This document shows positions 1 to 64,000 of a DNA stretch of 64,000 nt, piece after piece. This stretch comes from an uncultured Clostridia bacterium. Lineage in GTDB: Bacteria; Bacillota; Clostridia; Christensenellales; CAMQZB01. Made by a program: the position numbers and the translations under genes. Position 1 is the first letter of the stretch, and each line of letters opens with the position of its first letter. The notes below the pieces were generated by a model, which was not told the DNA's origin, did no database searches, and saw only the letters and a list, made by a program, of their open reading frames with translations. The stretch is taken from positions 22,736-86,735 of the forward strand of contig CAMQZB010000002.1 of NCBI GenBank assembly GCA_947039455.1, written 5' to 3'.

Positions 1-165
1 TCTTACAAAATAGAAACTTATCTTGATGGAAAATTTTCTGATTTATATGGAGAAACTATCATGGTTGAGTTTATGTTTAAAATTCGTGATATAGTAAAAT
101 TTAATTCAAGAGATGAGTTAGCAAGTCAACTTGCTTGCGATATGCTAGAAATAGAAAGGTTGTAA
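1..165 (+). CDS. ribF: 3' end of a riboflavin kinase/FMN adenylyltransferase-like gene (5' part lies outside the window)
   Basis: Frame 1 is open from base 1 to TAA at 163-165. The translation ...GKFSDLYGETIMVEFMFKIRDIVKFNSRDELASQLACDMLEIERL resembles the conserved C-terminus of the riboflavin kinase domain. It is absent from the ORF track because it has no start codon in the window. Confidence 0.6.
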   Translation, partial: SYKIETYLDGKFSDLYGETIMVEFMFKIRDIVKFNSRDELASQLACDMLEIERL

Positions 166-167
166 AA

Positions 168-1037
168 ATGAGTATTGATAAAAATATTAAAATTGGCTAT
201 GCTGGAAGCTGCGAAAGATTTCACGATGAAGGACATAAGTCAACAGTAGAAATGCCAAAATGGGCGAAAGAAAATGGGTTGAATGCCTATGAATATTCTT
301 TCGGAAACGGCATAAGAATGGGGCACGAAACCGCTGAAAAAATACGTATCGAAGCGGAAATTCATGATATATTAATATCAGGTCATGCACCATATTATAT
401 AAATCTTGCAAATCTTGACGACGGTATGCTTGAAAAATCCTATACTTATGTAACATCAACTGCGGAAATGACAAGGTCTATGGGCGGTCATCGAGTGATA
501 TTTCATTCAGGTGCGCAAGGTAAGTTGAAAAGAGGCGATGCTGTTTCAAGAGTTGTGGAGAAATCGAAAATATTAGTTGAGAGAATTCATGAAAGAGGCT
601 ATGAAGATATGACTTTTTGTCCAGAGACTATGGGTAAAATTGGTCAAATTGGAGATACTACTGAAGTGCTTCAAATTTGCAAAACATGGGATCATTTTGT
701 GCCATGTGTAGATTTTGGACACGTGAATTCAAGAACCCACGGCGGACTTAAATCTGTTGGTGATTTTCGTGATATACTTGACGAAATTTTGCAAGAAATT
801 GGTGAGCGTGGACGCAATATGCACATACATTTTTCAAAAATTATGTATGGAAAAGGTGGGGAAGTGAAACATCTGACTTTTGAGGACACAACTTACGGAC
901 CAGAGTTTGAGCCACTAGCTGAAGCCTTGGATTTACTAAATTTTACCCCAACTATCATTTGCGAAAGTGCAGGAACTCAAGCTGACGACGCATTGTACAT
1001 GAAAAAAGTGCTGGAAACATATATTAGTAGAGCGTAG
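168..1037 (+). CDS. AP endonuclease family 2 / endonuclease IV-like TIM-barrel protein
   Basis: Motifs HAPYYINLAN, VIFHSGA, CPETMGK, DFGHVNS and HIHFSKI resemble the metal-binding blocks of the Nfo/xylose-isomerase-like fold. I prefer ATG at 168 (MSIDKN) over the track's TTG at 135, which overlaps the end of the upstream gene. Confidence 0.6.
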   Translation: MSIDKNIKIGYAGSCERFHDEGHKSTVEMPKWAKENGLNAYEYSFGNGIRMGHETAEKIRIEAEIHDILISGHAPYYINLANLDDGMLEKSYTYVTSTAEMTRSMGGHRVIFHSGAQGKLKRGDAVSRVVEKSKILVERIHERGYEDMTFCPETMGKIGQIGDTTEVLQICKTWDHFVPCVDFGHVNSRTHGGLKSVGDFRDILDEILQEIGERGRNMHIHFSKIMYGKGGEVKHLTFEDTTYGPEFEPLAEALDLLNFTPTIICESAGTQADDALYMKKVLETYISRA

Positions 1038-1071
1038 AATAGGATATTTGAATAAATTTGTTTGATTATTC

Positions 1072-1100
1072 TTGAAAAATTATGAAAAATATGATACAAT
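1072..1100 (+). promoter_or_regulatory. sigma-A type promoter for the peptidase-efp unit
   Basis: TTGAAA (1072-1077), 17-nt spacer, then TGaTACAAT with an extended -10 (TACAAT at 1095-1100), about 20 nt upstream of the RBS and ATG at 1122. Confidence 0.55.
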
Positions 1101-1121
1101 ATAAACAATGAGGAGTAAATT

Positions 1122-2183
1122 ATGAATATTTCTAAATTAGTATTTGAAAACGTTGATTCTTACATAGTAACATCTGAGCAAACTAGAAATTATTTTACTG
1201 GTTTCCACAGTACTTTTGGTATCTTGATTATAATCAGAGACAAAAGTTTTTACATAACTGATAATCGTTATGCGGAAGTGTGCAACAGTTTTTTTGAAGG
1301 CACAAGTGTTGAGCCTGTAATCATTGCAAAAGCTGGAGACGGATATGTGAAGGCTCAAGAAATAATTGATTCCAACAATTTAAAGAAAATGGGTTTTGAA
1401 GATACAATGTCAGTGAGAGATTTCACTGAGTTGAAAGAACTTGTGAAAGTGGAGTTGGTTCCTGTTGGAAAATACTTCGAAGCAGTTCGTTCAGTTAAAA
1501 CATCAGAAGAACTTGAAAAAATAGCTAAAATCATGGCAATAAGTTCAGAAGCTTTCCTTAAAACTTTGCAAATAGCACGAGTTGGAATGACTGAAAAAGA
1601 ACTTTGCGCTGAAATTAATTACCAAATATATAAAATGGGTGCAGACTCATTAGCTTTTGAAACTATTATAGCTTCAGGAGCAAACGGTTCAAAATGTCAT
1701 GCAGTTCCATCAGACCGAGTTATCGAAAAGGGTGACTTAGTTACAATGGATTTCGGCGGAAGACTGGACGGATACTGTGCAGATATTACAAGAACTATTG
1801 CATTTGGAAAAATTAGCCAAGAGCAAGAAAAACTTTATAATACAGTACTGGAAGCTCAAGAATTGGGGCTTGCAAATATCAAACCTGGAATGATTTGCGG
1901 AGAGGTTGACGGAATTGTCCGTGAATTCTTTAAATCGAAAGGGCTTGATCAATACTTTGTCCATTCACTTGGTCATGGAGTTGGTGTTGAGGTTCACGAA
2001 GAGCCAAGATTGTCACCAAACTGTGATATAAAACTAGTGGAAAACATGGTAGTTACTATCGAACCAGGGTTATATATGCCTGGAGCTATGGGTGTTAGGA
2101 TTGAAGACACTGTGGCAGTAACTAAGGACGGGTATAGAAATTTTTCAACGTGTAGCAAAGAGTTACATATAATTAAGGCATAA
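1122..2183 (+). CDS. M24B family Xaa-Pro aminopeptidase/dipeptidase
   Basis: C-terminal [15 protein letters not shown] and VTIEPG...RIED metal-ligand motifs. Strong RBS (GAGGAG). Sits immediately upstream of efp, as in many Firmicutes. Confidence 0.85.
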
Positions 2184-2223
2184 AAATACATTAATATATA
2201 AGATTATTATTGGAGGAATTGAT

Positions 2224-2787
2224 ATGGTAGTAGCAGGCGATTTCAGAAAAGGTTCAACATTCGAAATGGATGGCGCAGTTTTCACTGTAGTTGAGTTTCA
2301 ACACGTTAAACCAGGAAAAGGTGCAGCATTTGTTAGAACAAAAATCAGAGACGTAATTAATGGTGGATTGTTGGAGAAAACTTTCAACCCATCAGAAAAA
2401 TATCCAAAAGCATCAATAGAAACTAGAAAATACGAGTATTTATACAATGACGGTGATTTCTATACATTTATGGAAACTGAAACTTATGAGCAAGTTGAGC
2501 TTAACGGTGTAATGGTTGGCGATGCATTGAAGTATATCAAAGAAAACGATTTCGTAACTTTGAAATTCTTTAACGGAGCTCCGTATTCATGTGAGCCAGA
2601 AAATTTCGTAACTATGAAAGTTATCGAAGCTGATCCAGGAGTAGCAGGCAACACAGCATCAAATGTTATGAAAAATGCAACTATTGAATCAGGCACAATT
2701 ATTCAAGTTCCAATGTTCGTAAACGAAGGTGACGTTATCAGAATTGATACAAGAACTGGCGATTACATGGAAAGAGTAAAAGCTTAA
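2224..2787 (+). CDS. efp: translation elongation factor P
   Basis: 187 aa. The N-terminus ...[38 protein letters not shown] is the canonical EF-P KOW/OB signature. RBS is GGAGG. Confidence 0.95.
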
Positions 2788-2810
2788 TTCATTAATTTAT
2801 TGAAATTTAA

Positions 2811-2843
2811 AGAGATATGTAATTTATTACATGTCTCTTTTTT
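2811..2843 (+). terminator. rho-independent terminator after efp
   Basis: AGAGATATGTAA / TTACATGTCTCT stem (one G-T pair) followed by a T-run at 2838-2843. Confidence 0.8.
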
Positions 2844-2906
2844 GATTGTTAATTTTTCATTTTCGTGCTATGATAGTAAATGTTAAAGAAAACTAAGGAG
2901 AAAACC

Positions 2907-3578
2907 GTGAATATAAACAGAATTTTAGTAGTAGACGATGATGAAAATATAGGAAATTTAATTGAAGAAATATTAGTGAGAGAAGGGTATTTAGTGACGC
3001 GAGCCTATTCGGGAAGTGAAGCATTGCTAATGGTTGAGAAAGAAAAACCTAACTTAATAATATTGGATTTAATGTTGCCAGGAGTAACGGGTGAGAGGGT
3101 AATGGAGAAAATCGTTAATATCCCTGTTATAGTTTTAAGTGCAAAAATCTCAGTTGAAGATAAAGTGAATTTATTGTCTTTAGGGGCAAATGATTACATG
3201 ACAAAACCTTTTGAAATCAAAGAACTTCTTGCAAGAGTAGCAGTGCAATTACGAATAAAACCAACAAAAATGGAACAAAACAACCTATATTTTCAAGATA
3301 TTTCTATTGATTGTGAAGGTAAAATAGTGAAGGTTAAAGAATCGGAAATTCATCTTACGAAAACTGAATTTTCTATACTTGAAATACTTATGAGAAACAG
3401 TAAAATCGTAGTTACAAAATCAAAATTACTTGATTTATTAAGTCTTGAAAATATAGAAATATACGATAATTCTTTAAAAGTTCATATCAGTCACTTGAGA
3501 ACTAAATTAAAAGAAAAGTCAAATCATGATTATATTGAAGCTGTTTGGGGCGTAGGATTTAAATTAAACAATAAATAA
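2907..3578 (+). CDS. OmpR-family two-component response regulator
   Basis: Receiver domain (ILVVDDDENI...LDLMLPG...SAK) plus a winged-helix C-terminus (LTKTEFSILE...HISHLRTKL...VWGVGFKL). GTG at 2907 lies 6 nt after AAGGAG, so I prefer it over the track ATG at 2880. Confidence 0.85.
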   Translation: MNINRILVVDDDENIGNLIEEILVREGYLVTRAYSGSEALLMVEKEKPNLIILDLMLPGVTGERVMEKIVNIPVIVLSAKISVEDKVNLLSLGANDYMTKPFEIKELLARVAVQLRIKPTKMEQNNLYFQDISIDCEGKIVKVKESEIHLTKTEFSILEILMRNSKIVVTKSKLLDLLSLENIEIYDNSLKVHISHLRTKLKEKSNHDYIEAVWGVGFKLNNK

Positions 3579-3663
3579 ATTAACCTTTTCTTTACTAATT
3601 TATTAACTGGTTTTTTAATGGTTTTTAACTATTATATAAGCATAACAAATACGGAGGAATAAA

Positions 3664-4572
3664 ATGGAATATGTTTTAGAAACAAAAAGTCTAACGAAAA
3701 AATACCGTAATTTTTACGCTTTGAAAAATCTTAATATGAGAGTTGAAAAGGGTGCTATTTATGGATTTGTTGGAAGAAATGGAGCGGGAAAAACTACCCT
3801 TATAAGAGTACTTTGCGGATTGCAAGATACTAATTTAGGTGAATATGCCCTGTTTGGAAAATGGGGTAAAGAGAAACAAGCTGAACGAGAGAAAATGAGC
3901 GGAGTAGTTGAAACCCCTTCGATTTATCTTGGAATGACAGCTGAAGATAATATCAAAATACAATATAAAACACTTGGAATACCAAGTTTTGATGGTATTG
4001 ATGAAATACTTAAAACGGTTGGATTGTCTAATACTGGAAAGAAAAAAGCAAAGAATTTTTCACTTGGAATGAAACAAAGATTAGGCATCGCAATAGCGTT
4101 AGTTGGAAATCCTGACTTGCTTTTACTAGACGAGCCAATCAATGGACTAGACCCACAAGGAATTGTTGAAATACGTGAATTGATATTGAAATTAAACAAA
4201 GAAAGAGGAATTACTATTTTAATTTCAAGTCATATCTTAGGTGAATTATCAAAGATTGCAACACATTATGGTTTCATAAACAAAGGCTCAATGGTAGCGG
4301 AAATGAGTGCAAAACAGTTATTCGAAAAATGCAGGAAATGTACGAAATTAGAAGTAACTGATATAAAAAGCCTTTCGGTAGTTCTTGAGAAAGATAATTT
4401 TGAATATAAAGTAATTACAGATACCCAAGCGGAGATTTATGGTGATGTTATGGTAACTGACCTTGCTATTAAACTGCAAAAATTAGGCTGTAACATAGTC
4501 AAAATTACGGAAAATGACGAAGATTTAGAGAGCTTCTACATTAACTTAGTAGGGGGTGGCGAAAATGAATAA
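3664..4572 (+). CDS. ABC transporter ATP-binding protein (ABC-2/lantibiotic-immunity-like subtype)
   Basis: Walker A GRNGAGKTT, signature FSLGMKQRL, Walker B LLLLDEP, H-loop SSH. Confidence 0.9.
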   Translation: MEYVLETKSLTKKYRNFYALKNLNMRVEKGAIYGFVGRNGAGKTTLIRVLCGLQDTNLGEYALFGKWGKEKQAEREKMSGVVETPSIYLGMTAEDNIKIQYKTLGIPSFDGIDEILKTVGLSNTGKKKAKNFSLGMKQRLGIAIALVGNPDLLLLDEPINGLDPQGIVEIRELILKLNKERGITILISSHILGELSKIATHYGFINKGSMVAEMSAKQLFEKCRKCTKLEVTDIKSLSVVLEKDNFEYKVITDTQAEIYGDVMVTDLAIKLQKLGCNIVKITENDEDLESFYINLVGGGENE

Positions 4573-5428
4573 ATTATTATCTGCAAATTTATATAGGTTA
4601 AAGAAAAACAAGACGTTTTATGCAGGATTTGCAATATATTTCGTGTATTTTTTATATATAACTACTGAATTTATCACTGCTGAAAAAGGCGGATTTCCAC
4701 GAGATATTGGAGATTTATTATATATAGCATTCACGCCAACACAATATATAATGTTTTTCCCACTGGTCGTAGGTGTAATTTGTTCGCTGTTTATTACCGA
4801 AGATTTTCAAAGTGGAGCGGTGCGAAACAAGGTAATTGTTGGAAGAACAAAAACCCAAATATATCTAAGCAATTTTATTACAACTATGTTTATTTGCATG
4901 TTTTATTACACAATTTATCTAATATTATCATTCACAATAGGGGGATTGTTGCTAGGGTATGGAACTGAAGGCGAAACGATAGATTTTGCAAAAACAATAA
5001 TAGTATCCTATGGAATTGTGATATCATATTCAGCAGTAATTGCGTTTATATCAATGATAATCAAAAACAGCACATTCAGCGTTATAGCAACGGTCGTGAT
5101 ATTTGTATTGACTGCAGGAGTAGCAATTAATTTAATATACAAATTAGATTTACCAGATACCTATATTGCAAGCATATGGGGAAATGGTGCATTAGTTGAA
5201 AAAGAGGTAGAGAATTTTATGCAGTTGTCACCAAAAATGAATGAATTAGCAAGATTCTTCACTAAATTAATGCCATCAGGACAAGTGAATTATCTACTTT
5301 CTACAAACTATCCACTTTCTGAAACAGTAAATGGAGTAAGCTGGATAATGCTGCTATACTCAGGACTTGTTGTAACCGTTACGAACTTAGTGGGGTTATT
5401 TATATTTAAAAAGACAGATATAAAGTAG
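4565..5428 (+). CDS. ABC-2 type transporter permease
   Basis: About 6 hydrophobic spans. The N-terminus MNKLLSANLYRLKKNK is typical of ABC-2 permeases. ATG at 4565 overlaps the ATPase stop (ATGA) and follows GGGGGTGG. Confidence 0.75.
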   Translation: MNKLLSANLYRLKKNKTFYAGFAIYFVYFLYITTEFITAEKGGFPRDIGDLLYIAFTPTQYIMFFPLVVGVICSLFITEDFQSGAVRNKVIVGRTKTQIYLSNFITTMFICMFYYTIYLILSFTIGGLLLGYGTEGETIDFAKTIIVSYGIVISYSAVIAFISMIIKNSTFSVIATVVIFVLTAGVAINLIYKLDLPDTYIASIWGNGALVEKEVENFMQLSPKMNELARFFTKLMPSGQVNYLLSTNYPLSETVNGVSWIMLLYSGLVVTVTNLVGLFIFKKTDIK

Positions 5429-5454
5429 TAAATTAAATCGAAAAGGAGAGTTTT

Positions 5455-6336
5455 ATGGAGTGGTTAAAAGTAGTTGTTTTGGTTCTTTCAGTATTATTAG
5501 TAGCGGTTGTGGTGAAATTAATTCTACTGAAAAAAGCTATAAAGGATCTTGACAAATTAATAGTAAAACGTGTTGAAAACAAAGAAAATCAATCACTCTA
5601 TACAAATTCTAGCGACAAAGATTTAAAAAAACTTGCAGTAACATTGAATAGCGAATTAGTAGAATTGCAAAATGAACGGTTAAAATATCAAAGCGGTGAT
5701 AGCGCGTTAATGACTGGGATTACTAATATAACTCACGACTTGCGAACGCCACTTACAGCTATGAAAGGCTATCTAGAACTAATTGAATTAGAAGAAAAAT
5801 CCGAGAAATTAGCGGAGTATTTAACCATAATAAAAACTAGATGCAACAAGATGGAAGAACTTACAGCGGAACTGTTTAAGTTCACTTTGCTAGAGAGCGT
5901 GTCGGAAGAAATTTGCTTTGAAAATATTAATGTTAATAGTGTATTAGAAGAAAGCCTAGCGGAATTATATGGTGCATTTATAGAAAAGAATATCACTCCA
6001 AAAGTGAATATTACTGATACGAAAATACAAAAAATATTAGGCAAAAAACAGCTTTCTACAGTGTTCACCAACATAATTTCAAATGCAGTTAAATACAGTG
6101 ATGGCGACTTTTTTGTAGAGCTAAATACTGATGGTAAAATCACATTTACAAACACTGCAAAAGATCTAGACGAAGTATCGGTAGGAAAACTCTTTGACAG
6201 GTTTTTTACCGTAAACTCAGCCCACAACTCAAGCGGTCTAGGGCTATCAATAGCAAAAACTCTAATTCTCCAAATGAACGGAACCATCGATGCAACATAC
6301 TACAAAGATAAATTAATAATTACAATAATATTTTAG
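5455..6336 (+). CDS. sensor histidine kinase (short, single N-terminal TM, intramembrane-sensing type)
   Basis: H-box ITHDLRTPLTAMKGY, N-box ISNAVKYS, G-box SSGLGLSIAK. There is only one N-terminal TM segment before the DHp domain. Confidence 0.9.
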   Translation: MEWLKVVVLVLSVLLVAVVVKLILLKKAIKDLDKLIVKRVENKENQSLYTNSSDKDLKKLAVTLNSELVELQNERLKYQSGDSALMTGITNITHDLRTPLTAMKGYLELIELEEKSEKLAEYLTIIKTRCNKMEELTAELFKFTLLESVSEEICFENINVNSVLEESLAELYGAFIEKNITPKVNITDTKIQKILGKKQLSTVFTNIISNAVKYSDGDFFVELNTDGKITFTNTAKDLDEVSVGKLFDRFFTVNSAHNSSGLGLSIAKTLILQMNGTIDATYYKDKLIITIIF

Positions 6337-6348
6337 TTAAACAAATCC

Positions 6349-6380
6349 AAAAGGCTATACCAATCGGTATAGCCTTTTTT
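6349..6380 (+). terminator. rho-independent terminator after the histidine kinase
   Basis: GGCTATACC (6353-6361), loop AATC, GGTATAGCC (6366-6374), then TTTTTT (6375-6380). Confidence 0.9.
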
Positions 6381-6391
6381 ATATATGTAAA

Positions 6392-6447
6392 CCCAAAACC
6401 CAAAACCCAAAACCCAAAACCCAAAACCCAAAACCCAAAACCCAAAA
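6392..6447. repeat. perfect heptanucleotide microsatellite (CCCAAAA)x8, i.e. (TTTTGGG)x8 on the - strand
   Basis: Counted directly: 56 bp made of eight uninterrupted CCCAAAA units. Confidence 0.98.
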
Positions 6448-6457
6448 TTGAAATTTT

Positions 6458-6679
6458 AAAATCCAAATAAAAACCTCACCATAAGTAAACCCTACGGGGT
6501 CTTGGGGTATCACCCCAAGTGGTTGGGGTCTGGGGAATCCCAAATTCCCAGTGGTTTTGCAACTTTTGCCACCCAAAAGTTGACCGCGTGAGAAACATAA
6601 AAACCAAGCTGCCAAACATACATCATAATAGCTATTAAAGACCCCAAAATTAAAACCACTACAAAAATCCAAATAAAAA
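6458..6679. repeat. 16-bp perfect direct repeat AAAATCCAAATAAAAA (6458-6473 and 6664-6679) bracketing a GC-rich hairpin core
   Basis: Both copies were read directly. Each is preceded by CCCAAAATT(G/A)AAA (6441 and 6642), which gives roughly 40-bp imperfect direct repeats. Confidence 0.9.
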
Positions 6680-6752
6680 ATCATTACATAAAAACAAAAC
6701 TCAAAACCAAAATAAAGTTCTAATTTGTCCAAGTTGTCAATATACTTTAAGT

Positions 6753-7586
6753 ATGATTAAAAGTTTATTGGAAAACTCAATAGGGATAGAGATTGACACA
6801 AAAAATCTCACGGAAGTAAGAGTGCGAAAAGGTCTACCTATCGTTCTATCTTACGGTGTTATTATGAAAACTCTCAATTCTCATAATAAAGAAATTTTAG
6901 GAACAAGCGAAATAATCTCATCAATAATTGCTACTGTTACGGAAAATTCTTTCTACGCATTTGAGGATAAATTTGCAAGAGGATTTGTAGATTATCAAGG
7001 AGCAAAAATAGCAATTTGCGGTGAAGGAGTATATAAAAATAAACAGCTAATCTCATTTAAAAACATCACATCGCTAGCAATAAGAATACCAAGAGCAGTA
7101 TTAGGAATTGCTGATAAAATAGTAAAAGCAACAGAGAACGGTGAGTTATCTTGCCTAATAATAGGAAAAACTGCCACAGGAAAAACTACAATATTGCGTG
7201 ATTTTGCACACTCTATTAAAGGCAAAAACATAGTAGTAATTGACGAACGTGGGGAGATATATTTAGGTCAAAAAAGTTTGGGTGAATATGCTGATATATT
7301 GGAGAGCGTAGATAAAGAAACTGGGATTATGCTTGCAATTCGTGGTCTTAATCCAGACATAATTATATGCGATGAGCTATATACATATAATGAGATGAAA
7401 GAAATGTACCGTTGTAAACTAGCAGGGATCAGCGTGATTTCTACTTATCATGGTGACAACATTCAGTCAATATTAAACAGCAAAATTTTTGTTGAAGGGG
7501 TGTTTGATAGGTTTGTTGTGCTAGAAAAAACTAGAGGACGAGGTGATGTTTTTGCAATCTATGATAATAAGGGGGAGCGAATATGA
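6753..7586 (+). CDS. spoIIIAA: stage III sporulation protein AA (AAA-type ATPase)
   Basis: Walker A GKTATGKTT and Walker B IIICDE. It is the first of eight co-oriented genes with the sizes and order of spoIIIAA-AH. There is no obvious SD sequence before the ATG. Confidence 0.85.
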   Translation: MIKSLLENSIGIEIDTKNLTEVRVRKGLPIVLSYGVIMKTLNSHNKEILGTSEIISSIIATVTENSFYAFEDKFARGFVDYQGAKIAICGEGVYKNKQLISFKNITSLAIRIPRAVLGIADKIVKATENGELSCLIIGKTATGKTTILRDFAHSIKGKNIVVIDERGEIYLGQKSLGEYADILESVDKETGIMLAIRGLNPDIIICDELYTYNEMKEMYRCKLAGISVISTYHGDNIQSILNSKIFVEGVFDRFVVLEKTRGRGDVFAIYDNKGERI

Positions 7587-8026
7587 GATATACCCTTGCA
7601 ATATTAATTGTGTTAGTCACAACATATATGTCAAAAATATTTAGTCAAAAGTACGTTTTAAGAGCAAAGTTTTTCTTTAATTTACAAGGTTTTCTTACTG
7701 AATTAAAGCGAAATATACGTGTAATCAAAGACCCAATATCAAAACTAGCCTTGGCGGAAGATTCGATACCATACAGAATATTTCAATCACCAAATAGCAT
7801 ATATGAGATAGAATATTTAAAAGAAAACGAGAAGGAAGTACTGTTTCAATTTTTTTCTAATTTAGGACGATATGATAGTTATATGGAAGAGGGACGCATA
7901 ACGGACATGGAGGAATATTGCAGTAAGCTTCTTGAAGTAGCAGAGAGAGAAAAAACGCAAAAAATACCGCTTTATGTAAAGTTAGGTTTAGCAATGGGGG
8001 TTAGCGTAGTGCTAATATTGATGTGA
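7583..8026 (+). CDS. spoIIIAB: stage III sporulation protein AB
   Basis: 147 aa with N- and C-terminal TM segments. Position, size and ATGA overlap with spoIIIAA all fit. Confidence 0.75.
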   Translation: MRYTLAILIVLVTTYMSKIFSQKYVLRAKFFFNLQGFLTELKRNIRVIKDPISKLALAEDSIPYRIFQSPNSIYEIEYLKENEKEVLFQFFSNLGRYDSYMEEGRITDMEEYCSKLLEVAEREKTQKIPLYVKLGLAMGVSVVLILM

Positions 8027-8027
8027 T

Positions 8028-8222
8028 ATGGAAATTGATATAATATTTAAAATTGCAGCAATAGGAATTATTGTGGCAGTGCTAGTGAGTGTGTTAAAGC
8101 GAGCGGACAGGGACGATATAGGCAATCTAGTGTCGCTAGCAGGAGTAGTAATCGTGTTGCTAATGGTAGTAGATTTGATAGTCCAATTATTTGAAACCAT
8201 AAAAGCACTATTGATGTTATGA
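8028..8222 (+). CDS. spoIIIAC: stage III sporulation protein AC
   Basis: 64-aa two-TM protein (IFKIAAIGIIVAVLVSVLK...). Position matches the operon order. Confidence 0.8.
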   Translation: MEIDIIFKIAAIGIIVAVLVSVLKRADRDDIGNLVSLAGVVIVLLMVVDLIVQLFETIKALLML

Positions 8223-8602
8223 CGCTGTTTCAATTCATAGCGCTAGCCACGGCGATGTCGTTGCTGGTGCTAGTGATGAAATCCTTTTCTAAGGAATACG
8301 CAGTGTATACGTTGATTGCGGTGAGCATAGTTTTGCTTTTGGCAATAGTAGATTTAACCTTTGGAGTGGTTGAGGAAATCAAGTCAGTATTTGCAATGAC
8401 GGAAATTCCTACTGGACTTTTCACTTCATGTATCAAGGTAATCGGCTTAGCGTATTTAACAGAGTTTTCAGCAAGTATAACAACAGATGCAGGAGAAAAA
8501 TCCATCGGTGATAAGGTGCGATTATTTGGGAAAATGTCGATATTTCTCATGACTCTTCCAATGTTAAAAGAATTTATAAAGATGATAACGGTGCTATTAT
8601 GA
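8219..8602 (+). CDS. spoIIIAD: stage III sporulation protein AD
   Basis: 127-aa polytopic membrane protein. Translationally coupled (ATGA). Position matches the operon order. Confidence 0.8.
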   Translation: MTLFQFIALATAMSLLVLVMKSFSKEYAVYTLIAVSIVLLLAIVDLTFGVVEEIKSVFAMTEIPTGLFTSCIKVIGLAYLTEFSASITTDAGEKSIGDKVRLFGKMSIFLMTLPMLKEFIKMITVLL

Positions 8603-9852
8603 AAAAATTATATAAGAACAAAGCAATGGCAATTATGCTACCAAGAAAACCTGAACCTGTGGTTGCAGTATCAAGAAAAACCGCTATAACTAAACTAGTT
8701 CTCGGCATAGTGTTATGTTTCACAGTTGTGATTCTGATGATCATGTGTTGTGCACCAAAGTTAGTTGTATATAGTGATGAAGGCAGAGCAAATGATAGTT
8801 TTACCGACCAGTTAGACAATATAGATTTAACACCATTTGAAGACTTTTTAGGTGAAGAAACCACATTTGGAGATGAGAGTTTCAAGGACAAGGTATCGGA
8901 TCTTTTGCAGGGAAAGCCAGTAGACGGAGAAAGCATTTTCACAAGCGTAATTCAAATAGTTTTCAAAAGTTTAACTGATTTGATACCACTTTTTTCAGTA
9001 TTAATAGGAATGACCTTGCTCTTTGGAGTACTAACGCATATGAAGAATGGTTTTTTGTCGGAAGAGATACAAGGGATACTAAATATGTGTCTGATGTTGT
9101 CTATAATGCTAGTTGTAATGGGAAGTGTAATCAACTTAATTGTGGAAGCAAAAACAGTTATGATAAGCCTAAAAAATCAAATGTTTACGGCATTTCCAAT
9201 ACTCTTAACATTAATGTTCGCAAGTGGTGGCAAAACATCTGTGGTAGCATTTCAACCGATACTATACTTTTTGTCGGTAATAATATCTGATGTAATAGTT
9301 AAAGCAGTTTTCCCAATATTCATATTTTCCCTTGTTATAAGTTTAATGTCAGCGGTGTCGCCACAAATGAAAATGAAGAAAATGAGTGACTTTCTAAAAA
9401 GCTCATCAATCTACATAATCGGAATAACATTAACAGTATTCACAGCAACACTAGCAATTTCAGGAGTGGCATCAGGAACATATGACAGCGTACTTTACAG
9501 AACAGCAAAATACGCAGTAGGACACAGCGTACCAGTAATTGGAGGGTATATAAGAGACGGGCTTGACGTTGTGATAATGTCAAGTGTAATGATAAAAAAC
9601 AGCGTAGGAATTGTTGCCATGATTCTATTTATGATGACGGTGCTGTCCCCAATAATAACAGTTTTCGGTTTCTCGCTAATGCTAAAATTAGTAGCAGGAA
9701 TTTCCGATGGTTTTTGCGACCCTGAAGTATCCAACTTTTTCGTAAGTGTTAGCAGTCATATCTCGTTAATAGGAGTGTCGCTCCTTGCGGTCACATTTAT
9801 GTATTTAATATCGGTATTAGCACTAATCGCCACCGCTAATATGGGGGTATAG
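8599..9852 (+). CDS. spoIIIAE: stage III sporulation protein AE
   Basis: 417-aa polytopic membrane protein. It is the largest member of the operon and sits at the expected position. Confidence 0.85.
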   Translation: MKKLYKNKAMAIMLPRKPEPVVAVSRKTAITKLVLGIVLCFTVVILMIMCCAPKLVVYSDEGRANDSFTDQLDNIDLTPFEDFLGEETTFGDESFKDKVSDLLQGKPVDGESIFTSVIQIVFKSLTDLIPLFSVLIGMTLLFGVLTHMKNGFLSEEIQGILNMCLMLSIMLVVMGSVINLIVEAKTVMISLKNQMFTAFPILLTLMFASGGKTSVVAFQPILYFLSVIISDVIVKAVFPIFIFSLVISLMSAVSPQMKMKKMSDFLKSSSIYIIGITLTVFTATLAISGVASGTYDSVLYRTAKYAVGHSVPVIGGYIRDGLDVVIMSSVMIKNSVGIVAMILFMMTVLSPIITVFGFSLMLKLVAGISDGFCDPEVSNFFVSVSSHISLIGVSLLAVTFMYLISVLALIATANMGV

Positions 9853-9856
9853 AGTA

Positions 9857-10291
9857 ATGATGAATGGCATAATAATGAGCCTACTTGGTGGGTTCGTAGC
9901 AAGTCTTTTGTTAGAAATGATAATCCCAAACGGAGATCTAAAAAAATATTCTCGGTTTGTGATTTCAATAGTAGTAGCCATGATAATCCTATCGCCAATC
10001 ATAGGTGCAATAGGTGGTTTATCAGGAAAAGAGTTTACATTTGACGGATTTAACCTAGACGAAAACTATATAGAATCACGTGATAATGAAAAAATATCTG
10101 TAATTGAAGGTGGCGTTGAGGAATATTTAGAAATAAATGGCATAGATTGTGATGTAGAAGTATTTTATGAGAACGAAATAATACAAAGAGTAACGGTAAA
10201 AGGCGTAGCCAATAACAAAAGTAAAAGAGCGAAAGAGTTGGTATCTGAATTACTTGAAATCAATAAAGAGAGGGTAAATGTTTATGAATAA
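9857..10291 (+). CDS. spoIIIAF: stage III sporulation protein AF
   Basis: 144 aa with two N-terminal TM segments and a soluble C-terminus. Position matches the operon order. Confidence 0.75.
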   Translation: MMNGIIMSLLGGFVASLLLEMIIPNGDLKKYSRFVISIVVAMIILSPIIGAIGGLSGKEFTFDGFNLDENYIESRDNEKISVIEGGVEEYLEINGIDCDVEVFYENEIIQRVTVKGVANNKSKRAKELVSELLEINKERVNVYE

Positions 10292-10706
10292 AACACAAGA
10301 TACTGGTTCTACAAGTGTAGTATCTCGCATAAAATACAGTAAGAATATGGAGATTTGCCTTGGAGTAATAATCCTTGCAGTTCTTTTGATTGTGTACTTT
10401 GTCAGCGGAAGTGGCATTACAGTAGGAGCAAGTTCCAAGATGACCGATGAAGAAATTCGGTTAGCGGAAACTTTGAGTAATATCAAAGGAGTGGGAAGTG
10501 TTACGGTAATGATTACTAACAAAGAAATAGTAACCAATGTGGGAGGAACTTTTGGAGATGAGGACATTATAACAAAGGAGATTGAAGGTGTCGTAGTGGT
10601 TGCGGAAGGAGCAAGTGACGTAGCAATCAAGATGGATTTAATCAACGCAGTGTGTTTTGCACTTAATATTAAAACATATCAAGTCGAAGTATTTGAGATG
10701 AAATAA
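10278..10706 (+). CDS. spoIIIAG: stage III sporulation protein AG
   Basis: One N-terminal TM segment. The C-terminal block GVVVVAEGA...A is typical of SpoIIIAG ring-forming proteins. Confidence 0.8.
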   Translation: MFMNKTQDTGSTSVVSRIKYSKNMEICLGVIILAVLLIVYFVSGSGITVGASSKMTDEEIRLAETLSNIKGVGSVTVMITNKEIVTNVGGTFGDEDIITKEIEGVVVVAEGASDVAIKMDLINAVCFALNIKTYQVEVFEMK

Positions 10707-10729
10707 ATGACAAATTTGGAGGTAAATAT

Positions 10730-11203
10730 ATGTCAAAAAACAAAAAAATCATATTTTCAGTTGCAATGGTGATGTTATTAGTAGCAACAGCCTATTTGAA
10801 TGTAGTTCTAACAAGAGCAAGTGGTGACGATCAAACGCCAGCACCGGTGGGAAACTTCTTCTCAGAGTTCAGATCAGAACGTTCTAGCACAAGAGACCAA
10901 GAGATTTTGTATTTAGATAGTATAATCGGCAATCAAGGATTGACTGAAGAAACTATTGAGAACGCAGTTGATCAAAAATTAGCTTTGGTTTCATTAATGG
11001 AAAGTGAGCTAGTATTAGAAGGATTAATTAAAGCAAAAGGCTTTCAAGACGTTGCAGTAACAATGTCAAGCGCAAGCGAAAATGTAAATGTCGTGGTGAA
11101 AACTGACGAGTTGTCACAAGAAGATGTAGCACAAATTTACAGTATCCTAGCGGAAGAAGTTAATGCTGAATATGGAAATATTAAGATTATTCCAATTAGC
11201 TAA
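10730..11203 (+). CDS. spoIIIAH: stage III sporulation protein AH
   Basis: One N-terminal TM segment. The FFSEFRSERSSTRDQE block is typical of SpoIIIAH. It is the last gene before a terminator. Confidence 0.8.
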   Translation: MSKNKKIIFSVAMVMLLVATAYLNVVLTRASGDDQTPAPVGNFFSEFRSERSSTRDQEILYLDSIIGNQGLTEETIENAVDQKLALVSLMESELVLEGLIKAKGFQDVAVTMSSASENVNVVVKTDELSQEDVAQIYSILAEEVNAEYGNIKIIPIS

Positions 11204-11228
11204 TGTGTTTTTAAGAAGATAGCAACAT

Positions 11229-11258
11229 AAAGGGGGAGCGGTTAACCGTTCCTTTTTT
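11229..11258 (+). terminator. rho-independent terminator ending the spoIIIA operon
   Basis: GGGGAGCGGTTAACCGTTCC hairpin (core palindrome CGGTTAACCG) followed by TTTTTT. Confidence 0.8.
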
Positions 11259-11385
11259 ATATTTCCTAAGAAAATTAATTGCTATGCTAACTGAATTTGT
11301 GCTATACTATAGAAAGATAATTATAATGTTTTAGCATAATTGAAAATGCTGAAATATAAAAAAATTTGACCAGTGAGGTATGTAA

Positions 11386-11736
11386 ATGTTTGATAAAAGC
11401 AAAAGCAATAAAGGGAAAATAATATTCAACGATTCTATAATTACTAACATCGTAACGTTAGCAGTTTCTGAAGTTGAAGGTGTGGCACTAATAAAGGAAG
11501 CAAAAAGCAAGGGCGAAGATGTCACTGGCACTTTTTTGCAAAGATTAAAGTTTGAAACGGACAAAAATGATCTAACAATCCAACTGTCTTTTTACGTGTA
11601 TTATGGTTACACAATACCTGAAGTGGCGTTTAAAGTACAAGAAGCTGTGAAAAACGGTGTGGAGAACATGACAGGTTATCATTTGAAAGCTGTTGATGTA
11701 ACAATTATGGGTGTTATAACACCAAATGAGGCGTAA
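11386..11736 (+). CDS. Asp23/Gls24 family envelope stress protein
   Basis: IIFNDSIITNIVTLAVSEVEGV is the Asp23 family signature. It sits upstream of nusB, as YqhY does in Bacillus. Confidence 0.85.
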   Translation: MFDKSKSNKGKIIFNDSIITNIVTLAVSEVEGVALIKEAKSKGEDVTGTFLQRLKFETDKNDLTIQLSFYVYYGYTIPEVAFKVQEAVKNGVENMTGYHLKAVDVTIMGVITPNEA

Positions 11737-11741
11737 AACAT

Positions 11742-12281
11742 ATGAGAAAAGATGCGAGAGAAGTTTCCTTTAAACTAATTTTTGAATATTTATTTAAGAA
11801 TGAAAAAAACATGGAATTACAAATTGAATTAGGAAAATCACCTGAATTTAAAATCAACGAAGACGATTTGCTAATGATCGACTCAACTTATGAAGGTGTT
11901 ACTTCAAAGATTGAGGAACTAAGAAATTCAATCAAAAAATACGCAGTAGGTTTCACTATCGAGCGTATGTACAAAGCGGACGTAGCATTGCTAGTTCTTG
12001 CCATGTACGAAATAAAATACTGCGACGATATTCCTTATGCAGTTTCAGTGAATGAAGTTCTTGACCTATCAAAGAAATATAGTTCAGAAAAAAGCACTTC
12101 TTTCATTAACGGAATTCTTGCTAACTACATCAAAAACGGTGCAGATGCGGATTGCGAAACTGAAGCGGAAGTAGCAGTAGTTGAAGAAACTGTTGTAGAA
12201 GAAGTAGCTGTTGAAACAGTTGTAGAAGAAGCTGTAGCGGTAGAAACTGAAAAAGAAATAGAAGCGGTGGAAGAAGTATAA
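11742..12281 (+). CDS. nusB: transcription antitermination factor NusB with an acidic C-terminal extension
   Basis: The NusB core (REVSFKLIFEY...FINGILAN) is followed by a V/E/A-rich tail of about 45 aa. Confidence 0.9.
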   Translation: MRKDAREVSFKLIFEYLFKNEKNMELQIELGKSPEFKINEDDLLMIDSTYEGVTSKIEELRNSIKKYAVGFTIERMYKADVALLVLAMYEIKYCDDIPYAVSVNEVLDLSKKYSSEKSTSFINGILANYIKNGADADCETEAEVAVVEETVVEEVAVETVVEEAVAVETEKEIEAVEEV

Positions 12282-13124
12282 ATGAAAATAGATGGAAAGC
12301 TTTTAAGCGAAAAAATCAGAGCTGAAATAAAAGAAGAAGTAAATTTGATTACAGATAAAGAAGGACGAGCGCCTTCTTTATCTGTAATTTTAGTTGGAAG
12401 CGACCCTGCATCGAAAATTTACGTTGGAAGTAAAGGAAAAGCGTGTGAAAGTGTGGGAATGAAATCCAACACTTTTGAGTTGCCTGAAAATTCAACTAAT
12501 AAAGATGTAATTGAGCTTATTGAAGGGCTAAACGAAAGCGGAAAGGTTGACGGAATTCTTGTTCAAGTTCCACTTCCAAAACATCTTGACCAAGAAAGAA
12601 TTCTAAAAACCATTTCACCTAATAAAGATGTGGACGGATTTTTAGAATCTAGTGTTGGAAAACTGTACCTAAATCAAGACGGCTTTTTACCATGTACCGC
12701 ATGGGGAATTGTTGAGCTTATTAAAAGTACAGGAACTGAAATATCAGGAAAACACGCAGTAATTATTGGTCGCAGTAATATTGTTGGAAAGCCACTTTCT
12801 TTACTTTTATTAAGAGAAAACGCAACAGTAACAGTGTGCCACAGCAAAACTACTAACATTGCAAACCACACAAAAACTGCTGATATAGTAATCGTAGCAA
12901 TCGGACAAAAAGAATTTTTGACTGGTGATATGGTGAAAGATGGCGCGGTGGTAATCGATGTTGGAATGAACCGAGTTGATGGAAAATTGTATGGTGACGT
13001 GAACTTTGAAGAAGTGTCAAAAAAAGCAAGTTTTATCACCCCAGTTCCAGGGGGCGTTGGTCCAATGACAATTACAATGCTACTAAAAAACACTTTGAAA
13101 GCAAGACTTGCAAATAAGGATTAA
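12282..13124 (+). CDS. folD: bifunctional methylenetetrahydrofolate dehydrogenase/cyclohydrolase
   Basis: Motifs ILVGSDPASKIYV, DGILVQVPLP, GRSNIVGKP and PVPGGVGPMT. Confidence 0.95.
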   Translation: MKIDGKLLSEKIRAEIKEEVNLITDKEGRAPSLSVILVGSDPASKIYVGSKGKACESVGMKSNTFELPENSTNKDVIELIEGLNESGKVDGILVQVPLPKHLDQERILKTISPNKDVDGFLESSVGKLYLNQDGFLPCTAWGIVELIKSTGTEISGKHAVIIGRSNIVGKPLSLLLLRENATVTVCHSKTTNIANHTKTADIVIVAIGQKEFLTGDMVKDGAVVIDVGMNRVDGKLYGDVNFEEVSKKASFITPVPGGVGPMTITMLLKNTLKARLANKD

Positions 13125-13126
13125 TT

Positions 13127-14323
13127 ATGGAAGATAGAGTTTATTCGATAGTTGAACTGAATCAAATTATTAAAAGAATATTTGATTTTGAGGAACATTT
13201 ACACGGAATAATGCTAAGTGGCGAGGTGACTAACTTTAAAATTTCAGGAAGTCACGCCTACTTTAATTTAAAAGACAACGAAGCACAAATTTTTTGTACA
13301 TTCTTTAATATAACAAGAACCGACACTCCAACAGTGAAAAACGGTGATAAAGTTATAGTTCGAGGTACTCCAGATTTTTACGTAAAAGGTGGTTCACTGT
13401 CTTTGAAAGTAACAAAAATTTCCCCAGCGGGACTTGGTGCGTTGTATTTAAAATTCATTGAATTAAAAGAAAAATTAGAAAAAGAAGGAATTTTTGACGA
13501 TAGCCATAAAATAGCAATCCCAACTCATTCAAAACGAATTGGAGTGCTAACAAGTAAAACAGGTGCGGTAATTCGTGATATAATTAATGTAGCCACAAGA
13601 CGAAATCCATTTGTTGATATCGTGCTTTTCCCAGTGAAAGTGCAAGGTGAAAATGCTGATGTGGATATAGCGAGAGGGATTGAAAAACTTGATAGTGCAA
13701 AGATTTGCGATGTGATAATCGTTGGTCGTGGCGGTGGATCTATGGAAGATTTGCAACCATTTAACACTGAAATAGTTGCCCGTGCAGTTTATAATTGCAA
13801 CACACCAATTATATCAGCAGTAGGTCACGAAACTGATTTCTCACTATGTGATTTCGCAGCGGATTTACGAGCTCCAACTCCTTCCGCAGCAGCTGAATTA
13901 GCTTGCCCTGATATAATGTCAGATGCAGGAATTTTTCTTTCAAAAGCTAATTTAATGGCGAAATACGCTGTTAGAAATATTGAAGAAAAAGAACGTAAAT
14001 TGTCACATAACATTGACAAATTGCAATTATTAGGTGAAAATAATCTAATAAAAGGCAGACAGAAAATAGACAATCTAAACCAAAGAATGATTGGACGCAT
14101 TAAGGAAATATATACTGAAAAACGCAATACTTTAAAAATGCAAATTAATACTTTAGAGAATGTAAGCCCACTTAAAATGCTATCAAAAGGCTATGCGAAA
14201 GTATTAGTTGACAGCAAAGTAGTGACGAAAATTGAAGATGTAAAAGTAGATGATGTATTAACAACTCATTTGCTAAATGGCGTAGTTAAATCAAAAGTAG
14301 TAACTACGGAAATAAAGAATTAG
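13127..14323 (+). CDS. xseA: exodeoxyribonuclease VII large subunit
   Basis: N-terminal OB fold (SGEVTNFK..SGHAYFNLKD), RIGVLTS..GAVIRD, GRGGGS.EDL, and GHETD. Confidence 0.95.
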   Translation: MEDRVYSIVELNQIIKRIFDFEEHLHGIMLSGEVTNFKISGSHAYFNLKDNEAQIFCTFFNITRTDTPTVKNGDKVIVRGTPDFYVKGGSLSLKVTKISPAGLGALYLKFIELKEKLEKEGIFDDSHKIAIPTHSKRIGVLTSKTGAVIRDIINVATRRNPFVDIVLFPVKVQGENADVDIARGIEKLDSAKICDVIIVGRGGGSMEDLQPFNTEIVARAVYNCNTPIISAVGHETDFSLCDFAADLRAPTPSAAAELACPDIMSDAGIFLSKANLMAKYAVRNIEEKERKLSHNIDKLQLLGENNLIKGRQKIDNLNQRMIGRIKEIYTEKRNTLKMQINTLENVSPLKMLSKGYAKVLVDSKVVTKIEDVKVDDVLTTHLLNGVVKSKVVTTEIKN

Positions 14324-14334
14324 GAGATACAAAT

Positions 14335-14550
14335 ATGAATTTCGAAGAAGGAACAAAGAAATTAGAATCAATAATCACAAAACTAGATGCAAGCGATGTA
14401 ACACTAGATAACAGCATTAAATTGTTTGAACAAGGTGTAGCAATAACACGTGATTGCCTTGAAATCTTGGATACATCAAAAGGCAAAATCACTGAAATTA
14501 AAATGGCATTTGACAAATTAGTTGAAAGCCCAATGGATAGCAATAAATAG
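14335..14550 (+). CDS. xseB: exodeoxyribonuclease VII small subunit
   Basis: 71 aa. FEEGTKKLESIITKLD...LDNSIKLFEQG is typical of XseB. It is adjacent to xseA. Confidence 0.9.
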   Translation: MNFEEGTKKLESIITKLDASDVTLDNSIKLFEQGVAITRDCLEILDTSKGKITEIKMAFDKLVESPMDSNK

Positions 14551-14593
14551 ATTTAGCAATTTCTAAATTGTCTAAACAAATAGAAAGGAAACT

Positions 14594-15463
14594 ATGAAAT
14601 ACACAACTGATTACAAAAGAATATTGGAGTTATTTGAAGAAAACCTTCCAAAGCAATTTGGTGATGGTGGCTTTAATACCCTAGAAAAAAGCATGGAATA
14701 TTCCCTTTTTTCAGGTGGAAAAAGACTTCGTCCAGTACTAATGTTAAAAGTGGGAGAGCTTTTTGGCGCGGACTTTAATCGTGTAATGCCATTTGCTGCC
14801 GCCCTTGAAATGATACACACATATTCTCTAATTCATGACGATTTGCCATGTATGGATAATGACGATTTAAGACGTGGAAAGCCAACAAATCACAAGATTT
14901 TCGGTTACGGAAACGCAGTTCTTGCAGGTGACGGATTACTTAATCTAGCCTTTGAAACTGCAATAAATAACATCACCGACAAGGGTACGTTAACCGCAGC
15001 GAAAGTGTTAAGCCGAGCAAGCGGAAGATGTGGAATGATCTCTGGTCAATCCGCAGATTTGTATTTTGAAAATAAGGAAGCAACTAAAGAAGATTTGGAG
15101 TATATCCACAAAAACAAAACAGCTGCAATAATTCGTTCAGCCTTTGAAATGGGCGGACATCTAGGAAATGCAACAACTTTGGAAATTGTAATACTAGTAG
15201 AATTCGCTAATGCTTTTGGAATGATATTTCAACTTACTGATGATTTATTGGATAAATACGGTGACGAAAAAACACTAGGAAAAACTATAGGTAAAGACGA
15301 AAAGTCATCAAAGTCCTCAAGTTTATATGTAATCGGTGAAGAAAAAACAAGAGAATTAATTTCAACTGAACATGAAAAAGCGTTGAATTTATTAGATAAA
15401 TTATCAGTAAATACAGAATTTTTTAAAGAATTATTAAATGATACAGTGTCAAGAAAAATGTAA
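14594..15463 (+). CDS. ispA: farnesyl/geranyl diphosphate synthase (polyprenyl synthetase)
   Basis: First DDxxD region LIHDDLPCMDNDDLRRG and second motif QLTDDLLD. Confidence 0.9.
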   Translation: MKYTTDYKRILELFEENLPKQFGDGGFNTLEKSMEYSLFSGGKRLRPVLMLKVGELFGADFNRVMPFAAALEMIHTYSLIHDDLPCMDNDDLRRGKPTNHKIFGYGNAVLAGDGLLNLAFETAINNITDKGTLTAAKVLSRASGRCGMISGQSADLYFENKEATKEDLEYIHKNKTAAIIRSAFEMGGHLGNATTLEIVILVEFANAFGMIFQLTDDLLDKYGDEKTLGKTIGKDEKSSKSSSLYVIGEEKTRELISTEHEKALNLLDKLSVNTEFFKELLNDTVSRKM

Positions 15464-15497
15464 TTTTCTCACATTTTGGGAATATATTTTTAGATAG

Positions 15498-15526
15498 TTG
15501 ATATTTATATGAATTTATGTTATAAT
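15498..15526 (+). promoter_or_regulatory. near-consensus sigma-A promoter driving the OLE RNA-oapA unit
   Basis: TTGATA (15498-15503), 17-nt spacer, then TGtTATAAT (TATAAT at 15521-15526). Confidence 0.7.
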
Positions 15527-15532
15527 AATGAT

Positions 15533-16175
15533 ATGGTGGTGCAGTATTCTAGTCAGACCAGTTTGCTTTGAAAACGGGGTTAAAATACCGGAAAGGGCAT
15601 ATCGATGAAGTTTCTTGTGCGTGCTTCCGTTGCCCAAACGGGGGGTGCGTACTGGGAGTTAAGGATTATGGGCGTGTCGCAACGGCATGCGACGGGCGAC
15701 CCATTTTCCGTGGAGGCTCAACCTTGTGGGATGCAAATAATTAGATCCTATGAATTGAGATTAAACCTGTCTCGTGGCATTATTAAGCTGCGAACAGTGT
15801 AGCCTGCCTTGAGTGAACATAGCGGATTGAGGAACAACGTATAATTCGGTAGGCCATCGAAGAATTACGATTGCTTTGTGAAACTATGATTTGCAAAAGA
15901 GGCTGGAAGTGAGGTGGTTTGCCAAGGAAAGCTTCTAGACTGTGTGCACAGCATAAATATATTGGGGATTAAAGTGTGGTCTAAAAGGCGATTCAGTTTT
16001 ACATTTGGCGACAGTGTAATGTTTCATTTTAAGGGAAACCGCTCACATCGGTGACGATGAGTATGATACAAGGAAACCTTACTGAACCTAAGCCGCAAAG
16101 TTTACTCAATATATTACCACCTAATTTTGAAACATTTCAAGGACAATTTTTGTTACAATATGAGAATTGTCCTTG
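15533..16175 (+). ncRNA. ole: OLE (ornate, large, extremophilic) RNA
   Basis: About 640 nt with no RBS-preceded ORF, and visibly more G+C-rich than its flanks. It has many local helices (for example GTCGCA/TGCGAC at 15676-15693) and a closing hairpin at 16139-16174. It lies between ispA and a 4-TM protein, followed by tlyA-nadK-argR-recN, which is the neighbourhood described for OLE RNA. I did not align it to a covariance model. Confidence 0.75.
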
Positions 16176-16204
16176 TTTTAATAGTAGTTAAGGAGACGAA
16201 ATTT

Positions 16205-16915
16205 TTGGAAACCAAAAAAGGGGACGACCCGAATTTTAAAAACAGTGACAATGAGGATTTAGAGGACTATAAAATGCCCGATGATTATGCGGAAACGTAT
16301 GAGTTCGTGGAAATACCGTTGCCTAAAAAGGTAATTGAGAAAAAAGTCCGAGTGCAAAAACCTAGATTGACAAAAGAAATGAAAGTGAAACAGCTGAAAA
16401 AACAAGATAAATTTTTCGTAGCAAGAATGTTTATAATGACATTTGCGTTAGCGGTAGTGTTCACGGTAATCACCCAAACGGTGTTATCAGGAGGAAGCCT
16501 AATAATCTCCTTCACCTTGCTTTTCGCACTAGTGGGAATAAGCATTATTTTCGATGTTATCGGAACATCAGCAGCATCTTGTGACATACAGCCCTTTATT
16601 TCAAAGGCAGCAAGAAAAGATAAATCCGCAACAGTAGCAGTGAAATTACTGAAAAATGCTGAGAAAGTATCCAGTTTTTGTAACGACGTAGTAGGAGATA
16701 TTTGCGGTATCGTATCAGGCGGTTGTGCAAGTGCAATCATAATGTCAATTACTGTAGAAGGTACAACGCAGCAAATTATAATTAATATAGTTTTGTCTTC
16801 AATCGTATCAGCAATGACCGTTGGTGGAAAAGCCATAGGAAAATTAACAGCAATAAGATCAAGCGAAAAAATCATAACAATGGTTGCAAACGTCATGGGC
16901 GTATTCAAAAAATAA
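16205..16915 (+). CDS. oapA: OLE-associated membrane protein OapA-like (four TM helices)
   Basis: Basic/acidic N-terminal tail followed by 4 TM segments with embedded acidic motifs (FDVIGT, NDVVGD). It is immediately downstream of the OLE candidate. The in-frame TTG at 16205 lies 9 nt after AGGAG, and the track start at 16127 would fall inside the RNA. Confidence 0.7.
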   Translation: METKKGDDPNFKNSDNEDLEDYKMPDDYAETYEFVEIPLPKKVIEKKVRVQKPRLTKEMKVKQLKKQDKFFVARMFIMTFALAVVFTVITQTVLSGGSLIISFTLLFALVGISIIFDVIGTSAASCDIQPFISKAARKDKSATVAVKLLKNAEKVSSFCNDVVGDICGIVSGGCASAIIMSITVEGTTQQIIINIVLSSIVSAMTVGGKAIGKLTAIRSSEKIITMVANVMGVFKK

Positions 16916-16943
16916 CAATAGATTGTTAAAAATAAAGTCAAAT

Positions 16944-16978
16944 AAGGAGAAACAGCAACCTTGCTTTTTCTCCTTTTA
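16944..16978 (+). terminator. strong rho-independent terminator after oapA
   Basis: 15-nt arms AAGGAGAAACAGCAA / TTGCTTTTTCTCCTT (14 of 15 paired), followed by Ts. Confidence 0.85.
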
Positions 16979-16996
16979 TAATGTATAGGAGATAAT

Positions 16997-17749
16997 ATGA
17001 GATTAGATATGTACCTAGTTGAGAATTGTGATGTTAAATCACGATCACGAGCTAAAATGTTTATAGAAAAAGGACTAGTATTAGTAAATGGGGTTGCAGT
17101 AACTAAAGTAGCTTATGATGTTGCAGAAGGGAAAACCGTGGAAATTGCTAAGGTTCAACAATACGCTTCACGTGGTGCTTATAAACTAGAAAAAGCAGTA
17201 ATTGAGTTTGATTATGATGTTAAAGACAAAGTATTTCTTGACGTTGGTGCATCAAATGGCGGTTTCACTGATTACTTATTATCTAAAGGCGCAAAAAAAG
17301 TTTACGCTATTGATGTTGGAGAGAACCAGTTAGAGCAACATTTGTTGGAAGATAAAAGAGTTGTTGTTATGGATAAAACCAATGCGAAAAATCTAACTAA
17401 AGAGATGTTTGCTGAAGAAGTTTTGCACTGTGTTTCTGATGTTTCGTTTATCTCATTAAAACTAATAATTCCAGTTTTATCTGAAATAGTTGAAAGTATG
17501 TTGCTACTTATTAAACCTCAGTTTGAATGTGGAAGAAGTGCATCAAATAAAAATGGTATAGTTACAAACAAAAAATATCACTTTGAAGCAATTTTAGGAA
17601 TAAAAGAAGTTGCGAAAATGGTTGGAATGCCTATGAGTAAACTAACTGTCGGAAGCAGTGAAACAGGGAAGAATATTGAATTTATGTGTCAGCTTGGAAA
17701 AGATACTGAAATTCTAAACAAAGACCTTGAAAATGTTGTAAACAAATAA
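16997..17749 (+). CDS. tlyA: TlyA family rRNA (cytidine-2'-O)-methyltransferase
   Basis: N-terminal S4 domain (RLDMYLVE...SRSRAK.FIEKGLVLVNG) plus an FtsJ-like SAM motif (LDVGASNGGFTD). Confidence 0.9.
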   Translation: MRLDMYLVENCDVKSRSRAKMFIEKGLVLVNGVAVTKVAYDVAEGKTVEIAKVQQYASRGAYKLEKAVIEFDYDVKDKVFLDVGASNGGFTDYLLSKGAKKVYAIDVGENQLEQHLLEDKRVVVMDKTNAKNLTKEMFAEEVLHCVSDVSFISLKLIIPVLSEIVESMLLLIKPQFECGRSASNKNGIVTNKKYHFEAILGIKEVAKMVGMPMSKLTVGSSETGKNIEFMCQLGKDTEILNKDLENVVNK

Positions 17750-17870
17750 TAATTTCATGAATAAAAAATTATAAATATTACTTTTCCTACAAATACCCCT
17801 TGAATTCTTGCATAAAATAGTGTATAATACGTATAGTAAACAAATTATCACTTTATTATGAGGAGCGTCT

Positions 17871-18701
17871 ATGAAAATTGGGATACATTACAACATAGAT
17901 AAAGACAGTGATTTTTCAAAAACAAGTGCTGTTATTGAGAAGTTGCAAAAAGAAGATTTTGAAGTTTATTTAACGGAGAAAACTGACGGGTATTTATGTG
18001 TGGGGGAAGATATTGAGATTGCTAATCTTGATTGCCTAATCGTCCTTGGTGGCGATGGAACAATTCTTTCTGCTAGCAAATTAGTTTTTGAATATGACGT
18101 TGCGATTCTTGGAATTAATCTTGGAAATATTGGATTTTTGACTAGTTATGAGTATGATGAAGTTGATAGTGCCATTGAAGCTTTGCTAGGTTGGAACTTC
18201 CGAGTGGAAGAACGTCATGTTATCGAAACTTCTGTTGCAAGTGAAACTTACTACGCCTTAAACGAAGTGGCGGTAGCAAGAGGAAGCGGTAATTCACCCT
18301 TTGGTCACATTGCGTCATATTCCGTTTATGCAAACAATAATATAATGGACAATATAGTGGCTGACGGCATAATCGTGTCTACAGCAACAGGCTCAACAGC
18401 TTATTCATTGTCAGCGGGCGGTCCAGTTGTTGAACCATCAGTTGATGTTATGATTGTTACTCCAATTTGTGCACATTCTTTACAAAGTCGACCAATTTGT
18501 GTTAGTGGAAACACGAAAATAGTACTTGAAGTTACGAAAACTACTTTCCCATGTAACATAATTATTGACGGAAATGTTGTTGGAAAACTAAGAGTAGATG
18601 AAGCATTATTAATTGAAAAATCAAAAAAGAAAGTTAAATTATTAAAGCCTAAAGGCGAAAATTTTTACAATAGATTACATACAAAACTAACGAAAAGATA
18701 A
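17871..18701 (+). CDS. nadK: NAD(+) kinase
   Basis: VLGGDGTILSA and NLGNIGFL motifs, plus STATGSTAYSLSAGGP. Confidence 0.92.
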   Translation: MKIGIHYNIDKDSDFSKTSAVIEKLQKEDFEVYLTEKTDGYLCVGEDIEIANLDCLIVLGGDGTILSASKLVFEYDVAILGINLGNIGFLTSYEYDEVDSAIEALLGWNFRVEERHVIETSVASETYYALNEVAVARGSGNSPFGHIASYSVYANNNIMDNIVADGIIVSTATGSTAYSLSAGGPVVEPSVDVMIVTPICAHSLQSRPICVSGNTKIVLEVTKTTFPCNIIIDGNVVGKLRVDEALLIEKSKKKVKLLKPKGENFYNRLHTKLTKR

Positions 18702-18717
18702 AGTTAAGAGGTGGGAA

Positions 18718-19170
18718 ATGGCAAGAACTACAAGGCAATCTAAAATTTTAGACCTTATAAAAAACTATGAAATTGATACTCAAGAAGAACTGGTTTCTAA
18801 ACTTAGAAACGAAGATTTTAATGTAACGCAAGCAACAATTTCTCGTGATATCAAAGAGCTTGGTCTAACAAAAATCTTGACGGAAAGCGGAAAATATAAG
18901 TATATTCATGTGGAAGGTGGAAATAACAAAATTTCTACTAAAATCATAAATGTCTTTAAAGAATCTGTTATTTCTATTGAATCAGCCAACAACTTAATGG
19001 TTATTAAAACTTTAGTTGGAAGTGCAAATGCCGCATCAATACTTATTGACAAGCTGGCAATGAATGAAATCCTTGGAACAATTGCAGGTGATGATACATT
19101 GCTAATTATAGCTAGAGAAACTGAGAATGTTAAAGCTATAAAAGATAGAATTGCAGAGATAACTGGATAA
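18718..19170 (+). CDS. argR: arginine repressor
   Basis: RQSKILDLIKNYEIDTQEELV..L...GFNVTQATISRDIKEL and the C-terminal GTIAGDDT motif. Confidence 0.93.
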   Translation: MARTTRQSKILDLIKNYEIDTQEELVSKLRNEDFNVTQATISRDIKELGLTKILTESGKYKYIHVEGGNNKISTKIINVFKESVISIESANNLMVIKTLVGSANAASILIDKLAMNEILGTIAGDDTLLIIARETENVKAIKDRIAEITG

Positions 19171-19183
19171 AACAATTTAAATT

Positions 19184-20872
19184 ATGTTGCAAAGTTTATT
19201 TATCAACAATATAGCGCTAATCGAAAAACTTAACATAGATTTTCATTCAGAGCTTAATATATTTTCAGGCGAAACTGGTGCGGGTAAATCAATAATCATT
19301 GACTCCCTTAATTTTATGCTAGGTGCGAAAACTGACAAAACCCTTATTAGAAACGGCGAAAATCAAGCTGTTGTTCAAGGGGTTTTTGACATTTCTAAAA
19401 GAGCGGATATCAAAATTCTCATGGAAGAAATTGGACTTGAGGAAGAAGATCTTTTGATAGTTTCAAGATTGATGTCAGTGAAAGGCAAAAACGAAATCCG
19501 CATAAATGGAAAGGTTGTTACCTTGTCAATGTTGCGAGAGATTTCTCACAAATTAGTTGATGTACACGGTCAAAGCGAGCATTTTATGCTGTCAAAAGTT
19601 ACTGCACATCTTGAACTTGTAGACAATTTCGCAAAATCAACTGTAACCAAAATAAAAGAAGACTTTGCAAATGCTTATACGAAATTAAACAATTTGCAAA
19701 AAGAACTTGGAGCATTTGGCGGATCTGAAGCTGAAATGCAAAGATTAATTGACTTATATAGTTTTCAAGTAAAGGAAATTGACGAAGCTAATTTAGAAAT
19801 TGGCGAAGAAGAATCGTTGCTTGAAAAATACAAAATAATCATGAATATTGAGAAGATTTCCTCTAATTTATCTGGGGCAATATCATCGCTTTCAGGTGAA
19901 GCAGGGGCGTTGACAACAGTGGGTTCAGCCTTTACTCAGTTAAATGCTATTGCGTCAATGAACGATAAAATCACTGGATTAGTTGAAAGATTGAAAGTTA
20001 TTAAGTTTGAATGTGCTGATATTGACGAATCTTTGAAAGATGTTCAAGTTGATCTAGCATTTGATGAACGGGAATCAGATAAAATTACTGACAGAATAGA
20101 ACAAATTAAGAAACTAAAAAGAAAATATGGTGCTGATGTGAATGCTGTTTTAGTATTTAGAGATAAGGCAAAAGCAGAGTATGATAAATTAACTTCAAGT
20201 GAAGAACTCATAGCTGAATTGAAAATCAATATAGAGAGACAAGAAAATATTACTCTTAACATAGCTGAAAAACTTAGTGAAGAAAGAAAAGTAAAATCAG
20301 CTGAATTAGAGAAATATATTATAACTGAACTTAAAGAATTGGGAATGGAAAATTCACGATTTGAAGTTATGTTTAAAGATAATGAAAGAAAAACAATGAC
20401 TAAGACTACTGGACTAGACGATGTGGAATTTATGTTCTCAGCCAATTTAGGAGAGCCAATGAAACCGCTAATTAAAGTTATTTCGGGTGGAGAAATGTCA
20501 CGATTCATGCTTGCGTTAAAGAGTATTACAAGCGAACTTGACGATATTGATACCATGATTTTTGACGAAATAGATTCAGGAATTTCAGGAAAGATTGCCC
20601 ATGTAGTGGCGGAGAAGTTCATAAAAATCAGTCGCCATCAACAAATTATTGTTATAACACATCTACCGCAAATTGCATCAACTGGTGATTGTAATTTATT
20701 TATTACAAAAGCAGTAGAAAATGGCGCAACAAAAACATCAATCTCACCATTATCACAACAAGAAAAAATAGTGGAAGTAGCTAGACTATCAGGCGGAAAC
20801 GAACTAACAAACGCAACTCTAGCCCACGCAGAAGAACTAATTTCTCACTATGACAAAATTAAAGAAAACTAA
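19184..20872 (+). CDS. recN: DNA repair protein RecN
   Basis: N-terminal Walker A GETGAGKSI, long coiled coil, and C-terminal SGGEMSR...FDEIDSGISG. Confidence 0.95.
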   Translation: MLQSLFINNIALIEKLNIDFHSELNIFSGETGAGKSIIIDSLNFMLGAKTDKTLIRNGENQAVVQGVFDISKRADIKILMEEIGLEEEDLLIVSRLMSVKGKNEIRINGKVVTLSMLREISHKLVDVHGQSEHFMLSKVTAHLELVDNFAKSTVTKIKEDFANAYTKLNNLQKELGAFGGSEAEMQRLIDLYSFQVKEIDEANLEIGEEESLLEKYKIIMNIEKISSNLSGAISSLSGEAGALTTVGSAFTQLNAIASMNDKITGLVERLKVIKFECADIDESLKDVQVDLAFDERESDKITDRIEQIKKLKRKYGADVNAVLVFRDKAKAEYDKLTSSEELIAELKINIERQENITLNIAEKLSEERKVKSAELEKYIITELKELGMENSRFEVMFKDNERKTMTKTTGLDDVEFMFSANLGEPMKPLIKVISGGEMSRFMLALKSITSELDDIDTMIFDEIDSGISGKIAHVVAEKFIKISRHQQIIVITHLPQIASTGDCNLFITKAVENGATKTSISPLSQQEKIVEVARLSGGNELTNATLAHAEELISHYDKIKEN

Positions 20873-20887
20873 ATAATAAAAGATAAA

Positions 20888-20925
20888 AAAAGAAGTCGTA
20901 TTCAAAATGAATACGACTTTTATAT
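20888..20925. terminator. bidirectional rho-independent terminator (recN on + / DUF1273 gene on -)
   Basis: AAGTCGTATTC / GAATACGACTT stem flanked by an A-run on the 5' side and a T-run on the 3' side. Confidence 0.8.
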
Positions 20926-21023
20926 TTGTATTTTTCTATAAGTAGTGGAGTGTTAAATGATTTTCACCGTAGTGAATATAACAAAAAAACTAAAATATTG
21001 ACAACTAAATAAATCTTTATTTT

Positions 21024-21527
21024 TTAAAACCTAGCTTCTTTTGGGTTGACTTTAATAACTTCTAGATCATTCATATTAGCGTAGTTATAAGTATAAAAAG
21101 TACCACCAGAGAATTGGAAAAGGTAAGCAATACATACTGAAGAATTATCAACAAGGTATCGGTTTCGCTTGTGCATACAGCCAATTTCGTAATTTTCCGA
21201 AGTATAAACAACGCTTTTAGCTAAGCTAAGCAAACGAGCGTAGCGATTTTTATCCATACGAGAAAAATTCCGAGCTTGTTCTTTGCAAGGAACCACGGCA
21301 ATCAGATTAATGTGAGGGTATTCCCGTTGTAAATCAATTACAACTTCCCCAGCAATCATATCAAAACCAATAGCCATACCGCAAAGAAAGTTGGTAAATC
21401 CTCTATCACAAAGATCAGTTAAAATAACTTTCAATTCAGCAACAACGCTACTTGTGGAATGCAAATGTTCCATAATATTTCTATGACCAGTAAAGCATAC
21501 TGATGTTTTTCTTTGTAATTCAAACAT
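21024..21527 (-). CDS. DUF1273 / YpsA-like SLOG family protein
   Basis: The CFTGHR motif near the N-terminus and GMAIGFD...A are hallmarks of the YpsA family. I prefer ATG at 21527 (MFELQRK) over the track's TTG at 21599. Confidence 0.75.
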   Translation of the reverse strand: MFELQRKTSVCFTGHRNIMEHLHSTSSVVAELKVILTDLCDRGFTNFLCGMAIGFDMIAGEVVIDLQREYPHINLIAVVPCKEQARNFSRMDKNRYARLLSLAKSVVYTSENYEIGCMHKRNRYLVDNSSVCIAYLFQFSGGTFYTYNYANMNDLEVIKVNPKEARF

Positions 21528-21591
21528 ATATTTATTGTAACATATAGAAAAAATAATTGCAAGTCTATTTTGAAAATATATTGATATTTTT

Positions 21592-21635
21592 TTCGACAAA
21601 ATTACAAATATACGAACAATTAAAAAAAGTATAAT
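21592..21635 (+). promoter_or_regulatory. putative Spo0A-dependent spoIIE promoter (0A box plus -10)
   Basis: TTCGACA, the reverse complement of the TGTCGAA 0A box, at 21592-21598. TATAAT at 21630-21635 with a poor -35, as expected for an activator-dependent promoter. Confidence 0.45.
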
Positions 21636-21666
21636 ACTATTCTAGAAAAAAAAATAGGTGGTGGAC

Positions 21667-23916
21667 ATGAAAAAATACTTGGAGCTAATGAAGTACCTAG
21701 CCATTTTGGTGATAGTATATATAATTTCATTAACCTCATACGTGGGCAATGGATTGATGATGGGTGCAATGGTGGGATTGCTAGTAGCAGGCACAAATTT
21801 TTACATAGTAGTAGTTATGACAGCGATATTATTATTCTCAAAAGTACTAGAAATAGGGCTTATGTGTGTACTAATTTTAACCGCGATGATGATGGTATTA
21901 GGTGCAATATATAAATTTTCAGGGCGTACATTAAAAGAAGTGGAGAAAGTAATATTCCCACTTTTACTTGGAGTAGTACACTCATATCTTCTATCATTTA
22001 CGCCAATATTCATAGTAATACAAGGTCTAACAACAGCGTTAACAACGTTAGTTTGCATATATGCTATAGATTATTTACGAATAATCACAGCAGGCGATAG
22101 TCCATCAAAGTTTGAAAAAATGAGTTTTTTCGCAGTGGTGTTTATTTTTGCATGTGGACTTACTCGACTAACATTATTTTCGGGAAATGGCTATTTTTTA
22201 GTAGCACCGTTTTTAGTATTATTAAGTTACGGAATAAAGAAGGACAACTTCGCAAGTATTCTTGCGGTGGTACTAGGATTAGCAGGGTATTTTGAAACCC
22301 AATCAGCAGGCTATTTACTAATGCCGATTTTGACATTACTTGTGGCGATAGCGTTTTTAGATATTAGCATTGTCGGAACAGTGATGACAGCAATCGTTGT
22401 AGAACTGTTCAGCATGAGCGTGTTCAACAGTTATAACGGCATTTTCATTACAAATATCGTTCTATATGCTATTAGTGTTTTGGCGTTTGTGCTAGTGCCG
22501 AAACAAATTTTGCAAGAAGTAAACAAGAAGATTAGCCTTGAAAATATAGAGATTGGACGAGGCTTTGTTAATCAAGGAAGAAGTCAAAGTTCCAAAAAAA
22601 TATTAGAAATTTCAGATATATTTACACAGCTTGAAAGAGTATTTGCTGGATTAATTAAAGGAAAAATGAACAGTGAACTAGCGATTGATGTAATTAAAAA
22701 TGACGTTCGAAACAGCGTATGTGAAAAATGCGCAGGAAAATCTAAATGTGTTGCATCAAGGAACAGTAAAATGCTTACAGAGATTGAAGGCTTGATATTA
22801 ACAGCATTTTCAAACGGCTCAGTGAATTTACTAAATATATCGGAATACATGTCAAAAAACTGTGCGAACGTCAATCAAATTTTAGCATCAATAAACAAAA
22901 ACGCATCAGATATGGGACAGTATAATCAAAATATGGAAGGGGCGGACTCTTGTAAATTAGTATTGTCAAAACAGTTTAAAGGCATATCAAAAACCCTTGA
23001 AAAACTTGCTTTTGAAATGGGAAGGGATATATCTTTTGATAGAGAATTAGAGAACGAAATTTCTGAAAGTTTAAAGAATGTAAATGTGCGTTTTGAAAAT
23101 GTGTTTTGCTATTTTGAGGAGGACAACCTACCAACTGTTTTAGTAACTTTAAAAGCAAAAGAGCGGAAAGGTAAAACTATTGTTAAAGTAATATCCAAAG
23201 TTTGCGGAATGAAAATGGTTGCAGGTGAATCTGAAAAAGGAAAGAACAAAGGACAAATTTTAGTTAACTACCACCCAACAGCTAGATATGATGTGTCATT
23301 TGGTGTAGCTTATTCAAAGAAAAAAGATTCAACAGCTTGCGGTGATAGTCATACTTTAACACGACTTGGGAATTATTCGTTTATGATTTCACTATCAGAC
23401 GGAATGGGCAGTGGGGACATGGCTAGAGATGTAAGCGAGCGTGCAATTACTCTTGTTGAAAGTCTGTATAAGGCAGGATTTTCCGATGATATTGTAACTA
23501 CAACCGTGAATAATATGCTAAGTTTGACGAATTTTGAAACATTCACTGCAATTGATATTTGCGTGCTGAATTTAGTAGATTTGGAAAGTAATTTTATAAA
23601 AATTGGATCGCCACCATCATACATTATAGGCGATGATGTGAAAGCTATTGAAGGTGAAAGCTTGCCACTTGGGATTATGGAAGAAATTACCCCAACGAAA
23701 AAGAAAATTGCACTAAAAGAGGGTGACTACATGGTGTTTATTACCGATGGTGTCTATGATTTATTAGGTAATCAAGTAGCTAATATAATTAGAAAAAACA
23801 AATATGCAACGCCACAAACCTTAGCTGATAAAATAATCGAAACAGCAAAAAATACAGGTGAGGGTGAAAATTACGACGATATGTCAGTAATAGTTGCAAA
23901 GATTTTTGAACTGTAA
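21667..23916 (+). CDS. spoIIE: stage II sporulation protein E (membrane-bound PP2C phosphatase)
   Basis: About 10 N-terminal TM segments, a central domain, and a C-terminal PP2C domain (GDSH..., SDGMGSG, FITDGV, DDMSV). ATG at 21667 lies 5 nt after AGGTGG. Confidence 0.9.
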   Translation: MKKYLELMKYLAILVIVYIISLTSYVGNGLMMGAMVGLLVAGTNFYIVVVMTAILLFSKVLEIGLMCVLILTAMMMVLGAIYKFSGRTLKEVEKVIFPLLLGVVHSYLLSFTPIFIVIQGLTTALTTLVCIYAIDYLRIITAGDSPSKFEKMSFFAVVFIFACGLTRLTLFSGNGYFLVAPFLVLLSYGIKKDNFASILAVVLGLAGYFETQSAGYLLMPILTLLVAIAFLDISIVGTVMTAIVVELFSMSVFNSYNGIFITNIVLYAISVLAFVLVPKQILQEVNKKISLENIEIGRGFVNQGRSQSSKKILEISDIFTQLERVFAGLIKGKMNSELAIDVIKNDVRNSVCEKCAGKSKCVASRNSKMLTEIEGLILTAFSNGSVNLLNISEYMSKNCANVNQILASINKNASDMGQYNQNMEGADSCKLVLSKQFKGISKTLEKLAFEMGRDISFDRELENEISESLKNVNVRFENVFCYFEEDNLPTVLVTLKAKERKGKTIVKVISKVCGMKMVAGESEKGKNKGQILVNYHPTARYDVSFGVAYSKKKDSTACGDSHTLTRLGNYSFMISLSDGMGSGDMARDVSERAITLVESLYKAGFSDDIVTTTVNNMLSLTNFETFTAIDICVLNLVDLESNFIKIGSPPSYIIGDDVKAIEGESLPLGIMEEITPTKKKIALKEGDYMVFITDGVYDLLGNQVANIIRKNKYATPQTLADKIIETAKNTGEGENYDDMSVIVAKIFEL

Positions 23917-23966
23917 CAATCTTTGTAGTTGCAAAAATTCATACGATTTGATATACTAGAAATAGT

Positions 23967-25292
23967 ATGAAAAAGATATTTGAAAAAATTAAATATGATT
24001 TGATTCCAAATAATAGCAAAGTTGGAATTGCATTGTCAGGAGGAGCCGATTCGGTGTTCCTCCTATTTGCAATTTTAGCGGTGGCGAAAGAGAAAAACCT
24101 TGAAGTTATTGGAATTAATTTGGACCATAGTATCAGAGAAAATTCAAAAGCCGATAGCGATTTCGTGAAAGAATTGTGTAAAACTCAAGGCGTAATGTGT
24201 AAGTTTAAGAAAGTGCAAGCGAAAGAGTTTTCTTCTATAAACAAAATGTCGCTAGAAGAGGGTGCAAGAGATTTACGTTATGAATTTTTTAATGAACTAA
24301 AAAACAGCGGTGTTGTTGACATAATAGCAATTGGTCATCATATGAATGACAATGTTGAAACTATTTTGCTAAACATATTTAAAGGTGCAAGCCTAACTGG
24401 GGTATCTGGTATAGCTGAAAAGCATAATGGTTTTATTCGTCCAATGATGGAAGTTGAACGATGTGAAATTGAAGAATATGTTAGGGGAAATAACATTGAT
24501 TTTGTCACTGATGAAAGTAATTTTTCTTGCGACTATGAACGGAACTATATTAGAAATGAAGTAATTCCTTGTATTGAAAAAAAGTTTCCTCAAATGAAAA
24601 AATCTATAACAAATTTTGCAAAATTAGCTAAAAGAGACGATGAATACTTAAATGCACAAGCTGAAAAGATAGTGAAAATCAAAGGAAATCCGTATATCAT
24701 GTTATCCGACATGGACCAAGAACCCATTGCAACACGGGGCGTGAAAATTGCTATGAAAATGTTGGGAGTGGAGAAAAATATTTATGGTGTAAACTATAAA
24801 GACGTGCTAAATTTAGCGAAAAACATGGAGAACGGTAGCCGTGTTGACATAGTTTCGAACATTTCTTGCTATCGTGATTACGATAGAATTACTTTCCAAA
24901 AAAGAACGGATAGCAACAATATTATTGAAATTCCGTTAAATATTGGCAATTATGAACTGGGAAATGCAAAAATAGCTATAAAAACCCAAGAAAAATTTGA
25001 AATAATTGCAAATTCTACCTATTTAGACTTTGACAAACTGCCTAAAAATGCTATAATTAGATTTCGACGAATTGGTGATGTATTTCAAAGAACAAAAGGA
25101 ACGGTTTCGCTGAAAGAGTATTTTATTGATAAAAAAATTCCTGCAAGAACTCGTGATAACATATTAGTTGTGGCAAGTGGTAGTGAAATTTTTGCAGTGA
25201 TAGGGTACGAATGTGGCGTAAAATGTTTCATTGATTCTGGTACTTCTAATATCGTTTCAATCACTGTAGATAATGCAGATACACAAGAATAA
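23967..25292 (+). CDS. tilS: tRNA(Ile)-lysidine synthase
   Basis: PP-loop ALSGGADSVFL. GHHMNDNVETILLN. Conserved position between spoIIE and hpt. Confidence 0.92.
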   Translation: MKKIFEKIKYDLIPNNSKVGIALSGGADSVFLLFAILAVAKEKNLEVIGINLDHSIRENSKADSDFVKELCKTQGVMCKFKKVQAKEFSSINKMSLEEGARDLRYEFFNELKNSGVVDIIAIGHHMNDNVETILLNIFKGASLTGVSGIAEKHNGFIRPMMEVERCEIEEYVRGNNIDFVTDESNFSCDYERNYIRNEVIPCIEKKFPQMKKSITNFAKLAKRDDEYLNAQAEKIVKIKGNPYIMLSDMDQEPIATRGVKIAMKMLGVEKNIYGVNYKDVLNLAKNMENGSRVDIVSNISCYRDYDRITFQKRTDSNNIIEIPLNIGNYELGNAKIAIKTQEKFEIIANSTYLDFDKLPKNAIIRFRRIGDVFQRTKGTVSLKEYFIDKKIPARTRDNILVVASGSEIFAVIGYECGVKCFIDSGTSNIVSITVDNADTQE

Positions 25293-25313
25293 ATCAGTAA
25301 GGAGATTAGTTAA

Positions 25314-25859
25314 ATGTACAACGACATTGAGCAAATTTGGATTTCGAAAGAAGACCTTTCAAAAAGGATTAAGGAAATAGCACTGGAACTTGACGAAGAA
25401 TATAAAGGTAAAAACCCTTTAATGATTTGTATTTTAAGAGGCGCAGTAATGTTTTTCGCTGATTTAATTCGTGAAATGAAAATACCATTAGAAATAGATT
25501 TTATGTCAATTTCAAGCTACGGAGCTGGAGTTAATTCCACTGGTGAAGTGAAATTAGTTAAAGATTTAGACACAAAACTTGCTGGACGTGATGTAATTAT
25601 TGTTGAAGACATCATTGATACTGGTTACACTTTGCAATATTTAAAGAAGAATTTAAATACAAGAAACCCTAATTCAATTAAAACTTGTTGCCTTCTTGAC
25701 AAACCTTCAAGACGTGAAGTTGAAACATATCCTGACTTTAAAGGGTTCGAAATTGAGAACCAATTTGTAGTTGGTTACGGTCTTGATTTTGATCAAAACT
25801 ATAGAAACTTACCAGAAATCGGTATTTTGAAACCTTCAGTTTATCAAGAAGAAAAATAA
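25314..25859 (+). CDS. hpt: hypoxanthine phosphoribosyltransferase
   Basis: PRPP-binding motif VIIVEDIIDTGYTL. LKGA..F..DL. 181 aa. Confidence 0.95.
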   Translation: MYNDIEQIWISKEDLSKRIKEIALELDEEYKGKNPLMICILRGAVMFFADLIREMKIPLEIDFMSISSYGAGVNSTGEVKLVKDLDTKLAGRDVIIVEDIIDTGYTLQYLKKNLNTRNPNSIKTCCLLDKPSRREVETYPDFKGFEIENQFVVGYGLDFDQNYRNLPEIGILKPSVYQEEK

Positions 25860-25881
25860 TCATACATTAATATAGAATTTT

Positions 25882-25915
25882 AAAAGTTGAAGATGTTATA
25901 TCTTCAACTTTTTTT
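25882..25915 (+). terminator. rho-independent terminator after hpt
   Basis: GTTGAAGAT / ATCTTCAAC stem followed by TTTTTTT. Confidence 0.85.
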
Positions 25916-26005
25916 ATTTGCAATATTGCTTTAGTGTCGAATTAACTTGCAATCTCTCGAAAAAGCTTGTATAATAATCTAAGGGAAAAACACGGGGGAG
26001 AAATT

Positions 26006-26569
26006 ATGTCTAAATTGTATTTTAAATATGGCGCAATGGGTTCGTCAAAAACTGCTCAAGCATTAATGGTGAAGTTCAACTATGAAGAAAAAGGCTATAA
26101 AGTAGCGTTGATGAAACCTGCAACGGATACCCGTGACGGATTTGACGTTTGCTCATCTAGGATTGGTTTGAAGGGCAAATGTATTGTAATTGCTGAAGAT
26201 ACCAACTTGGAAGAATGGTTTAAAAATGTGGATTATCAAGTTATAATCATAGATGAATCACAGTTTTTAACAAAGGAACAAGTGGATTCTCTAAAAAATA
26301 TCGCTTGCAAATACGTACCAGTAATTTGTTTCGGCTTGAAAACCGATTTTTTAACTAATATGTTTGAAGGAAGTAAAAGACTTTTCGAGCTTGCTGACTC
26401 ACTTACTGAAATAAAGTCAGTTTGTAATTGTGGAAGAAAAGCCGAAGTTAACGCAAGATTAGTTGATGGTAAAGTAGTGTATGAAGGTCAACAAATTTTC
26501 CTTGGCGGAAATGAGAGCTATGTTGGTATGTGTTATACATGTTGGAAAAAAGACGCAGAAAATAACTAA
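26006..26569 (+). CDS. tdk: thymidine kinase
   Basis: GAMGSSKT P-loop, IIIDESQF, and a C-terminal Zn ribbon (CNCGRKA...CYTCW). ATG at 26006 follows GGGGGAG. The track's TTG at 25967 lies inside a TATAAT box. Confidence 0.93.
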   Translation: MSKLYFKYGAMGSSKTAQALMVKFNYEEKGYKVALMKPATDTRDGFDVCSSRIGLKGKCIVIAEDTNLEEWFKNVDYQVIIIDESQFLTKEQVDSLKNIACKYVPVICFGLKTDFLTNMFEGSKRLFELADSLTEIKSVCNCGRKAEVNARLVDGKVVYEGQQIFLGGNESYVGMCYTCWKKDAENN

Positions 26570-26625
26570 TTTAAAAATCAAAATACATAAAGTTAATACA
26601 AATATACATCATTAAATTAATATAT

Positions 26626-26658
26626 AAAAAGAGCGATTTATTATAAATCGCTCTTTTA
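26626..26658. terminator. bidirectional rho-independent terminator between tdk (+) and the Nudix gene (-)
   Basis: GAGCGATTTA / TAAATCGCTC stem flanked by an A-run and a T-run. Confidence 0.8.
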
Positions 26659-26776
26659 TCTATTTATTATCGAAACAAAAAACCTAAAAAAAGAAGTTTT
26701 TGCTATGTTTTGAAATATAAAACTATATAAGAATTTATCAAAAATATAATAAATTTACTAATATAATCTTAAATTT

Positions 26777-27316
26777 CTAAATTAAATTTTCTTTAACAGC
26801 ATAGTGAAGTAAACCATAACAAGTTTTTGAGTCAATAATTTCATTGTTCAAAATCATTTTCAAAAGAGTAGCAATAGGCATTTCAATAAGATCAATAAAC
26901 TCGTCCTCATCAGGGTTTGTGTCTTGAATTTCAAGTCCTTTTGCTACATAAATATTAATAATTTCTGTAGAATATGCGATAGTTGGTTGAATATCGCAAA
27001 GGAACTCTATTGAACTAGCAACACCGCCAGTTTCTTCTTTCAGCTCACGAATACAAGCATTGCGAGAGTCTTCCCCTTTGTCAATTTTTCCTGCTGGGAT
27101 TTCTAAATATACTTTTTGACAAGGGTATCTAAATTGCTTTTCCATAAGAATATTTCCGTTTGGAAGTACGGGAATTACAGCTACAGCACCGTTATGAACA
27201 ATGTATTCACGAGTGGAAGTACCGCCATTTGGTAATAGTACTTTATCTTTTTTCACATGAAGTAAAACTCCATCAAAAACCACTTCCGAGCTAATTTTCT
27301 TTTCAGTTAAATCCAT
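26777..27316 (-). CDS. ADP-ribose pyrophosphatase (Nudix hydrolase)
   Basis: Nudix box GKIDKGEDSRNACIRELKEETG. ATG at 27316 (MDLTEKK) lies 7 nt after GAGAGG. Confidence 0.85.
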   Translation of the reverse strand: MDLTEKKISSEVVFDGVLLHVKKDKVLLPNGGTSTREYIVHNGAVAVIPVLPNGNILMEKQFRYPCQKVYLEIPAGKIDKGEDSRNACIRELKEETGGVASSIEFLCDIQPTIAYSTEIINIYVAKGLEIQDTNPDEDEFIDLIEMPIATLLKMILNNEIIDSKTCYGLLHYAVKENLI

Positions 27317-27445
27317 AAAACAACCTCTCATAATATATATTTTATAATAGTATATCATTAAATATAAGATAATGCAATTTACTTTGAAAAATAATATATT
27401 TTGTGATATAATTCTAATATAAACTTTGATAAAGAGAAGTTAAAA

Positions 27446-28540
27446 ATGGGGTATATAATTATGGGTAAGAAAACAGGGGTAGGAAAGAAATTGGCAAAAA
27501 GATGGTTTATTGACGCATTTTCAGGAATGGCGTTGGGGCTTTTTGCAACCTTATTAATAGGATTGATAATCAAACAAATCGGTTCACTAATAGGTGATAA
27601 TGCAGTGGGAAACACCGTATACAGTGCAGGAGTTATTGCAAGTGCATTGATGGGAGCAGGAATTGGTGCGGGAATAGCGCGCAGTTTGAAAGCTGATAAA
27701 CTGGTGCTTTACGCAACAATAGTAGCGGGATTTATGGGAGCACAAGCAACAGGAATAATAAACGGAACATTAATTGAAGGAAATTCACTGGTAGCTGTAG
27801 CATGTGGCGAACCAATTGGAGCGTATATCACAGCGTTAATAGCATGTGAATTAGGGAATTTAGTAGTTGGAAAAACCAAAGTAGACATAGTAGTAGTGCC
27901 ATTTGTAGTGATAGTTTCAGCGATAGTTGTTGTATTTGCAATATGTCCATTTGTGATAGAAGGCATCAATATTATATCAGTGGGAATCAACAAAGCTATG
28001 GAATTGCAACCGTTTTTAATGGGAATAGTAATAGCAACATCGGTGGGCGTTTTGCTTACAATGCCAACCTCCTCCGCAGCGATTTGCATATCACTAAAAG
28101 TAGGCGGACTAGCAGGAGGCGCAGCAGTAATCGGATGTTGTTGTCACATGGTAGGATTTGCGGTGATGTCTTATAGAGAAAATAAATTCGGCGGATTGAT
28201 TGCTCAAGGATTAGGCACAAGTATGTTGCAAATACCAAACGTATTCAAAAAGCCAATAATACTTTTGCCACCAATAATAGCAAGCGTAATTCTAGGACCA
28301 ATAGCAACAACAGTATTCGGATTGCAGTGCGATTTCATGGGATCAGGCATGGGCACAAGCGGACTTGTTGGCGTACTTTCTACAATTCAAGCCTCAGCAT
28401 CAATCATGAGTGGTTTCGAATTATTTCTAGCAGTAGTGCTTCTAATGTTCGTTTTGCCAGCAGTAATTTGCCTTGCAATATCTGAGTTTATGAGAAAGAA
28501 AAAATACATTAATTTCGGTGATATGAAATTAGATTTGTAA
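27446..28540 (+). CDS. polytopic membrane protein, PTS EIIC_2-like family
   Basis: The N-terminus KRWFIDAFSGMALGLFATLLIGLIIKQIG and the roughly 10 glycine-rich TM segments resemble the stand-alone EIIC_2 family. No EIIA/EIIB partners are adjacent. A TTGAAA-17-TGaTATAAT promoter lies upstream. Confidence 0.55.
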   Translation: MGYIIMGKKTGVGKKLAKRWFIDAFSGMALGLFATLLIGLIIKQIGSLIGDNAVGNTVYSAGVIASALMGAGIGAGIARSLKADKLVLYATIVAGFMGAQATGIINGTLIEGNSLVAVACGEPIGAYITALIACELGNLVVGKTKVDIVVVPFVVIVSAIVVVFAICPFVIEGINIISVGINKAMELQPFLMGIVIATSVGVLLTMPTSSAAICISLKVGGLAGGAAVIGCCCHMVGFAVMSYRENKFGGLIAQGLGTSMLQIPNVFKKPIILLPPIIASVILGPIATTVFGLQCDFMGSGMGTSGLVGVLSTIQASASIMSGFELFLAVVLLMFVLPAVICLAISEFMRKKKYINFGDMKLDL

Positions 28541-28555
28541 ATAGCATATAAAACC

Positions 28556-28589
28556 AAAGTAGCAGTAGTAAATACTGCTACTTTTTTTT
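28556..28589 (+). terminator. rho-independent terminator
   Basis: GTAGCAGTA / TACTGCTAC stem followed by TTTTTTTT. Confidence 0.85.
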
Positions 28590-28655
28590 GAATTTATATT
28601 AAATAATTGTTCATTTATAGTGGAGAATTTAAGATAAATATGCTATTATATAACT

Positions 28656-30017
28656 ATGAAATTGAATTTAAGCGAAAATTTAATAAAACTATCGAAACTT
28701 CTACAAGGCGACCTATTTATAGTAGGTGGATTTGTTCGAAATGCGTTGATGGGGTTTTGTGAAACCGACATAGATTTAACAGGTTCAAAAACCCCAGAAG
28801 AAGTTATACACTTGCTGAAAAATCAATTTTCGGTAGTGTCAGACTACGCAAGTTTTGGCTCGCTTTTAATCATGGCAGGTGAAGAAAAGTATGAATATAC
28901 AACTTTCCGTAGTGACTCATACCTAAATGAAAAACATCGTCCAACTGAAATATTTTTCACTAAAGATATAGAAGTAGACGCAAAAAGACGTGATTTTACT
29001 GCTAATTCGGTTTATTATAATATAGAAAGTGGCGAAATTATCGACCCATTGAAAGGCATAATTGATATTGAGAAAAAGCTGTTACGTAGTTGTAATGGCG
29101 AAAAAACTTTTCAAGAAGACGGATTGCGTATTTTGCGATTGCTTCGTCAAATGGGAGAGTTGAATTATTCCATAGAGAAAGAAACCTTTAAATATTTATC
29201 AAATAACATTTCAATGTTAAAAGGAATAACAGCTGAACGAAAACGAGTGGAGCTTGATAAAATATTGATTTGCGACACGAAATACAGTGTTTCTAGCAAT
29301 GAAAAACTCTTTGAAGTACTTGAACTTATGAAAGATTTAGCGGTTTGGAAGTATCTAATCCCTGAATTAATGGAGGGTGTTGGAGTGGAGCAAAATCCTA
29401 TCTATCACCTACATGACGTGTTTTATCATACTATTTATGCAACAATAAATGCGAAGCCACACATTCGACTTGCTACACTTTTGCATGATGTTGGAAAGGT
29501 AAAAGCATTTAAGGACACTGGTGCATTTGTTATTCACCCAGAAGTTGGATCGGATTTAGTGCATGAAATACTTGGGCAAAATGGGCTGAAATACAGCAAA
29601 AATCAAGTAAATGTTACCGCACGATTGGTGAAATATCACATGATTGACATTAATGGTGACATGAAAGAAAATAAATTGAGAGCATTTTTCATTGAAAATC
29701 AAGACATTATTGAAGATTTAATACTACTAAAAACAGCGGACGGAAACGGAAGAAAAGTGGTTTCCAATGCTGATGTAATAAAGAAATGGCAAAACCTTTG
29801 GGAGAAAATGCACTTAGAGAAAGTACCATTTTCTGTCAGTGATTTAGCGATAAATGGCACAACAGTCAAAGATATTGTTGGGATAGAAAATATAAAACAC
29901 ATTTCTACAATATTAAAAAAACTGCAAATAGAAGTTTCTACTAATAGAATTAAAAACGAAAAAGGAATTTTGGAGAGTTACATTCCAAGACTTTTGAAAG
30001 AGGTAAGTAAATGTTAA
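28656..30017 (+). CDS. cca: CCA-adding tRNA nucleotidyltransferase (with HD domain)
   Basis: GGFVRNALMG..DIDL nucleotidyltransferase motif, RRDFTAN, and an HD region (LLHDVGK). Confidence 0.85.
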   Translation: MKLNLSENLIKLSKLLQGDLFIVGGFVRNALMGFCETDIDLTGSKTPEEVIHLLKNQFSVVSDYASFGSLLIMAGEEKYEYTTFRSDSYLNEKHRPTEIFFTKDIEVDAKRRDFTANSVYYNIESGEIIDPLKGIIDIEKKLLRSCNGEKTFQEDGLRILRLLRQMGELNYSIEKETFKYLSNNISMLKGITAERKRVELDKILICDTKYSVSSNEKLFEVLELMKDLAVWKYLIPELMEGVGVEQNPIYHLHDVFYHTIYATINAKPHIRLATLLHDVGKVKAFKDTGAFVIHPEVGSDLVHEILGQNGLKYSKNQVNVTARLVKYHMIDINGDMKENKLRAFFIENQDIIEDLILLKTADGNGRKVVSNADVIKKWQNLWEKMHLEKVPFSVSDLAINGTTVKDIVGIENIKHISTILKKLQIEVSTNRIKNEKGILESYIPRLLKEVSKC

Positions 30018-31522
30018 CAAATATTTTAATAGCAACAGCAATTTTAGTTGGAATTGTAAATGTAATTGCAACTATAGTTATATCAAAGAAAAAATCTACC
30101 GATGATTTTTCTGAAACTTTCAAGACACAAAATGAAGAATCAACAGTTAAAATAATTGAAGAAACTTTTCGTCAAAACCAAGAAAGTATTCGTCAACAAA
30201 GCCAGTTGGTGGGGCAATTATCCGTTCAGCTAGGCGAAACTTTGAAGTATCAAGGGGAATTCCAAAAGGAAAGACTAGACAGTTTTGAGAGAAATCTAGT
30301 GGGTTCAATGAAGTCAGTTGAAGAAAACTTGAGGCAAATGACTGAGCAAAATCGTATAGTTATGGAAAAAACAAGGAATATAATTGACGAAAGCCTGAGA
30401 AGAATTTCAGCGGAGTCAAATGATAGTCAAGACAAAACAAGAAATGTAATTGAAGTGAATTTAAAAAATCTTACTGAGAAAAACACTATTGATTTAGAAG
30501 CAAACCGAAAAGCAGTTGAAGAATCTTTACGTTTTATTATGGAGCAAAACACTCAATCATTAGATAAAACTAGATTTGTAGTAGACCAAAATTTAAAGAA
30601 TATGTCAGATAAAAACGCATTTGCACTTGAAGAAATGAGAAATGTAGTTGATGAAAAGTTGTCAAAAACTCTAGAAACTAGATTGAATCAATCATTTGAA
30701 GTAATTAATAAAAGCCTATCACAAGTTAATCAAGGGTTAGGTGATATGCAAAACCTAGCGAAAGATGTTGGGGGCTTGAAAAACGTATTGCAAAACGTAA
30801 AAGTACGTGGAACATGGGCTGAATGGCAACTTGATAACTTGCTTTCAGAGTTTTTAACTAAAGAACAATACGTTAAAAATGCCTCAGTTAATCCACGTTC
30901 TCAAGAGCGAGTTGATTTCGTAATTAAATTACCTGGAAACGGTGAAGAAGTTCTTCTTCCAATAGATTCAAAATTCCCAATTGAAGAGTATAATCGATTG
31001 GTTACAGCAAGTCAGGAAGGGGATATGATAGCATATGAAAAGGCTGTGAAAAATTTAGAATTGCGTATTAAAGAGGAAGCGAAGTCAATTAGCTCAAAGT
31101 ATATAGTAGTACCAAAAACCACGGATTTCGCAATTATGTACTTGCCCATTGAAGGTTTGTATTCAGAAGTTGTTAGAAAAGAAGGGTTGTGTGAATTCTT
31201 ACAAAGACAGTATAGAATTACGGTTTGCGGACCAAGTACATTAGGTGCAATTTTAACATCATTGCAAATGGGATTTAAAACATTAGCAATTGAGAAAAAA
31301 AGCAGTGAAATTCATAAAACACTACTAGTATTCAAAAATCACTTCTCAAAGTTCACTGATATGCTAGAGAAAGCTCAAAAGAAAATTTCAGAAGCAAGTA
31401 ACACAATAGAGGACGCAACAAAACGAACTAAAACTATTGAAAGAACACTAAATAAAGTTGAGCTTGCTGGGTTTACCGAAAAAGAGATTGAAGTGGAGGC
31501 GTTAAGTTATGATGAGAGCTGA
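30011..31522 (+). CDS. rmuC: DNA recombination protein RmuC
   Basis: N-terminal TM segment, long coiled coil, and a C-terminal nuclease-like block (RVDFVIKLPG...LPIDSKFP...MYLP.EGLY). Confidence 0.88.
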   Translation: MLTNILIATAILVGIVNVIATIVISKKKSTDDFSETFKTQNEESTVKIIEETFRQNQESIRQQSQLVGQLSVQLGETLKYQGEFQKERLDSFERNLVGSMKSVEENLRQMTEQNRIVMEKTRNIIDESLRRISAESNDSQDKTRNVIEVNLKNLTEKNTIDLEANRKAVEESLRFIMEQNTQSLDKTRFVVDQNLKNMSDKNAFALEEMRNVVDEKLSKTLETRLNQSFEVINKSLSQVNQGLGDMQNLAKDVGGLKNVLQNVKVRGTWAEWQLDNLLSEFLTKEQYVKNASVNPRSQERVDFVIKLPGNGEEVLLPIDSKFPIEEYNRLVTASQEGDMIAYEKAVKNLELRIKEEAKSISSKYIVVPKTTDFAIMYLPIEGLYSEVVRKEGLCEFLQRQYRITVCGPSTLGAILTSLQMGFKTLAIEKKSSEIHKTLLVFKNHFSKFTDMLEKAQKKISEASNTIEDATKRTKTIERTLNKVELAGFTEKEIEVEALSYDES

Positions 31523-32327
31523 TTTGCATAGTCATTCATACTATTCAGACGGCGAGCTATCACCATACGAATTAGTAAAAATGGCAAAGAATGCTGACCT
31601 TGAATATTTTGCACTAACAGACCACGATTGCCTTATGGGAATTGGTGAAGCAATTGAAGCTGGGAAAGAATTGGGAATAACTGTCATTACGGGAATTGAA
31701 TTATCCTGTTATTTTTCTTGCGATGTGCACATACTAGGTTACGGAATTGATTACAAAGACAAAAACTTTATTGAAATTCTTGAGAAAGTTCAAGAAAAAA
31801 GAACCCACCGTAATTATCTGATCCTAGAAAAATTGAAAGAATTTAATATTAATATTGACAAAGACGAGTTTGATTCCCATTGTGTTGGGAGGGTTGCTGG
31901 AAGAACGCAAATTGGCGAACTTATGGTGATTCATGGATACGTAAAGAGTGTGAAAGACGCCTTTGATTACTACCTTGCATCAGGAAAACGAGCATTTATA
32001 AATGCATTTAGATTGACGCCTGAGGAAGCAGTGAAGTATATCAGAAGTGTTGGGGGCATACCAGTTTTAGCGCATCCAAATCAACTTCGAATGGGGAAAC
32101 CCGACTTGTTTGATTTTGTTCATAACTTGAAAAAACATGGTTTAATGGGAGTGGAAACATATTATTATACTCACTCCGCCCATGACATAAAATTTTATGA
32201 AAAACTAACATCTGATCTAGGATTAATAAATACAGCAGGCTCTGATTATCATGGCAAATCAAGAAATTCAGTGTTGGGCAGAGTGCCTCGTGAAATGAGC
32301 GAGGAGATGAAAAAAATATTTATATAA
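31509..32327 (+). CDS. PHP domain phosphoesterase (TrpH/YciV-like)
   Basis: DLHSHSYYSDG, ALTDHD, LAHP and GSDYHG metal-binding motifs. Confidence 0.85.
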   Translation: MMRADLHSHSYYSDGELSPYELVKMAKNADLEYFALTDHDCLMGIGEAIEAGKELGITVITGIELSCYFSCDVHILGYGIDYKDKNFIEILEKVQEKRTHRNYLILEKLKEFNINIDKDEFDSHCVGRVAGRTQIGELMVIHGYVKSVKDAFDYYLASGKRAFINAFRLTPEEAVKYIRSVGGIPVLAHPNQLRMGKPDLFDFVHNLKKHGLMGVETYYYTHSAHDIKFYEKLTSDLGLINTAGSDYHGKSRNSVLGRVPREMSEEMKKIFI

Positions 32328-32341
32328 GGTGATGGTATTAG

Positions 32342-33184
32342 ATGAAAAAGAGATTTGCGAGGGTACTATCGATTACCGTTAGTATCCTATTAACTTTAAA
32401 TTGCATACAGTTGCCGACTGTGGCGAAAGCTAGTCCCAATTTGGGATATCAAGAAATTTCTTCTAACCTAGTAGTAATTTCGGAATTTGAAACTAGTTTT
32501 ACAACAAGTGGAAAAAACCGAAGTCACAACGTTGCCTTAGCTACGGAACTTTTGAATAACACGTTAATTTTCCCCAACGAGGAATTTTCCTTTAACGAAA
32601 CAGTGGGAAGACGTGATAAAGCCAGAGGATTTCTAGAAGCAAAAATTATAGTCAATTCCAAATACCAAGACGGCATTGGAGGTGGAGTGTGCCAAGTATC
32701 AACAACATTGTTTAATGCAGCGTTGTTAAGTAACCTAAAAATCACGGAAGCACACCAACATTCATTGCAGTCAACTTATGTTTCGCCGTCATTTGACGCA
32801 ATGGTAGACTATGGAAGACGAGACCTGAAGTTTGTCAATAATACTGATAGTGTAATATTAATAAAAACACGAACGGAAAACAAGAAAATAATTGTGACAA
32901 TCTACGGAAAAAAGAAAGACGATGGTTTAACTATTGTCCGACACTCAGAAACCAACGAAGTAGTGCCATATACTGAAAAAGTCATCTACGACAGCACTAA
33001 CGAGTTCAAAGAGCTGGGGTTGGAAATCAACGAAAGTGGGTTTTTAGCCTACGGAAAAAATGGACTAGTTGCCACATCATATCTTATTTTTATGAAAGAC
33101 GGAATTGAAGTGGAAAGGAAAAAAGTACGCACAAGCTACTATAAATCTCAAGAGGCTGTAAAAGTCACAAGAGTAGAAAAGTAA
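32342..33184 (+). CDS. VanW family protein (secreted)
   Basis: Signal peptide followed by the VanW core (FSFNETVG.R....GF..A..I......GIGGGVCQVSTTLFNAA). Confidence 0.85.
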   Translation: MKKRFARVLSITVSILLTLNCIQLPTVAKASPNLGYQEISSNLVVISEFETSFTTSGKNRSHNVALATELLNNTLIFPNEEFSFNETVGRRDKARGFLEAKIIVNSKYQDGIGGGVCQVSTTLFNAALLSNLKITEAHQHSLQSTYVSPSFDAMVDYGRRDLKFVNNTDSVILIKTRTENKKIIVTIYGKKKDDGLTIVRHSETNEVVPYTEKVIYDSTNEFKELGLEINESGFLAYGKNGLVATSYLIFMKDGIEVERKKVRTSYYKSQEAVKVTRVEK

Positions 33185-33200
33185 GTAATACGTACAACGT

Positions 33201-33239
33201 AAAAAAAAGAGTATTCTCGTAACGAGAATACTCTTTTTT
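33201..33239 (+). terminator. rho-independent terminator after the VanW gene
   Basis: AGAGTATTCTCG / CGAGAATACTCT 12-bp stem flanked by A8 and T5. Confidence 0.9.
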
Positions 33240-33280
33240 ACATATAACCACACATAAATAAGAAAGCTACCCAACAAAAA

Positions 33281-33318
33281 AACACCCAAACAAAACAAAA
33301 ACACCCAAACAAAAATAA
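33281..33318. repeat. tandem duplication of a 19-bp A/C-only unit (AACACCCAAACAAAACAAA / AACACCCAAACAAAAATAA)
   Basis: Read directly. The unit is a degenerate relative of the CCCAAAA repeat at 6392-6447. Confidence 0.85.
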
Positions 33319-33442
33319 GAAACCCACCAAAATGGCGTTGGAAATAAAACAACAGTATTTAAAAGAGTCAAGGGGCTATGCTCCTTGTTGGGGTTTGGGG
33401 CGAATAGCCCCATCTAACTTAATAAAACAATCCAAAAAACAA

Positions 33443-33471
33443 CAAAAAAAAGATGATAAATAAATATCATC
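33443..33471 (-). terminator. rho-independent terminator of the alcohol dehydrogenase gene (- strand)
   Basis: AGATGATA / TATCATCT stem. The A-run on the + strand reads as a T-run on the - strand. Confidence 0.75.
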
Positions 33472-33494
33472 TTAATAAGTTAAATTAAATTCAA

Positions 33495-34517
33495 TTACAC
33501 AGTAATAGCATACAAGAAATGTTTGTCATTAGCAGTCTCAATCATCTTACTTTCAAAGAAAGAAGGCACATCAGAAAAATTAACTTCACCAGAAATCAAA
33601 GGTAGAACCTCGATTTTTCCATTAACTAAAAGATTAATAGCACTAATGAAATTATCTTTAGAAAGTGGAGTAGGGAAAACTGAAATTTGATGAACAAGTA
33701 ATTCATAAATTGATAAGTTTTCAAAAACATTATCGTGAGAAGTAGTAGTAGACAAAACTAAAGAACCGCCATTTTTAATAAAAGTGAAACAATCAGAAAC
33801 TTGCATAGCGCGTTTATTAATATAAATCATAGAATCAACGAGTTTTCCGCTAGTGACTTGCATAACTTTTTTCAAAGTAGTGTCATCATTATCGAAAGCG
33901 TAGTAAATACCCACTTCTTTAGCAGTATCAAGATAAGATTGTTGTTTATCGAAAACAATAGGAATACATTGATAGTACATAGCAAGTTGAGCGATCAAGT
34001 TACCAAGAAGGCCGCCGCTACCAACACCAATGAAAGAGCCAGCTTCATATTTAATTTTAGCAAAAGAGTGAATAGCAGAGGCAATATAAGGAATAAAAAT
34101 AGCTTCCTTATCAGAAATTCTCTCAGGTAAAAGGTATAGATTGTCAATAGGAATAAGAGCGAAATCTTTCAAGAAACCGTCGTTTTTAAATCCAGCGCTG
34201 TAAATATTAGTACATTCATTGTTGTTACCAGATTTACATTTTAGACAATTACCGCAAGAAAAGAATGGTGAAATAATAACACGATCGCCTTTTTTCAAAT
34301 AAGATGAGTTCTCGTCAATCTCACTAATGATACCAACAGCTAAGTGGCCAAGAGTGATAGGATAATCCTGTTCACCTATACCGCTAAACAGTTTAAATTC
34401 GTTTTGAGAAACGCCAACCATAGTGATTTTAACCTTGGCGAAGCTATTAAGTGATAGATTTTCCACTTCTTGAACAAGTTCCATTTTCTTAGGCCCAGTA
34501 AGTTTCCATGTATTCAT
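33495..34517 (-). CDS. zinc-dependent medium-chain alcohol/polyol dehydrogenase family protein
   Basis: GHLAVG catalytic-Zn region, structural Zn loop CGNCLKCKSG..NEC, and a Rossmann motif (GVGSGGLLG). RBS is GGAGG. Confidence 0.85.
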   Translation of the reverse strand: MNTWKLTGPKKMELVQEVENLSLNSFAKVKITMVGVSQNEFKLFSGIGEQDYPITLGHLAVGIISEIDENSSYLKKGDRVIISPFFSCGNCLKCKSGNNNECTNIYSAGFKNDGFLKDFALIPIDNLYLLPERISDKEAIFIPYIASAIHSFAKIKYEAGSFIGVGSGGLLGNLIAQLAMYYQCIPIVFDKQQSYLDTAKEVGIYYAFDNDDTTLKKVMQVTSGKLVDSMIYINKRAMQVSDCFTFIKNGGSLVLSTTTSHDNVFENLSIYELLVHQISVFPTPLSKDNFISAINLLVNGKIEVLPLISGEVNFSDVPSFFESKMIETANDKHFLYAITV

Positions 34518-34625
34518 AATACCTCCAAAATTGAAAAAAACACCAATAAAGCATCAATATTCTTCTACGGAGCATATTATACTATAAAATATTTTATTTT
34601 GCAAGTGGAATTATGCGTTTTTTTC

Positions 34626-34654
34626 TTGACATTATTTAAAATTAGAGATATAAT
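34626..34654 (+). promoter_or_regulatory. consensus sigma-A promoter of rpmE
   Basis: TTGACA (34626-34631), 17 nt, TATAAT (34649-34654). Confidence 0.8.
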
Positions 34655-34702
34655 AAACAAGTAATAAAAAAGAAATGATTAAAAATGGAGGTGTAAGGCG
34701 AT

Positions 34703-34906
34703 ATGCAAAGCGGAATTCATCCTGAATATAATGAAGTTAATGTAGCATGTGCTTGTGGAGCAAAATTCACAACTGGTTCTACTAAAAAAACCGAAATTAT
34801 CAAAGTTGACATTTGTAGCAAATGTCACCCATTCTTTACTGGAAAGCAAAAGATGATTGATACTGGTGGACGTGTTGATAAATTCAACAAACGTTACGGT
34901 CTGTAA
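34703..34906 (+). CDS. rpmE: 50S ribosomal protein L31 (Zn-ribbon type A)
   Basis: [22 protein letters not shown]...[27 protein letters not shown]. Confidence 0.97.
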
Positions 34907-34918
34907 AAAGAAAAAAAA

Positions 34919-34957
34919 GGGCTCTGTGTTTCTATCGAAGCATAGAGCTTTACTTTT
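34919..34957 (+). terminator. probable rho-independent terminator after rpmE
   Basis: GCTCTGTG / CATAGAGC stem (one G-T pair) followed by TTTACTTTT. Confidence 0.6.
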
Positions 34958-35053
34958 ATACAAATATAGAATGAAAAGTAAAAATTTAAAAGAATATCTT
35001 ATGTTATAACGAGCATAATTAAATATATATATAAAAAGACGGAGAAACAAATA

Positions 35054-36796
35054 TTGAGAAATAGTAAAATAGGCGGTCAAGCGGTAATAGAAGGTGTAAT
35101 GATGCGGGGCGAAAGTGCTGCAGCCTTAGCTTGTCGTGATGAAAAAGGTGAAATAAGAATAAAGACATGGAGACTAAAACCAAAAAGCGTATGGAGAAAA
35201 ATCCCAATTATACGTGGAGTAGTTAGTTTTCTAGGCTCAATAAGTGAAGGAACAAAAACTCTGATGGACTCAGCAAATGTCTTTGGAGAAGAAGAGCCTT
35301 CAAAATTCGAACAATGGGTAGCCAAGAAATTCAAAGTAGACCTAATAAATGTAGTAATAATAATTGCCGCATTCTTAGGATTAGCTCTTGCTGTGGGATT
35401 ATTTATAGTGTTGCCAGCAGCATTATCAAGCTGGACAATGAGCCTATTTGACTTAACAAGCAACTCAGTTCGAGTATGGATAGAAGCGGGAATGAAATTA
35501 GTAATATTATTTTGTTATATATTATTAACATCATTACTTGGTGATATCAAACGGGTATATATGTATCACGGAGCGGAACACAAAACATTGAATTGCTATG
35601 AACACGAACTTGAATTAACAGTTGAGAACGTAAGAAACAGCAAGAAATTCCACAACAGATGTGGAACAACGTTCCTGTTTTTCGTAGTACTAGTTGGTGT
35701 TGTTGTAACAGCATTAATCAATATCGAAAACGAAGTATTAAGAGTACTAGTAAAAATAGCGTTGTTACCATTAACAGCAGGAATCGCCTATGAACTATTG
35801 ATGTTCGTAGCGAAAGCAAAAAGTCCTATATTCTATCCACTAAAATTGCCAGGAATGTTGCTACAAAAAATAACAACTAAAGAGCCTGACGACAAAATGA
35901 TAGAAGTGGCAATAACATCATTTAATGCGGTACTAGAACTTGATTCTGATAGCGCATTGCCTATTTACGATAGATTTACTTTCAAATACGCTAGTGACGT
36001 TAAACGTGAAGGCAAGAAAATCTTAACTAAAGCGAAAGTAGAGTTTGATGCGGATATTGATTGGGTGTTAGTACACGTATTAGCTAAAAAACGTAGTGAA
36101 ATTTCGAATTTCACTAAAATTTCTATTGAAGAATACGACAAAGCTATTAAGATTATAAAAGAACGAGCAACAGGAAAACCATTGTGGCACATACTAGGCT
36201 ATGCGTCATTCTACGGAATCGACTTAATTTCTGACAGCAGAGGATTGATACCTCGCCCAGAAACTGAAGAGTTGTTGTTGCTAGCAATAAAAGAAGCGGA
36301 AGGCAAAAATACAGTTCTTGACCTTTGCACAGGTTCAGGAGCAATCGCAATCGCCTTAGCGAAAAACACGGAATTAAAAGTTACAGCAGTGGATTATTCT
36401 GAATCTGCAATTGAATTAACAAATGAGAATATCAATAAAATTGGTGTAGAAGTGGAAGTGATAAAATCAGATATGTTCACTGAACTATCAGGAAGAAAAT
36501 TTGATATTATAGTATCAAATCCACCTTATATACCAACTAAAGACATAGATAATTTACAAAACGAAGTGAAAAAGCATGAACCTATGATGGCGCTAGACGG
36601 CGGAGAGGACGGCTTAGATTTCTATCGTATCATTGCAAATAACGCAAAAAACCACCTAAATGAAGGGGGCGTAGTTCTTATGGAAATAGGAATTAATCAA
36701 AGCAAAGATGTAATGGAATTGTTTAGTGAATATAAAGACGTTGAAGTAAAAGTTGATATGTTAGATGTAGAAAGAATTATTATTGGGAGAATGTAA
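35054..36796 (+). CDS. prmC: fusion protein: DUF1385 membrane domain (N) plus release-factor glutamine N5-methyltransferase PrmC/HemK (C)
   Basis: Residues 1 to about 300 (IGGQAVIEGVMMRG...HGAEHK...) match the DUF1385/YqhQ-like family. From about residue 300 to 580 it carries the PrmC motifs (GKPLWHILG, LIPRPETE, DLCTGSGAIA, NPPYIP). It is one uninterrupted ORF starting at TTG after an ACGGAGA RBS. Confidence 0.85.
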   Translation: MRNSKIGGQAVIEGVMMRGESAAALACRDEKGEIRIKTWRLKPKSVWRKIPIIRGVVSFLGSISEGTKTLMDSANVFGEEEPSKFEQWVAKKFKVDLINVVIIIAAFLGLALAVGLFIVLPAALSSWTMSLFDLTSNSVRVWIEAGMKLVILFCYILLTSLLGDIKRVYMYHGAEHKTLNCYEHELELTVENVRNSKKFHNRCGTTFLFFVVLVGVVVTALINIENEVLRVLVKIALLPLTAGIAYELLMFVAKAKSPIFYPLKLPGMLLQKITTKEPDDKMIEVAITSFNAVLELDSDSALPIYDRFTFKYASDVKREGKKILTKAKVEFDADIDWVLVHVLAKKRSEISNFTKISIEEYDKAIKIIKERATGKPLWHILGYASFYGIDLISDSRGLIPRPETEELLLLAIKEAEGKNTVLDLCTGSGAIAIALAKNTELKVTAVDYSESAIELTNENINKIGVEVEVIKSDMFTELSGRKFDIIVSNPPYIPTKDIDNLQNEVKKHEPMMALDGGEDGLDFYRIIANNAKNHLNEGGVVLMEIGINQSKDVMELFSEYKDVEVKVDMLDVERIIIGRM

Positions 36797-37863
36797 TGTT
36801 TGAAAAAGTAGAAAGTTTAAAAGTAAAGTTTTATGATATTGAGAAACAGCTTGCGGATCCAGAGGTTATTTCCTCAAGAGATTTGTACAAAAAAATAACT
36901 AAAGAGCACTCAGCCCTAGCGCCGATTATTGAAATGTATGATTTGTTGAAAGCAGCTGAAACTGAGCTCGAAGATTCCCTAGCGGAAGTGAGAGCTTCAA
37001 AAGATGCTGAAATGATTGAGCTTTTGAAAGAAGACATAAATTCATGTAAAGATAGAATAGAAAACTGTTCTCAAGACTTGAAATTATTGCTTTTACCTAA
37101 AGATCCAAACGACGACAAAAACGTAGTTATAGAAGTTCGTGCGGGTGCTGGTGGAGACGAAGCAGCGTTATTTGGCGCAAGATTGGTGCGTATGTATCAA
37201 ATGTTTGCGGATAAAAACCGTTGGACTATTGAAACTATCACTGACAGCAGAAATGAGCTTGGTGGCGTAAAAGAAGTAGTGTTTACCGTAATCGGTCATG
37301 GCGCTTATTCAAGATTTAAGTACGAAAGCGGAGTACATCGTGTTCAACGTGTACCTGAAACTGAAAGCCAAGGAAGAATTCATACATCAACTGCAACGGT
37401 TGCTGTGCTACCTGAAGTTGAAGATTTAGACATTGATATTCAAGAAAAAGAATTGAAAGTCGATAGATATCGAAGCGGTGGCGCTGGTGGTCAGCACGTA
37501 AACAAAACTGAGTCCGCAATCAGAATTACACATCTACCAACTGGAATAGTTGTTACTTGTGAAAATGAGCGTTCTCAAATTAAGAACCACGAATCAGCGT
37601 TAAAAGTATTGAAAACAAGAGTTTTTGACCACTTTGAAACATTGAAAAACAAAGCAATGGCGGACGGTAGACGTAGTCAAGTAGGAACAGGAGATCGTTC
37701 AGAGCGTATCAGAACATACAACTTCCCACAAGGCAGAATTACCGATCACAGAATTGGTTGCACACTTTATTCATTGGAGAATTTCCTAGACGGTAACATC
37801 GAAGAAATGGTAAATCAACTAGCAGTAGCTGATCAAAACGCTAAGCTAGCAATGACTGAATAA
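36796..37863 (+). CDS. prfA: peptide chain release factor 1
   Basis: PET tripeptide context (VQRVPETESQGRIHTS) and the GGQ motif (SGGAGGQHVNKTESA). Confidence 0.97.
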   Translation: MFEKVESLKVKFYDIEKQLADPEVISSRDLYKKITKEHSALAPIIEMYDLLKAAETELEDSLAEVRASKDAEMIELLKEDINSCKDRIENCSQDLKLLLLPKDPNDDKNVVIEVRAGAGGDEAALFGARLVRMYQMFADKNRWTIETITDSRNELGGVKEVVFTVIGHGAYSRFKYESGVHRVQRVPETESQGRIHTSTATVAVLPEVEDLDIDIQEKELKVDRYRSGGAGGQHVNKTESAIRITHLPTGIVVTCENERSQIKNHESALKVLKTRVFDHFETLKNKAMADGRRSQVGTGDRSERIRTYNFPQGRITDHRIGCTLYSLENFLDGNIEEMVNQLAVADQNAKLAMTE

Positions 37864-38039
37864 TAAAAAATTCTCAATTTGGCACTAATTTTGTTGCTTT
37901 AATTGGGTGAATTGTAGTAAAATATAAAAAACAAAAATAGCAAGAAGAAAAAAATGCAGTAAATAATAAAACGCAAAAATTTTTTAAGTATGTAGATTTT
38001 AATTAATCTACATATTGCTGTAAAAAAGGAGATATAATT

Positions 38040-39224
38040 ATGTTAATTTCAAAAAAAGCACAAACGATCACAATTTCACAAACTCTTGCAATCTCAGCAA
38101 AGGCAAATAAGATGAAAGCTGAAGGCATGTCAATCATCGCATTTACTGCTGGAGAACCAGATTGCGCAACACCAAGTTACATCGTTGAGTCAGCAAAGAC
38201 AGCTTTAGACCAAGGAAAAACAAAATATACTCCATCAAGCGGAACTGAATTGTTGAGAAAAGCAATTGTTGAGAAGTTAGAAGTTGAAAACGGATTGAAA
38301 TATAATTTCAAAGAAGTAATAGTAAGTAACGGTGCAAAACACTCATTGTTCAACGCATTATACGCTATTATTGACGACGGAGACGAAGTAATTATTCCAG
38401 CGCCATATTGGTTGACGTATCCTGAATTAGTGAAAATGTGTGGTGGAACAAACGTAATCGTAAACACAACAAAAGAAACTGGATACAAAATCACACCAGC
38501 AATGCTAGAAAAAGCAATTACGCCAAAAACAAAAGCATTCATACTAAACAGCCCATCAAACCCATCAGGAGTTGTATACTCTAAAGAAGAGTTGTATGAA
38601 TTAGCAAAAGTAATTGAAAAAACTGATATAATAATTATCTCAGACGAAATTTACGAAAAAATAACTTACGGTATTGAAGCTGTGTCAATAGCTACATACA
38701 GTGAAAAAATAAAAAACCAAACAGTAGTGGTAAATGGTCTTTCAAAATCATATGCTATGACAGGGTGGAGAATAGGATATTTAGCTTGTAACCGTGAAAT
38801 TGCCGATGCAATTGACAGCGTACAAAGCCACATGACAAGCAATCCAAATTCAATGGCACAAGCCGCAGCATACACAGCATTAAAAGGCGGAAGCGAAATT
38901 CCAGCCCAAGTGAAAGTGTACGAAGAAAGACGCGCATATATGCTAAAACGTGTAAAAGCAATTGCTGAGCTTGAAGCAGTAGACCCACAAGGAGCATTCT
39001 ATTTGTTCCTTGACGTATCTAAATCATACGGCAAAAAATCAAAAGGCGAAGTGGTTGATTCATCAATTAAATTTTGTTCAAAATTACTAGAGTACGGCGT
39101 TTCATGTATCCCAGGATCACCATTTGGAAACGACAACTTCATCAGATTGTCATTTGCAGTATCAATGGAAGACATTGAAGAAGGCTTAAACAGAATTGAA
39201 AAATTCATTAAAGAGCTAGTATAA
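38040..39224 (+). CDS. class I pyridoxal-phosphate-dependent aminotransferase (aspartate aminotransferase-like)
   Basis: GEPD, SNGAKH, NSPSNPSG, and the PLP-lysine block LSKSYAMTGWRIGY. Confidence 0.88.
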   Translation: MLISKKAQTITISQTLAISAKANKMKAEGMSIIAFTAGEPDCATPSYIVESAKTALDQGKTKYTPSSGTELLRKAIVEKLEVENGLKYNFKEVIVSNGAKHSLFNALYAIIDDGDEVIIPAPYWLTYPELVKMCGGTNVIVNTTKETGYKITPAMLEKAITPKTKAFILNSPSNPSGVVYSKEELYELAKVIEKTDIIIISDEIYEKITYGIEAVSIATYSEKIKNQTVVVNGLSKSYAMTGWRIGYLACNREIADAIDSVQSHMTSNPNSMAQAAAYTALKGGSEIPAQVKVYEERRAYMLKRVKAIAELEAVDPQGAFYLFLDVSKSYGKKSKGEVVDSSIKFCSKLLEYGVSCIPGSPFGNDNFIRLSFAVSMEDIEEGLNRIEKFIKELV

Positions 39225-39385
39225 TAAAAACACATAGCTAGTTTAACCAAAACACTAGCATGAATAACCACATAAGTAGAACCTAATTTTCGTTAGTTAA
39301 ATAACATTGTGTAAAGAAAATCTATAATTATTTAGATAAATTACCAAAAATGTGAAAAATAATGCAAATTATTTTCAAAAACCCC

Positions 39386-39414
39386 TTGAAATTTGCTTCA
39401 AAATGATTTAGAAT
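39386..39414 (+). promoter_or_regulatory. sigma-A promoter of the mini P-loop ORF
   Basis: TTGAAA (39386-39391), 17 nt, TAGAAT (39409-39414). Confidence 0.6.
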
Positions 39415-39445
39415 ATAAGTAACTAAAATTTGGAGGAGTAATAAT

Positions 39446-39856
39446 ATGACATCACTAATTTACGGAACCAAGGGAACTGGAAAAACAAAACAAATTATCG
39501 CAGCTGCTAATGAAAGTTTAGTAAAAGCAAAAGGTGATATAGTTTACATCACGGATACCAATGAGTACACTATGGAGATTAATCGCAAAATCAGATATAT
39601 TGCTTGTAATGAAGTGAAAGTTTGTAGCGAAGAAAACTTCTTAGCATTTATAAGAGGTATGATTGCCTCAAATTATGATATCGAGAAATTCTATATTGAT
39701 GGAATTGCTAGAATAATCAAGATGGAACTTGGGCAAATGGAAAATTTGTTTAAAGAACTTGAAATGATTTCAGAGAAATATGGCTGTAAATTTGAATTTA
39801 CAATCAGTGCAGACCTTGATGGAATGCCAAAGTTCTTAACTGATATTATAATCTAA
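39446..39856 (+). CDS. 136-aa stand-alone mini P-loop protein, function unknown
   Basis: Walker A at the extreme N-terminus (YGTKGTGKT) and a Walker-B-like KFYIDG. Strong RBS (GGAGGAG). It has its own promoter and terminator. Confidence 0.6.
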   Translation: MTSLIYGTKGTGKTKQIIAAANESLVKAKGDIVYITDTNEYTMEINRKIRYIACNEVKVCSEENFLAFIRGMIASNYDIEKFYIDGIARIIKMELGQMENLFKELEMISEKYGCKFEFTISADLDGMPKFLTDIII

Positions 39857-39871
39857 GTTATGATAAAATCT

Positions 39872-39906
39872 AAAAGTGGGTATCAAAAATTTTGAACCCA
39901 CTTTTT
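39872..39906 (+). terminator. strong rho-independent terminator 15 nt before the thrC start
   Basis: AAAAGTGGGT...ACCCACTTTT long hairpin (GC core GTGGGT/ACCCAC, inner TCAAAA/TTTTGA) ending in TTTTT. Confidence 0.8.
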
Positions 39907-39921
39907 AAATGAAGGAGATTT

Positions 39922-41427
39922 ATGAATTTTATAAGCACAAGAGATGTTACAGAAAAGGTATCATTTTCAAAAGCAATACTTCAAGGATTAACTAGTGAAG
40001 GTGGGCTTTTTGTACCTGAAACCTTCCCAACTATTACTAAAGCCGAATTCGCTGAAATGTTGGACATGTCATATGATGAGCGAGCGAATTTAATACTGTC
40101 AAAATACATGACAGACTTTAAAATTGAAGAAATTGCTGAGTGTACGAAAATCGCATACGATAGGTTTGAAGAAGACCCAGCTCCAGTAGTAAAGATTGAC
40201 GAAGGTGTCTATTTACTAGAGCTTTTTCACGGCCCAACACTAGCATTTAAGGACATGGCGTTAACGCTATTTCCACAAATTCTAGCTAAAGCAAGAGTTA
40301 AAGAAGGTCAAAAAGAGGACATACTAGTACTAGTTGCCACATCAGGTGATACAGGAAAAGCAGCTCTTGAAGGCTTCAAGGATATCCACGGAATAAAAAT
40401 TCTAACTTTCTTCCCAGAAGAGGGTGTATCTCCAATGCAAAAACTTCAAATGACTACTCAAGACGGAGAAAACGTTGGGGTAGTAGCAGTTAAAGGCAAT
40501 TTTGATAATTGTCAAACTGGAGTAAAAGAGATATTCCAAGATAAAGAATTCGAAAGAGAAGTAGCGAAAAACGGTTATGTTTTTTCATCAGCTAACTCTA
40601 TTAATCTAGGTAGATTATTGCCGCAAATCGTCTATTATTTCTCTACATATGCAGATTTAGTTTCTGACGGAGAAATCGAAATGGGTGACAGCATAAACTT
40701 CTCAGTACCAACGGGAAATTTCGGAAATATTCTAGCTGGATACTACGCAATGGAAATGGGTTTACCTGTTAAAAAATTCATATGTGCAAGTAATAGCAAT
40801 AACGTTTTGACGGAGTTTTTCACTGAAGGAAAGTACGATGCGAACCGTGAATTTTTCAAAACAATGTCACCGTCAATGGATATATTAATTTCAAGCAATC
40901 TTGAACGTCTATTATTTCAAGCAAGCGGTTGTGACAGCGAAAGCATAAAATTGCGTATGGAACAATTAAAAGAAACTGGAAAATTCGAAGCAACAGCAAA
41001 AGAAATGGCATTTTTCGATAAATATTTCTACGCAACATCAGCTGACGAAGAAGATACTGCAAGAACTATAAACTTGTTCTATGACGAGTATGGTTACGCA
41101 CTTGATCCGCACACAGCAGTGGGAGTATTTTGTCAAGATGAGTATGTGGTGGAAGAATCTGATTACGATAATTTAGTAGTAATTGCAACAGCAAGCCCAT
41201 ATAAATTCAGTCACGATGTTCTAAAAGCAATCAAAGCAAAAGTAAGTGACGATCCATTTAAAAATGCAAAAACATTAAGAAGCAAAACAGCGGTAGAAAT
41301 ACCGAAAAATATAGCTAATTTAGAATTTGAAGAAGTAAGATTTACTGATGTATTTGAAGTTAGCGAAATGAAAAAAGCGGTTTTATCTTTTATTAAAGGT
41401 GAAATCGGAAAAAGCGAGGCAAAATAA
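39922..41427 (+). CDS. thrC: threonine synthase (long form)
   Basis: PLP-lysine motif FHGPTLAFKDMAL, SSANSIN, and 501 aa. Confidence 0.92.
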   Translation: MNFISTRDVTEKVSFSKAILQGLTSEGGLFVPETFPTITKAEFAEMLDMSYDERANLILSKYMTDFKIEEIAECTKIAYDRFEEDPAPVVKIDEGVYLLELFHGPTLAFKDMALTLFPQILAKARVKEGQKEDILVLVATSGDTGKAALEGFKDIHGIKILTFFPEEGVSPMQKLQMTTQDGENVGVVAVKGNFDNCQTGVKEIFQDKEFEREVAKNGYVFSSANSINLGRLLPQIVYYFSTYADLVSDGEIEMGDSINFSVPTGNFGNILAGYYAMEMGLPVKKFICASNSNNVLTEFFTEGKYDANREFFKTMSPSMDILISSNLERLLFQASGCDSESIKLRMEQLKETGKFEATAKEMAFFDKYFYATSADEEDTARTINLFYDEYGYALDPHTAVGVFCQDEYVVEESDYDNLVVIATASPYKFSHDVLKAIKAKVSDDPFKNAKTLRSKTAVEIPKNIANLEFEEVRFTDVFEVSEMKKAVLSFIKGEIGKSEAK

Positions 41428-41429
41428 TA

Positions 41430-42425
41430 ATGAGCGATAAGAAAAGATTATTTTCAGGAATACAACCAACTGGAAACATAACATTAGGCAACTATATCGG
41501 AGCGTTGAGAAATTTTTCAACATTCCAAGATGAGTTTGACTGCATTTATTGCGTAGTGGATTTACATTCATTAACAGTAAGACAAAACCCAGCACAATTA
41601 AGAAAAAACACCTATGAATTGTTAGCGTTATACCTAGCTTGCGGACTAGATCCAGCGAAATCAACGTTGTTTATTCAATCGCACGTGTCAGAGCATGCGG
41701 AACTAGCGTGGATACTAAATACAATCACTTATGTTGGTGAATTATCACGAATGACACAATTTAAGGATAAATCTAGCAAACATCAAGATAATATAAACAT
41801 GGGCTTGATGGATTACCCAGTGTTGATGGTGTCTGATATCTTGTTATATCAAACAGCACTAGTACCAATTGGAGCTGATCAAAAGCAACATTTAGAACTT
41901 ACTCGTGACATTGCCCATAGGTTCAATACATCATACAGCGATACTTTCGTAGTGCCAGAACCTTTTATACCAAAAGCAGGTGCAAGAATAATGTCCCTAG
42001 CTGAACCTACATCAAAAATGAGCAAATCTGATGAAAATATCAAAGGATTTATTTCATTAACTGACGACGACGAAACTATTCGTCGCAAACTGAAAAGTGC
42101 AGTAACTGATAGTGGAAATGAGATTGTAGCAAGAGATGATAAACACGGTGTAACAAACTTGTTGACAATCTATGCAACGCTAAATAATATAACAATGCAA
42201 GAAGCTGAAAAAGCCTTTGTAGGTGTTAGTTACGCTGATTTTAAAATGGCAGTAGCTGATATTATAATCGAAACAATCGCACCAATTAGAGAACTTAAAA
42301 ACGAAATTCTTGCTGATAAAGGAAACCTTGACAAAGTGTTAACTGATGGAGCGGAAAGAGCAAGATTTATGGCTAGAAAAACTTTGTCAAAAGTATACAA
42401 AAAGGTAGGTTTGATTCAGAGATAA
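41430..42425 (+). CDS. trpS: tryptophan--tRNA ligase
   Basis: GIQPTGNITLGNYIG (HIGH-like region), GADQKQH, and KMSKS. Confidence 0.97.
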   Translation: MSDKKRLFSGIQPTGNITLGNYIGALRNFSTFQDEFDCIYCVVDLHSLTVRQNPAQLRKNTYELLALYLACGLDPAKSTLFIQSHVSEHAELAWILNTITYVGELSRMTQFKDKSSKHQDNINMGLMDYPVLMVSDILLYQTALVPIGADQKQHLELTRDIAHRFNTSYSDTFVVPEPFIPKAGARIMSLAEPTSKMSKSDENIKGFISLTDDDETIRRKLKSAVTDSGNEIVARDDKHGVTNLLTIYATLNNITMQEAEKAFVGVSYADFKMAVADIIIETIAPIRELKNEILADKGNLDKVLTDGAERARFMARKTLSKVYKKVGLIQR

Positions 42426-43303
42426 TGTTTGGATATATACTACCCGAGAGGGCTCATCTATATATAAAGGATTTTGATTTATACAGAAATTTCTATTGCG
42501 GAATATGCAAATCAATGGGAAGGCAGTTCGGTCAAAAAACCCGTTTTTCAATAAATTATGACATTACTTTTTTAACAATAGTAGTGCATAATTTTCTTGG
42601 TGTTGACGTATCATACGAAACGCTAAAATGTATTACAAAACCATTTAACAAATCTAAACAAATGGTGAAAGAGAACGAATTAACTGACAAGATGAGTGCT
42701 ATTAACGTAATTTTGTGTTACTATAAAGTTTTAGACGATTGTATTGACGGAAACAAAACTTCAAGAAAAGTACTAGCAAAATCTTTGAAAAAAGCAAAAA
42801 ACAAAGCATCTTTGCAAGTCCCTGGTGTTGAAGAGATTATAGCAAAACGCTATGAGAATTTGAGAGCACTTGAAGGTAATAAAGAAACTAGTATTGACAA
42901 AGTAGCTGATGAATTTGCCTCAATGATGGGGGAAATATGTGATTTTGTTGTGGGCGAGAAAAAACAAGACAATTTTACCAAATTGTGTTATAATGTAGGA
43001 AAGTGGATATACTTAATTGATGCCCTAGACGATTTTGATGATGACTTGAAAACAAATGATTACAATCTTTTTGTTTTAAATTATCCTGAAATTAAAACAT
43101 TCCACCAGCTAATGGAAGAGCACGGAAATGATGTGTCTTTCACATTTGCAACTACAATAAATTCTATAACAGAAAACTTTAAAGAGATTAAATTCTCATT
43201 CAATCAAGACTTAATAAATAACGTGGTTTTCAGAGGTATATCATTAATGACCAAAGGAATCATGAGAGGTGAAAGATGCAAACAAGATTATTTGAAATTT
43301 TAA
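42425..43303 (+). CDS. uncharacterised protein with an N-terminal Cys motif (resembles the family I recall as DUF5685)
   Basis: The N-terminus is MFGYILPE...LYRNFYCGICKSMG. The rest is helical. It overlaps trpS by 1 nt (TAATG) and the next gene by 28 nt. Confidence 0.6.
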   Translation: MFGYILPERAHLYIKDFDLYRNFYCGICKSMGRQFGQKTRFSINYDITFLTIVVHNFLGVDVSYETLKCITKPFNKSKQMVKENELTDKMSAINVILCYYKVLDDCIDGNKTSRKVLAKSLKKAKNKASLQVPGVEEIIAKRYENLRALEGNKETSIDKVADEFASMMGEICDFVVGEKKQDNFTKLCYNVGKWIYLIDALDDFDDDLKTNDYNLFVLNYPEIKTFHQLMEEHGNDVSFTFATTINSITENFKEIKFSFNQDLINNVVFRGISLMTKGIMRGERCKQDYLKF

Positions 43304-43995
43304 ATTTAATGTCAAGTGCTTCAAGTGAAGAAGTAAATACAGCCTACCAAGCTAGAAAATCACAATTACGTGAAGATATGTTCTTGGAAGGAGTAGCAGG
43401 CAACAACGCAGCGAGAGATCTTACTGCCCTTGAAGATGCTTACCGTGGTTATCTTGATTATTCAAAGTATGATTCTAGTAATAATTCAACAAACAGTACA
43501 GGCGGAACAACTGTCTATGACGATGTTGAAGCATTTGTAAAAGCTGGAAAATTAAACGAAGCCCAAAGTCATCTTGATAACATACAAACAAGAGACGGAA
43601 GCTGGCATTATTTCCAAGCAATGATATATTACAAAAAAGATTGGTATACAGATTGCAAGAAACATCTTGAAAAAGCATTGCAACTTGACAGTGGAAACAC
43701 AAAATATAGAGAAACTTTAAGCAAACTATCTGAAAAAATGTCAGGTGGTCGTGCTCAACCAGTTAATAGACAAAATCCAAACGGACAAAATCAAAACGCA
43801 CAGAACCCAAATGGACAAAATCCAAACGGAAAACAAGGCGAATGGTGGAAAGAAAACGATAACGTAGACAACAATGGTCAACCTGATTGGAACGAAAACA
43901 ATAGACAAATGGGTGGCTGTAATGAGAGCATGAATTGTTGTACGCAAATGTTGTGTATGAACCTATTCTGCAACTGTTGTGGTGGAGGCTGTTAG
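43276..43995 (+). CDS. degenerate J-domain-like / TPR-like protein with Q/N/P repeats and a Cys-rich C-terminus
   Basis: LFEILNL..SASSEEVNTAYQARKSQL resembles J-domain helices I-II, but no HPD tripeptide follows. The middle is a TPR-like helical segment. NPNGQ-type repeats come next. The last 27 residues contain 8 Cys. Confidence 0.6.
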   Translation: MQTRLFEILNLMSSASSEEVNTAYQARKSQLREDMFLEGVAGNNAARDLTALEDAYRGYLDYSKYDSSNNSTNSTGGTTVYDDVEAFVKAGKLNEAQSHLDNIQTRDGSWHYFQAMIYYKKDWYTDCKKHLEKALQLDSGNTKYRETLSKLSEKMSGGRAQPVNRQNPNGQNQNAQNPNGQNPNGKQGEWWKENDNVDNNGQPDWNENNRQMGGCNESMNCCTQMLCMNLFCNCCGGGC

Positions 43996-43998
43996 TTC

Positions 43999-44511
43999 AT
44001 GAAAAACACAAAGAAAATTTCGCTGTCGGGTATCTCGACAGCGTTTTGTGCAATATTTCTGATAATGGGAAACACAATACAAGTGCTAAGTTATTCATTT
44101 TATCTATTAGCTTCATTAGGATTAGCAATTCCATTTGCCACAAATGAGATTAAATGGAGCTTCCTATCATTTATAGTTGCAAGTATAGTGGGATTTATCT
44201 TTTTACCTGATATAATAGCAATGTTTTCATTTATTGTGTTCTTCGGACCATACGTGCTTATTGTAAGTATCCTAAAAATGAAAAGGGTTAAAAAAACGCT
44301 ACAGTATATAATAAAAGCGATATTTTTCGCATTATCAATATACTTAATGTATCAATTCTCAACAGTATTCATAGACCTGAACGCATATAATTTCCCAGTG
44401 GCAGTATTGCTAGGAGGGGCATTCGTAGTGATGTTCGTGTATGATTATCTAATGACAAGAATTATGTTCCAGTTAGATAGACGTGTTCGAAGATTTATGA
44501 AAATGGTTTAA
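43999..44511 (+). CDS. small polytopic membrane protein (about 5 TM segments), function unknown
   Basis: Hydrophobic profile. It starts 3 nt after the previous stop and is followed by a terminator. Confidence 0.6.
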   Translation: MKNTKKISLSGISTAFCAIFLIMGNTIQVLSYSFYLLASLGLAIPFATNEIKWSFLSFIVASIVGFIFLPDIIAMFSFIVFFGPYVLIVSILKMKRVKKTLQYIIKAIFFALSIYLMYQFSTVFIDLNAYNFPVAVLLGGAFVVMFVYDYLMTRIMFQLDRRVRRFMKMV

Positions 44512-44525
44512 ATATAAGTAAATTT

Positions 44526-44556
44526 CAAAAAGAGTGGATTTCCACTCTTTTTTTTG
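44526..44556 (+). terminator. rho-independent terminator
   Basis: AGAGTGGA / TCCACTCT stem followed by TTTTTTTT. Confidence 0.85.
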
Positions 44557-44715
44557 TTATATTAACATGAAAATCTTTAAAATACCCATAAAACACACCT
44601 AAACTAAAATAAAAGTAAACAATCGATAAAAAGAGAAAATTAGTAACAAAAATCCTATTGCATAACCAACAAAAAGCAAATATAATGTATTTATCTCATA
44701 TTAGGAGGCGTACAT

Positions 44716-45063
44716 ATGTATATGGAGAAAGATTTGCTATTATTGGACAAAAAGACTCAAGGCGAATTGTATAATTACTTACCAGATGATCATATAATAG
44801 AAGATTTAGCAGGGGTATTTGCAGTATTTTCAGAACCAACAAGACTGAAAATCTTATCAATATTATCGGTAACGGAATTATGTGTTACGGACATTTCAAG
44901 AGTATTAGATATAAATCAAACCACAATTTCACATCAACTTCACGGTTTAGCAAAAATAGGGTTTGTAAAAGCAAAAAGACAAGGCAAAATCAAATTCTAT
45001 TCAATAGCTGATAAAGTTGTTGGAAAAATATTAGTACATGGCGTGGAATATCTAGGTTATTGA
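44716..45063 (+). CDS. ArsR/SmtB family transcriptional regulator (orphan)
   Basis: FAVFSEPTRLKILSIL...ELCVTDIS..L.INQTTISHQLHGL winged-HTH signature. RBS is AGGAGG. Confidence 0.88.
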   Translation: MYMEKDLLLLDKKTQGELYNYLPDDHIIEDLAGVFAVFSEPTRLKILSILSVTELCVTDISRVLDINQTTISHQLHGLAKIGFVKAKRQGKIKFYSIADKVVGKILVHGVEYLGY

Positions 45064-45250
45064 TAACAGTAGTCGAAATAAAGATACAAATAAAGACATG
45101 AAAAAGTATACTAACAATTGCCCAAACAACACACAAAAATCAATAAAAAATAACACATAAAAACATATAAATAAAGATAAACCTAAAGAGAGAAATAAAA
45201 CAGGTTAAATATCTTTGACGAAATGTAATAAGATAAGTTATAATAAAAGT

Positions 45251-47098
45251 ATGGTAAAAGATTTAAAAGAAAAACTGAATAATTTACCCACCTCCTCAGG
45301 GGTATATGTAATGCTTGATGAGATGGGGGAGATAATCTATATTGGAAAGGCACGAGTACTAAAAAATCGTGTCCGTCAGTATTTTAATTCACCGAAAAAT
45401 CTCACAGATAAAGTCATTGCAATGGTAAACAAAATCAATGACTTTTATTATTATGTAACGAAAACTGAAGCGGACGCATTAGTGTTTGAATCAAACCTAA
45501 TTAAAAAGCACAAACCTCAGTATAATATATTATTAAAAGACGACAAAAACTACCCATATTTCCGAATAAACAAACATCAAAAGTTTCCGAAAGTTGAAGT
45601 AACAAGACGATTGCGAAAAGATAAGAGCAGTTATTTTGGACCATATATGGGTGGCGTGCCAATGAGCGAATTGCAAAAACTGGTACATGAAGGGTTTAAG
45701 ATAAGAACTTGCAATTTGAACTTTGACAAAATACCAAAAAATCACCGCCCATGCCTAAATTATCAAATCAACCGCTGTGATGCACCTTGTATAGGGGCGA
45801 TTAACAGTGAAGATTACAGGTTAAAAATAGAAGAAGTAATTCGCTTTCTAAAAGGCGAAACTGCTAATATTGAAAAACTGCTAGAAGATAAAATGGTAGT
45901 ATTAGCGGAGAACGAAATGTTCGAGCGAGCGATTGAGATTAGAACCATGCTTGGAATAGTGTCGAAAATAAATGAAAGAAAACTAACAGCACTAGCAAAA
46001 AATATAGATATAGATATCTTTACTTTCAGCACAGACGGAATAAACCGTGTGGTGAATCACTTAGTAATTAGACAAGGCAGAATGCAAGGTGGTGAGAATA
46101 TAAACGTAGTAGATTGCATATCAACTGAAAACGAAGTTCTTTCAACATATATTTTGCAACACTACCAAAGCGTAGAAATTCCTGATGAAATCATAACAAC
46201 ATTACCTGATGAAGACTTAACAGCATTAAATGAAGCATTGATTGAAACAAGGAAAAAACGGTTTAATATATTGTCCCCAAAAATTGGGTTCAGACGTGGC
46301 TTAGTTGAAATGTCCGAGCAAAACGGACAGGAGTATCTAGCGAAGTTTATTGATAGAATAAAGATCAAAGCGGATATGACAACAGGCTCAGCGGAACTAC
46401 TTGGAAACTACTTGAACTTGCCCTATATTAAGCGTATGGAGTGCTATGATATATCAAACATAAGCGGAGTGGATAAAGTAGCCTCAATGGTAGTATTTAT
46501 CAACGGAGAAGCGGAGAAATCACATTATAGACGGTTTAAAATCAAAACAGTAGAAGGAGCTAATGACTTTGCTTCAATGAAAGAAGTAGTGTCAAGACGA
46601 CTTGATAGGCTAGTAGCAAAAGACACCGACGATAGCTTTGGATCAACTCCTGATTTAATAGTAGTAGACGGCGGAAAAGGACAGTTATCATATGCCCTAG
46701 ATGCCATGGAAGAACGTGGTTTGAATATACCGATAATAGGATTAGCCGAGAAGAATGAAGAGATATATCTTCCAAATGACAGCGAACCACTAATAATTTC
46801 AAAACGTGACAATGCCTTGAAAATGTTAATACGCATGAGAGACGAAACCCACAGATTTGCAATAACATACTTTAGGTCTTTGCACAATAAAAATTCCCTA
46901 AAATCCAAACTTGACGGAATAGAGGGCGTAGGTACAAAGAAGAAAGCTGCGTTATTTATAAAATTTGAAACAGTAAGTAAAATAAAAAAAGCAACAGTAA
47001 AAGAGTTAATGGAAGTTGAAGGGGTAGGAAAAGTACTAGCAACGGAAATTTTTGAATATTTTAATAATACAAAAGAGGTGAAAAGCAATGAAATATAA
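45251..47098 (+). CDS. uvrC: excinuclease ABC subunit C
   Basis: GIY-YIG motif (GVYVMLD..GEIIYIGKARVLKNRVRQYF), the UvrBC-interaction region, and a C-terminal RNase H-like domain plus (HhH)2. ATG at 45251 aligns with the normal UvrC N-terminus. The track's TTG at 45215 is itself a -35 box. Confidence 0.93.
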   Translation: MVKDLKEKLNNLPTSSGVYVMLDEMGEIIYIGKARVLKNRVRQYFNSPKNLTDKVIAMVNKINDFYYYVTKTEADALVFESNLIKKHKPQYNILLKDDKNYPYFRINKHQKFPKVEVTRRLRKDKSSYFGPYMGGVPMSELQKLVHEGFKIRTCNLNFDKIPKNHRPCLNYQINRCDAPCIGAINSEDYRLKIEEVIRFLKGETANIEKLLEDKMVVLAENEMFERAIEIRTMLGIVSKINERKLTALAKNIDIDIFTFSTDGINRVVNHLVIRQGRMQGGENINVVDCISTENEVLSTYILQHYQSVEIPDEIITTLPDEDLTALNEALIETRKKRFNILSPKIGFRRGLVEMSEQNGQEYLAKFIDRIKIKADMTTGSAELLGNYLNLPYIKRMECYDISNISGVDKVASMVVFINGEAEKSHYRRFKIKTVEGANDFASMKEVVSRRLDRLVAKDTDDSFGSTPDLIVVDGGKGQLSYALDAMEERGLNIPIIGLAEKNEEIYLPNDSEPLIISKRDNALKMLIRMRDETHRFAITYFRSLHNKNSLKSKLDGIEGVGTKKKAALFIKFETVSKIKKATVKELMEVEGVGKVLATEIFEYFNNTKEVKSNEI

Positions 47099-47894
47099 AT
47101 TTATAGCAACAGATTTCGACGATACATTAATAAGAGATGACCACACAGTATCACAAGAAACAATAGATACAATTCACAAATTCATAGACATGGGCGGAGT
47201 ATTCGTGTTTGCAACAGGTAGAGCGTTAAATTCAATACACGCATTCGCAAAAAGCATAAATGTTGAAACCTTTATCATATCATATAATGGCGCAAGTTTA
47301 TATGACATGAAAAAAGGCGAAGAATTGCTTCAAATTTCTATACCATATGAAAATGCGGTAGAGGTTATAAAGGAGTACGAACGCCAAGGAGTGTATTGTC
47401 AAATATACAACAAGGGGAGAATATTTACAAAAAGCCAAACGGAAAATAGTGATGAGTATCAAAGATTGTCAGGTTGCAAAATAGAATGTGTTGAAGAAAA
47501 CTTATCAGCGTATGTTGAAAGAGAAAAGTTATCCGCAATGAAAATTCTAGCAATCACAGACCCAACAACAGCTGCGAAACTAACTGGAGTAATGCAAGAA
47601 AAGCTAGGTGAAGATCATCAATTCTTTTGTTCAAAACCACGTTATCTTGAATGTGTATCAAAAGATGCAGGAAAAGGCGAGATGTGTGCTAAACTAATAG
47701 CGAAACTTGGAATTAAGCAAGAAGAAACTATGACATTTGGTGATGGTCAAAACGACATATCACTACTAAAATTTGGCGGAATGGGCGTAGCAGTTGAGAA
47801 CGGTGGAAAGGAAGTAAAAGAAGCCTGTGATTATGTAACTGATACAAACAACAATGACGGCGTAAGAAAAGCAATAGAGAAGTTTATATTTTAA
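47088..47894 (+). CDS. Cof-type HAD-IIB family hydrolase
   Basis: N-terminal ATDFDDTL, FVFATGR, and C-terminal FGDGQNDISLL...GVAVENG. Confidence 0.88.
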   Translation: MKYKFIATDFDDTLIRDDHTVSQETIDTIHKFIDMGGVFVFATGRALNSIHAFAKSINVETFIISYNGASLYDMKKGEELLQISIPYENAVEVIKEYERQGVYCQIYNKGRIFTKSQTENSDEYQRLSGCKIECVEENLSAYVEREKLSAMKILAITDPTTAAKLTGVMQEKLGEDHQFFCSKPRYLECVSKDAGKGEMCAKLIAKLGIKQEETMTFGDGQNDISLLKFGGMGVAVENGGKEVKEACDYVTDTNNNDGVRKAIEKFIF

Positions 47895-47922
47895 TTAATA
47901 TTGAATAAAGGAGTAAAGAAAC

Positions 47923-48849
47923 ATGGATAGCAATTTGATAGAGAGTACAGTAGTTAAAATTAGCGATTTTGCTAAAGAACTGAAACTTGAAGTAGTATAT
48001 GAAGGCTCAGGGGAAATGAACTTAACAACCTTCAACGTAAATCGTCCAGGATTGCAACTAGCAGGATACTTTGATTATTTCGGAGAGAACAGAGTTCAAG
48101 TAATGGGTAATGCGGAGATGTATTACTACAACGAAAAGCCTGACAATGATAAAACAATGGTAATGGATATGCTTATGTCAAATTCAATCCCATGTGTAAT
48201 AGTGTGTCGTGACCTAGAAATATCTGATATATTCTTAGATTCATTCAAGAATAACAATGTGCCATTGCTAAGAACCTATATGGAAACTACGGCATTTATC
48301 AATAACCTAATAATCTACCTAAACAACGTTTTAGCACCAAAAACTACAAAACATGGAGTACTAGTTGACGTTTTCGGAGTAGGCGTGTTGCTTACAGGAA
48401 AAAGCGGAATAGGAAAGAGTGAAACCGCACTTGAACTTATCAAAAGGGGACACAGACTAGTATCTGACGATGCAGTAATTATTAGAAACGTACAAAATTC
48501 ACTAATAGGAACAAGCCCAGAAATTATCCGTCACTTTATGGAAATAAGGGGAATCGGAATTATGGACGTTCAAAGGTCATATGGAGTAAGAGCAACAGCT
48601 GATGAGAAGCATATTGACTTAGTAGTTGAAATGGAGCATTGGGATTCTAACAAGAATTACGATAGACTTGGCGGTAATACATTATTCGAAGAAATTTTAG
48701 GTGTATACGTACCAAAGATAGTACTTCCAATTACCCCAGGACGAAACTTACCAATAATACTAGAAGCAGCGGCAACCACTCATGCACTAAGATTAAGTGG
48801 ATACGATGCAGCGAATATTTTAATTGAAAAATCAATGGGCAAAAAATGA
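47923..48849 (+). CDS. hprK: HPr kinase/phosphorylase
   Basis: P-loop GKSGIGKSETALELIKRGHRLVSDD and the signature EIRGIGI. Confidence 0.96.
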   Translation: MDSNLIESTVVKISDFAKELKLEVVYEGSGEMNLTTFNVNRPGLQLAGYFDYFGENRVQVMGNAEMYYYNEKPDNDKTMVMDMLMSNSIPCVIVCRDLEISDIFLDSFKNNNVPLLRTYMETTAFINNLIIYLNNVLAPKTTKHGVLVDVFGVGVLLTGKSGIGKSETALELIKRGHRLVSDDAVIIRNVQNSLIGTSPEIIRHFMEIRGIGIMDVQRSYGVRATADEKHIDLVVEMEHWDSNKNYDRLGGNTLFEEILGVYVPKIVLPITPGRNLPIILEAAATTHALRLSGYDAANILIEKSMGKK

Positions 48850-49799
48850 AAATAGGCAATATTGAACTAAAGAATAAATATATACTAGCACCATTAGCGG
48901 GAATCGCCGATGTGGGGTTTAGGAAAGTGTGTCGCGATGCAGGCGCAGGTTTGTCATTCACTGAAATGGTAAGTTGCAAAGGATTGAAATACAATAACCA
49001 AAACTCATTTAAAATACTAAAGAAAGCAGTAAACGAGAACCCATGTGGCGTTCAAATTTTCGGTAACGATAAAGACGTTTTTGCGGAAACAGTAGCAAGC
49101 GGTGTTTTTGATGCATTTGATATAATAGATATAAACATGGGTTGTCCTGTTGCAAAAGTAGCGGGTAAGGGCGAAGGTGCTAGACTTATGTTAAATGAAG
49201 AACTAGCATCTGAACTAATCAAAGCGGTGGTTGCTAATACTGATAAGCCAGTAACAGTAAAATTCCGTAAAGGTTGGGACGATACATTTGTAAACGCAGT
49301 TGAATTTGCTATTATGTGTGAACAGTCAGGAGCGGCGGCGGTTACAGTTCATGGAAGAACAAGAGCGCAAATGTATACAGGCAAAGCCGACTATGACATT
49401 ATAGCAAGAGTAAAAGACGCAGTGAAAATTCCAGTAATCGGAAACGGTGATGTATTTTCAAAAGCCGATGCGGAACGAATGGAACGAGAAACCAACTGTG
49501 ACGGAATAATGATCGCAAGAGGTGCAATAGGATCTCCGTGGATTTTCAGCGAATTGCTAGATATTCCATACACAAAGAATAAATTTGATACAATGAGAGA
49601 GCATATTAATATATTTGAAGAAAGCACTGATGAGCGTTTTGCGGTAATTAATATGAGAAAACACTTTTCTGCATACTTTAAAGGCATGAAAAACTGTGCA
49701 AAGTATAGAAGTGCAATAAATACTCTAGCTACAAAAAAAGAGATATTCCAATTGCTTGACGACCTTGAAAAAAGTCAAGACATTGAAGAATTAGTATAA
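48846..49799 (+). CDS. dusB: tRNA dihydrouridine synthase
   Basis: LAPLAGI.D..FR, DINMGCP, VTVK.R.GWD, TVHGRTR and NGD motifs. Confidence 0.9.
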   Translation: MKIGNIELKNKYILAPLAGIADVGFRKVCRDAGAGLSFTEMVSCKGLKYNNQNSFKILKKAVNENPCGVQIFGNDKDVFAETVASGVFDAFDIIDINMGCPVAKVAGKGEGARLMLNEELASELIKAVVANTDKPVTVKFRKGWDDTFVNAVEFAIMCEQSGAAAVTVHGRTRAQMYTGKADYDIIARVKDAVKIPVIGNGDVFSKADAERMERETNCDGIMIARGAIGSPWIFSELLDIPYTKNKFDTMREHINIFEESTDERFAVINMRKHFSAYFKGMKNCAKYRSAINTLATKKEIFQLLDDLEKSQDIEELV

Positions 49800-49844
49800 A
49801 AACAAAAGAAAAGGAGAGTTCCTATTTTGGAACAGTAATATAAT

Positions 49845-50336
49845 ATGAAAGAGATTAATATAGTATTAGTAGAGCCTGAAATACCTCAAAACACAGGCAA
49901 CATAGCAAGAACTTGCGCTTGTACTGGAGCAAGATTGCATCTAGTAAGACCACTTGGTTTTAATATCACAGATAAGCAATTAAAAAGAGCAGGGCTTGAT
50001 TATTGGAACGATTTAGACATTACTTATTACGATAGTTTAGATGAGTTTATGGAAATAAACAAAGACGGAAACCTATATTTCTTTACTACAAAAGGGCAAA
50101 AAAGATATTCTGACGTGGAATTTCCTGATAAGTCATTCTTGATATTCGGAAAAGAAACAAAGGGATTGCCTGAAGACCTTTTAAACGATAACTATGATAA
50201 AGCACTTCGAATACCTATGAGACCAGAAATGCGTTCACTAAACTTATCAAACACAGTATGTATGGTAGTGTATGAAATGTTAAGACAAAATGATTTTGAC
50301 GGACTTGAAGATATAGGTCACTTAACAAAATTCTAA
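49845..50336 (+). CDS. trmL: tRNA (cytidine/uridine-34-2'-O)-methyltransferase, SpoU/TrmL family
   Basis: IVLVEPEIPQNTGNIARTC, LIFGKETKGLP, IPM....RSLNLSN. Confidence 0.88.
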   Translation: MKEINIVLVEPEIPQNTGNIARTCACTGARLHLVRPLGFNITDKQLKRAGLDYWNDLDITYYDSLDEFMEINKDGNLYFFTTKGQKRYSDVEFPDKSFLIFGKETKGLPEDLLNDNYDKALRIPMRPEMRSLNLSNTVCMVVYEMLRQNDFDGLEDIGHLTKF

Positions 50337-50386
50337 AATATACTATAAAAAAATTGGTAAAAATTGAGTTTTTTGAGTATATTTGA

Positions 50387-50416
50387 TTGACAGAATTAAG
50401 TTTTTAAAGGTAAAAT
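50387..50416 (+). promoter_or_regulatory. sigma-A promoter of the Na/Pi cotransporter gene
   Basis: TTGACA (50387-50392), 18 nt, TAAAAT (50411-50416). Confidence 0.6.
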
Positions 50417-50464
50417 AGGAATGGCGAAAATCGTCAATATAAATTATAAAAGGAAGAAAATCTT

Positions 50465-52168
50465 ATGTTAGATGGAATATTTAAAATATTTTCTATGCTA
50501 GGAGGCCTTGCCATATTTATGTATGGTATGAAGATTATGGGAGATAGTCTTGAAGCCTTAGCTGGAAGTAAAATGAAATCAATGTTTGCACGAGTTTCTG
50601 ATAATAAGCTGAAAGGCGTAGGAATAGGAATGGGGGTTACTGCGGTAATCCAAAGTTCCTCCGCAACCACAGTTATGCTTGTTGGATTTGTTAACATAGG
50701 ATTTTTATCACTAAAACAATCTGCCGCAATAATAATGGGTTCAAACATAGGAACAACTATTACTGCGCAATTATCATCACTATCATCAATAGGCGGAGTA
50801 TTCGATATTACAGCGATAATGTCATTGCTAGCGATAGTGGGATTAGTATTGTTTATGTTTATTAAAAGCGATTCATCAAACCATTTAGGCTTGATATTAT
50901 TAGGGCTTGGAATGTTGTTTATTGGACTAGACCTAATGAGTGGATCAATGAAATCATTTGCGTTAAACCCAGACGGATCACCGTCAACATTCGCAAATTT
51001 CATGTTAAGTTCATTCTCAAACCCATTAATCTGCATACTAGCGGGAATGTTATTTACCGCAATCATACAAAGTTCATCTGCTGCAACGGGAATATTACTA
51101 GTATTCGCATCAGCTAATATAATGACATTCGAAACAGCAATGTTCATGATCCTAGGAACGAACATCGGAACATGCGTAACAGCAATGCTGTCAAGTATCG
51201 GAACATCAACTAACGCAAAAAGAACCGCAGTAATTCACTTACTATTTAACGTAATCGGAACAGCAATAGTAACGATACCACTGTTATTTATAGGTGATAA
51301 AGCCGCAAACTTCTTTACAAGAATAAGCGGTGGAAACATAGAGCGGGCAATCGCAAACTTCCACACCGTGTTTAATATATTAGTAACATTAATATTGTTG
51401 CCATTCACTAATCAACTAGTACAATTAGCAACGTTAATAGTACCAAAACGAGAAAACAGCAACTCAAGTAAACCAAAAAGATTGTTCTACCTTGACGAAC
51501 GTATTTTAGCAACACCGTCACTAGCAGTAGCTCAAACTATCAGCGAAGTGAAAAACATGGCGGATATGGCAAATACTAACTTGCAAAAATCATTGAAAGC
51601 GTTGTTAACTGGAGATTTAGACGAAGTTGCTGAAATGCAAAAAGCTGAAGAAACTATTGATTATTTAAATATTGAAATTACAAACTACCTAATAAAATTT
51701 AGAGGACTTGATATAAGTATCAAGGATCAAAATATGATCGGTTCACTTTATCACGTAGTAACGGATATCGAAAGAATCGGTGACCACGCTGAAAATATAT
51801 GGAAAAACGCTGCAAGAATGCAGAAAAATGACATACAATTCAGTGAAATAGCACAAACAGAGTTGAAGAACGTTCAAGTTATCTTGCAAGAGATGTACGA
51901 AGAAACTGTCAGTGCATTTGTGTATCGTGACCGTTCAGTATTGTCAAAACTTGCGGTGAATGAAACTTTAGTTGATAATGCAAAACGTCAAATGAAGATT
52001 GATCACATTGAGCGTTTAAACAATAGCGAATGTTCAGCGGAAGCTGGCGCAATCTATTTGTCAATAGCAAGTCAACTTGAAAGGGTAGGAGATCACCTAG
52101 CAAATATGGCGTACTCAATCCTATCATATGAGGACAAGTTATCCCTTGGAGATATCAAAGCAAATTAG
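50465..52168 (+). CDS. Na+/phosphate cotransporter family protein with C-terminal PhoU-like domains
   Basis: Duplicated QSSSATT / QSSSAATG motifs within TM repeats. The C-terminal helical repeats carry ERIGDHAENI and ERVGDHLANM. Confidence 0.9.
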   Translation: MLDGIFKIFSMLGGLAIFMYGMKIMGDSLEALAGSKMKSMFARVSDNKLKGVGIGMGVTAVIQSSSATTVMLVGFVNIGFLSLKQSAAIIMGSNIGTTITAQLSSLSSIGGVFDITAIMSLLAIVGLVLFMFIKSDSSNHLGLILLGLGMLFIGLDLMSGSMKSFALNPDGSPSTFANFMLSSFSNPLICILAGMLFTAIIQSSSAATGILLVFASANIMTFETAMFMILGTNIGTCVTAMLSSIGTSTNAKRTAVIHLLFNVIGTAIVTIPLLFIGDKAANFFTRISGGNIERAIANFHTVFNILVTLILLPFTNQLVQLATLIVPKRENSNSSKPKRLFYLDERILATPSLAVAQTISEVKNMADMANTNLQKSLKALLTGDLDEVAEMQKAEETIDYLNIEITNYLIKFRGLDISIKDQNMIGSLYHVVTDIERIGDHAENIWKNAARMQKNDIQFSEIAQTELKNVQVILQEMYEETVSAFVYRDRSVLSKLAVNETLVDNAKRQMKIDHIERLNNSECSAEAGAIYLSIASQLERVGDHLANMAYSILSYEDKLSLGDIKAN

Positions 52169-52262
52169 TGAAAAGCATTCGTTAATTATTTGACAAATTC
52201 AATAAAATATATTAGAATAAAGAAGTAAAAAAATAAAGCGAACCTATTTAAGGAGAATGACT

Positions 52263-53450
52263 ATGAATAAGAAAACAATTTTGGATATTGATGTAAAAGG
52301 CAAAAAATGTCTAGTTAGAGTGGATTTTAACGTTCCATTAAATGCAGACAAAAAAATTACTGATGAAAACAGAATTTTCGGTGCACTTCCTACAATCAAG
52401 TATTTACTTGAGAAGGGAGCGAAAGTAGTACTATGTTCACACCTAGGAAGACCTAAAGGTGAATTTAATATGAAGTATTCTCTTGAGCCAGTAGCAATTC
52501 GTTTAAATGAGTTACTTGATGGAAAAGTTACATTCGCTAATGACATAATTGGTGATGACGCTATTTCAAAAGTAGCAAGAATGCAAGAAGGTGAAGTAGT
52601 TCTTTTAGAGAATCTACGTTTCCATAAAGAAGAAGAAAAAAATGATCCAGAGTTTTCAAAAGCATTAGCTGAATACGCTGAAATCTATGTAAACGACGCA
52701 TTCGGAACAGCCCACAGAGCCCACGCATCAACTGCAGGAGTAGCGGATTACGTTAAAACAGCAGTAGCAGGATTCCTAATCGGAAAAGAGCTAGAAATCA
52801 TGGGTGGTGCATTAACTGAGCCAAAACGTCCATTCGTTGCAATCCTTGGTGGTGCGAAAGTATCAGACAAAATCGGAGTAATCAATAACTTGCTTGAAAA
52901 AGTAGACACATTGATTATCGGTGGTGCAATGGCGTACACATTCTTAGTAGCTCAAGGTTATGCAGTTGGAAAATCTTTAGTTGAAGCTGACAAAGTTGAG
53001 CTTGCTAAAGAACTAATCGTAAAAGCAAAAGCAAAAGGCGTAAAATTCATGTTACCAACGGATCACATAGTATCAAAAGAGTTCTCAAACGAAGTTCCAG
53101 TAATGTCAGTAGCAAGCGACAGTATGCCAGCTGATCAAATGGGATTAGACATAGGTGCAAACACAATTACAGCTTACGCAAATGCAGTAGCAAATGCAGG
53201 AACAGTAATTTGGAACGGACCAATGGGCGTATTTGAAATGTCAAATTTCGCAAATGGAACAAAAGGTGTAGCTAAAGCATTAGCAGAAAGCAACGCAATC
53301 ACAATCATCGGAGGCGGAGATTCAGCTGCAGCAGTAGCACAATTAGGCTATGCTGACAAAATGACTCACATCTCAACTGGTGGTGGCGCAAGTCTTGAAT
53401 TCTTAGAAGGACTTATTCTTCCAGGTGTAGCTTGTCTTAACGATAAGTAA
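52263..53450 (+). CDS. pgk: phosphoglycerate kinase
   Basis: [37 protein letters not shown] at 52263 lies 7 nt after AAGGAG, and the track ATG at 52257 is only 1 nt after it. Confidence 0.96.
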
Positions 53451-53551
53451 ATCTAAAAAACTTGGGGCGGATAATTACCGCCTCATTATTTATATATAGT
53501 ATAATAAAAAAGCACAACAATAAAAAATAAAGAGATAAATGGAGAAAAATT

Positions 53552-54304
53552 ATGAGAAAACCTATAATTGCAGGCAACTGGAAAATGAATAAAACTAACG
53601 CAGAAACAAAAACTATGATTACTGAATTGTTACCACTAGTAGCAAATGCAGATTGCGAAGTAGTACTTTGCACACCGTTCACAGCTTTAGCTACAGCGGT
53701 AGAAGCGGCTAAAGGAAGCAACGTGAAAATCGGTGCTGAAAACGTACACTTTGCTAAATCAGGTGCATACACAGGCGAAATTTCAGCTGAAATGCTAGTA
53801 GAACTTGGTGTTGAATATGTTATTATCGGACACAGCGAAAGAAGACAATACTTTGCTGAAACTGATACAACAGTAAACCAACGTACAATTGCTGCACTTG
53901 AAGCGGGATTGAAAACTATGGTATGTTGTGGTGAAACTTTAGCTGAACGTGAAGCTGGAAACACTGAAAAAGTAAATGAACGTCAAATTTTAGGAGCTTT
54001 CGAAGGATTTACTGCTGATATGTTTGCTAACGTAGTTGTTGCATACGAGCCAGTTTGGGCTATCGGAACAGGAGTTACGGCAACTGACGAAGAAGCTAAC
54101 GCAACTGTTGGATATATCAGAAGTGTTGTTGCTAAAAGATTTGGAAATGACGTTGCTGATAGATTACGTATTCAATACGGTGGTTCAATGAATCCAAAGA
54201 ACGTTAAAGGATTGATGGCTAAACCAGAAATCGACGGTGGATTAATTGGCGGAGCTAGCTTGAACGCTGAAGATTTTTCAAAAGTTGTAAATTTCAACGC
54301 ATAA
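53552..54304 (+). CDS. tpiA: triosephosphate isomerase
   Basis: IAGNWKMN, IIGHSERR, AYEPVWAIGTG, GGASL. Confidence 0.97.
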   Translation: MRKPIIAGNWKMNKTNAETKTMITELLPLVANADCEVVLCTPFTALATAVEAAKGSNVKIGAENVHFAKSGAYTGEISAEMLVELGVEYVIIGHSERRQYFAETDTTVNQRTIAALEAGLKTMVCCGETLAEREAGNTEKVNERQILGAFEGFTADMFANVVVAYEPVWAIGTGVTATDEEANATVGYIRSVVAKRFGNDVADRLRIQYGGSMNPKNVKGLMAKPEIDGGLIGGASLNAEDFSKVVNFNA

Positions 54305-54322
54305 TTTAAATAAGGTAAAAAT

Positions 54323-55855
54323 ATGAAGAAAAAATTAACTATGTTAGCTATTTTAGATGGACTAGGTTGCGGAGAATCAAGCGACGGAAATGCCATCTCA
54401 ATTAGCGGAATACCAAATATTAAAAAACTTATGGAAAGATATCCTAATTCAAGATTGGGTGCATCAGGCTTGGAAGTTGGACTTCCTGAAGGTCAAATGG
54501 GCAACAGTGAAGTTGGTCATTTGAACATCGGTGCAGGCAGAATTGTATATCAAGAACTTACAAGAATTACAAAAGCAATAGCTGACGGAGATTTTTTCTC
54601 TAACCAAGCATTTATTGATCTATGCAAAAAGTTAAAAGACAACGGCGGAAAACTTCACTTGTTCGGACTATTGTCGAACGGTGGAGTGCACAGCCATATT
54701 GACCACCTTTTCGCATTAATCAAACTAGCAAAAGACCAAGGACTTAGTGATGTATTTATTCACGGTTTCCTTGATGGACGTGATGTTTCACCTACTTCAG
54801 GTGCTGATTTTATCGCAAAAACTTTTGCTTATACTAAAGAAATGGGCTTTGGAAAAATAGCATCAGTTTGTGGAAGATACTACGCAATGGATAGAGATAA
54901 CCGTTGGGAACGTGTTGAAGAAGGCTACAATATGATGACAAAAGGCGTTGGTGAATTAACTACTTGCCCTTATCAATCAGTGAAAAAAGCTTATGAAAAT
55001 GGTGTAACTGACGAATTTATCAAACCAATAATTGTTTCTGACAACGGAAAACCTGTTGCAACAATTCAAGATAATGACGGAATAATATTCTTTAACTATC
55101 GCCCTGATAGAGCTAGAGAAATCACAAGATGTTTTATTGAAAAAGACTTTAAAGAGTTCGAAAAAGCTCCAATCAATGTGTCTTTTGTTTCAATGACTCA
55201 ATACAAAGAAGATTTCAAAAACATCACAGTAGCCTATAAACCGCAAGCATTAACAAACACTCTAGGTGAATACGTAGCAAATTTAGGCAAAACTCAATTA
55301 AGAATTGCTGAAACTGAAAAATATGCTCACGTAACATTCTTCTTTAACGGTGGGGAGGAAGCTCCAAACAAAAACGAAGATAGAATATTAATCCCATCAC
55401 CAAAAGTAGCTACTTATGATATGCAACCAGAAATGAGTGCAAATGAAGTATGTGATGAAGTAATGAAAGCAATTGAAGAAGAAAAATATGATTTAATTAT
55501 CCTAAACTTCGCAAATTGCGACATGGTTGGACATACTGGAATAGTTGAAGCAACAGTGAAAGCTGTTGATACAGTTGATAAATGTATCGGAAAAATCGCT
55601 AAATTGATTAGTGAAAAAGGCGGTTCATTGCTAATAACAGCGGATCACGGAAATGCTGATAAAATGAAAGAGGCAGACGGTTCACCATTCACTGCCCACA
55701 CAACAAACCCAGTTCCATTAATTTTAGTTGACGATGCCAAAACATCAATGAAACTAGAGGACGGTTGCCTAGCGGACATCGCTCCAACAATCCTTAATTT
55801 AATGGGTCTAGAACAACCAAGCGAAATGACTGGAAAATCATTAATTAAAAAATAG
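54323..55855 (+). CDS. gpmI: 2,3-bisphosphoglycerate-independent phosphoglycerate mutase
   Basis: ILDGLG, MGNSEVGHLNIGAGR, LSNGGVHSH, FLDGRD, ADHGNAD. Confidence 0.96.
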   Translation: MKKKLTMLAILDGLGCGESSDGNAISISGIPNIKKLMERYPNSRLGASGLEVGLPEGQMGNSEVGHLNIGAGRIVYQELTRITKAIADGDFFSNQAFIDLCKKLKDNGGKLHLFGLLSNGGVHSHIDHLFALIKLAKDQGLSDVFIHGFLDGRDVSPTSGADFIAKTFAYTKEMGFGKIASVCGRYYAMDRDNRWERVEEGYNMMTKGVGELTTCPYQSVKKAYENGVTDEFIKPIIVSDNGKPVATIQDNDGIIFFNYRPDRAREITRCFIEKDFKEFEKAPINVSFVSMTQYKEDFKNITVAYKPQALTNTLGEYVANLGKTQLRIAETEKYAHVTFFFNGGEEAPNKNEDRILIPSPKVATYDMQPEMSANEVCDEVMKAIEEEKYDLIILNFANCDMVGHTGIVEATVKAVDTVDKCIGKIAKLISEKGGSLLITADHGNADKMKEADGSPFTAHTTNPVPLILVDDAKTSMKLEDGCLADIAPTILNLMGLEQPSEMTGKSLIKK

Positions 55856-55937
55856 TAATATTTTTCGAAAATTCGCTTGCTTAAAGAAAAGTAATGTGAT
55901 ATAATACACATACTGTGAAAAAATTGGAGAGATAAAT

Positions 55938-56273
55938 ATGTTTTCTACTTTAAATGTAATTTCAACGCTGTTAGCGCCACTGTTTACTGTTTCTAAAACG
56001 GTTTATAGTGTTATTCAAATCGCACTTATGGTTTGCATGGTGGTTTGCGCCGCTTTTGCTATCGTAGTAATTTTATTTCAACCTGGCAACAGCCAAGGTA
56101 GTGCGGTTACTGGTCAATCAGAAACTTTCTTAGGAAAGAACAAAAGCAATTCTTTTGAAGCTAAACTTAAAAGACTTACAGTAGTAGCACTAGTTGTTAT
56201 TATGGTATTCTCAGTTTTATTCTTCCTTGTTGCATCTGAAATTCTTATTGGCGTAGGAGCTATTATTGCCTAA
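55938..56273 (+). CDS. secG: preprotein translocase subunit SecG (with an N-terminal extension)
   Basis: TM1...ILFQPGNSQG...FLGK....E..L.R.T...A...TM2 pattern. Good RBS (GGAGAG). Conserved position before rnr-smpB. Confidence 0.75.
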   Translation: MFSTLNVISTLLAPLFTVSKTVYSVIQIALMVCMVVCAAFAIVVILFQPGNSQGSAVTGQSETFLGKNKSNSFEAKLKRLTVVALVVIMVFSVLFFLVASEILIGVGAIIA

Positions 56274-56297
56274 TTGGTAATAATCTAGAAAAGATAT

Positions 56298-56330
56298 CAA
56301 AACGGCTATATCACGGTATAGCCGTTTTTT
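56298..56330 (+). terminator. rho-independent terminator after secG
   Basis: ACGGCTATA / TATAGCCGT stem followed by TTTTTT. Confidence 0.88.
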
Positions 56331-56442
56331 ATACTTTTTTCATGAAAAATTAATAAAGAAAGAAAAATTGCAAAGACTAATCCCAAGGCGATAAATGCTG
56401 TTGGTGACAAATATATGAAAATACACATTCGGAAGAGGTAAC

Positions 56443-58575
56443 ATGGAATTCAAATTAAAAATCTTAAAAATAATGAGAGAAACAAGAACTGAACAATTCA
56501 CGAACCAAAGAATATTCTCGCTTTTTGGAGCGAAATCTTTGTTTGAGAAAAGAAATATTGAGAAAGCCTTAAAGGATTTAGTTTCTGACGGTGAAATCAA
56601 AATGGACAAATCAGGTAACATAACATTATTAAAAACAAAATCAAAAACTAATAATAAACAAAGTGAAACTTTTTCTGGAGTATTACAAGGTAACCAAAAA
56701 GGCTTTGCTTTTTTCCGTCCTGAAAATCCTGAAGACAAAGACCTATTCATTCCAAACCGCAACCTAAATGGTGCATTACACCTAGATAAAGTTTTGGTGG
56801 AACTAGTAGACAAAACCGACGAATCTGACGTAGCGAGAGTAGTAGAAATACTAGAACGTGGCGTAACAAAGGTAGTTGGTACTTTTCAACTAGGAAATAA
56901 TTGCGGATTTGTAGTACCTGATGATTCAAGATATTTTGCTGATATTTATATTCCAAAAGCTAAAATGAAACAAGCTAAAACTGGAATGAAAGTAGTGGCG
57001 AATATTTTAGCATTTCCAAAAGGAAGAAAAAATCCAGAGGGTTCAATTATTGAAATTCTTGGAACAGCCGACACTGTTGGTTGCGACGTTTTATCAATCG
57101 TTAGATCGCACAACATTAAAGACGAGTTCGAGCCTGAAACATTAAGTGAAGCAAGAGCAATTCCTCAAACTATCAACCAAAACATTTCAAAAGATAGAGT
57201 TGATTTCAGAAACCAATGCATAATCACAATTGACGGCGAAGACGCAAGAGACCTTGACGATGCAATTTCTATAGACAAAAACGCCGACGGAACTTTCACT
57301 CTAGGAGTTCATATCGCCGATGTTACTGAGTACGTAAAACAAGATAGCCCGTTAGATAAAGAAGCATATTCAAGAGCGACAAGCGTGTATTTTGTTGACC
57401 GTGTAATCCCAATGTTGCCACAAGAACTATCAAACGGAATTTGTTCATTGAACGAAAACGTAGATAGACTTACATTGTCATGCGTAATGACGGTTGGTTC
57501 AGACGGACAAGTTATCGAAAGTAAATTGTGTGAGGGAGTAATAAACACTCGCCACAGAATGACATATACTGATGTTACAAACATGATTGAAGGCGACAAA
57601 ACTACTATTGAAAAGTTCAACGATATTATGCCTATGGTAAATGATATGGACGAACTTGCTCATATTTTAATTAATAGAAGAAATAGGGAAGGTGCCATAG
57701 ATTTTGACACTCCTGAAGCGAAAATCATATTAAATGACAAAGGCGAAGTGGTGGAAATCAAACAATATGAAAGAAAAATTTCTAACCGAGTAATCGAAGA
57801 ATTTATGATACTTGCCAATCGCGCAGTAGCATCATATATGTTCGACCATAACCTACCATTTATCTACCGTATCCACGAAAAACCTAAAACTGAGAAAGTA
57901 GAAAATTTCATCAAGTTCGCAACAGCTCTAGGTGTAACATTCAAAATGCCTAAAGAAGCGTTAAAATCAAAAGATTTCGCTGATTTACTAGGTACGTTAG
58001 AAGATAGCCCATTGTATTTAATAATCAATAGAGTACTACTTCGTTCAATGCAAAAAGCGAAATATTCTGCTGAATGTATCGAGCATTTCGGACTATCCGC
58101 AAACGAATATTGCCACTTCACATCACCAATCAGACGTTACCCAGATTTATTTGGACACAGAATGATTAAAATGATGTTGCACGGTGAATTTAACCAAAAT
58201 AAACTTGATGAGGTTTATGAAACTGTTAGTGATATTGCGAACCATTGTAGTGAAAAAGAACGTGGAGCTGATGAAGCTGAACGTGATGCTGACGACTTGA
58301 AAAAAGCTGAATATATGGCTACAAAACTTGGTCAAGAATATGACGGTGTGGTTTCAGGCGTAACTTCTTTTGGTGTATTTGTCGAACTAGACAATACCTG
58401 TGAAGGATTAGCTAGAATTGAAACTTTGCCTGATGACAAGTACGAATTCGTTGAAAGCATGTTTAAATTGGAAGGTCACAACCATAGTTTCAAACTTGGT
58501 GATACTGTGAAAATTCAAGTTGCTAACGTTGATATGACTACAAGACGAGTTAATTTTGCAATAATTGAGAATTAA
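56443..58575 (+). CDS. rnr: ribonuclease R
   Basis: N-terminal HTH/CSD region, an RNB domain (IDGEDARDLDDAIS, FTSPIRRYPD), and a C-terminal S1 domain. Confidence 0.95.
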   Translation: MEFKLKILKIMRETRTEQFTNQRIFSLFGAKSLFEKRNIEKALKDLVSDGEIKMDKSGNITLLKTKSKTNNKQSETFSGVLQGNQKGFAFFRPENPEDKDLFIPNRNLNGALHLDKVLVELVDKTDESDVARVVEILERGVTKVVGTFQLGNNCGFVVPDDSRYFADIYIPKAKMKQAKTGMKVVANILAFPKGRKNPEGSIIEILGTADTVGCDVLSIVRSHNIKDEFEPETLSEARAIPQTINQNISKDRVDFRNQCIITIDGEDARDLDDAISIDKNADGTFTLGVHIADVTEYVKQDSPLDKEAYSRATSVYFVDRVIPMLPQELSNGICSLNENVDRLTLSCVMTVGSDGQVIESKLCEGVINTRHRMTYTDVTNMIEGDKTTIEKFNDIMPMVNDMDELAHILINRRNREGAIDFDTPEAKIILNDKGEVVEIKQYERKISNRVIEEFMILANRAVASYMFDHNLPFIYRIHEKPKTEKVENFIKFATALGVTFKMPKEALKSKDFADLLGTLEDSPLYLIINRVLLRSMQKAKYSAECIEHFGLSANEYCHFTSPIRRYPDLFGHRMIKMMLHGEFNQNKLDEVYETVSDIANHCSEKERGADEAERDADDLKKAEYMATKLGQEYDGVVSGVTSFGVFVELDNTCEGLARIETLPDDKYEFVESMFKLEGHNHSFKLGDTVKIQVANVDMTTRRVNFAIIEN

Positions 58576-58630
58576 TTTGACATTTTTTGAATAGAGTAGT
58601 AATATAATATAAAAAAGGACTGGAACGAGA

Positions 58631-59083
58631 ATGAAAATAATTGCAACCAACAGAAGTGCCACATTTGAATATTTTATCGAAGAAAGCTTCGAAGCTGGCA
58701 TATCTCTAGTTGGACCGGAAGTTAAATCTATCCGCGCAGGTAATGTCAGTCTCAAAGAGTGCTTTATTTTCATAAGAAACGGACAAATGGTGCTGAAAAA
58801 TATGCACATTGCGCCATACGAACAAGGAAGTTTTTCCAATGTTGACGTAAGGCGTGACCGTACTTTGCTAATGCACAAGTTCGAAATACACAAATTAATG
58901 GGTAAAGTCCAAGAAAAAGGACTTACATTAATTCCAACAAAAATATACTTGAAAGGTTCTCTAATTAAAATGGAAATTGCCTTGTGTAAAGGAAAACAAA
59001 CCTTCGACAAACGCAAAACTATTAAAGACAGAGAAGAAAAACGAAACCTACAAAGAGTATTCAAAGAATACAACTCAAGATAA
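58631..59083 (+). CDS. smpB: SsrA-binding protein
   Basis: IATNRSATFEYFIEE.FEAGI.L.G.EVKS.R, with a C-terminal basic tail. Adjacent to rnr and ssrA. Confidence 0.96.
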   Translation: MKIIATNRSATFEYFIEESFEAGISLVGPEVKSIRAGNVSLKECFIFIRNGQMVLKNMHIAPYEQGSFSNVDVRRDRTLLMHKFEIHKLMGKVQEKGLTLIPTKIYLKGSLIKMEIALCKGKQTFDKRKTIKDREEKRNLQRVFKEYNSR

Positions 59084-59105
59084 AGTCTTATTTAAGGATA
59101 AAATT

Positions 59106-59561
59106 ATGGAATTTAAAAAAATAACAAAATCAAATTATATGGAATGTATTAACCTAAAAGTCAGTGCAGGCCAAATAGATTTTGTTGCTGATAATTCTCA
59201 ATCTCTAGTGGAATCAGCTTTCGAAGAAGGTTTAAAAACCTTAGGAATTTACAATGAAGACACTATGATCGGTTTTATCTTATATGATTATGACAGCTCA
59301 TTCCCCGGTTGGTCACTAAGTCGATTTATGATTGATTATAGATGCCAAGGAAAGGGATATGGAAAAAAATCTGCTGAAGAATTTCTTGATTATTTTAAAA
59401 AGGAAGTGCCAGCGGATAAAATATATATTAGTGTTTGTGTTGATAATCAACCGGCATTGAAAATGTTTGAAAATCTCGGATTTCAAAAAATTAAAGAAAT
59501 TGAATATATTTTTAATACCAAAAAATTCAGAGAAATGCAAATGTATAAATCATTTAAATAA
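59106..59561 (+). CDS. GNAT family N-acetyltransferase
   Basis: Acetyl-CoA-binding block Q/RxxGxG/A (CQGKGYGKKSAEEFL). ATG at 59106 follows AAGGA. The track start at 58977 would overlap smpB by 107 nt. Confidence 0.8.
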   Translation: MEFKKITKSNYMECINLKVSAGQIDFVADNSQSLVESAFEEGLKTLGIYNEDTMIGFILYDYDSSFPGWSLSRFMIDYRCQGKGYGKKSAEEFLDYFKKEVPADKIYISVCVDNQPALKMFENLGFQKIKEIEYIFNTKKFREMQMYKSFK

Positions 59562-59577
59562 CAAAAATATAGACAGC

Positions 59578-59705
59578 TATTAATTTACTAAGGTAAACTG
59601 ATATATAAACAAAATTATCATCATAAAAAGGCAATTTTAACAATAGCCAATATATTAGAAGATAATAAAAAGTTATTAATTTACGATAGTAAACTGATAT
59701 AAAAC
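59578..59705 (+). repeat. imperfect direct repeat of about 32 bp carrying extended -10 promoter elements upstream of ssrA (59578-59610 and 59674-59705)
   Basis: TATTAATTTAC-N4-GTAAACTGATATA(T)AAAC occurs twice. The proximal copy places TGaTATAAA 7 nt before the tmRNA 5' end. Confidence 0.8.
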
Positions 59706-59709
59706 ACGT

Positions 59710-60060
59710 GGGGGTGTACCGGATTCGATTGGGAAGATAAGGTGCTTTGTATAAGCGTGTCGAAGGCTCGGCTTCGTTAAAACGGAAACAATTTTAATTG
59801 CTAACAGAAATACTGTAGCTTTAGCTGCCTAGTCAGCTTTTGTCGTTTGGAGTAACCTACGGACTCAACTCGGCATCAATTTAGTAGGGTACATGTGAGA
59901 GCAGGAGTGATCTAGCCTACCTCACAGGACACAAAGCGGATTCGTCAGTATAGGATTATGTCGTTGTAAGCCGTACTTGATGTAAAAATTAGCGACTACA
60001 CACGTAGAAGACTTTGTGTCGCTTTCCAACACAGGGGTTCAACTCCCCTCACCTCCACCA
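59710..60060 (+). ncRNA. ssrA: transfer-messenger RNA (tmRNA)
   Basis: The 5' end GGGGGTGTACCGGATTCGA pairs with the 3' end GGGGTTCAACTCCCCTCACCTCCACCA (tRNA-Ala-like acceptor/T arm, encoded CCA). The tag reading frame GCT AAC AGA AAT ACT GTA GCT TTA GCT GCC TAG (59800-59832) encodes ANRNTVALAA. Confidence 0.97.
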
Positions 60061-60065
60061 ATTTG

Positions 60066-60093
60066 AAAAACCACTATATATAGTGGTTTTTCT
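60066..60093 (+). terminator. rho-independent terminator of ssrA
   Basis: AAAAACCACTATA / TATAGTGGTTTTT hairpin. Confidence 0.88.
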
Positions 60094-60411
60094 TCTATAT
60101 TTACACTTATTTACCACCATATATAGTTTAACCCCATTCCGATGGTGCAGTTATGGTGCAAAATAATAAAAAACAAAACTAACCCACAAAACACAGGTTA
60201 GTTTTTTATTTTTCTCCCAATGAATAAATATACGCATATTCATAATTATTGTATAATGTCTACTTCTAAATTTGATATGCATTATCTTAATTAGTATAAA
60301 TATATTGAAAACTTTAAAGCAACGTATTCATCATTCTCCGTATTATCGTTATGGTTAATTTAAACCGGATATTTATTCTAAGTACATATGGTTTTTTTGC
60401 ATTAATCAACG

Positions 60412-60439
60412 TTGCAAGTAAATGAATGTGTGGTATACT
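60412..60439 (+). promoter_or_regulatory. sigma-A promoter of the first KAP-type NTPase gene
   Basis: TTGCAA (60412-60417), 16 nt, TGgTATACT (TATACT at 60434-60439). It is followed by a leader of about 128 nt containing a 9-bp hairpin (60476-60484 / 60506-60514). Confidence 0.55.
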
Positions 60440-60567
60440 ATATAACAATTATGATTGCAAGATAATAGGATAGTGAGAATAAGTTCTGAAAGAATTTATT
60501 TGTTTACTTATTCTGATGTGATTTAGATAATAAATGTTGTTTTATTAGACATGAGAAGGGAGGATAT

Positions 60568-62337
60568 ATGAATACTGTAGTGATTAAAAATGTTATAGAT
60601 TTAGTTGTTAAAGGTGAAAATAACTGTGTGCTAATTGATGGACCATGGGGTGTAGGTAAAACATATCAAATCAATGAGTGTGTAAAGAAGTATAAAAAAA
60701 ACAAAAAGGTAAAATTTGCATATGTGTCTTTATTTGGAACAAACTCCATTGATGAAATCCATACTAGATTATATCAGCAATTACATCCAAATAAACATAT
60801 TGCAAAAAACTGTATTAATTTAATTCCTGCAGCAATTGCCTTTATGCCATATGTTGGTAATGTTGTCGGCGGATTAGAAAATGTTTTAGGCGGTTCTAAG
60901 AAAATAGCAAATTTAATGGATAAAGATTTAACTAAAGATGTGATTGCTCTTGGTGAAAAAATATCAGTTTCAGAACATGGCAATAAAAGTATTAAGAGTA
61001 AAAATGTTCAAATAGTAATATTGGATGATTTGGAGCGAAAAGCTGAAGAATTGACCTTTGATATTATATTAGGATATATAAACACCTTAATGTTTCAAGG
61101 AATAAAGGTTGTTCTTGTGTGCGATAAATCAAATATATCAGATCAAGTTGGATTAAACAAATTTAAAGAAAAAGTAATTGAAAGAGAATTTTGTCTAGCA
61201 ACGATTTCGACAGACGCAATTGATTCTTATTGTAAAGATTTGACTTATATTCAAATAGATTTATTAGATAATAATATAAGAACTTTGAAAAAATCGTTAA
61301 AATTTTATTGTGAAATTTATGAGAAAGTAAATAATAGTAAATACATAAATATAGAAGAGTTGTTAACGAATTGCATTTTAGTAGTAAAATCACTATCTTA
61401 TATTGATGATATAGAAAAAGAACAACCATCTACTGAACAACTTGTTGAAGATATACGAATTAATAAGGCGACGGGTTCTGCGTATTTAGCATCTAAGCTT
61501 AAATTGATTAAACATACACACCATGATATTGCTTGGAATCAGGAATTATTGATAGCTTTACTGAGTGTATACTATTATTGTGATTATTTAAGGGTGGATG
61601 AATTTTATACGCCTATTGTTGAAGGGGAATTGTCGAATATATTATTAGAAGAATGTTATTTTCAAGATACAAAAGGCAAGCAGGATCTGTTGAAAAAACA
61701 ATATGAATTTATTAGGGATCATAATGCTTATTTTTCTGATCAAGGAATAAAAAGAATTGGTGAATTTTATAAATATAAAAATATATTAACTAATATTATT
61801 GATTTTAATGAGTTAGAAGAATTTATGATAGATGCAAGCGTTCAAAAACCTGATGCTATAGATAAAATAAGTCTATATTTGCAATTTCAGTTTAATGGGC
61901 AAAGATTGGACGAATTTGTTGAATTTGAAAAGAGATTGCGTTTTGAAAGTAAGGCACTTTTAAATGAGGCGAAGATTAAAGAATTGAACAACTATTTTGA
62001 ACAAGATGATTATGAGAATTTATGTAAATCATTTAGTCATATGGATGGCGACCAATCATTTAATGATTCATGCTGTTTAAATGAAATACAATATAAAAAT
62101 TTATTAAATCACAATTACTTTTTGCCTAAATTAAATGAAACTATTTCGTTGTCAGAATGGCAATTTGCTCATTTAATAGTTTCGATTATAAATAAAGAAA
62201 AAAAGCGCGGTATTGAATTTGACAAGTACTTAAGAAATACATATTTAGAGTATAAAGAGGATTGTACTGTTTTGGAAAGGTTAAAAATAATTTCTACAAA
62301 AAATAGTAATGTGTTTGACGACGCTTATTGGGAATAG
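60568..62337 (+). CDS. KAP-family-like P-loop NTPase (589 aa) with an uncharacterised helical C-terminal half
   Basis: Walker A in the GxWGxGKT form (DGPWGVGKT, 60640-60663). Walker B in the DDLxR form (IVILDDLER, 61012-61038). A hydrophobic segment (INLIPAAIAFMPYVGNVVGGL) sits between them. Strong RBS (GGGAGG). Confidence 0.7.
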   Translation: MNTVVIKNVIDLVVKGENNCVLIDGPWGVGKTYQINECVKKYKKNKKVKFAYVSLFGTNSIDEIHTRLYQQLHPNKHIAKNCINLIPAAIAFMPYVGNVVGGLENVLGGSKKIANLMDKDLTKDVIALGEKISVSEHGNKSIKSKNVQIVILDDLERKAEELTFDIILGYINTLMFQGIKVVLVCDKSNISDQVGLNKFKEKVIEREFCLATISTDAIDSYCKDLTYIQIDLLDNNIRTLKKSLKFYCEIYEKVNNSKYINIEELLTNCILVVKSLSYIDDIEKEQPSTEQLVEDIRINKATGSAYLASKLKLIKHTHHDIAWNQELLIALLSVYYYCDYLRVDEFYTPIVEGELSNILLEECYFQDTKGKQDLLKKQYEFIRDHNAYFSDQGIKRIGEFYKYKNILTNIIDFNELEEFMIDASVQKPDAIDKISLYLQFQFNGQRLDEFVEFEKRLRFESKALLNEAKIKELNNYFEQDDYENLCKSFSHMDGDQSFNDSCCLNEIQYKNLLNHNYFLPKLNETISLSEWQFAHLIVSIINKEKKRGIEFDKYLRNTYLEYKEDCTVLERLKIISTKNSNVFDDAYWE

Positions 62338-62449
62338 AGAGAATAAACTATTAAAAAGTAACTAATAAATATATTAAATAATGGACAAGTAGTAGCTGTC
62401 AAAAAAACTAAAACTAATTAAAAACAGTTTGCGTTCGAATGCAAATCCT

Positions 62450-62486
62450 AAAGACCGCTGGTGTAGTTATCTCAAGCGGTCTTTTA
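62450..62486 (+). terminator. rho-independent terminator between the two NTPase genes
   Basis: AAGACCGCT / AGCGGTCTT stem with a 15-nt loop, followed by TTTTA. Confidence 0.65.
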
Positions 62487-62546
62487 TATTAAATCCAACC
62501 AATTGTCAATTAAATCCAATATTTACCACTAATACTGTCGAAAGTG

Positions 62547-62575
62547 TTGAATTGGTCTATACTATGTGTTATAAT
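62547..62575 (+). promoter_or_regulatory. sigma-A promoter of the second (YobI-like) NTPase gene
   Basis: TTGAAT (62547-62552), 17 nt, TGtTATAAT (TATAAT at 62570-62575). Confidence 0.7.
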
Positions 62576-62600
62576 GAATTTAGAATATGGGGGAATGCAT

Positions 62601-64000
62601 ATGGAAAATTCAAATGAAATCAAACAAGACAATATAAATACAAAAGCGAAAATAATATCTAATACACCAAAAGCGTATATTGATGATTATAAAGAGTACT
62701 GTAATATTTTGCATGATAAACTAATAGAAAAAGAAGTGAAGAATATTGGAATAGTATCATCATACGGTGCGGGAAAGAGTAGCTTAATTGCAACGTATAA
62801 AGAATTATATAGCAATGACGATAAAAAGTGGATGTCAATATCTTTAGCTAATTTCAATAAGGGTAAAAACAATGGTAGTGAAAAGAAAAATGAAACAGAA
62901 ATAGAAACAGTTGCGAAGAACACTCACTTGGAAGACGTTCATTCAAACGTAGAGAAGAGTATTTTGCAACAAATATTATTCAGCGTTCCGGCTAAAAAAG
63001 TGCCCTTTTCAAAAATTAATAGAATTGCAACAAAAGGTTGGGGGACAATAGGATGTGCAGCGCTGATAGTATTGTTTTTTGCTTCAATATATCTTTTAGC
63101 GAATTCGTTCGGCAAAAGTCCTATATTTGAACAGGAGAATGCTAATGTGATATTATTGGGTTTAAGCATCATATTGGGTGTAGCTTTAGTTTCATTAATA
63201 TTATGGAAGTTTAAAATTAAAAACATTGGAGCTGACAAGTTTTCTACTGAATTTTATGAAGAAAAAGATTTTACTTTAAATAAATTTATTGACGAAATAT
63301 TATATTTCTTTGAAAAATCAAAAGTAGAGAATGTAGTGTTTGAGGATTTGGATAGATTTGAAGATTTAAGCATTTTTTCAAAACTAAGAGAGCTGAATCA
63401 GCTAATAAACAATTATGGTGCAATAGACCGTAAAATCGCATTTATATATGCAGTCAAAGATGATATGTTCGACAATGAGGAAGAGAAAGCAAAATTTTTT
63501 GATTTTACTTTACCATTAGTACCTGCATTAAATCCTAATAATGTAAAAGAAATGATTAAAAAATATTTGAAAGAAAATTGTAATCAATCTATGAATATAT
63601 CAAACAGCTATATTAATGGTGTGGCTTGGCAAATTAAAGATATGCGAATTTTAATTAATATAATGAATGATTATATTATTTTCTATACTATTGTTAATAA
63701 AGCAAACGATAATTTATTCATTGCTAAATCTAAAGATAATAATAAAGTTTCAAAAATAGCTTCCAACGAAAAATTATTCAGTTTAATGATATATAAAAAT
63801 ATTAAACCTAAAGATTTTGCGAAATTACAAAAGAGAGAAGGCGATGTGTGGAGAGTTTTTGATGTTAAGCAAAATATGTGTACAATTAGAATCAAAGAAT
63901 TAGAAAACAAAATAGATAATTTGAAAGATAGTATACTTGATAGTGATAAAGAATATTTGTCAAATTTTAACCAGTTAAAGTATATGTTTTCCGGAATGTG
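62601..64000 (+). CDS. YobI-like / KAP-type P-loop NTPase with two TM helices inserted in the NTPase domain (5' part only, continues past the window end)
   Basis: Not in the ORF track. I translated it by hand from ATG 62601 (after GGGGGA) and it stays open for 466 codons to the window edge. Walker A is SSYGAGKSS (62766-62783). Two TM helices lie at 63039-63110 and 63147-63212. Walker B is VVFEDLDRF (63339-63359), followed by LRELN. Three - strand ORFs in the track (62687-62923, 62939-63238, 63683-63910) are its shadows. Confidence 0.75.
   Translation, partial: MENSNEIKQDNINTKAKIISNTPKAYIDDYKEYCNILHDKLIEKEVKNIGIVSSYGAGKSSLIATYKELYSNDDKKWMSISLANFNKGKNNGSEKKNETEIETVAKNTHLEDVHSNVEKSILQQILFSVPAKKVPFSKINRIATKGWGTIGCAALIVLFFASIYLLANSFGKSPIFEQENANVILLGLSIILGVALVSLILWKFKIKNIGADKFSTEFYEEKDFTLNKFIDEILYFFEKSKVENVVFEDLDRFEDLSIFSKLRELNQLINNYGAIDRKIAFIYAVKDDMFDNEEEKAKFFDFTLPLVPALNPNNVKEMIKKYLKENCNQSMNISNSYINGVAWQIKDMRILINIMNDYIIFYTIVNKANDNLFIAKSKDNNKVSKIASNEKLFSLMIYKNIKPKDFAKLQKREGDVWRVFDVKQNMCTIRIKELENKIDNLKDSILDSDKEYLSNFNQLKYMFSGM

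Follow-up and report, generated by a model that had tools for sequence, protein, structure and literature searches.

Three described systems stand closest to the intergenic element considered here. The first is LhrC of Listeria monocytogenes, a multicopy small RNA that carries redundant UCCC sites in its loops and is controlled by the two-component system LisRK (PMC4132741). The UCCC motif is known in small RNAs of low-GC bacteria (PMC2790875). The likeness of the present locus to LhrC1-5 (PMC4132741) lies in several near-identical structured units of about 100 nt in a low-GC host, in redundant C-rich motifs of the UCCC type in the loops and linkers of one strand, and in a nearby two-component system that senses envelope or antimicrobial stress. 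The second system is the REP, BIME and REPIN palindromes with their RAYT transposases (PMC3116915, PMC3337134). The locus resembles them in being a mosaic of related modules made of short, G+C-rich extragenic palindromes, in its intergenic position after a terminator, and in the recurrence of similar modules in the hairpin arrays of other bacteria. The third comprises the STAR elements of Staphylococcus aureus (PMC3532100), GC-rich repeats of intergenic DNA whose loci expand and contract although each locus and lineage conserves its sequence. As in STAR elements and other intergenic VNTRs, the repeats of the present locus are G+C-rich, lie in A+T-rich intergenic DNA and differ in number between strains with little change in the conserved sequence; selection is suspected in both cases.

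The locus also departs from each of these systems. Unlike LhrC, it is a candidate RNA for which no sigma-70 promoter (window and L002) or canonical terminator was found and which resembles neither LhrC nor any Rfam family in sequence; its copy number varies between strains by tandem expansion, and its stems are unusually G+C-rich and perfect. Unlike REP sequences, it is present at one locus per 64 kb, with no RAYT gene seen and no conserved 5' GTAG in each unit; its non-palindromic flanks are as conserved as the palindromes, and its units of 206-233 bp run head to tail rather than as inverted doublets. Compared with STAR by description, the unit is a 136-nt multi-hairpin block and not a simple interspersed direct repeat. 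STAR repeats measure about 14 nt, are separated by spacers of about 40 nt, and occur at many loci. Tentatively, the reading preferred here is a structured element that is functional and specific to this lineage, and its most plausible form is a multicopy small structured RNA.

The element was found in a 64-kb stretch of DNA (64,000 nucleotides, called the window) that is part of the 186-kb ENA metagenome scaffold scaffold_21 (RIIS20-1, SAMEA5316449). The host is an uncultured, spore-forming Clostridia bacterium, and the G+C content of the window is 34%. OLE RNA and tmRNA are encoded elsewhere in the window (Rfam covariance models, gathering threshold). The hairpins occupy the 417-nt spacer between a histidine kinase (HK) gene and spoIIIAA, and the features of the region are as follows.

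2880-6336: four-gene cassette of response regulator, ABC ATPase, ABC2 permease and, last, HK (Pfam)
2880-3578: response regulator gene of the cassette
5455-6336, + strand: HK gene, with HisKA and HATPase_c domain matches (Pfam)
6349-6378, + strand: bidirectional intrinsic terminator of the HK operon, a 13-bp stem and T run, given as context of the element
6389-6447: perfect heptamer microsatellite, (AAACCCA) x 8.4 with 100% matches, reading (TTTTGGG)n on the - strand
6454-6589, listed on the + strand, which is only a candidate for the functional strand: the part of the repeat unit under constraint, made up of a leader (A-rich, about 40 nt) and a hairpin core ending in GACCGCGT
6457-6475, - strand: two 11-bp-phased boxes, GGTTTTTATTT and GGATTTTA, reading TAAAATCC-N3-TAAAAACC on the + strand
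6501-6508 and 6512-6519: arms of hairpin 1, CTTGGGGT-ATC-ACCCCAAG, 8 bp, perfect
6530-6551: hairpin 2, CTGGGGAAT...ATTCCCAG, with one bulged G
6560-6568 and 6574-6582: arms of hairpin 3, CAACTTTTG-CCACC-CAAAAGTTG, 9 bp, perfect, extended by GGT/ACC
6590-6662: A-rich spacer, "tail B", freely evolving, containing AGACCCC...AACCAC
6663-6717: truncated and degenerate start of the next unit, including the right 16-nt repeat at 6664-6679
6718-6752, + strand: conserved region next to spoIIIAA, 35 of 35 nt identical between the window and the related contig L072
6753-7586, + strand: spoIIIAA, gene 1 of the spoIIIA operon

Upstream of the cassette, the window carries an M24 peptidase gene and efp (2224-2787). 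The cassette itself is of the type of a peptide-antibiotic or antimicrobial-peptide sensing module. The hairpins, G4 runs and direct repeats listed in a preliminary description of this DNA are all present, with coordinates within 1-2 nt; the stem of hairpin 3 is there too, but its position had been off by one base. Hairpin 1 is flanked by GGGGT and TGGTT, and hairpin 2 reads in detail CTGGGGAAT-CCCAA-ATT(-)CCCAG. Repeat analysis of the spacer shows that these two hairpins are paralogues, both built as the module GGGGTCT(T)GGGG-loop-CCCC(A)AGTGGTT, at 6496-6524 and 6525-6556. The four GGGG runs (6496, 6504, 6525 and 6532) make up one of only two intergenic G4/C4 clusters in the 64-kb window. 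The 16-nt direct repeat, AAAATCCAAATAAAAA, is exact at 6458-6473 and 6664-6679, and a 13-mer pair with one mismatch, CCCAAAATTGAAA and CCCAAAATTAAAA, is located at 6441 and 6643. Relative to dinucleotide shuffles, the + strand of 6454-6592 folds with z = -3.1 as RNA (1 of 200 shuffles as good) and z = -4.1 as DNA (0 of 200), and the - strand with z = -2.2 as RNA. For the whole spacer, the + strand fold gives z = -3.4.

Related contigs, fetched via the flanking proteins, show what the direct repeats are: the boundaries of successive tandem units. The contig L002, from another sample, has a spoIIIAA gene with 98.4% nucleotide identity to that of the window; it carries two units 233 nt apart and begins inside the hairpin core, so that at least 2.2 units are present. 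In L072, from a third sample, the HK has 95% amino acid identity, the gene order is as in the window, and the units follow one another at 208 nt; a 100-N scaffold gap interrupts the array, which has at least 2-3 units. The window holds 1.2 units, one complete and the truncated start of the next, and this could reflect a real contraction or an assembly collapse. The locus is therefore a non-coding tandem array with a period of 206-233 bp and a copy number that differs between strains, its units running head to tail as in a VNTR or minisatellite. Tandem Repeats Finder did not report the 233-nt period in L002, which has about two diverged copies, and it was alignment that showed the array. Short-read assemblies break or collapse at the array, with one contig ending there and one scaffold gapped, and copy numbers taken from MAGs are therefore unreliable at this locus.

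The preliminary description had offered two explanations for the direct repeats. One of them, a repeat unit of about 200 bp present in 1.2 copies, proved correct, as L002 and L072 carry two to three or more tandem units. The other was an insertion with target duplication, and it fails because the repeats are unit boundaries and terminal inverted repeats are absent. A MITE-like element flanked by a duplicated target site is accordingly very improbable, and so is a gene for a protein on the - strand, even if direct repeats flank a GC-rich core and a frame of 117 codons (6379-6732) runs through it on the - strand. No second copy of the unit or its core was found in the 64-kb window by short-word BLAST or by motif searches allowing mismatches, and plasmid and phage collections gave no match (blastn, "distant" mode). 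As for an empty site, the relative L003 lacks the element but also the whole 3.9-kb cassette. The - strand frame is an artefact, as first described, with 0 relatives among 1.84 billion representative proteins (phmmer); because the repeat periods of 233 and 208 nt are not multiples of 3, extra units shift its frame. Also rejected was a small + strand frame from the GTG at 6519, found by eye, whose variable part has 4 non-synonymous changes vs 1 synonymous and whose conserved part is identical at the nucleotide level. A CRISPR array does not fit either, with a conserved part of 136 nt vs repeats of 23-50 nt and with "spacers" that are homologous to one another.

The relatives also say something of the history of the locus. 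Two spacer types are common across strains: copy A of L002 resembles copy 1 of L072, and the window unit is nearly identical to copy B of L002 and resembles the last copy of L072. The duplication is thus older than the split of the strains. In L003, whose SpoIIIAA has 78% amino acid identity, efp lies directly upstream of spoIIIAA across a 175-nt spacer, with neither cassette nor element; since the window has the same upstream genes, cassette and array together are a 3.9-kb addition in this lineage. A relative with 52% identity in SpoIIIAA has spoVG upstream and no such array, and a 60% homologue of the cassette (L073) is found at another locus, with no array after its kinase. From L003 and the cassette homologue it follows that the array is part of neither the ancestral spoIIIA region nor the cassette as such. 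Two outcomes had been named in the preliminary description as speaking against a functional element. The first, a single-copy sequence with no homologues, is half true, as there is one locus per 64 kb and homologues occur only within three close strains; the second, hairpins that are not conserved in related copies, is contradicted by the conservation of the hairpins in the copies compared.

The argument for function comes from how unevenly the unit has changed. Between the window and copy 1 of L072, 6454-6589 is identical at 135 of 136 nt, and the leader, which is not palindromic, at 40 of 40. Over 6590-6717 the identity with L072 is 87.5%, the 128 aligned columns including 12 mismatches and 4 gap columns, and at third codon positions the two flanking genes have identities of 0.915 and 0.896. 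For a neutral divergence of 8.5-10%, the Poisson probability of at most one difference in 136 nt is 1e-4 to 2e-5. The 136-nt block is near-invariant between strains, and the A-rich spacer drifts at the neutral rate, about 12%. Within L002, the paralogous cores are identical at 103 of 104 positions, and tail A and tail B are 77% identical. Leader and linkers, which are not palindromic, are as conserved as the stems. Hairpin 1 is invariant in all four copies that cover it, and the only two substitutions in the hairpin region are both in loops: CCCAAA to CCCCAA in hairpin 2 of L002 copy A, and CCACCC to CCATCC in hairpin 3 of both L072 copies that cover it. A third change, just upstream of hairpin 1, turns a C-G pair into U-G in a predicted + strand helix.

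The sequences on either side provide a scale for this constraint. The region of the HK terminator (6337-6388) is identical between the window and L072 at 51 of 52 positions. At the other end, the last 35-45 nt before spoIIIAA are common also to L003, a relative without the element, and 6718-6752 is probably the spoIIIA operon's own promoter. With a promoter there, the array is unlikely to act as the 5' UTR of spoIIIAA; it lies 35-300 bp upstream of this conserved promoter region. The heptamer tract is only degenerate in L072 and 68% identical to that of the window; the perfect microsatellite arose by recent expansion from a degenerate tract of A/C-rich 7-mers. To judge from these alignments, the block is constrained as strongly as the adjoining terminator and promoter, and the spacer and heptamer tract behave neutrally.

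One could also consider a neutral minisatellite with no function, in which gene conversion or self-correction of the palindromes accounts for the apparent conservation of the core. There is some basis for this, as the hairpin-3 C to T change is common to both L072 copies that cover it, which are not orthologues, and such a pattern indicates gene conversion between cores within the array. The cores, as aligned, thus show concerted evolution. The copy number is also unstable, assemblies break in the array, and slippage is active in the heptamer tract. Even so, this explanation is improbable. One difference in 136 nt was seen between strains vs about 12-14 expected, and conversion homogenises copies within a genome without lowering the divergence between strains. 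In all copies and strains, conversion tracts would also need to stop exactly at the borders of the block, and the 40-nt leader, with no palindrome to correct itself, is still fully identical. The simplest account is that purifying selection acts on the block, and the hairpin block probably has a function; we infer that the block is a functional non-coding element.

In the preferred reading, the multicopy small structured RNA would be encoded in a variable number of units and read from the + strand. The + strand exposes several C-rich motifs, namely UCCC in the hairpin-2 loop AAUCCCAAAUU, CCACC(C) in the hairpin-3 loop and ACCCUAC in the leader. These loops and linkers (UCCC, CCACCC, ACCCUAC) could pair with G-rich Shine-Dalgarno regions in the manner of multicopy Firmicute small RNAs such as LhrC, and the element may be co-regulated with the adjacent two-component system. 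A UCCC motif of the kind seen in LhrC-like small RNAs is thus present, a common feature of low specificity. Several lines of evidence favour such an RNA. They include the tandem array with its copy-number variation and a duplication older than the strain split, the constraint on the core (135/136 vs 87.5% in the spacer, 68% in the heptamer tract and 0.90-0.915 at third codon positions), and a fold that beats shuffles with a stronger z-score on the + strand. Also, the element is non-coding, with 0 protein matches and a period that is not a multiple of 3, and it has a precedent in LhrC and a possible link to the cassette through a GGWTTTT box.

The evidence from RNA families and base pairing is less generous to a small RNA. 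Rfam 15 at the gathering threshold found only OLE and tmRNA in the window, both elsewhere. At E <= 10, the segment 6250-6850 matched terminator look-alikes and miRNA or snoRNA models at 22-25 bits vs thresholds of 49-70. On 33 related or pattern-match loci, the search at the gathering threshold gave nothing relevant either; across window and loci the only matches were OLE, tmRNA, the end of a 16S and a single RT-18 beside a DGR. Of the 32 predicted pairs, 0 show compensatory changes, and one pair goes from C-G to U-G; the stems are invariant among five sequences, and because they never vary, no covariation is possible. The idea of an unannotated structured element, put forward in the preliminary description, gains from the strong constraint and from the lack of an Rfam match, but not from covariation or from a clear promoter or terminator, neither of which was seen.

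A consensus scan found no sigma-70-type promoter on either strand of the window or of L002, and the best matches in L072 reach only 9 of 12. There is no canonical terminator for the element on either strand, and weak terminator-like sites are present in every copy. On the + strand, such a site consists of hairpin 2 followed by TGGTTTTG, or in detail a 7-bp stem and then UGGUUUUG; on the - strand, it consists of CCGTAGGGTTTACTTATGG and then TGAGGTTTTT, with a stem that contains G-U pairs and a T run 5 nt away. Other points weigh against a small RNA as well: its perfect Watson-Crick stems would fit a DNA-level palindrome equally well, it is known from three closely related strains and from one locus only, the box similarity described below is weak and the box orientation favours the - strand, and the single copy in the window is possibly an assembly collapse.

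A number of structures and signals were considered and set aside. A long-range pairing with the CCCAAAA tract had been proposed in the preliminary description, and it does not survive the comparison with L072, where the tract is degenerate. The AGACCCC...AACCAC segment of tail B complements the module flanks in the window strain only; the long-range helix built on it was rejected, as the segment reads AGAAACC / AGAACAC in other copies, with no compensation. The same is true of the closing helix CUCAC/GUGAG of the MFE fold, whose 3' strand differs in other copies without compensation, and the inverted repeats I4, I5 and I8, which involve the spacer, are not conserved. A sigma-E-like motif in the spacer (ACATAAA...CATACATC), noticed by eye, has a -35 part that varies (ACACAAA, ACGCAAA). 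A literature search for the literal motif, GGGGTCTGGGG or CCCCAGACCCC, returned only unrelated papers on a human insulin VNTR, primers and aptamers.

The same hairpins could instead belong to a cluster of palindromic units like REP or BIME, acting only in DNA or in read-through RNA. Such a cluster would be amplified locally by slippage or unequal crossing-over, and it would serve as a back-up terminator, as an insulator between the cassette and the sporulation operon, as a 3'-end stabiliser or as a nucleoid-protein site. The palindromes are perfect in Watson-Crick terms, the DNA fold has z = -4.1, hairpins 1 and 2 are copies of one module, and the location between a terminator and a promoter would suit these roles; STAR in S. 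aureus is a precedent (PMC3532100). This alternative is possible but rather unlikely. REPs are dispersed and abundant (PMC3116915), whereas this element is found at one locus in 64 kb, and no dispersed copies of the REP or REPIN kind were seen within the window. No Y1/RAYT-like gene was found in the window or the fetched loci by tblastn with an IS200 TnpA sequence, a weak probe. The tetranucleotide GTAG occurs once on the - strand, adjoining hairpin 1 (CCCCGTAGGG), and is absent at hairpins 2 and 3. A purely thermodynamic role needs no conservation of leader and linkers, which are conserved like the stems, and a strong canonical terminator is already available 80 nt upstream.

Similar modules occur outside this host, and their distribution bears on the REP-like explanation in both directions. 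A scan of sequence collections with the pattern GGGGTCT-N0-1-GGGG-N3-16-CCMAGTGGTT matched 25 loci in genomes, 40 in metagenomes and 2 in viral sequences. True hairpins, in which the distal stems differ yet stay complementary, make up about 20 of the 25 genome matches and many of the metagenome ones; the pattern does not force this complementarity. The two viral matches and several in GC-rich DNA are not hairpins. Multi-hairpin intergenic arrays with the module were found in the metagenome contig L055 (probably from rumen), in Lagierella (L005), in Clostridia (L012, L025 and L059), in a MAG labelled "Akkermansia" (five loci) and in a bin labelled Uhrbacteria. Some of the module loci adjoin a hairpin of the form ACTTTT(CTTT)G...C(AAAG)AAAAGT, which is reminiscent of hairpin 3. 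Intergenic hairpin arrays in many other bacteria, with covarying distal stems in the module and often an ACTTTT...AAAAGT hairpin like hairpin 3 next to it, speak for a REP-like cluster.

However, the set of module matches is heterogeneous, and this counts against a REP-like cluster. In one match the hairpin follows the variable repeat of a DGR, and an RT-18 RNA lies close by; another is directly downstream of a probable ribosomal protein S4 gene (identified by translation), and many resemble repeats of animal hosts in composition and repeat content. The leader, the hairpin order and the spacer or tail of the window are found in none of the module matches. The resemblance may be due in part to convergence or to pattern ascertainment, and the matches elsewhere are taken as resemblance, with no claim of homology or of a family that crosses phyla.

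The leader raises a further alternative, a cis-regulatory array at the level of DNA that modulates spoIIIA or a divergent promoter. It would contain sites for an OmpR-family response regulator, sites for sporulation regulators, or curvature from phased A-tracts. The two boxes of the leader read GGTTTTTATTTGGATTTTA as a pair on the - strand and overlap the left 16-nt direct repeat. They resemble GGTTTTTTAATGGTTTTTA, a direct repeat in the promoter region of the ABC operon (3609-3627), where a spacer separates the regulator gene from the ABC-transporter gene. A loose 11-bp-phased GGWTTTT pattern, which was derived from both sites, is matched in 64 kb only by the leader and the ABC-operon site. 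The array is also well placed, 35-300 bp upstream of the spoIIIA promoter, and the truncated unit, which keeps the boxes, adjoins that promoter. The boxes may serve as a response-regulator site or be phased A-tracts, or they may form the T-rich tail of a terminator on the - strand. Their orientation favours - strand over + strand transcription.

The resemblance of the boxes does not go far. Between leader and ABC boxes, 4 of 19 positions are different. If the ABC box alone is used for scoring, the similarity loses its uniqueness, as four other sites in the window match that box just as well. The second box has diverged in copy 2 of L072, and the 60% cassette homologue L073 lacks the box. A link of the boxes to the cassette is, on this comparison, a weak lead. 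GC-rich perfect hairpins of 8-9 bp are also atypical of transcription-factor sites, and the relatives with 78% and 52% identity in SpoIIIAA run spoIIIA without the array. A cis-regulatory array is likewise improbable, slightly more so than a neutral minisatellite.

A much broader view of a multicopy small structured RNA here is speculative, and only a small chance can be given to it. The element would represent a new class of regulatory RNA, with a dosage set by tandem expansion and contraction and switched on by the adjacent two-component system through the GGWTTTT boxes. In addition, the hairpin module GGGGUCU(U)GGGG...CCCC(A)AGUGGUU and the ACUUUU...AAAAGU hairpin would form an undescribed, horizontally spread family behind intergenic "hairpin forests" in rumen and gut Clostridia, in the bin labelled Uhrbacteria and in other bacteria.

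Whatever the element does, it illustrates cleanly a test of general use, in which the core of a repeat is compared with its own spacers and with synonymous sites so as to separate constrained from drifting parts of an intergenic repeat. If the element is a functional RNA, it would represent a small RNA family of a Clostridia lineage that has been sampled poorly and that has OLE RNA as well. The dose of this RNA would then vary between strains through the number of repeats, at a place in the genome that adjoins both a sensor of the antimicrobial-peptide type and a core sporulation operon.

The tandem repeat unit with its hairpin core lies between the terminator of a histidine-kinase gene and spoIIIAA. 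The kinase gene belongs to a cassette (response regulator, ABC ATPase, ABC2 permease and histidine kinase; window 2788-6336) that sits between efp and spoIIIAA, and these two genes are adjacent in a relative with 78% SpoIIIAA identity (L003 4705-4879). The cassette appears to move between loci, since a 60% homologue occupies a different site, L073, where it is followed by a phosphofructokinase gene. Within the cassette, a direct repeat with an 11-bp phase, TGGTTTTTTAA / TGGTTTTTAAC (window 3599-3630), immediately precedes TATTATATAA and the ABC-transporter gene and could be where the cassette's own OmpR-family regulator binds. The sister strain's contig (L072) keeps this repeat with one change; L073 lacks this repeat and carries TTCTTTAC repeats in its place.

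A perfect microsatellite, (AAACCCA) x 8.4, occupies window 6389-6447. It reads (TTTTGGG)n on the - strand, and G-quadruplex formation is conceivable under the G3N4 rule. The 7-mer tract at the equivalent place in the sister strain is degenerate only, so the microsatellite is a recent slippage expansion. On the spoIIIAA side, the 35 nt 5' of the gene are identical in the sister strain and nearly identical in L003, and inspection by eye picks out in them a sigma-E-like -10 (AATATACT) as well as a SpoIIID-like box (TTTGTCCAAG). No Shine-Dalgarno sequence is visible in window 6718-6760 before the called ATG (6753), and the true start codon of spoIIIAA may lie downstream of it.

As a rule, the + (gene-coding) strand of intergenic DNA in the window is rich in A and C, for example at 44560-44700 and 45090-45200, so the A/C richness near the element belongs to the genome, not to the element itself. 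A second intergenic region, window 33240-33470, resembles the element in style, and apart from these two the window has no intergenic GGGG/CCCC cluster; they are not alignable to each other. Its features, in order, are:

terminator
A/C-rich low-complexity tract, period 19
33372-33411, G4-rich hairpin, GGGGCTAT...GTTGGGGTTTGGGGCGAATAGCCCC
A-rich tract, 11-nt-periodic

Repeats also occur in coding DNA: the 15-nt GACAAAATCCAAACG is present four times at window 43769-43830, encoding GQNPN-like repeats in an ORF that ends in a Cys-rich tail (...CCTQMLCMNLFCNCCGGGC).

The hairpin module itself, GGGGTCTGGGG-loop-CCCCAGTGGTT with covarying distal stems, recurs in unrelated bacteria, where it lies within multi-hairpin arrays between genes, and also in contigs resembling animal-host repeats (pattern-hit loci L005-L071); these hits are treated as resemblance, not homology. 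Its neighbors at these loci include hairpins that recur across phyla (GCAGGGG...CCCCTGC, ACTTTTCTTTG...CAAAGAAAAGT and GTAGGGT...ACCCTAC), and many of the loops are GAA, AAA or AGA, giving mini-hairpins of the GCGAAGC type. One such locus, L030 (1-750), is a diversity-generating retroelement, arranged as follows:

variable repeat
299-328, GGGGTCTGGGGGCCGCAGCCCCCAGTGGTT hairpin
adenine-rich template-like repeat
671-749, RT-18 RNA (69 bits)

Two known RNAs are encoded in the window, a tmRNA (59710-60060, +; RF00023, 130.6 bits) and a full-length ornate large extremophilic (OLE) RNA (15520-16136, +; 452 bits against RF01071). Judged by this full-length OLE RNA, the host organism is one of the OLE-RNA-carrying anaerobic Firmicutes.

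Follow-up and report, generated by a model that had tools for sequence, protein, structure and literature searches.

Evidence for an ole-oapA module with a full-length OLE RNA in a compact, dxs-less gene cluster of an uncultured spore-forming member of the Bacillota

Among the bacterial non-coding RNAs that still await a biochemical function, OLE (ornate, large, extremophilic) is one of the largest and best conserved, and divergent, well-delimited examples are therefore useful comparative material. Thousands of representatives are already known (2,822 genomes). In the stretch of 64,000 nucleotides analyzed here (the window), a long gap separates ispA from the next gene, and a preliminary description of this DNA had proposed that the gap encodes an OLE RNA, followed by the gene of its membrane protein OapA. 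This raises the question of whether the interval indeed holds such a pair, of which type the RNA would be, and how the two genes might be expressed. From the evidence presented below, the interval is very probably an ole-oapA module, i.e., a full-length OLE RNA gene followed by the membrane-anchor gene oapA, with the following arrangement:

14594..15463, plus strand: ispA, farnesyl diphosphate synthase (Pfam polyprenyl_synt, 181 bits; FPPsyn NF045485, 295.4 bits, cutoff 275)
15498..15526, plus strand: sigma-70-type promoter, -35 TTGATA at 15498-15503, 17-nt spacer, extended -10 TGtTATAAT at 15518-15526
15520..16136, plus strand: OLE RNA (RF01071), full-length type (cmscan)
~15533-16125, plus strand: probable mature OLE RNA, closed by P1, in which GGUGGU 15535-15540 pairs with ACCACC 16116-16121
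16138..16179, plus strand: terminator-like hairpin, 16-bp stem at 16138-16175 followed by UUUU at 16176-16179
16190..16195, plus strand: oapA ribosome binding site (RBS) AAGGAG, nine nt upstream of TTG 16205
16205..16915, plus strand: oapA, 236 aa, TTG start (homologues, motif, fold, synteny)
16944..16975, plus strand: hairpin after oapA, possible terminator with a weak U-tail (-17.2 kcal/mol in a 75-nt context, z = -3.0)
16997..17749, plus strand: tlyA, rRNA 2'-O-methyltransferase (TIGR00478, 205.5 bits, cutoff 185.8)

The covariance-model search that had been suggested as a check was run with cmscan, and it supports the proposed identity: the Rfam OLE model RF01071 matched the window with 452.2 bits (E 1.7e-129; gathering score 50 bits) over model positions 1-616 of 616, with no truncation and with posterior probabilities near 1. 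No other RNA family matched the region and no conserved coding frame was found in it. A second, independent line of evidence came from RNAalifold, which was run on the window OLE and 21 relatives (22 sequences). Its fold has 152 predicted pairs, 104 of which show compensatory changes on both sides, and the covariation term is -28.9 kcal/mol. The strands of P1 are complementary and, in the same alignment, the loci L056 and L062 have the compensatory combination GACGGU/ACCGUC. The region was also correctly described as richer in G+C than its flanks, since 15533-16125 has 44.4% G+C, compared to a mean of 34.0% across the window (sd 3.2%, 593-nt windows), and exceeds every other 593-nt stretch in the 64 kb. 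A non-coding gap of ~640 nt had been reported after ispA; the gap is real and includes only two ORFs of 58 and 65 aa, but its length from the end of ispA (15463) to the next real coding sequence (16205) is 741 nt. As for the type of the RNA, the reduced OLE variants 1 (TANB77) and 2 (RF39), which belong to the same RNA class and likewise come from uncultured gut-type Bacillota, are defined by the lack of such parts as P7, P8, the long P9, and the OapB site. In the model alignment, all of these are present in the window OLE, which identifies it as the full-length type rather than a reduced variant.

The partner sites of the RNA were read off the RF01071 alignment and compared with their published definitions, which yielded the following elements:

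15575..15591, plus strand: P4 hairpin, with the A-rich loop UUAAAAUA at 15580-15587 (Rfam consensus alignment)
15601..15610, plus strand: 5' strand of k-turn 1a, AUCGAUGAAG, predicted OapC docking site (identical to the Rfam consensus)
15632..15636, plus strand: P5.1 loop GCCCA (RF01071 alignment)
15654-15664, plus strand: partner strand of k-turn 1a, GGGAGUUAAGG (identical to the Rfam consensus)
15684-15687, plus strand: P6.1 loop GGCA, complementary to the P5.1 loop plus the preceding U
15852..15855, plus strand: P9 terminal loop palindrome GGCC (aligned to consensus GGCC)
15999..16019, plus strand: P13 hairpin, predicted primary OapB site (8 bp, all pairs canonical)
16051..16054, plus strand: P14.1 GUGA (GNRA) tetraloop, predicted weak secondary OapB site (model alignment; PMC7936274)

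The OapB site is defined as a GNRA loop closing P13 together with a 1-nt bulge in the stem (PMC7936274), and P13 of the window OLE is capped by a GCGA (GNRA) tetraloop at 16008-16011, with U16004 as the single bulge three pairs further down the stem. OapC binds a k-turn in which J4a/5 and J5/6 come together with the left shoulder of P6 and a C-G pair adjoins the 3-nt bulge (PMC9723947). Judged by its sequence, the predicted OapC k-turn is present in the window OLE, and AUCGAUGAA is invariant in 22/22 aligned OLEs, and the final G is retained in 20/22. The published OapA sites in OLE are palindromes, and the palindromes CUAG and AUCGAU are both retained, with AUCGAU of the P4a OapA site located within the 5' strand of k-turn 1a. 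Cryo-EM models assign further roles in dimerization (PMC12265935): the A-rich loop of P4 is dimerization center 1, P5.1 and P6.1 form intermolecular kissing loops, and the GGCC of P9 is a self-kissing dimer contact. In the window OLE, UGCC (P5.1) and GGCA (P6.1) could form four Watson-Crick pairs, and all four dimer contact motifs of the Clostridium acetobutylicum and C. botulinum OLE dimers are present. It should be noted that these contacts are read from sequence here, whereas the two Clostridium RNAs have cryo-EM structures. RNAalifold also predicted ~14 pairs in P3 plus P3.1, which would be sufficient for the proposed membrane-spanning helix. bS21 has been reported to use an anti-Shine-Dalgarno mimic in P6 of OLE; the 3' strand of P6 in the window OLE differs from that of Halalkalibacterium (Bacillus) halodurans and reads CCCAUUUUCC, so such a mimic is not obvious here.

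The gene on the plus strand directly downstream of ole has its RBS 54 nt past the Rfam match, and its TTG start is supported both by a homologue that begins with M-E-T (P0002) and by the aligned starts in the lineage loci (see below). The protein itself had no Pfam or NCBIfam match at E<=0.001 (only two chance-level Pfam hits at E<=1) and a best E of 0.73 against PDB sequences. Direct sequence identification having failed, we based its assignment as OapA on homologues, motif, fold, and synteny. We found 4,269 homologues, and an OLE RNA is located directly upstream of the homologue in 75/80 genomes. Hydropathy indicates four hydrophobic segments (~70-94, 98-122, 158-184, and 190-212), in agreement with the AlphaFold helices H57-96, H99-125, H152-183, and H188-218 (core pLDDT 80-91). 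The DxxxD motif reads D161-V-V-G-D165, and its two Asp residues are invariant across 24 sequences; its counterpart in H. halodurans OapA is D100/D104, and the corresponding mutant (PM1) has more severe phenotypes than the ole-oapA deletion. The top five Foldseek matches were all CNNM/CorB/CorC transmembrane domains (7m1t, 7m1u, 7cff, 7cfg; probability 0.94-1.0, E 8e-3 to 0.7), with modest TM-scores of 0.37-0.44 by query length, and 7M1U has also been reported as the best match of the H. halodurans protein. At the N-terminus, residues 1-44 make up a disordered, acidic head with the motif DYKMPDDY, followed by a Lys-rich stretch at ~45-69. Residues 45-82 have a net charge of +9, with all 12 K/R within 46-74, and the loop between TM2 and TM3 (132-157) has a net charge of +5; from the sequence, OapA is thus predicted to carry a cluster of positive charge on its cytoplasmic face. 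In all, the four-TM protein after the RNA can be assigned as OapA, as had been proposed, by virtue of its four segments, its DxxxD, its CNNM-like fold, and the OLE upstream of its homologues. The binding of OLE by OapA, and a requirement of the protein for localizing the RNA to the membrane, are known for H. halodurans only (PMC12265935).

Each half of the module could be read in another way. The intergenic region might be a decayed OLE remnant, or might encode small proteins, given that there are two short plus-strand ORFs of 58 aa (15568-15744) and 65 aa (15605-15802) within it. Both ORFs lack an RBS and fall in paired regions inside the RNA match, while helix substitutions among the relatives are compensatory and their indels are not multiples of three. 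The match is also full length, with posterior probabilities near 1, and every functional OLE motif is intact, so that we consider the chance of either to be negligible. Likewise, the protein at 16205-16915 could be a small CNNM-type Mg2+/Co2+ transporter related to MpfA or CorB that lies beside OLE by chance, rather than a dedicated partner of the RNA. OapA and the CNNM-family Mg2+ transporters MpfA, CorB, and CorC do share a TM-domain fold, CorB/CorC are the top structural matches, and one homologue even carries the source label "Mg2+ and Co2+ transporter CorB". Many homologues also have a weak match to PF01595 (CNNM), although the window OapA itself does not, and an evolutionary link between CNNM and OapA has been suggested. 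However, MpfA, CorB, and CorC have three TM helices, cytosolic CBS and CorC domains, and no DxxxD, and their presence is anticorrelated with OLE. The window protein of 236 aa has four TM helices, neither a CBS pair nor CorC_HlyC nor any other Pfam domain, and the DxxxD that is absent from CNNM domains. Together with the OLE upstream of its homologues in nearly all of the 80 genomes, this makes a chance neighbor very unlikely. A dedicated partner with a transport role is a separate matter, and such a role for OapA inside the ribonucleoprotein has been discussed in the literature.

Regarding expression, the near-consensus promoter that had been noted ahead of OLE was readily confirmed, as it matches 11/12 positions, has the upstream TG, and is the top-scoring site in 14300-18000. 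Both hexamers are conserved, with constant spacing to GTGGTGCAG, in 5/5 lineage loci, comprising the window locus and four metagenomic relatives, and transcription would be predicted to start at ~15533-15535. The hairpin reported just before the RBS is likewise present (-18.5 kcal/mol, z = -4.8, 0/200 shuffles fold as well) and is the sole terminator-like site that the consensus scan reported in 14300-18000. A hairpin followed by a T-tract occurs 15-17 nt after P1, at the 3' end of the RNA, in 4/5 lineage loci and is weaker in the fifth, whereas the stem sequences differ. There is no space for a further promoter between the hairpin and the oapA RBS. We found no description in the literature of an OLE-specific promoter or terminator. 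The H. halodurans cluster has been reported as one polycistronic transcript, while the window OLE has a consensus promoter of its own on one side and a terminator-like hairpin on the other. From this arrangement, OLE would be transcribed from its own sigma-70 promoter starting at ~15533, with many transcripts ending at 16138-16179 or being stabilized by the hairpin and U-tract located there, and the resulting RNA would be abundant and ~600-650 nt long. Since the oapA RBS starts 11 nt past the U-tract, oapA expression would come only from read-through transcripts, and this dependence together with the weak TTG start would jointly hold OapA far below OLE in amount. As there is no terminator after ispA, upstream read-through may also contribute.

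The proposed role of the hairpin in this scheme can be questioned. Its stem is AU-rich (4 G-C pairs in 16), only four U's follow, and in one lineage relative (L085) it is kept with a compensatory change but without a good T-tract. It might therefore be a protective or processing structure of the 3' end, or a translational control element of oapA, rather than a terminator. OLE and oapA would then be made equally as one transcript and split by processing, as proposed for the H. halodurans cluster, and the single RNA transcribed there fits this reading. In contrast, the T-run that directly follows the hairpin at an equal distance from P1 in 4/5 lineage loci, despite differing stems, is characteristic of an intrinsic terminator, and the position of the hairpin clear of the RBS at 16190-16195 makes direct RBS occlusion unlikely. 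We regard a function other than termination as the less probable reading, albeit one with a substantial chance of being right. A terminator after OLE was also considered as a general family feature and was rejected, because a scan of all hairpin lengths in 79 loci found a comparable hairpin in 15/79 compared to 1-5 in shuffles.

The gene order around the module agrees with the run that had been outlined for OLE, namely nusB-folD-xseA-xseB-ispA-OLE-oapA-tlyA-nadK-argR-recN (Pfam, NCBIfam), with oapA abutting tlyA and no dxs between them. tlyA occupies the usual dxs place, only 81 nt after oapA. No dxs was found in the 64 kb: a tblastn search with a confirmed Dxs gave a best E of 0.31, and none of the remaining large window ORFs encodes a Dxs. 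A 627-aa ORF at 45215 was considered as a relocated dxs and turned out to be UvrC. dxs follows oapA in 62/68 comparable other loci, while 5/68 (L009, L010, L013, L056, and L062), all outside the lineage, are compact like the window locus. Its linkage is thus dispensable, being missing both from these five loci and from the whole window lineage. A strong terminator had also been described after oapA. There is a hairpin at that position, but "strong" overstates it, since it has only a short U-tail (UUAU), went unflagged in the consensus scan, and is absent from the more distant lineage relatives L084 and L086, where tlyA abuts oapA.

Overall, the system is known and the locus is an ordinary representative of a family that is well described, apart from a few quirks specific to the lineage. 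The five lineage loci are characterized by the conserved OLE promoter, the terminator-like hairpin after OLE (weaker in one of the five), the long OapA N-terminus, and the loss of dxs linkage. The OapA N-terminus is ~60 residues longer than in H. halodurans and carries DYxxxDDY, a motif found in 0/80 species-representative loci. The best species-representative genome has an OapA with an identity of only 51%. We also considered whether the dxs-less layout is always paired with the long N-terminus; this was rejected, as the five compact loci outside the lineage lack the motif. It is tempting to combine these features into a joint reading, in which ole-oapA would be a self-contained unit with a strong promoter and a leaky terminator setting a high RNA:protein ratio, the OapA N-terminus would be a new module and possibly a lineage-specific docking or regulatory element, and the loss of dxs linkage would belong to that same rearrangement. 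As a whole, this combination is speculative, and we would not expect all of it to hold.

Compared with H. halodurans, both loci have a full-length OLE with oapA immediately downstream, the DxxxD of OapA, the GNRA loop and bulge of P13 for OapB, and the k-turn for OapC, and both share the neighbors folD, xseA, xseB, and ispA upstream and tlyA, nadK, argR, and recN downstream. The window locus differs in having no dxs after oapA and in the ~60 extra N-terminal residues of OapA, with their acidic head and DYxxxDDY. As had been stated, oapB (YbzG/KOW) and oapC (YbxF/L7Ae) are absent from the window, as no Pfam KOW or L7Ae match was found among the scanned non-overlapping ORFs of >=45 aa in the 64 kb. 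ybzG/oapB and ybxF/oapC are unlinked to ole in H. halodurans as well. A few window ORFs outside the Pfam scan look like non-coding noise. The OapB and OapC docking sequences and the dimerization loops are intact in the window OLE. By analogy with H. halodurans and two Clostridium species, OapA dimers would bind OLE and hold the RNA at, or possibly through, the membrane, while OapB and OapC, whose genes are located at other genomic sites, would aid OLE folding or a conformational switch. As in the studied species, the particle would help cells to withstand alcohol, cold, and excess Mg2+ and to manage on poor carbon sources. The locus itself adds little that is new; it provides confirmation that a low-G+C, spore-forming lineage with sparse sampling has preserved the RNA together with its docking sites and dimer contacts. 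The ole-oapA unit is naturally compact and has a clearly recognizable promoter and 3' hairpin, which makes it convenient for heterologous expression and for addressing the OLE:OapA ratio, and the OapA subfamily with the N-terminal extension can be compared against the forms with a short N-terminus.

With respect to the host, OLE RNAs typically occur in anaerobic or extremophilic members of the Bacillota. We looked for a second copy of the tmRNA 3' end as the mark of an island boundary and found none in the window. Clostridia and Bacillota MAGs are the nearest relatives, and both the spoIIIA operon and spoIIE occur in the window. The host is an uncultured, low-G+C (34%), gut-type spore-former of the Bacillota, and it is presumably anaerobic.

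A scan of the whole window against Rfam gave two matches above the gathering score, a tmRNA at 59710-60060 and the OLE RNA (RF01071) at 15520-16136 on the forward strand, the latter scoring 452.2 bits (gathering threshold 50, E = 1.7e-129) and spanning the entire model untruncated (positions 1-616 of 616). Both the observation made in the preliminary description and its interpretation as an OLE-OapA locus are correct. The non-coding gap between ispA and the next CDS is present, but it measures 741 nt (ispA end 15463, CDS start 16205) rather than the ~640 nt proposed, and its sole ORFs (58 and 65 aa) both lie within the OLE match. The reported G+C enrichment also held, as 15533-16125 has 44.4% G+C vs 34.0% for the window, the highest for its size in the 64 kb. 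Independently of the Rfam model, RNAalifold predicted 152 pairs for the window RNA plus 21 relatives, long-range 5'/3' stems included, and 104 of these pairs are kept via changes on both sides. The locus contains a bona fide OLE RNA with OapA downstream. Since the RNA retains P7, P8, a long P9 and the OapB site, it is the full-length type rather than reduced variant 1 or 2 as defined by Fernando and Breaker. OLE motifs were taken from the Rfam alignment and compared with published definitions:

15601-15610 and 15654-15664, forward strand: k-turn, predicted OapC site, AUCGAUGAAG and GGGAGUUAAGG, both strands matching the consensus (definition in PMC9723947)
16004 and 16008-16011, forward strand: P13, predicted OapB site, bulged U and GCGA tetraloop (Rfam alignment)
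16051-16054, forward strand: GUGA loop of P14.1 (Rfam alignment)
15535-15540 with 16116-16121, forward strand: P1, GGUGGU with ACCACC, the terminal pairing of OLE

P13 comprises 8 canonical pairs and has a single bulged U three pairs below the GCGA tetraloop, which is the arrangement required by OapB (PMC7936274), while P1 carries the compensatory pair GACGGU/ACCGUC at two other OapA loci (L056 and L062) in the OLE alignment. The P4 A-rich loop, the P5.1/P6.1 loops, and the P9 GGCC form the dimer contacts in the cryo-EM structure (PMC12265935). All of these appear to be conserved in the window OLE, where the P4 loop is UUAAAAUA, the P5.1 loop GCCCA (plus the preceding U) is complementary to GGCA of the P6.1 loop, and P9 contains the GGCC palindrome. 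The CUAG and AUCGAU palindromes, both proposed OapA sites, were found as well. The P6 3' strand (15663-15710) is CCCAUUUUCC, not a CCUCC-like anti-Shine-Dalgarno mimic; such a mimic is reported as the bS21 binding site of Halalkalibacterium halodurans OLE and is perhaps not conserved in the low-G+C lineage of the window.

The gene following OLE had been described as encoding a 4-TM protein, in agreement with the four hydrophobic segments found by hydropathy:

16205-16915, forward strand: oapA, 236 aa, TTG start nine nt past AAGGAG

The suggested homology search was only partly productive, as direct Pfam, NCBIfam, and PDB sequence searches with the 236-aa protein returned nothing informative, but 4,269 homologues were recovered. 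The strongest evidence for its identity as OapA is the positional link to OLE, which nhmmer placed directly upstream on the same strand in 75 of the 80 species-representative genomic loci encoding homologues; four of the other five are interrupted by contig ends. D161-x3-D165 is invariant in an alignment of 24 homologues, and this DxxxD motif separates OapA from CNNM domains. In H. halodurans, the corresponding D100A/D104A mutant (PM1) has phenotypes more severe than ole-oapA deletion. The AlphaFold model has a core pLDDT of 80-91, with residues 1-55 predicted disordered, and its five top PDB fold matches are CNNM/CorB/CorC transmembrane domains, including 7M1U, the reported top match of H. 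halodurans OapA. Compared to the latter, 61 more residues precede DxxxD; TM1 starts around residue 70, vs a family median of ~29 residues before TM1. The first 44 residues are acidic, with a net charge of -7, and include DYKMPDDY, a DYxxxDDY motif present in all five lineage loci (the window and its metagenomic relatives L082, L084, L085, and L086) and in 0/80 species-representative loci, the best of which has only 51% OapA identity. In a public gene call (P0001, 251 aa), the start is instead an ATG within the post-OLE hairpin, which adds the stretch 16160-16204 to the CDS. TTG 16205 is favored by the placement of the RBS, by alignment with relatives, of which three start with TTG and two with ATG, and by the M-E-T start of the homologous record P0002, so the deposited call probably includes 15 codons too many.

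Neighboring genes were assigned by Pfam and NCBIfam:

6753-11203: spoIIIAA-AH
between spoIIIAA-AH and nusB: Asp23 gene
11742-12281: nusB
12282-13124: folD
13127-14323: xseA
14335-14550: xseB
14594-15463: ispA/FPP synthase, followed by OLE and then oapA
16997-17749: tlyA, the next gene after oapA
17871-18701: nadK
18718-19170: argR
19184-20872: recN
after recN: YpsA-family gene (opposite strand), spoIIE, tilS

This is the claimed OLE gene order, folD-xseA-xseB-ispA-OLE-oapA-tlyA-nadK-argR-recN. Non-overlapping window ORFs of at least 45 aa were searched against Pfam, with a few very short noise-like ones judged by translation, and none encodes Dxs, KOW/YbzG, or L7Ae/YbxF, as expected from the reported absence of dxs, oapB, and oapC; tblastn with a confirmed Dxs likewise found no match in any frame of the window (best E 0.31). 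Downstream sequence sufficed for this comparison at 68 other loci. In 62, a ~1.9 kb gene separates oapA from tlyA or nadK; one of these genes is Dxs by Pfam (359.5 bits), and 62/62 match that Dxs at E<1e-20. Another five share the compact layout of the window (L009, L010, L013, L056, and L062), and one (L040) has a different 217-aa ORF in the dxs position. Because the four metagenomic relatives nearest to the window in OapA (L082, 87% identity; L085, 61%; L084, 56%; L086, 46-47%) all share the ispA-OLE-oapA-tlyA-nadK-argR-recN order and five other loci show the same compaction, the dxs-less layout is a lineage trait that recurs elsewhere, a minority arrangement rather than a singular event. 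L010 lacks both dxs and tlyA, such that oapA abuts nadK (10001-11565), while L071 (655-3891) retains dxs and is missing tlyA.

The proposed promoter (TTGATA-17-TATAAT with upstream TG, 15498-15526) is the top sigma-70 match in 14300-18000, with 11/12 positions. Across the five lineage loci, alignment of the ispA-oapA spacers placed the -35 and extended -10 at a fixed distance from an invariant GTGGTGCAG. Read-through from ispA may also contribute to ole-oapA transcription, and the sole published statement found on this point describes transcription of the H. halodurans cluster into a single polycistronic RNA. In addition to this dedicated promoter, the hairpin noted before the oapA RBS was recovered as a 16-bp stem (16138-16175, -18.5 kcal/mol, z = -4.8) followed by UUUU, the sole terminator-like site from a terminator scan of the region. 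Four of the five lineage loci have a hairpin and T-tract 15-17 nt past the P1 3' strand with differing stem sequences (-12.8 to -17.8 kcal/mol), and the fifth retains the hairpin by compensatory change with a poorer T-run. Family-wide, 15/79 loci have a comparable hairpin, vs 1-5 in shuffles. Only 11 nt separate the U-tract from the RBS start, leaving no space for a separate promoter, so oapA would be expressed by read-through past this hairpin, which together with the TTG start could hold OapA sub-stoichiometric to abundant OLE RNA. As for the strong terminator placed after oapA, a hairpin exists (16944-16975, -17.2 kcal/mol, z = -3.0), but it has a weak U-tail and was not picked up by the scan.

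The OLE-OapA family already has thousands of known representatives, and the window member, detectable by routine Rfam annotation, is new but ordinary; its dedicated promoter, 3' hairpin, extended OapA N-terminus, and dxs absence are modest variations and do not define a novel type of system. Another sample from the same metagenome series yielded this locus too, on a 4.3 kb scaffold. By its sporulation genes and 34% G+C, the host belongs among uncultured spore-forming Clostridia or Bacillota.

Several further features of the window were observed. The spacer separating spoIIIAA from a histidine kinase gene contains, at 6389-6447, 8.4 perfect tandem copies (100% matches) of the heptamer AAACCCA. 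The nusB 3' end (12168-12247) contains a 27-nt tandem repeat of 2.8 copies; NusB has 179 aa, with its Pfam domain stopping at residue 131, and lengths of 193 (L082), 136 (L084), and 134 aa (L086) in relatives point to a C-terminal tail that is built of repeats and varies among the closest of them. The tmRNA gene (130.6 bits) has no adjacent smpB and is preceded by RNase R and a GNAT acetyltransferase ORF (58977-59561). Downstream, the region to 64000 holds a KAP-family P-loop NTPase (60568-62337) and ~1.6 kb without credible ORFs, which may represent an island integrated at ssrA; no repeat copy of the tmRNA 3' end occurs within the window. Elsewhere in the family, nhmmer found no OLE in the 10 kb upstream of the OapA homologue (10001-10507) of an uncultured Bacilli MAG (L023), which may hold a reduced variant missed by nhmmer. 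An 11.5 kb Oscillospiraceae contig (L074) has two inverted OLE-oapA copies, 2480-3121 (-) and 8422-9063 (+), whose OLEs have identical nhmmer scores, reflecting a genuine inverted duplication or, alternatively, an artefact of assembly. At L026, OLE (6242-6818) is located ~3 kb upstream of oapA rather than adjacent to it.

Follow-up and report, generated by a model that had tools for sequence, protein, structure and literature searches.

A conserved pair of a DUF5685 protein and a cysteine-tailed J-like protein in Clostridia, a candidate system for protein prenylation

Introduction

The eukaryotic protein prenyltransferases FTase, GGTase-I and RabGGTase modify the sulfur of C-terminal cysteine residues, with Mg2+ acting on the diphosphate and the thiolate being activated by zinc, a mode of activation also found in BHMT and MetH. 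Membrane-targeting elements are combined with a J-domain in DNAJC5, which is palmitoylated, in Ydj1/DNAJA1, which are farnesylated, and in E. coli DjlA, which is anchored by a transmembrane segment; to our knowledge, Firmicutes do not possess DjlA. In the comQ-comX system of Bacillus the gene of the substrate adjoins that of the enzyme. The trans-IDS-like enzymes ComQ, PalQ and ChrPC prenylate peptides, and all characterised examples target tryptophan (PMC13290415). Finally, the joint occurrence of J-domain and TPR is a recognised class C arrangement of J-domain proteins (bioRxiv 10.1101/2022.02.28.482344).

Here we describe three consecutive genes, denoted P1, P2 and P3, located in a stretch of 64,000 nucleotides from an uncultured Clostridia bacterium (the whole of which will be referred to as the window). 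A preliminary description had regarded them as a conserved module of unknown function, and no publication on DUF5685 or its pairing with P2 was found.

Results

All three genes are encoded on the forward (+) strand, as are the further features of the locus given below. The stop codon of trpS (41430-42425; PF00579) and the start codon of P1 (42425-43303; 292 aa) share one base within a TAATG junction. The reading frames of P1 and P2 (43276-43995; 239 aa) overlap by 28 nt, with the ribosome-binding site of P2, GAGAGGTG (43264-43271), located inside the 3' end of P1, an arrangement pointing to translational coupling. Only three nucleotides (TTC) lie between the stop codon of P2 and the ATG of P3 (43999-44511; 170 aa), the latter being preceded by GGAGG. 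An intrinsic terminator with an 11-bp stem and a T-run (44527-44559, with stem and T-run read at 44527-44552; hairpin ΔG -14.7 kcal/mol, z=-5.0 versus shuffles) closes the thrC-trpS-P1-P2-P3 transcription unit. The tight packing, with junctions read directly, and the terminator noted before are confirmed, and an independent gene caller delivered the same three genes (292, 239 and 170 aa) on the source metagenome scaffold.

The DUF5685 family comprises 5,618 clusters at 50% identity and is distributed over Christensenellales-like bacteria, Oscillospiraceae and other Clostridia, where its members reside in core housekeeping operons. In a survey of gene neighbourhoods across Clostridia, P2 directly follows P1 on the same strand in 160/160 testable loci, i.e. 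loci whose contig continues past P1. Since orthologues maintain order and strand throughout, P1 and P2 are real genes and not chance open reading frames; the earlier statement that small DnaJ-like proteins commonly adjoin DUF5685 in Clostridia is likewise substantiated. The pairing spans clades with only 25-40% P1 identity and entirely different flanking genes, and within large clades essentially every member carries the pair. The two genes overlap in 30/78 loci of the clade to which the window belongs (clade 1) and in 58/78 loci of a second clade (clade 2). For counts of neighbouring genes, 80 loci were taken from each clade. The gene trpS precedes P1 in 51/80 clade-1 loci as opposed to 0/80 clade-2 loci, where cdaA-cdaR-rseC stand before P1. 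The coupling to thrC-trpS, formerly considered unusual, is therefore lineage-specific local synteny, and trpS, albeit co-transcribed with P1 here, lies outside the conserved module.

P3 accompanies the pair in 65/80 clade-1 and 36/80 clade-2 loci as well as in Subdoligranulum, but is missing in at least 18 loci, in which YicC directly follows P2. The conserved core is a gene pair, P1-P2, with P3 as a frequent but dispensable accessory third gene; of the proposed module of three, the conserved set stands and the triad does not. The hydropathy profile of P3 displays 5-6 hydrophobic segments, in keeping with the five transmembrane segments assigned previously and with a small polytopic membrane protein. 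Its predicted structure (pLDDT 52) is unusable. A relationship to DUF2232/YybS was considered and rejected, as the window protein has no match in Pfam or NCBIfam, DUF2232 included, and merely 8/51 orthologues match DUF2232 weakly (best E=9e-4, which falls short of every curated threshold).

P1 is matched by the Pfam model of DUF5685 (PF18937) over residues 1-274 of 292 with 242.4 bits (cut-off 26.7; E=7.7e-72), which settles the family membership suspected earlier; the Pusillibacter orthologue carries the RefSeq name 'DUF5685 family protein'. The AF2 model (pLDDT 93.5, pTM 0.91) shows P1 as a soluble all-α terpenoid bundle, the fold of class I isoprenoid synthases. The best 50 Foldseek matches in the PDB all belong to the isoprenoid-synthase fold class and include prenyltransferases, polyprenyl-diphosphate synthases, squalene-type synthases and terpene synthases, with a UbiA prenyltransferase at rank 48. 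Alignments span about 230-355 columns with a probability of ~1.0, TM scores of 0.5-0.62 (0.55-0.62 for the top matches), E-values from 7.5e-4 (best) to 5e-2 and an rmsd of about 5 Å.

Residue conservation was counted over 408 non-identical DUF5685 sequences. The N-terminal MFGY is invariant. Three cysteines are 100% conserved, two of them in the CxxC segment C25-G-I-C28 (42497-42508) and the third being C69 (42629-42631), while H55 is retained in 61% only. A first Asp-rich motif of the DDxxD/DxxxD type, D104-D-C-I-D108 (42734-42748), is positioned at the C-terminal end of the modelled helix 85-109, with D104 and D108 100% conserved. The second acidic motif, D199-x3-D203-x3-D207 followed by N214 and preceded by Y196 (43019-43066), has i/i+4/i+8 spacing on a single predicted helix (182-209); Y196, D199, A200, D203 and N214 are 100% and D207 99% conserved, and E150 is conserved in ~100% as well. 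This second motif resembles NSE/DTE, through which class I terpene synthases bind Mg, and is invariant but non-canonical.

P1 cannot be placed in PF00348 or PF00494: these and the terpene-synthase Pfam models match neither the window protein nor 30 divergent DUF5685 members, even at E<=10, and among NCBIfam models P1 shows solely a weak HpnD match (E=0.069). In the best local hhalign register, which is not significant (E 0.35-0.39), the DD motif falls on the FARM helix of two IspA-type proteins, that of E. coli and the one encoded by the window itself (14594-15463; PF00348, E=3e-53). Given the predicted class I fold, the Cys3 site and the invariance of the Asp-rich motifs, the former statement that no function is assignable is too pessimistic.

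P2 begins with a J-like domain, continues with a TPR-like domain and a Q/N-rich linker and ends in a cysteine-rich tail. Its residues 1-62 (43276-43461) are a J-domain homologue: the family profile aligns with solved J-domains over the whole domain (E=1e-6), with 's-e-d' opposite the HPD tripeptide, which in the four-helix J-domain stands between helices II and III. Pfam DnaJ (PF00226) is matched by 44/49 family members (best E=1.7e-9), although not by the window protein alone at E<=1. In the latter R-E-D replaces H-P-D, and HPD appears neither in the protein nor in a translation of the region in any frame, so that the assignment as a J-like protein devoid of HPD holds for the window. It does not hold for the family: HPD is present in 0/76 orthologues of the window's clade, whereas 60/61 orthologues of the second clade possess a canonical KYHPDN J-domain, and Subdoligranulum has NPD at this position. 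As judged from these sequences, HPD loss is a trait of particular lineages and not of the whole P2 family. The J-like fold of the window's lineage carries a new conserved loop, GEAGNEAA.

Two further elements of P2, among them its most conserved feature, had been overlooked. Residues 80-155 (43513-43740) form a TPR-like helical domain with invariant AQ..LD, R, WHY, W and KY; Pfam TPR_2 (family listed as PF07719 etc.) scores 23.9 bits on residues 111-141, below the cut-off of 27, and is matched by 27/49 family members. Residues 214-239 (43915-43992) constitute the cysteine-rich C-terminal tail GCNESMNCCTQMLCMNLFCNCCGGGC with 8 Cys in 25 residues, about one third of the tail, attached through a flexible low-complexity linker that is variable in the family. 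A tail of this kind, about 22 aa long with 5-10 Cys, is present in 137/137 full-length orthologues, which outside the tail contain about one Cys. Towards distant orthologues it is the best-conserved region of P2 (31-62% identity, compared with 21-28% in the J and TPR domains). Two cysteine columns are 98-100% conserved and the others shift position, giving 59 spacing patterns among 122 tails; judged by the alignment, such partly fixed positions fit a cysteine string or a tail that undergoes modification better than they fit a rigid metal finger. Most tails terminate in C-x, CC or CxC. Cysteine is the sole universally enriched nucleophile, and Trp is present in 20/76 clade-1 and 8/61 clade-2 tails (28/137 altogether) and absent from that of the window; a tail serving as Trp acceptor of the ComQ/PalQ type was discarded for lack of a conserved Trp. 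The tail is preceded by MGG in clade 1, the window included, and not in clade 2.

Discussion

We tentatively propose, as a possibility well short of an even chance, that P1 is a Mg2+-dependent prenyl-transferring enzyme with a metal at its Cys3 site which modifies the cysteine tail of P2 and thereby links P2, as a J/TPR adaptor, to the membrane, in analogy to ComQ/PalQ but with Cys as the target; the P1-P2 pair may represent a bacterial protein-lipidation system. P1 would bind an allylic prenyl diphosphate via Mg2+ on its acidic motifs, where FPP or GGPP could be provided by the IspA-type synthase of the window, ionise it and pass its prenyl moiety on to a single tail thiolate or to several. 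The Cys3 site might hold a metal for thiolate activation of the zinc type or have a structural role. The lipidated tail would anchor P2 at the membrane, possibly beside P3. In lineages bearing HPD, P2 could recruit DnaK to this location, and in that of the window the J-like fold with its GEAGNEAA loop would function independently of Hsp70 stimulation. Through translational coupling, enzyme and substrate would be made in fixed proportion.

The pairing in all 160 testable loci, the predicted fold, the ~100% conservation of catalytic-looking residues, the conserved tail with its partly fixed Cys positions, the precedent of trans-IDS-like enzymes that prenylate peptides and the presence of IspA in the window argue for prenylation. 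Against it, the relation of P1 to isoprenoid synthases is not significant by sequence, neither in hhalign nor in Pfam, the best structural match of the model has an E-value of only 7.5e-4 at an rmsd of about 5 Å, the characterised trans-IDS-like peptide prenyltransferases all act on Trp and not on Cys, and the tail of P2 could equally bind metals.

Alternatively, P1 could be an isoprenoid enzyme acting on small molecules, either a terpene synthase/cyclase or a prenyltransferase of lipids or metabolites, and P2 its dedicated J/TPR chaperone or scaffold, with the tail mediating membrane association or partner binding instead of being a substrate. The predicted class I fold and the acidic motifs are consistent with this unlikely reading, and MoeN5, the top structural match, works on a lipid. 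Moreover, J-proteins often serve a single client, as exemplified by HscB and IscU. In Pusillibacter and in 16/80 clade-2 loci, ispD-ispF are found about 4 kb upstream, but this proximity belongs to a larger housekeeping synteny block. Left unexplained are the tail as the most conserved part of P2, the need of a soluble helical enzyme of 290 aa for its own co-chaperone in every genome, and the persistence of the pair after HPD loss.

We consider it distinctly improbable that the pair handles metals or Fe-S clusters, in which case the Cys3 site and the tail would bind or transfer an ion or cluster and the J-domain would recruit DnaK as in HscB/HscA-IscU, or the tail would be a metallothionein-like buffer. 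Three invariant cysteines in P1 and 5-10 in the P2 tail, two at invariant positions, would agree with such a role, as would two clade-2 neighbours, a member of the RseC/MucC family carrying a Cys motif directly upstream (47/80 loci) and a class V aminotransferase of cysteine-desulfurase-like fold nearby (20/80). An ArsR/SmtB metalloregulator follows downstream in the window, though in 1/80 clade-1 loci only. Yet neither the predicted isoprenoid-synthase fold of P1 nor its invariant motifs DxxxD and D-x3-D-x3-D would be accounted for, the highly variable Cys spacing is unlike that of defined metal sites, and neighbouring genes differ between the clades.

There is very little probability that P2 is a RiPP precursor with a long leader, whose tail would be cleaved after MGG, modified by P1 and exported, P3 conferring immunity or export. 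The Gly-Gly before the tail and the RiPP-like nature of the ComQ/ComX and PalQ systems speak for it; the restriction of MGG to clade 1 and the window does not, nor does the conserved J+TPR make-up of the supposed leader. None of the neighbourhoods examined contained a C39 peptidase, an ABC transporter or any further RiPP gene, and, in contrast to accessory RiPP clusters, the pair resides in housekeeping operons throughout nearly all members of large clades; the double-glycine precursor was accordingly rejected. Compositional matches of the tail to Cys-rich toxins would also suit this reading but are not significant (E>=0.08). That the three genes are functionally unlinked and merely syntenic among unrelated housekeeping genes is barely credible, because the adjacency of P1 and P2, usually with overlap, outlasts the change of all flanking genes in the 160 loci.

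DUF5685 is a large family of the Clostridia dominating animal guts. The predicted prenyltransferase/terpene-synthase fold together with intact putative metal-binding motifs and a constant Cys-tailed J partner turns this anonymous domain into a concrete hypothesis. If the P2 tail is indeed prenylated, bacterial cell biology would gain a cytoplasmic protein that is modified in this way at cysteine, trans-IDS-like prenyltransferases would be extended past tryptophan, and it would become apparent how Firmicutes position a J-protein at the membrane. The recurrent loss of HPD, which is replaced by R-E-D in the window and by NPD in Subdoligranulum while P2 is otherwise kept, offers a natural experiment on Hsp70-independent J-like domains.

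Comparison with known systems

ComQ, PalQ and the P domain of ChrPC have the isoprenoid-synthase-superfamily fold and Asp-rich motifs in common with P1, whose fold is predicted, and in both cases the enzyme gene lies beside that of a polypeptide whose C-terminal acceptor region, a putative one in P2, is conserved. However, these enzymes match polyprenyl-synthase models, which DUF5685 does not, and lack its additional invariant Cys3 site. They modify Trp, a residue of few P2 tails, and act on short exported peptides, while P2 is a J/TPR protein of 200-240 aa.

The best structural matches of the P1 model are the prenyltransferase MoeN5, the trans-polyprenyl diphosphate synthases IspA, IspB and HepPPS, and the dehydrosqualene synthase CrtM, none with significant sequence similarity. 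The first DDxxD of P1 lies at the end of a helix equivalent to the FARM helix of IspA, a correspondence that is not significant in hhalign, and the second motif, about 95 residues further on, is D-x3-D-x3-D...N in place of another DDxxD. The CxxC...C site and the MFGY N-terminus are extras of DUF5685.

Class C DnaJ-TPR proteins are defined by architecture alone, and no described member is known to have a Cys tail or a DUF5685 partner. In DNAJC5, Ydj1/DNAJA1 and DjlA a J-domain is joined to a membrane-targeting element, as proposed here for P2; DNAJC5 has a cysteine string as well, and its J-domain is among the matches of the P2 profile (E=1.4e-5). Unlike in these proteins, the cysteine string of P2, the lipidation of which is putative, is situated at the extreme C-terminus and complemented by a TPR-like domain, and the window's P2 has no HPD. 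Common descent with this group is evident in the J-domain only.

The S-prenylation of C-terminal cysteines by FTase, GGTase-I and RabGGTase is the chemistry proposed for P1, and the C-x, CC and CxC ends of P2 tails are reminiscent of Rab termini. In contrast to the α-α barrel heterodimers of the eukaryotic enzymes, P1 is predicted to be a class I terpenoid bundle, and its putative substrate P2 contains no CaaX box and many cysteines instead of one or two. It is conceivable, if still doubtful, that DUF5685 constitutes the first endogenous bacterial protein S-prenyltransferase, with a class I terpenoid fold and a Cys3 metal site, lipidating the tail of a dedicated J/TPR protein, possibly at multiple sites. 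Such a system would be convergent with eukaryotic CaaX/Rab prenylation, and P2 would be the counterpart of farnesylated Ydj1 and the palmitoylated cysteine-string protein, bringing DnaK, or another partner in HPD-less lineages, to the membrane of many gut Clostridia.

Organization of the locus

Three forward-strand open reading frames, encoding a DUF5685 protein of 292 residues (P1, 42425–43303), a J-like/TPR-like protein of 239 residues with a cysteine-rich tail (P2, 43276–43995) and a small polytopic membrane protein of 170 residues (P3, 43999–44511), follow thrC (39922–41427) and trpS (41430–42425), both on the same strand, with trpS directly upstream of P1. The same three products were obtained by an independent gene caller from the 186-kb source metagenome scaffold (ENA ERZ28620936). 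Direct reading of the junctions shows that the trpS stop and the P1 start have one base in common (TAATG), that P2 starts 28 nt upstream of the P1 stop and is preceded by a strong GAGAGGTG site, and that 3 nt separate the P2 stop from the P3 start. The trio ends at a terminator on the same strand, a hairpin (44527–44552) followed by a T-run, with a ΔG of −14.7 kcal/mol and z = −5.0 versus shuffled sequences. Gene positions, overlaps, gap and the strong terminator are thus exactly as in the preliminary description of this locus. No T-box or riboswitch was detected at Rfam gathering thresholds in the whole window, including the regions upstream of thrC, trpS and P1.

Just past the terminator lies a gene for an ArsR/SmtB-family metalloregulator (44716–45063, forward strand; NF033788, E = 4.7e-21). 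Such a gene is found beside the module in only one of 80 related loci and is therefore probably unrelated. Elsewhere the window carries a tmRNA gene (59710–60060, forward strand; Rfam RF00023, 130.6 bits).

The hydropathy profile of P3 suggests five to six membrane helices, in agreement with the five proposed earlier. The window protein has no Pfam or NCBIfam match, and weak DUF2232 matches are seen in 8 of 51 orthologues. Its structure model, computed from a five-sequence alignment, is unusable (pLDDT 52).

Conservation of the gene neighbourhood

As suggested in the preliminary description, the neighbourhood was compared across Clostridia, in two sets of 80 loci each. Clade 1, that of the window, was sampled from species-representative genomes, in the main those of Christensenellaceae, Ca. 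Scatosoma and uncultured Clostridia, and its P1 proteins are 38–44% identical; clade 2 consists of metagenome loci of a divergent DUF5685 subclade, 25–37% identical to the window P1 and retrieved with a 10-sequence query alignment. A P2 orthologue is located 3′ of P1 in 78 clade-1 loci, the other two contigs ending less than 150 nt from P1, and in 78 clade-2 loci, the remaining two being truncated; the two genes overlap in 58 loci of clade 2. For all sets together, the pair is present in 160/160 testable loci. P3 comes next in 65/80 clade-1 loci and is missing in at least 18 loci, which have YicC directly after P2. The invariant unit is therefore the P1–P2 pair, and P3 is a common accessory, so that the conserved triad described earlier holds for its first two members but not for the third. 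In three clade-1 loci (L052, L062 and L075) about 1.2 kb of extra sequence lies between the DUF5685 gene and its J-protein partner (gaps of 1225–1251 nt).

Upstream of P1, clade-1 loci carry trpS (51/80), thrC (51/80) and a small P-loop ORF (63/80), none of which occurs near DUF5685 in any of the 80 clade-2 loci. There the pair is flanked by cdaA-cdaR-rseC on one side and by yicC-DUF370-gmk-rpoZ on the other, an arrangement shared by Pusillibacter faecalis MM59, in which RefSeq names the two products 'DUF5685 family protein' and 'J domain-containing protein'. The thrC-trpS linkage, previously noted as unusual, is local synteny, and functional coupling was rejected on this distribution. The P-loop ORF of the window (39446–39856, forward strand; 136 residues, Walker A motif GTKGTGKT, no family assigned) was likewise rejected as a fourth member; it encodes a separate small P-loop protein that is itself uncharacterised.

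In Oscillospiraceae (L164, NZ_AP023421.1, 157565–168404; L081–L160) the pair sits between cdaA-cdaR-RseC/MucC-family genes and yicC-DUF370-gmk-rpoZ-priA, with ispD-ispF and a class V aminotransferase gene some 3–5 kb upstream; RseC is directly upstream of DUF5685 in 47/80 clade-2 loci. The 504-kb 'plasmid' record of L164 carries core housekeeping genes and is thus effectively a second chromosome. The full trio, with glmS next, is also present in a cultured species, Subdoligranulum variabile (OY725846.1, 4965–7123). Furthermore, the pair occurs on two faecal contigs recorded as 'UNVERIFIED: Bacteriophage sp.', whose P1 is only 27–30% identical. In L166 (MT835652.1, 6001–7483) and L167 (MT835850.1, 822–2412), DUF5685 and an HPD-containing J-protein with a cysteine tail lie beside aminotransferase-like genes; these 'phage' records are probably mislabelled bacterial contigs.

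Fold and conserved residues of P1

The Pfam HMM search assigns P1 to DUF5685 (PF18937, E = 7.7e-72), the family named in the preliminary description. NCBIfam holds no model for it, the sole hint being a weak match to HpnD, a presqualene-PP synthase (E = 0.069). DUF5685 is a large family: a word-seeded search returned 470 matches, and an exhaustive profile search retrieved 5,618 cluster representatives at E ≤ 1e-3, of which 1,533 reach E ≤ 1e-30 and about 2,500 more remote ones lie between 1e-30 and 1e-10.

The AlphaFold2 model of P1, calculated from a 42-sequence alignment, is all-helical and confident (pLDDT 93.5, pTM 0.91). Its top 50 Foldseek matches in the PDB are all isoprenoid-metabolism enzymes that adopt the class I terpenoid fold or a related fold. 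The best match is the prenyltransferase MoeN5 (E = 7.5e-4); others include octa-, hepta-, hexaprenyl and geranylgeranyl diphosphate synthases, with TM-scores up to 0.62, as well as dehydrosqualene synthase and a sesquiterpene synthase. Among 408 non-identical DUF5685 sequences, Asp104 and Asp108 (DDxxD in the window protein), Glu150 and Tyr196 are conserved to about 100%, as are Asp199 and Asp203, which share one helix with Asp207 (99%) at i/i+4/i+8 spacing and precede Asn214 (about 100%). Three cysteines, Cys25, Cys28 and Cys69, are equally conserved (about 100%), the N-terminal M-F-G-Y to 88–98%, and His55 in only 61%. For the predicted structure of P1, a class I isoprenoid-synthase fold is well supported, together with intact acidic motifs that would bind metal; its assignment to a named enzyme family is not. 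The earlier view that no function could be assigned is to this extent superseded, as the modelled fold is informative.

A link between P1 and isoprenoid synthases at the sequence level was dropped, since the Pfam, PDB-sequence and hhalign searches were all non-significant. Polyprenyl-, squalene- and terpene-synthase Pfam models gave no match at E ≤ 10 to 30 divergent DUF5685 members, and the P1 profile retrieved spurious designed helical repeats from the PDB sequences, with octaprenyl-PP synthase (1vg3) only at E = 0.45. By hhalign, E. coli IspA (E = 0.39) and the IspA-type prenyl diphosphate synthase of the window (14594–15463; PF00348, E = 3e-53) (E = 0.35) were not significant either; both runs gave a single alignment, which places '..YYKVLDDC' of P1 on the helix of the first Asp-rich motif (FARM), '..YSLIHDDL'.

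The IspA-type gene of the window lies upstream of a full-length OLE RNA (15520–16136, forward strand; Rfam RF01071, 452 bits; flanks 14594–18701). Downstream of the RNA, a membrane ORF of 262 residues without a Pfam match (16127–16915) occupies the position at which OapA lies in other OLE loci, and is followed by an apparent TlyA-type methyltransferase gene and then an apparent NAD kinase gene.

Domain structure of P2

P2 alone yields just a sub-threshold TPR_2 match in Pfam and only six relatives in a word-seeded search. A family alignment built with orthologues taken from genomic loci reveals four parts. Residues 1–62 are homologous to J-domains: the family profile matches solved structures (DNAJA3, E. 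coli DnaJ, DNAJC5 and others) over the full domain with E ~1e-6, and 44 of 49 family members match Pfam DnaJ. Residues ~80–155 form a TPR-like domain with invariant AQ..LD, Arg106, Trp110-His-Tyr, Trp123 and Lys143-Tyr. The third part is a low-complexity linker whose length varies and which is unusually long and N/Q-rich in the window P2; it leads to the cysteine-rich tail.

The H-P-D of solved J-domains aligns to 's-e-d' of the profile and to R-E-D in the window protein. The preliminary description had named beforehand, as evidence against an HPD-less P2, an HPD under another alignment or frame; the tripeptide is absent from every reading frame of the region, and from all 76 unique clade-1 orthologues, which instead have x-E-D/E-G-R variants and, after them, a 'GEAGNEAA' loop that is newly conserved. 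For the family as a whole the claim fails, because 60 of 61 clade-2 orthologues possess a textbook '...AYRELARKYHPDNY...' J-domain. A canonical J-protein is thus the ancestral, or at least a common, state of the P2 family, and the lineage of the window has lost the Hsp70-stimulating tripeptide and kept all else. The NPD of Subdoligranulum P2 (KYNPDNY, His to Asn) is an independent degeneration.

The C-terminal tail GCNESMNCCTQMLCMNLFCNCCGGGC contains 8 cysteines in 25 residues. Every full-length P2 orthologue of both clades has such an ending, about 22 residues long and containing 5–10 cysteines (32–37% Cys), compared with about one cysteine outside it. When 122 unique tails were aligned, one cysteine column was conserved to 100% and another to 98%, the others to 25–83% with shifting positions, giving 59 distinct spacing patterns; Cys222 and Cys235 are the invariant cysteines of the window P2. 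The tail of the window is 31–62% identical to those of four distant orthologues versus 21–28% for the J and TPR domains, so that the constraint on it is at least as strong as on the folded domains; the L166 tail, SCCTQMLCLNLLCNCCCCGGGF, is nearly identical to it. The cysteine string is the most conserved element of P2. With a mean hydropathy of about 1.0, the tail is too polar for an ordinary membrane-spanning helix, and it is also too short. No conserved tryptophan is found in it (Trp in 28/137 tails), and PDB sequences gave only compositional, non-significant matches to Cys-rich toxins.

Possible function of the P1–P2 pair

P1 and P2 form an obligate, usually translationally coupled pair of an enzyme-like isoprenoid-fold protein and a J/TPR protein with a tethered cysteine string. 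We rate the module as a candidate member of the isoprenoid-fold transferases that are paired with a polypeptide partner. Clostridioides difficile R20291 reportedly carries a DUF5685 gene (PMC9403866). Literature searches turned up one incidental listing of DUF5685 and no study of the family or of its pairing with a J-protein, in keeping with the conserved but uncharacterised module of the preliminary description.

As a tentative mechanism, P1 might use its putative Mg2+ site to ionise a prenyl diphosphate and alkylate the tail thiolates of P2, with the three conserved cysteines of P1 acting as a Zn-type thiolate activator or as a structural metal site. Lipidated P2 would then be anchored at the membrane, possibly beside P3. 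That P1 is instead a small-molecule isoprenoid enzyme, with P2 as dedicated chaperone or scaffold, appears unlikely. A module for metal or Fe-S handling is rather improbable, as it would leave the acidic motifs and the fold of P1 unexplained and fits poorly with the variable cysteine spacing of the tail. P2 is very improbable as a RiPP precursor, given the lack of processing or export machinery, a GG motif that is not conserved and a housekeeping genomic context, and mere synteny of P1 and P2 is scarcely credible. A substantial share of the probability falls to explanations of another kind. The proposed alkylation of P2 by P1 would turn a DUF that is very widespread in gut Clostridia into a sharp, experimentally testable hypothesis.

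Ydj1 is farnesylated and the cysteine-string protein is palmitoylated, and lipidated P2 would functionally resemble either of them. The closest mechanistic precedents for the proposed role of P1 are ComQ, PalQ and ChrPC, trans-IDS-like peptide prenyltransferases. Enzymes of this type 'specifically target tryptophan residues' (2026 review, PMC13290415); if the mechanism is true, both the acceptor, cysteine, and the type of substrate, a folded cytoplasmic protein, would thus be novel.
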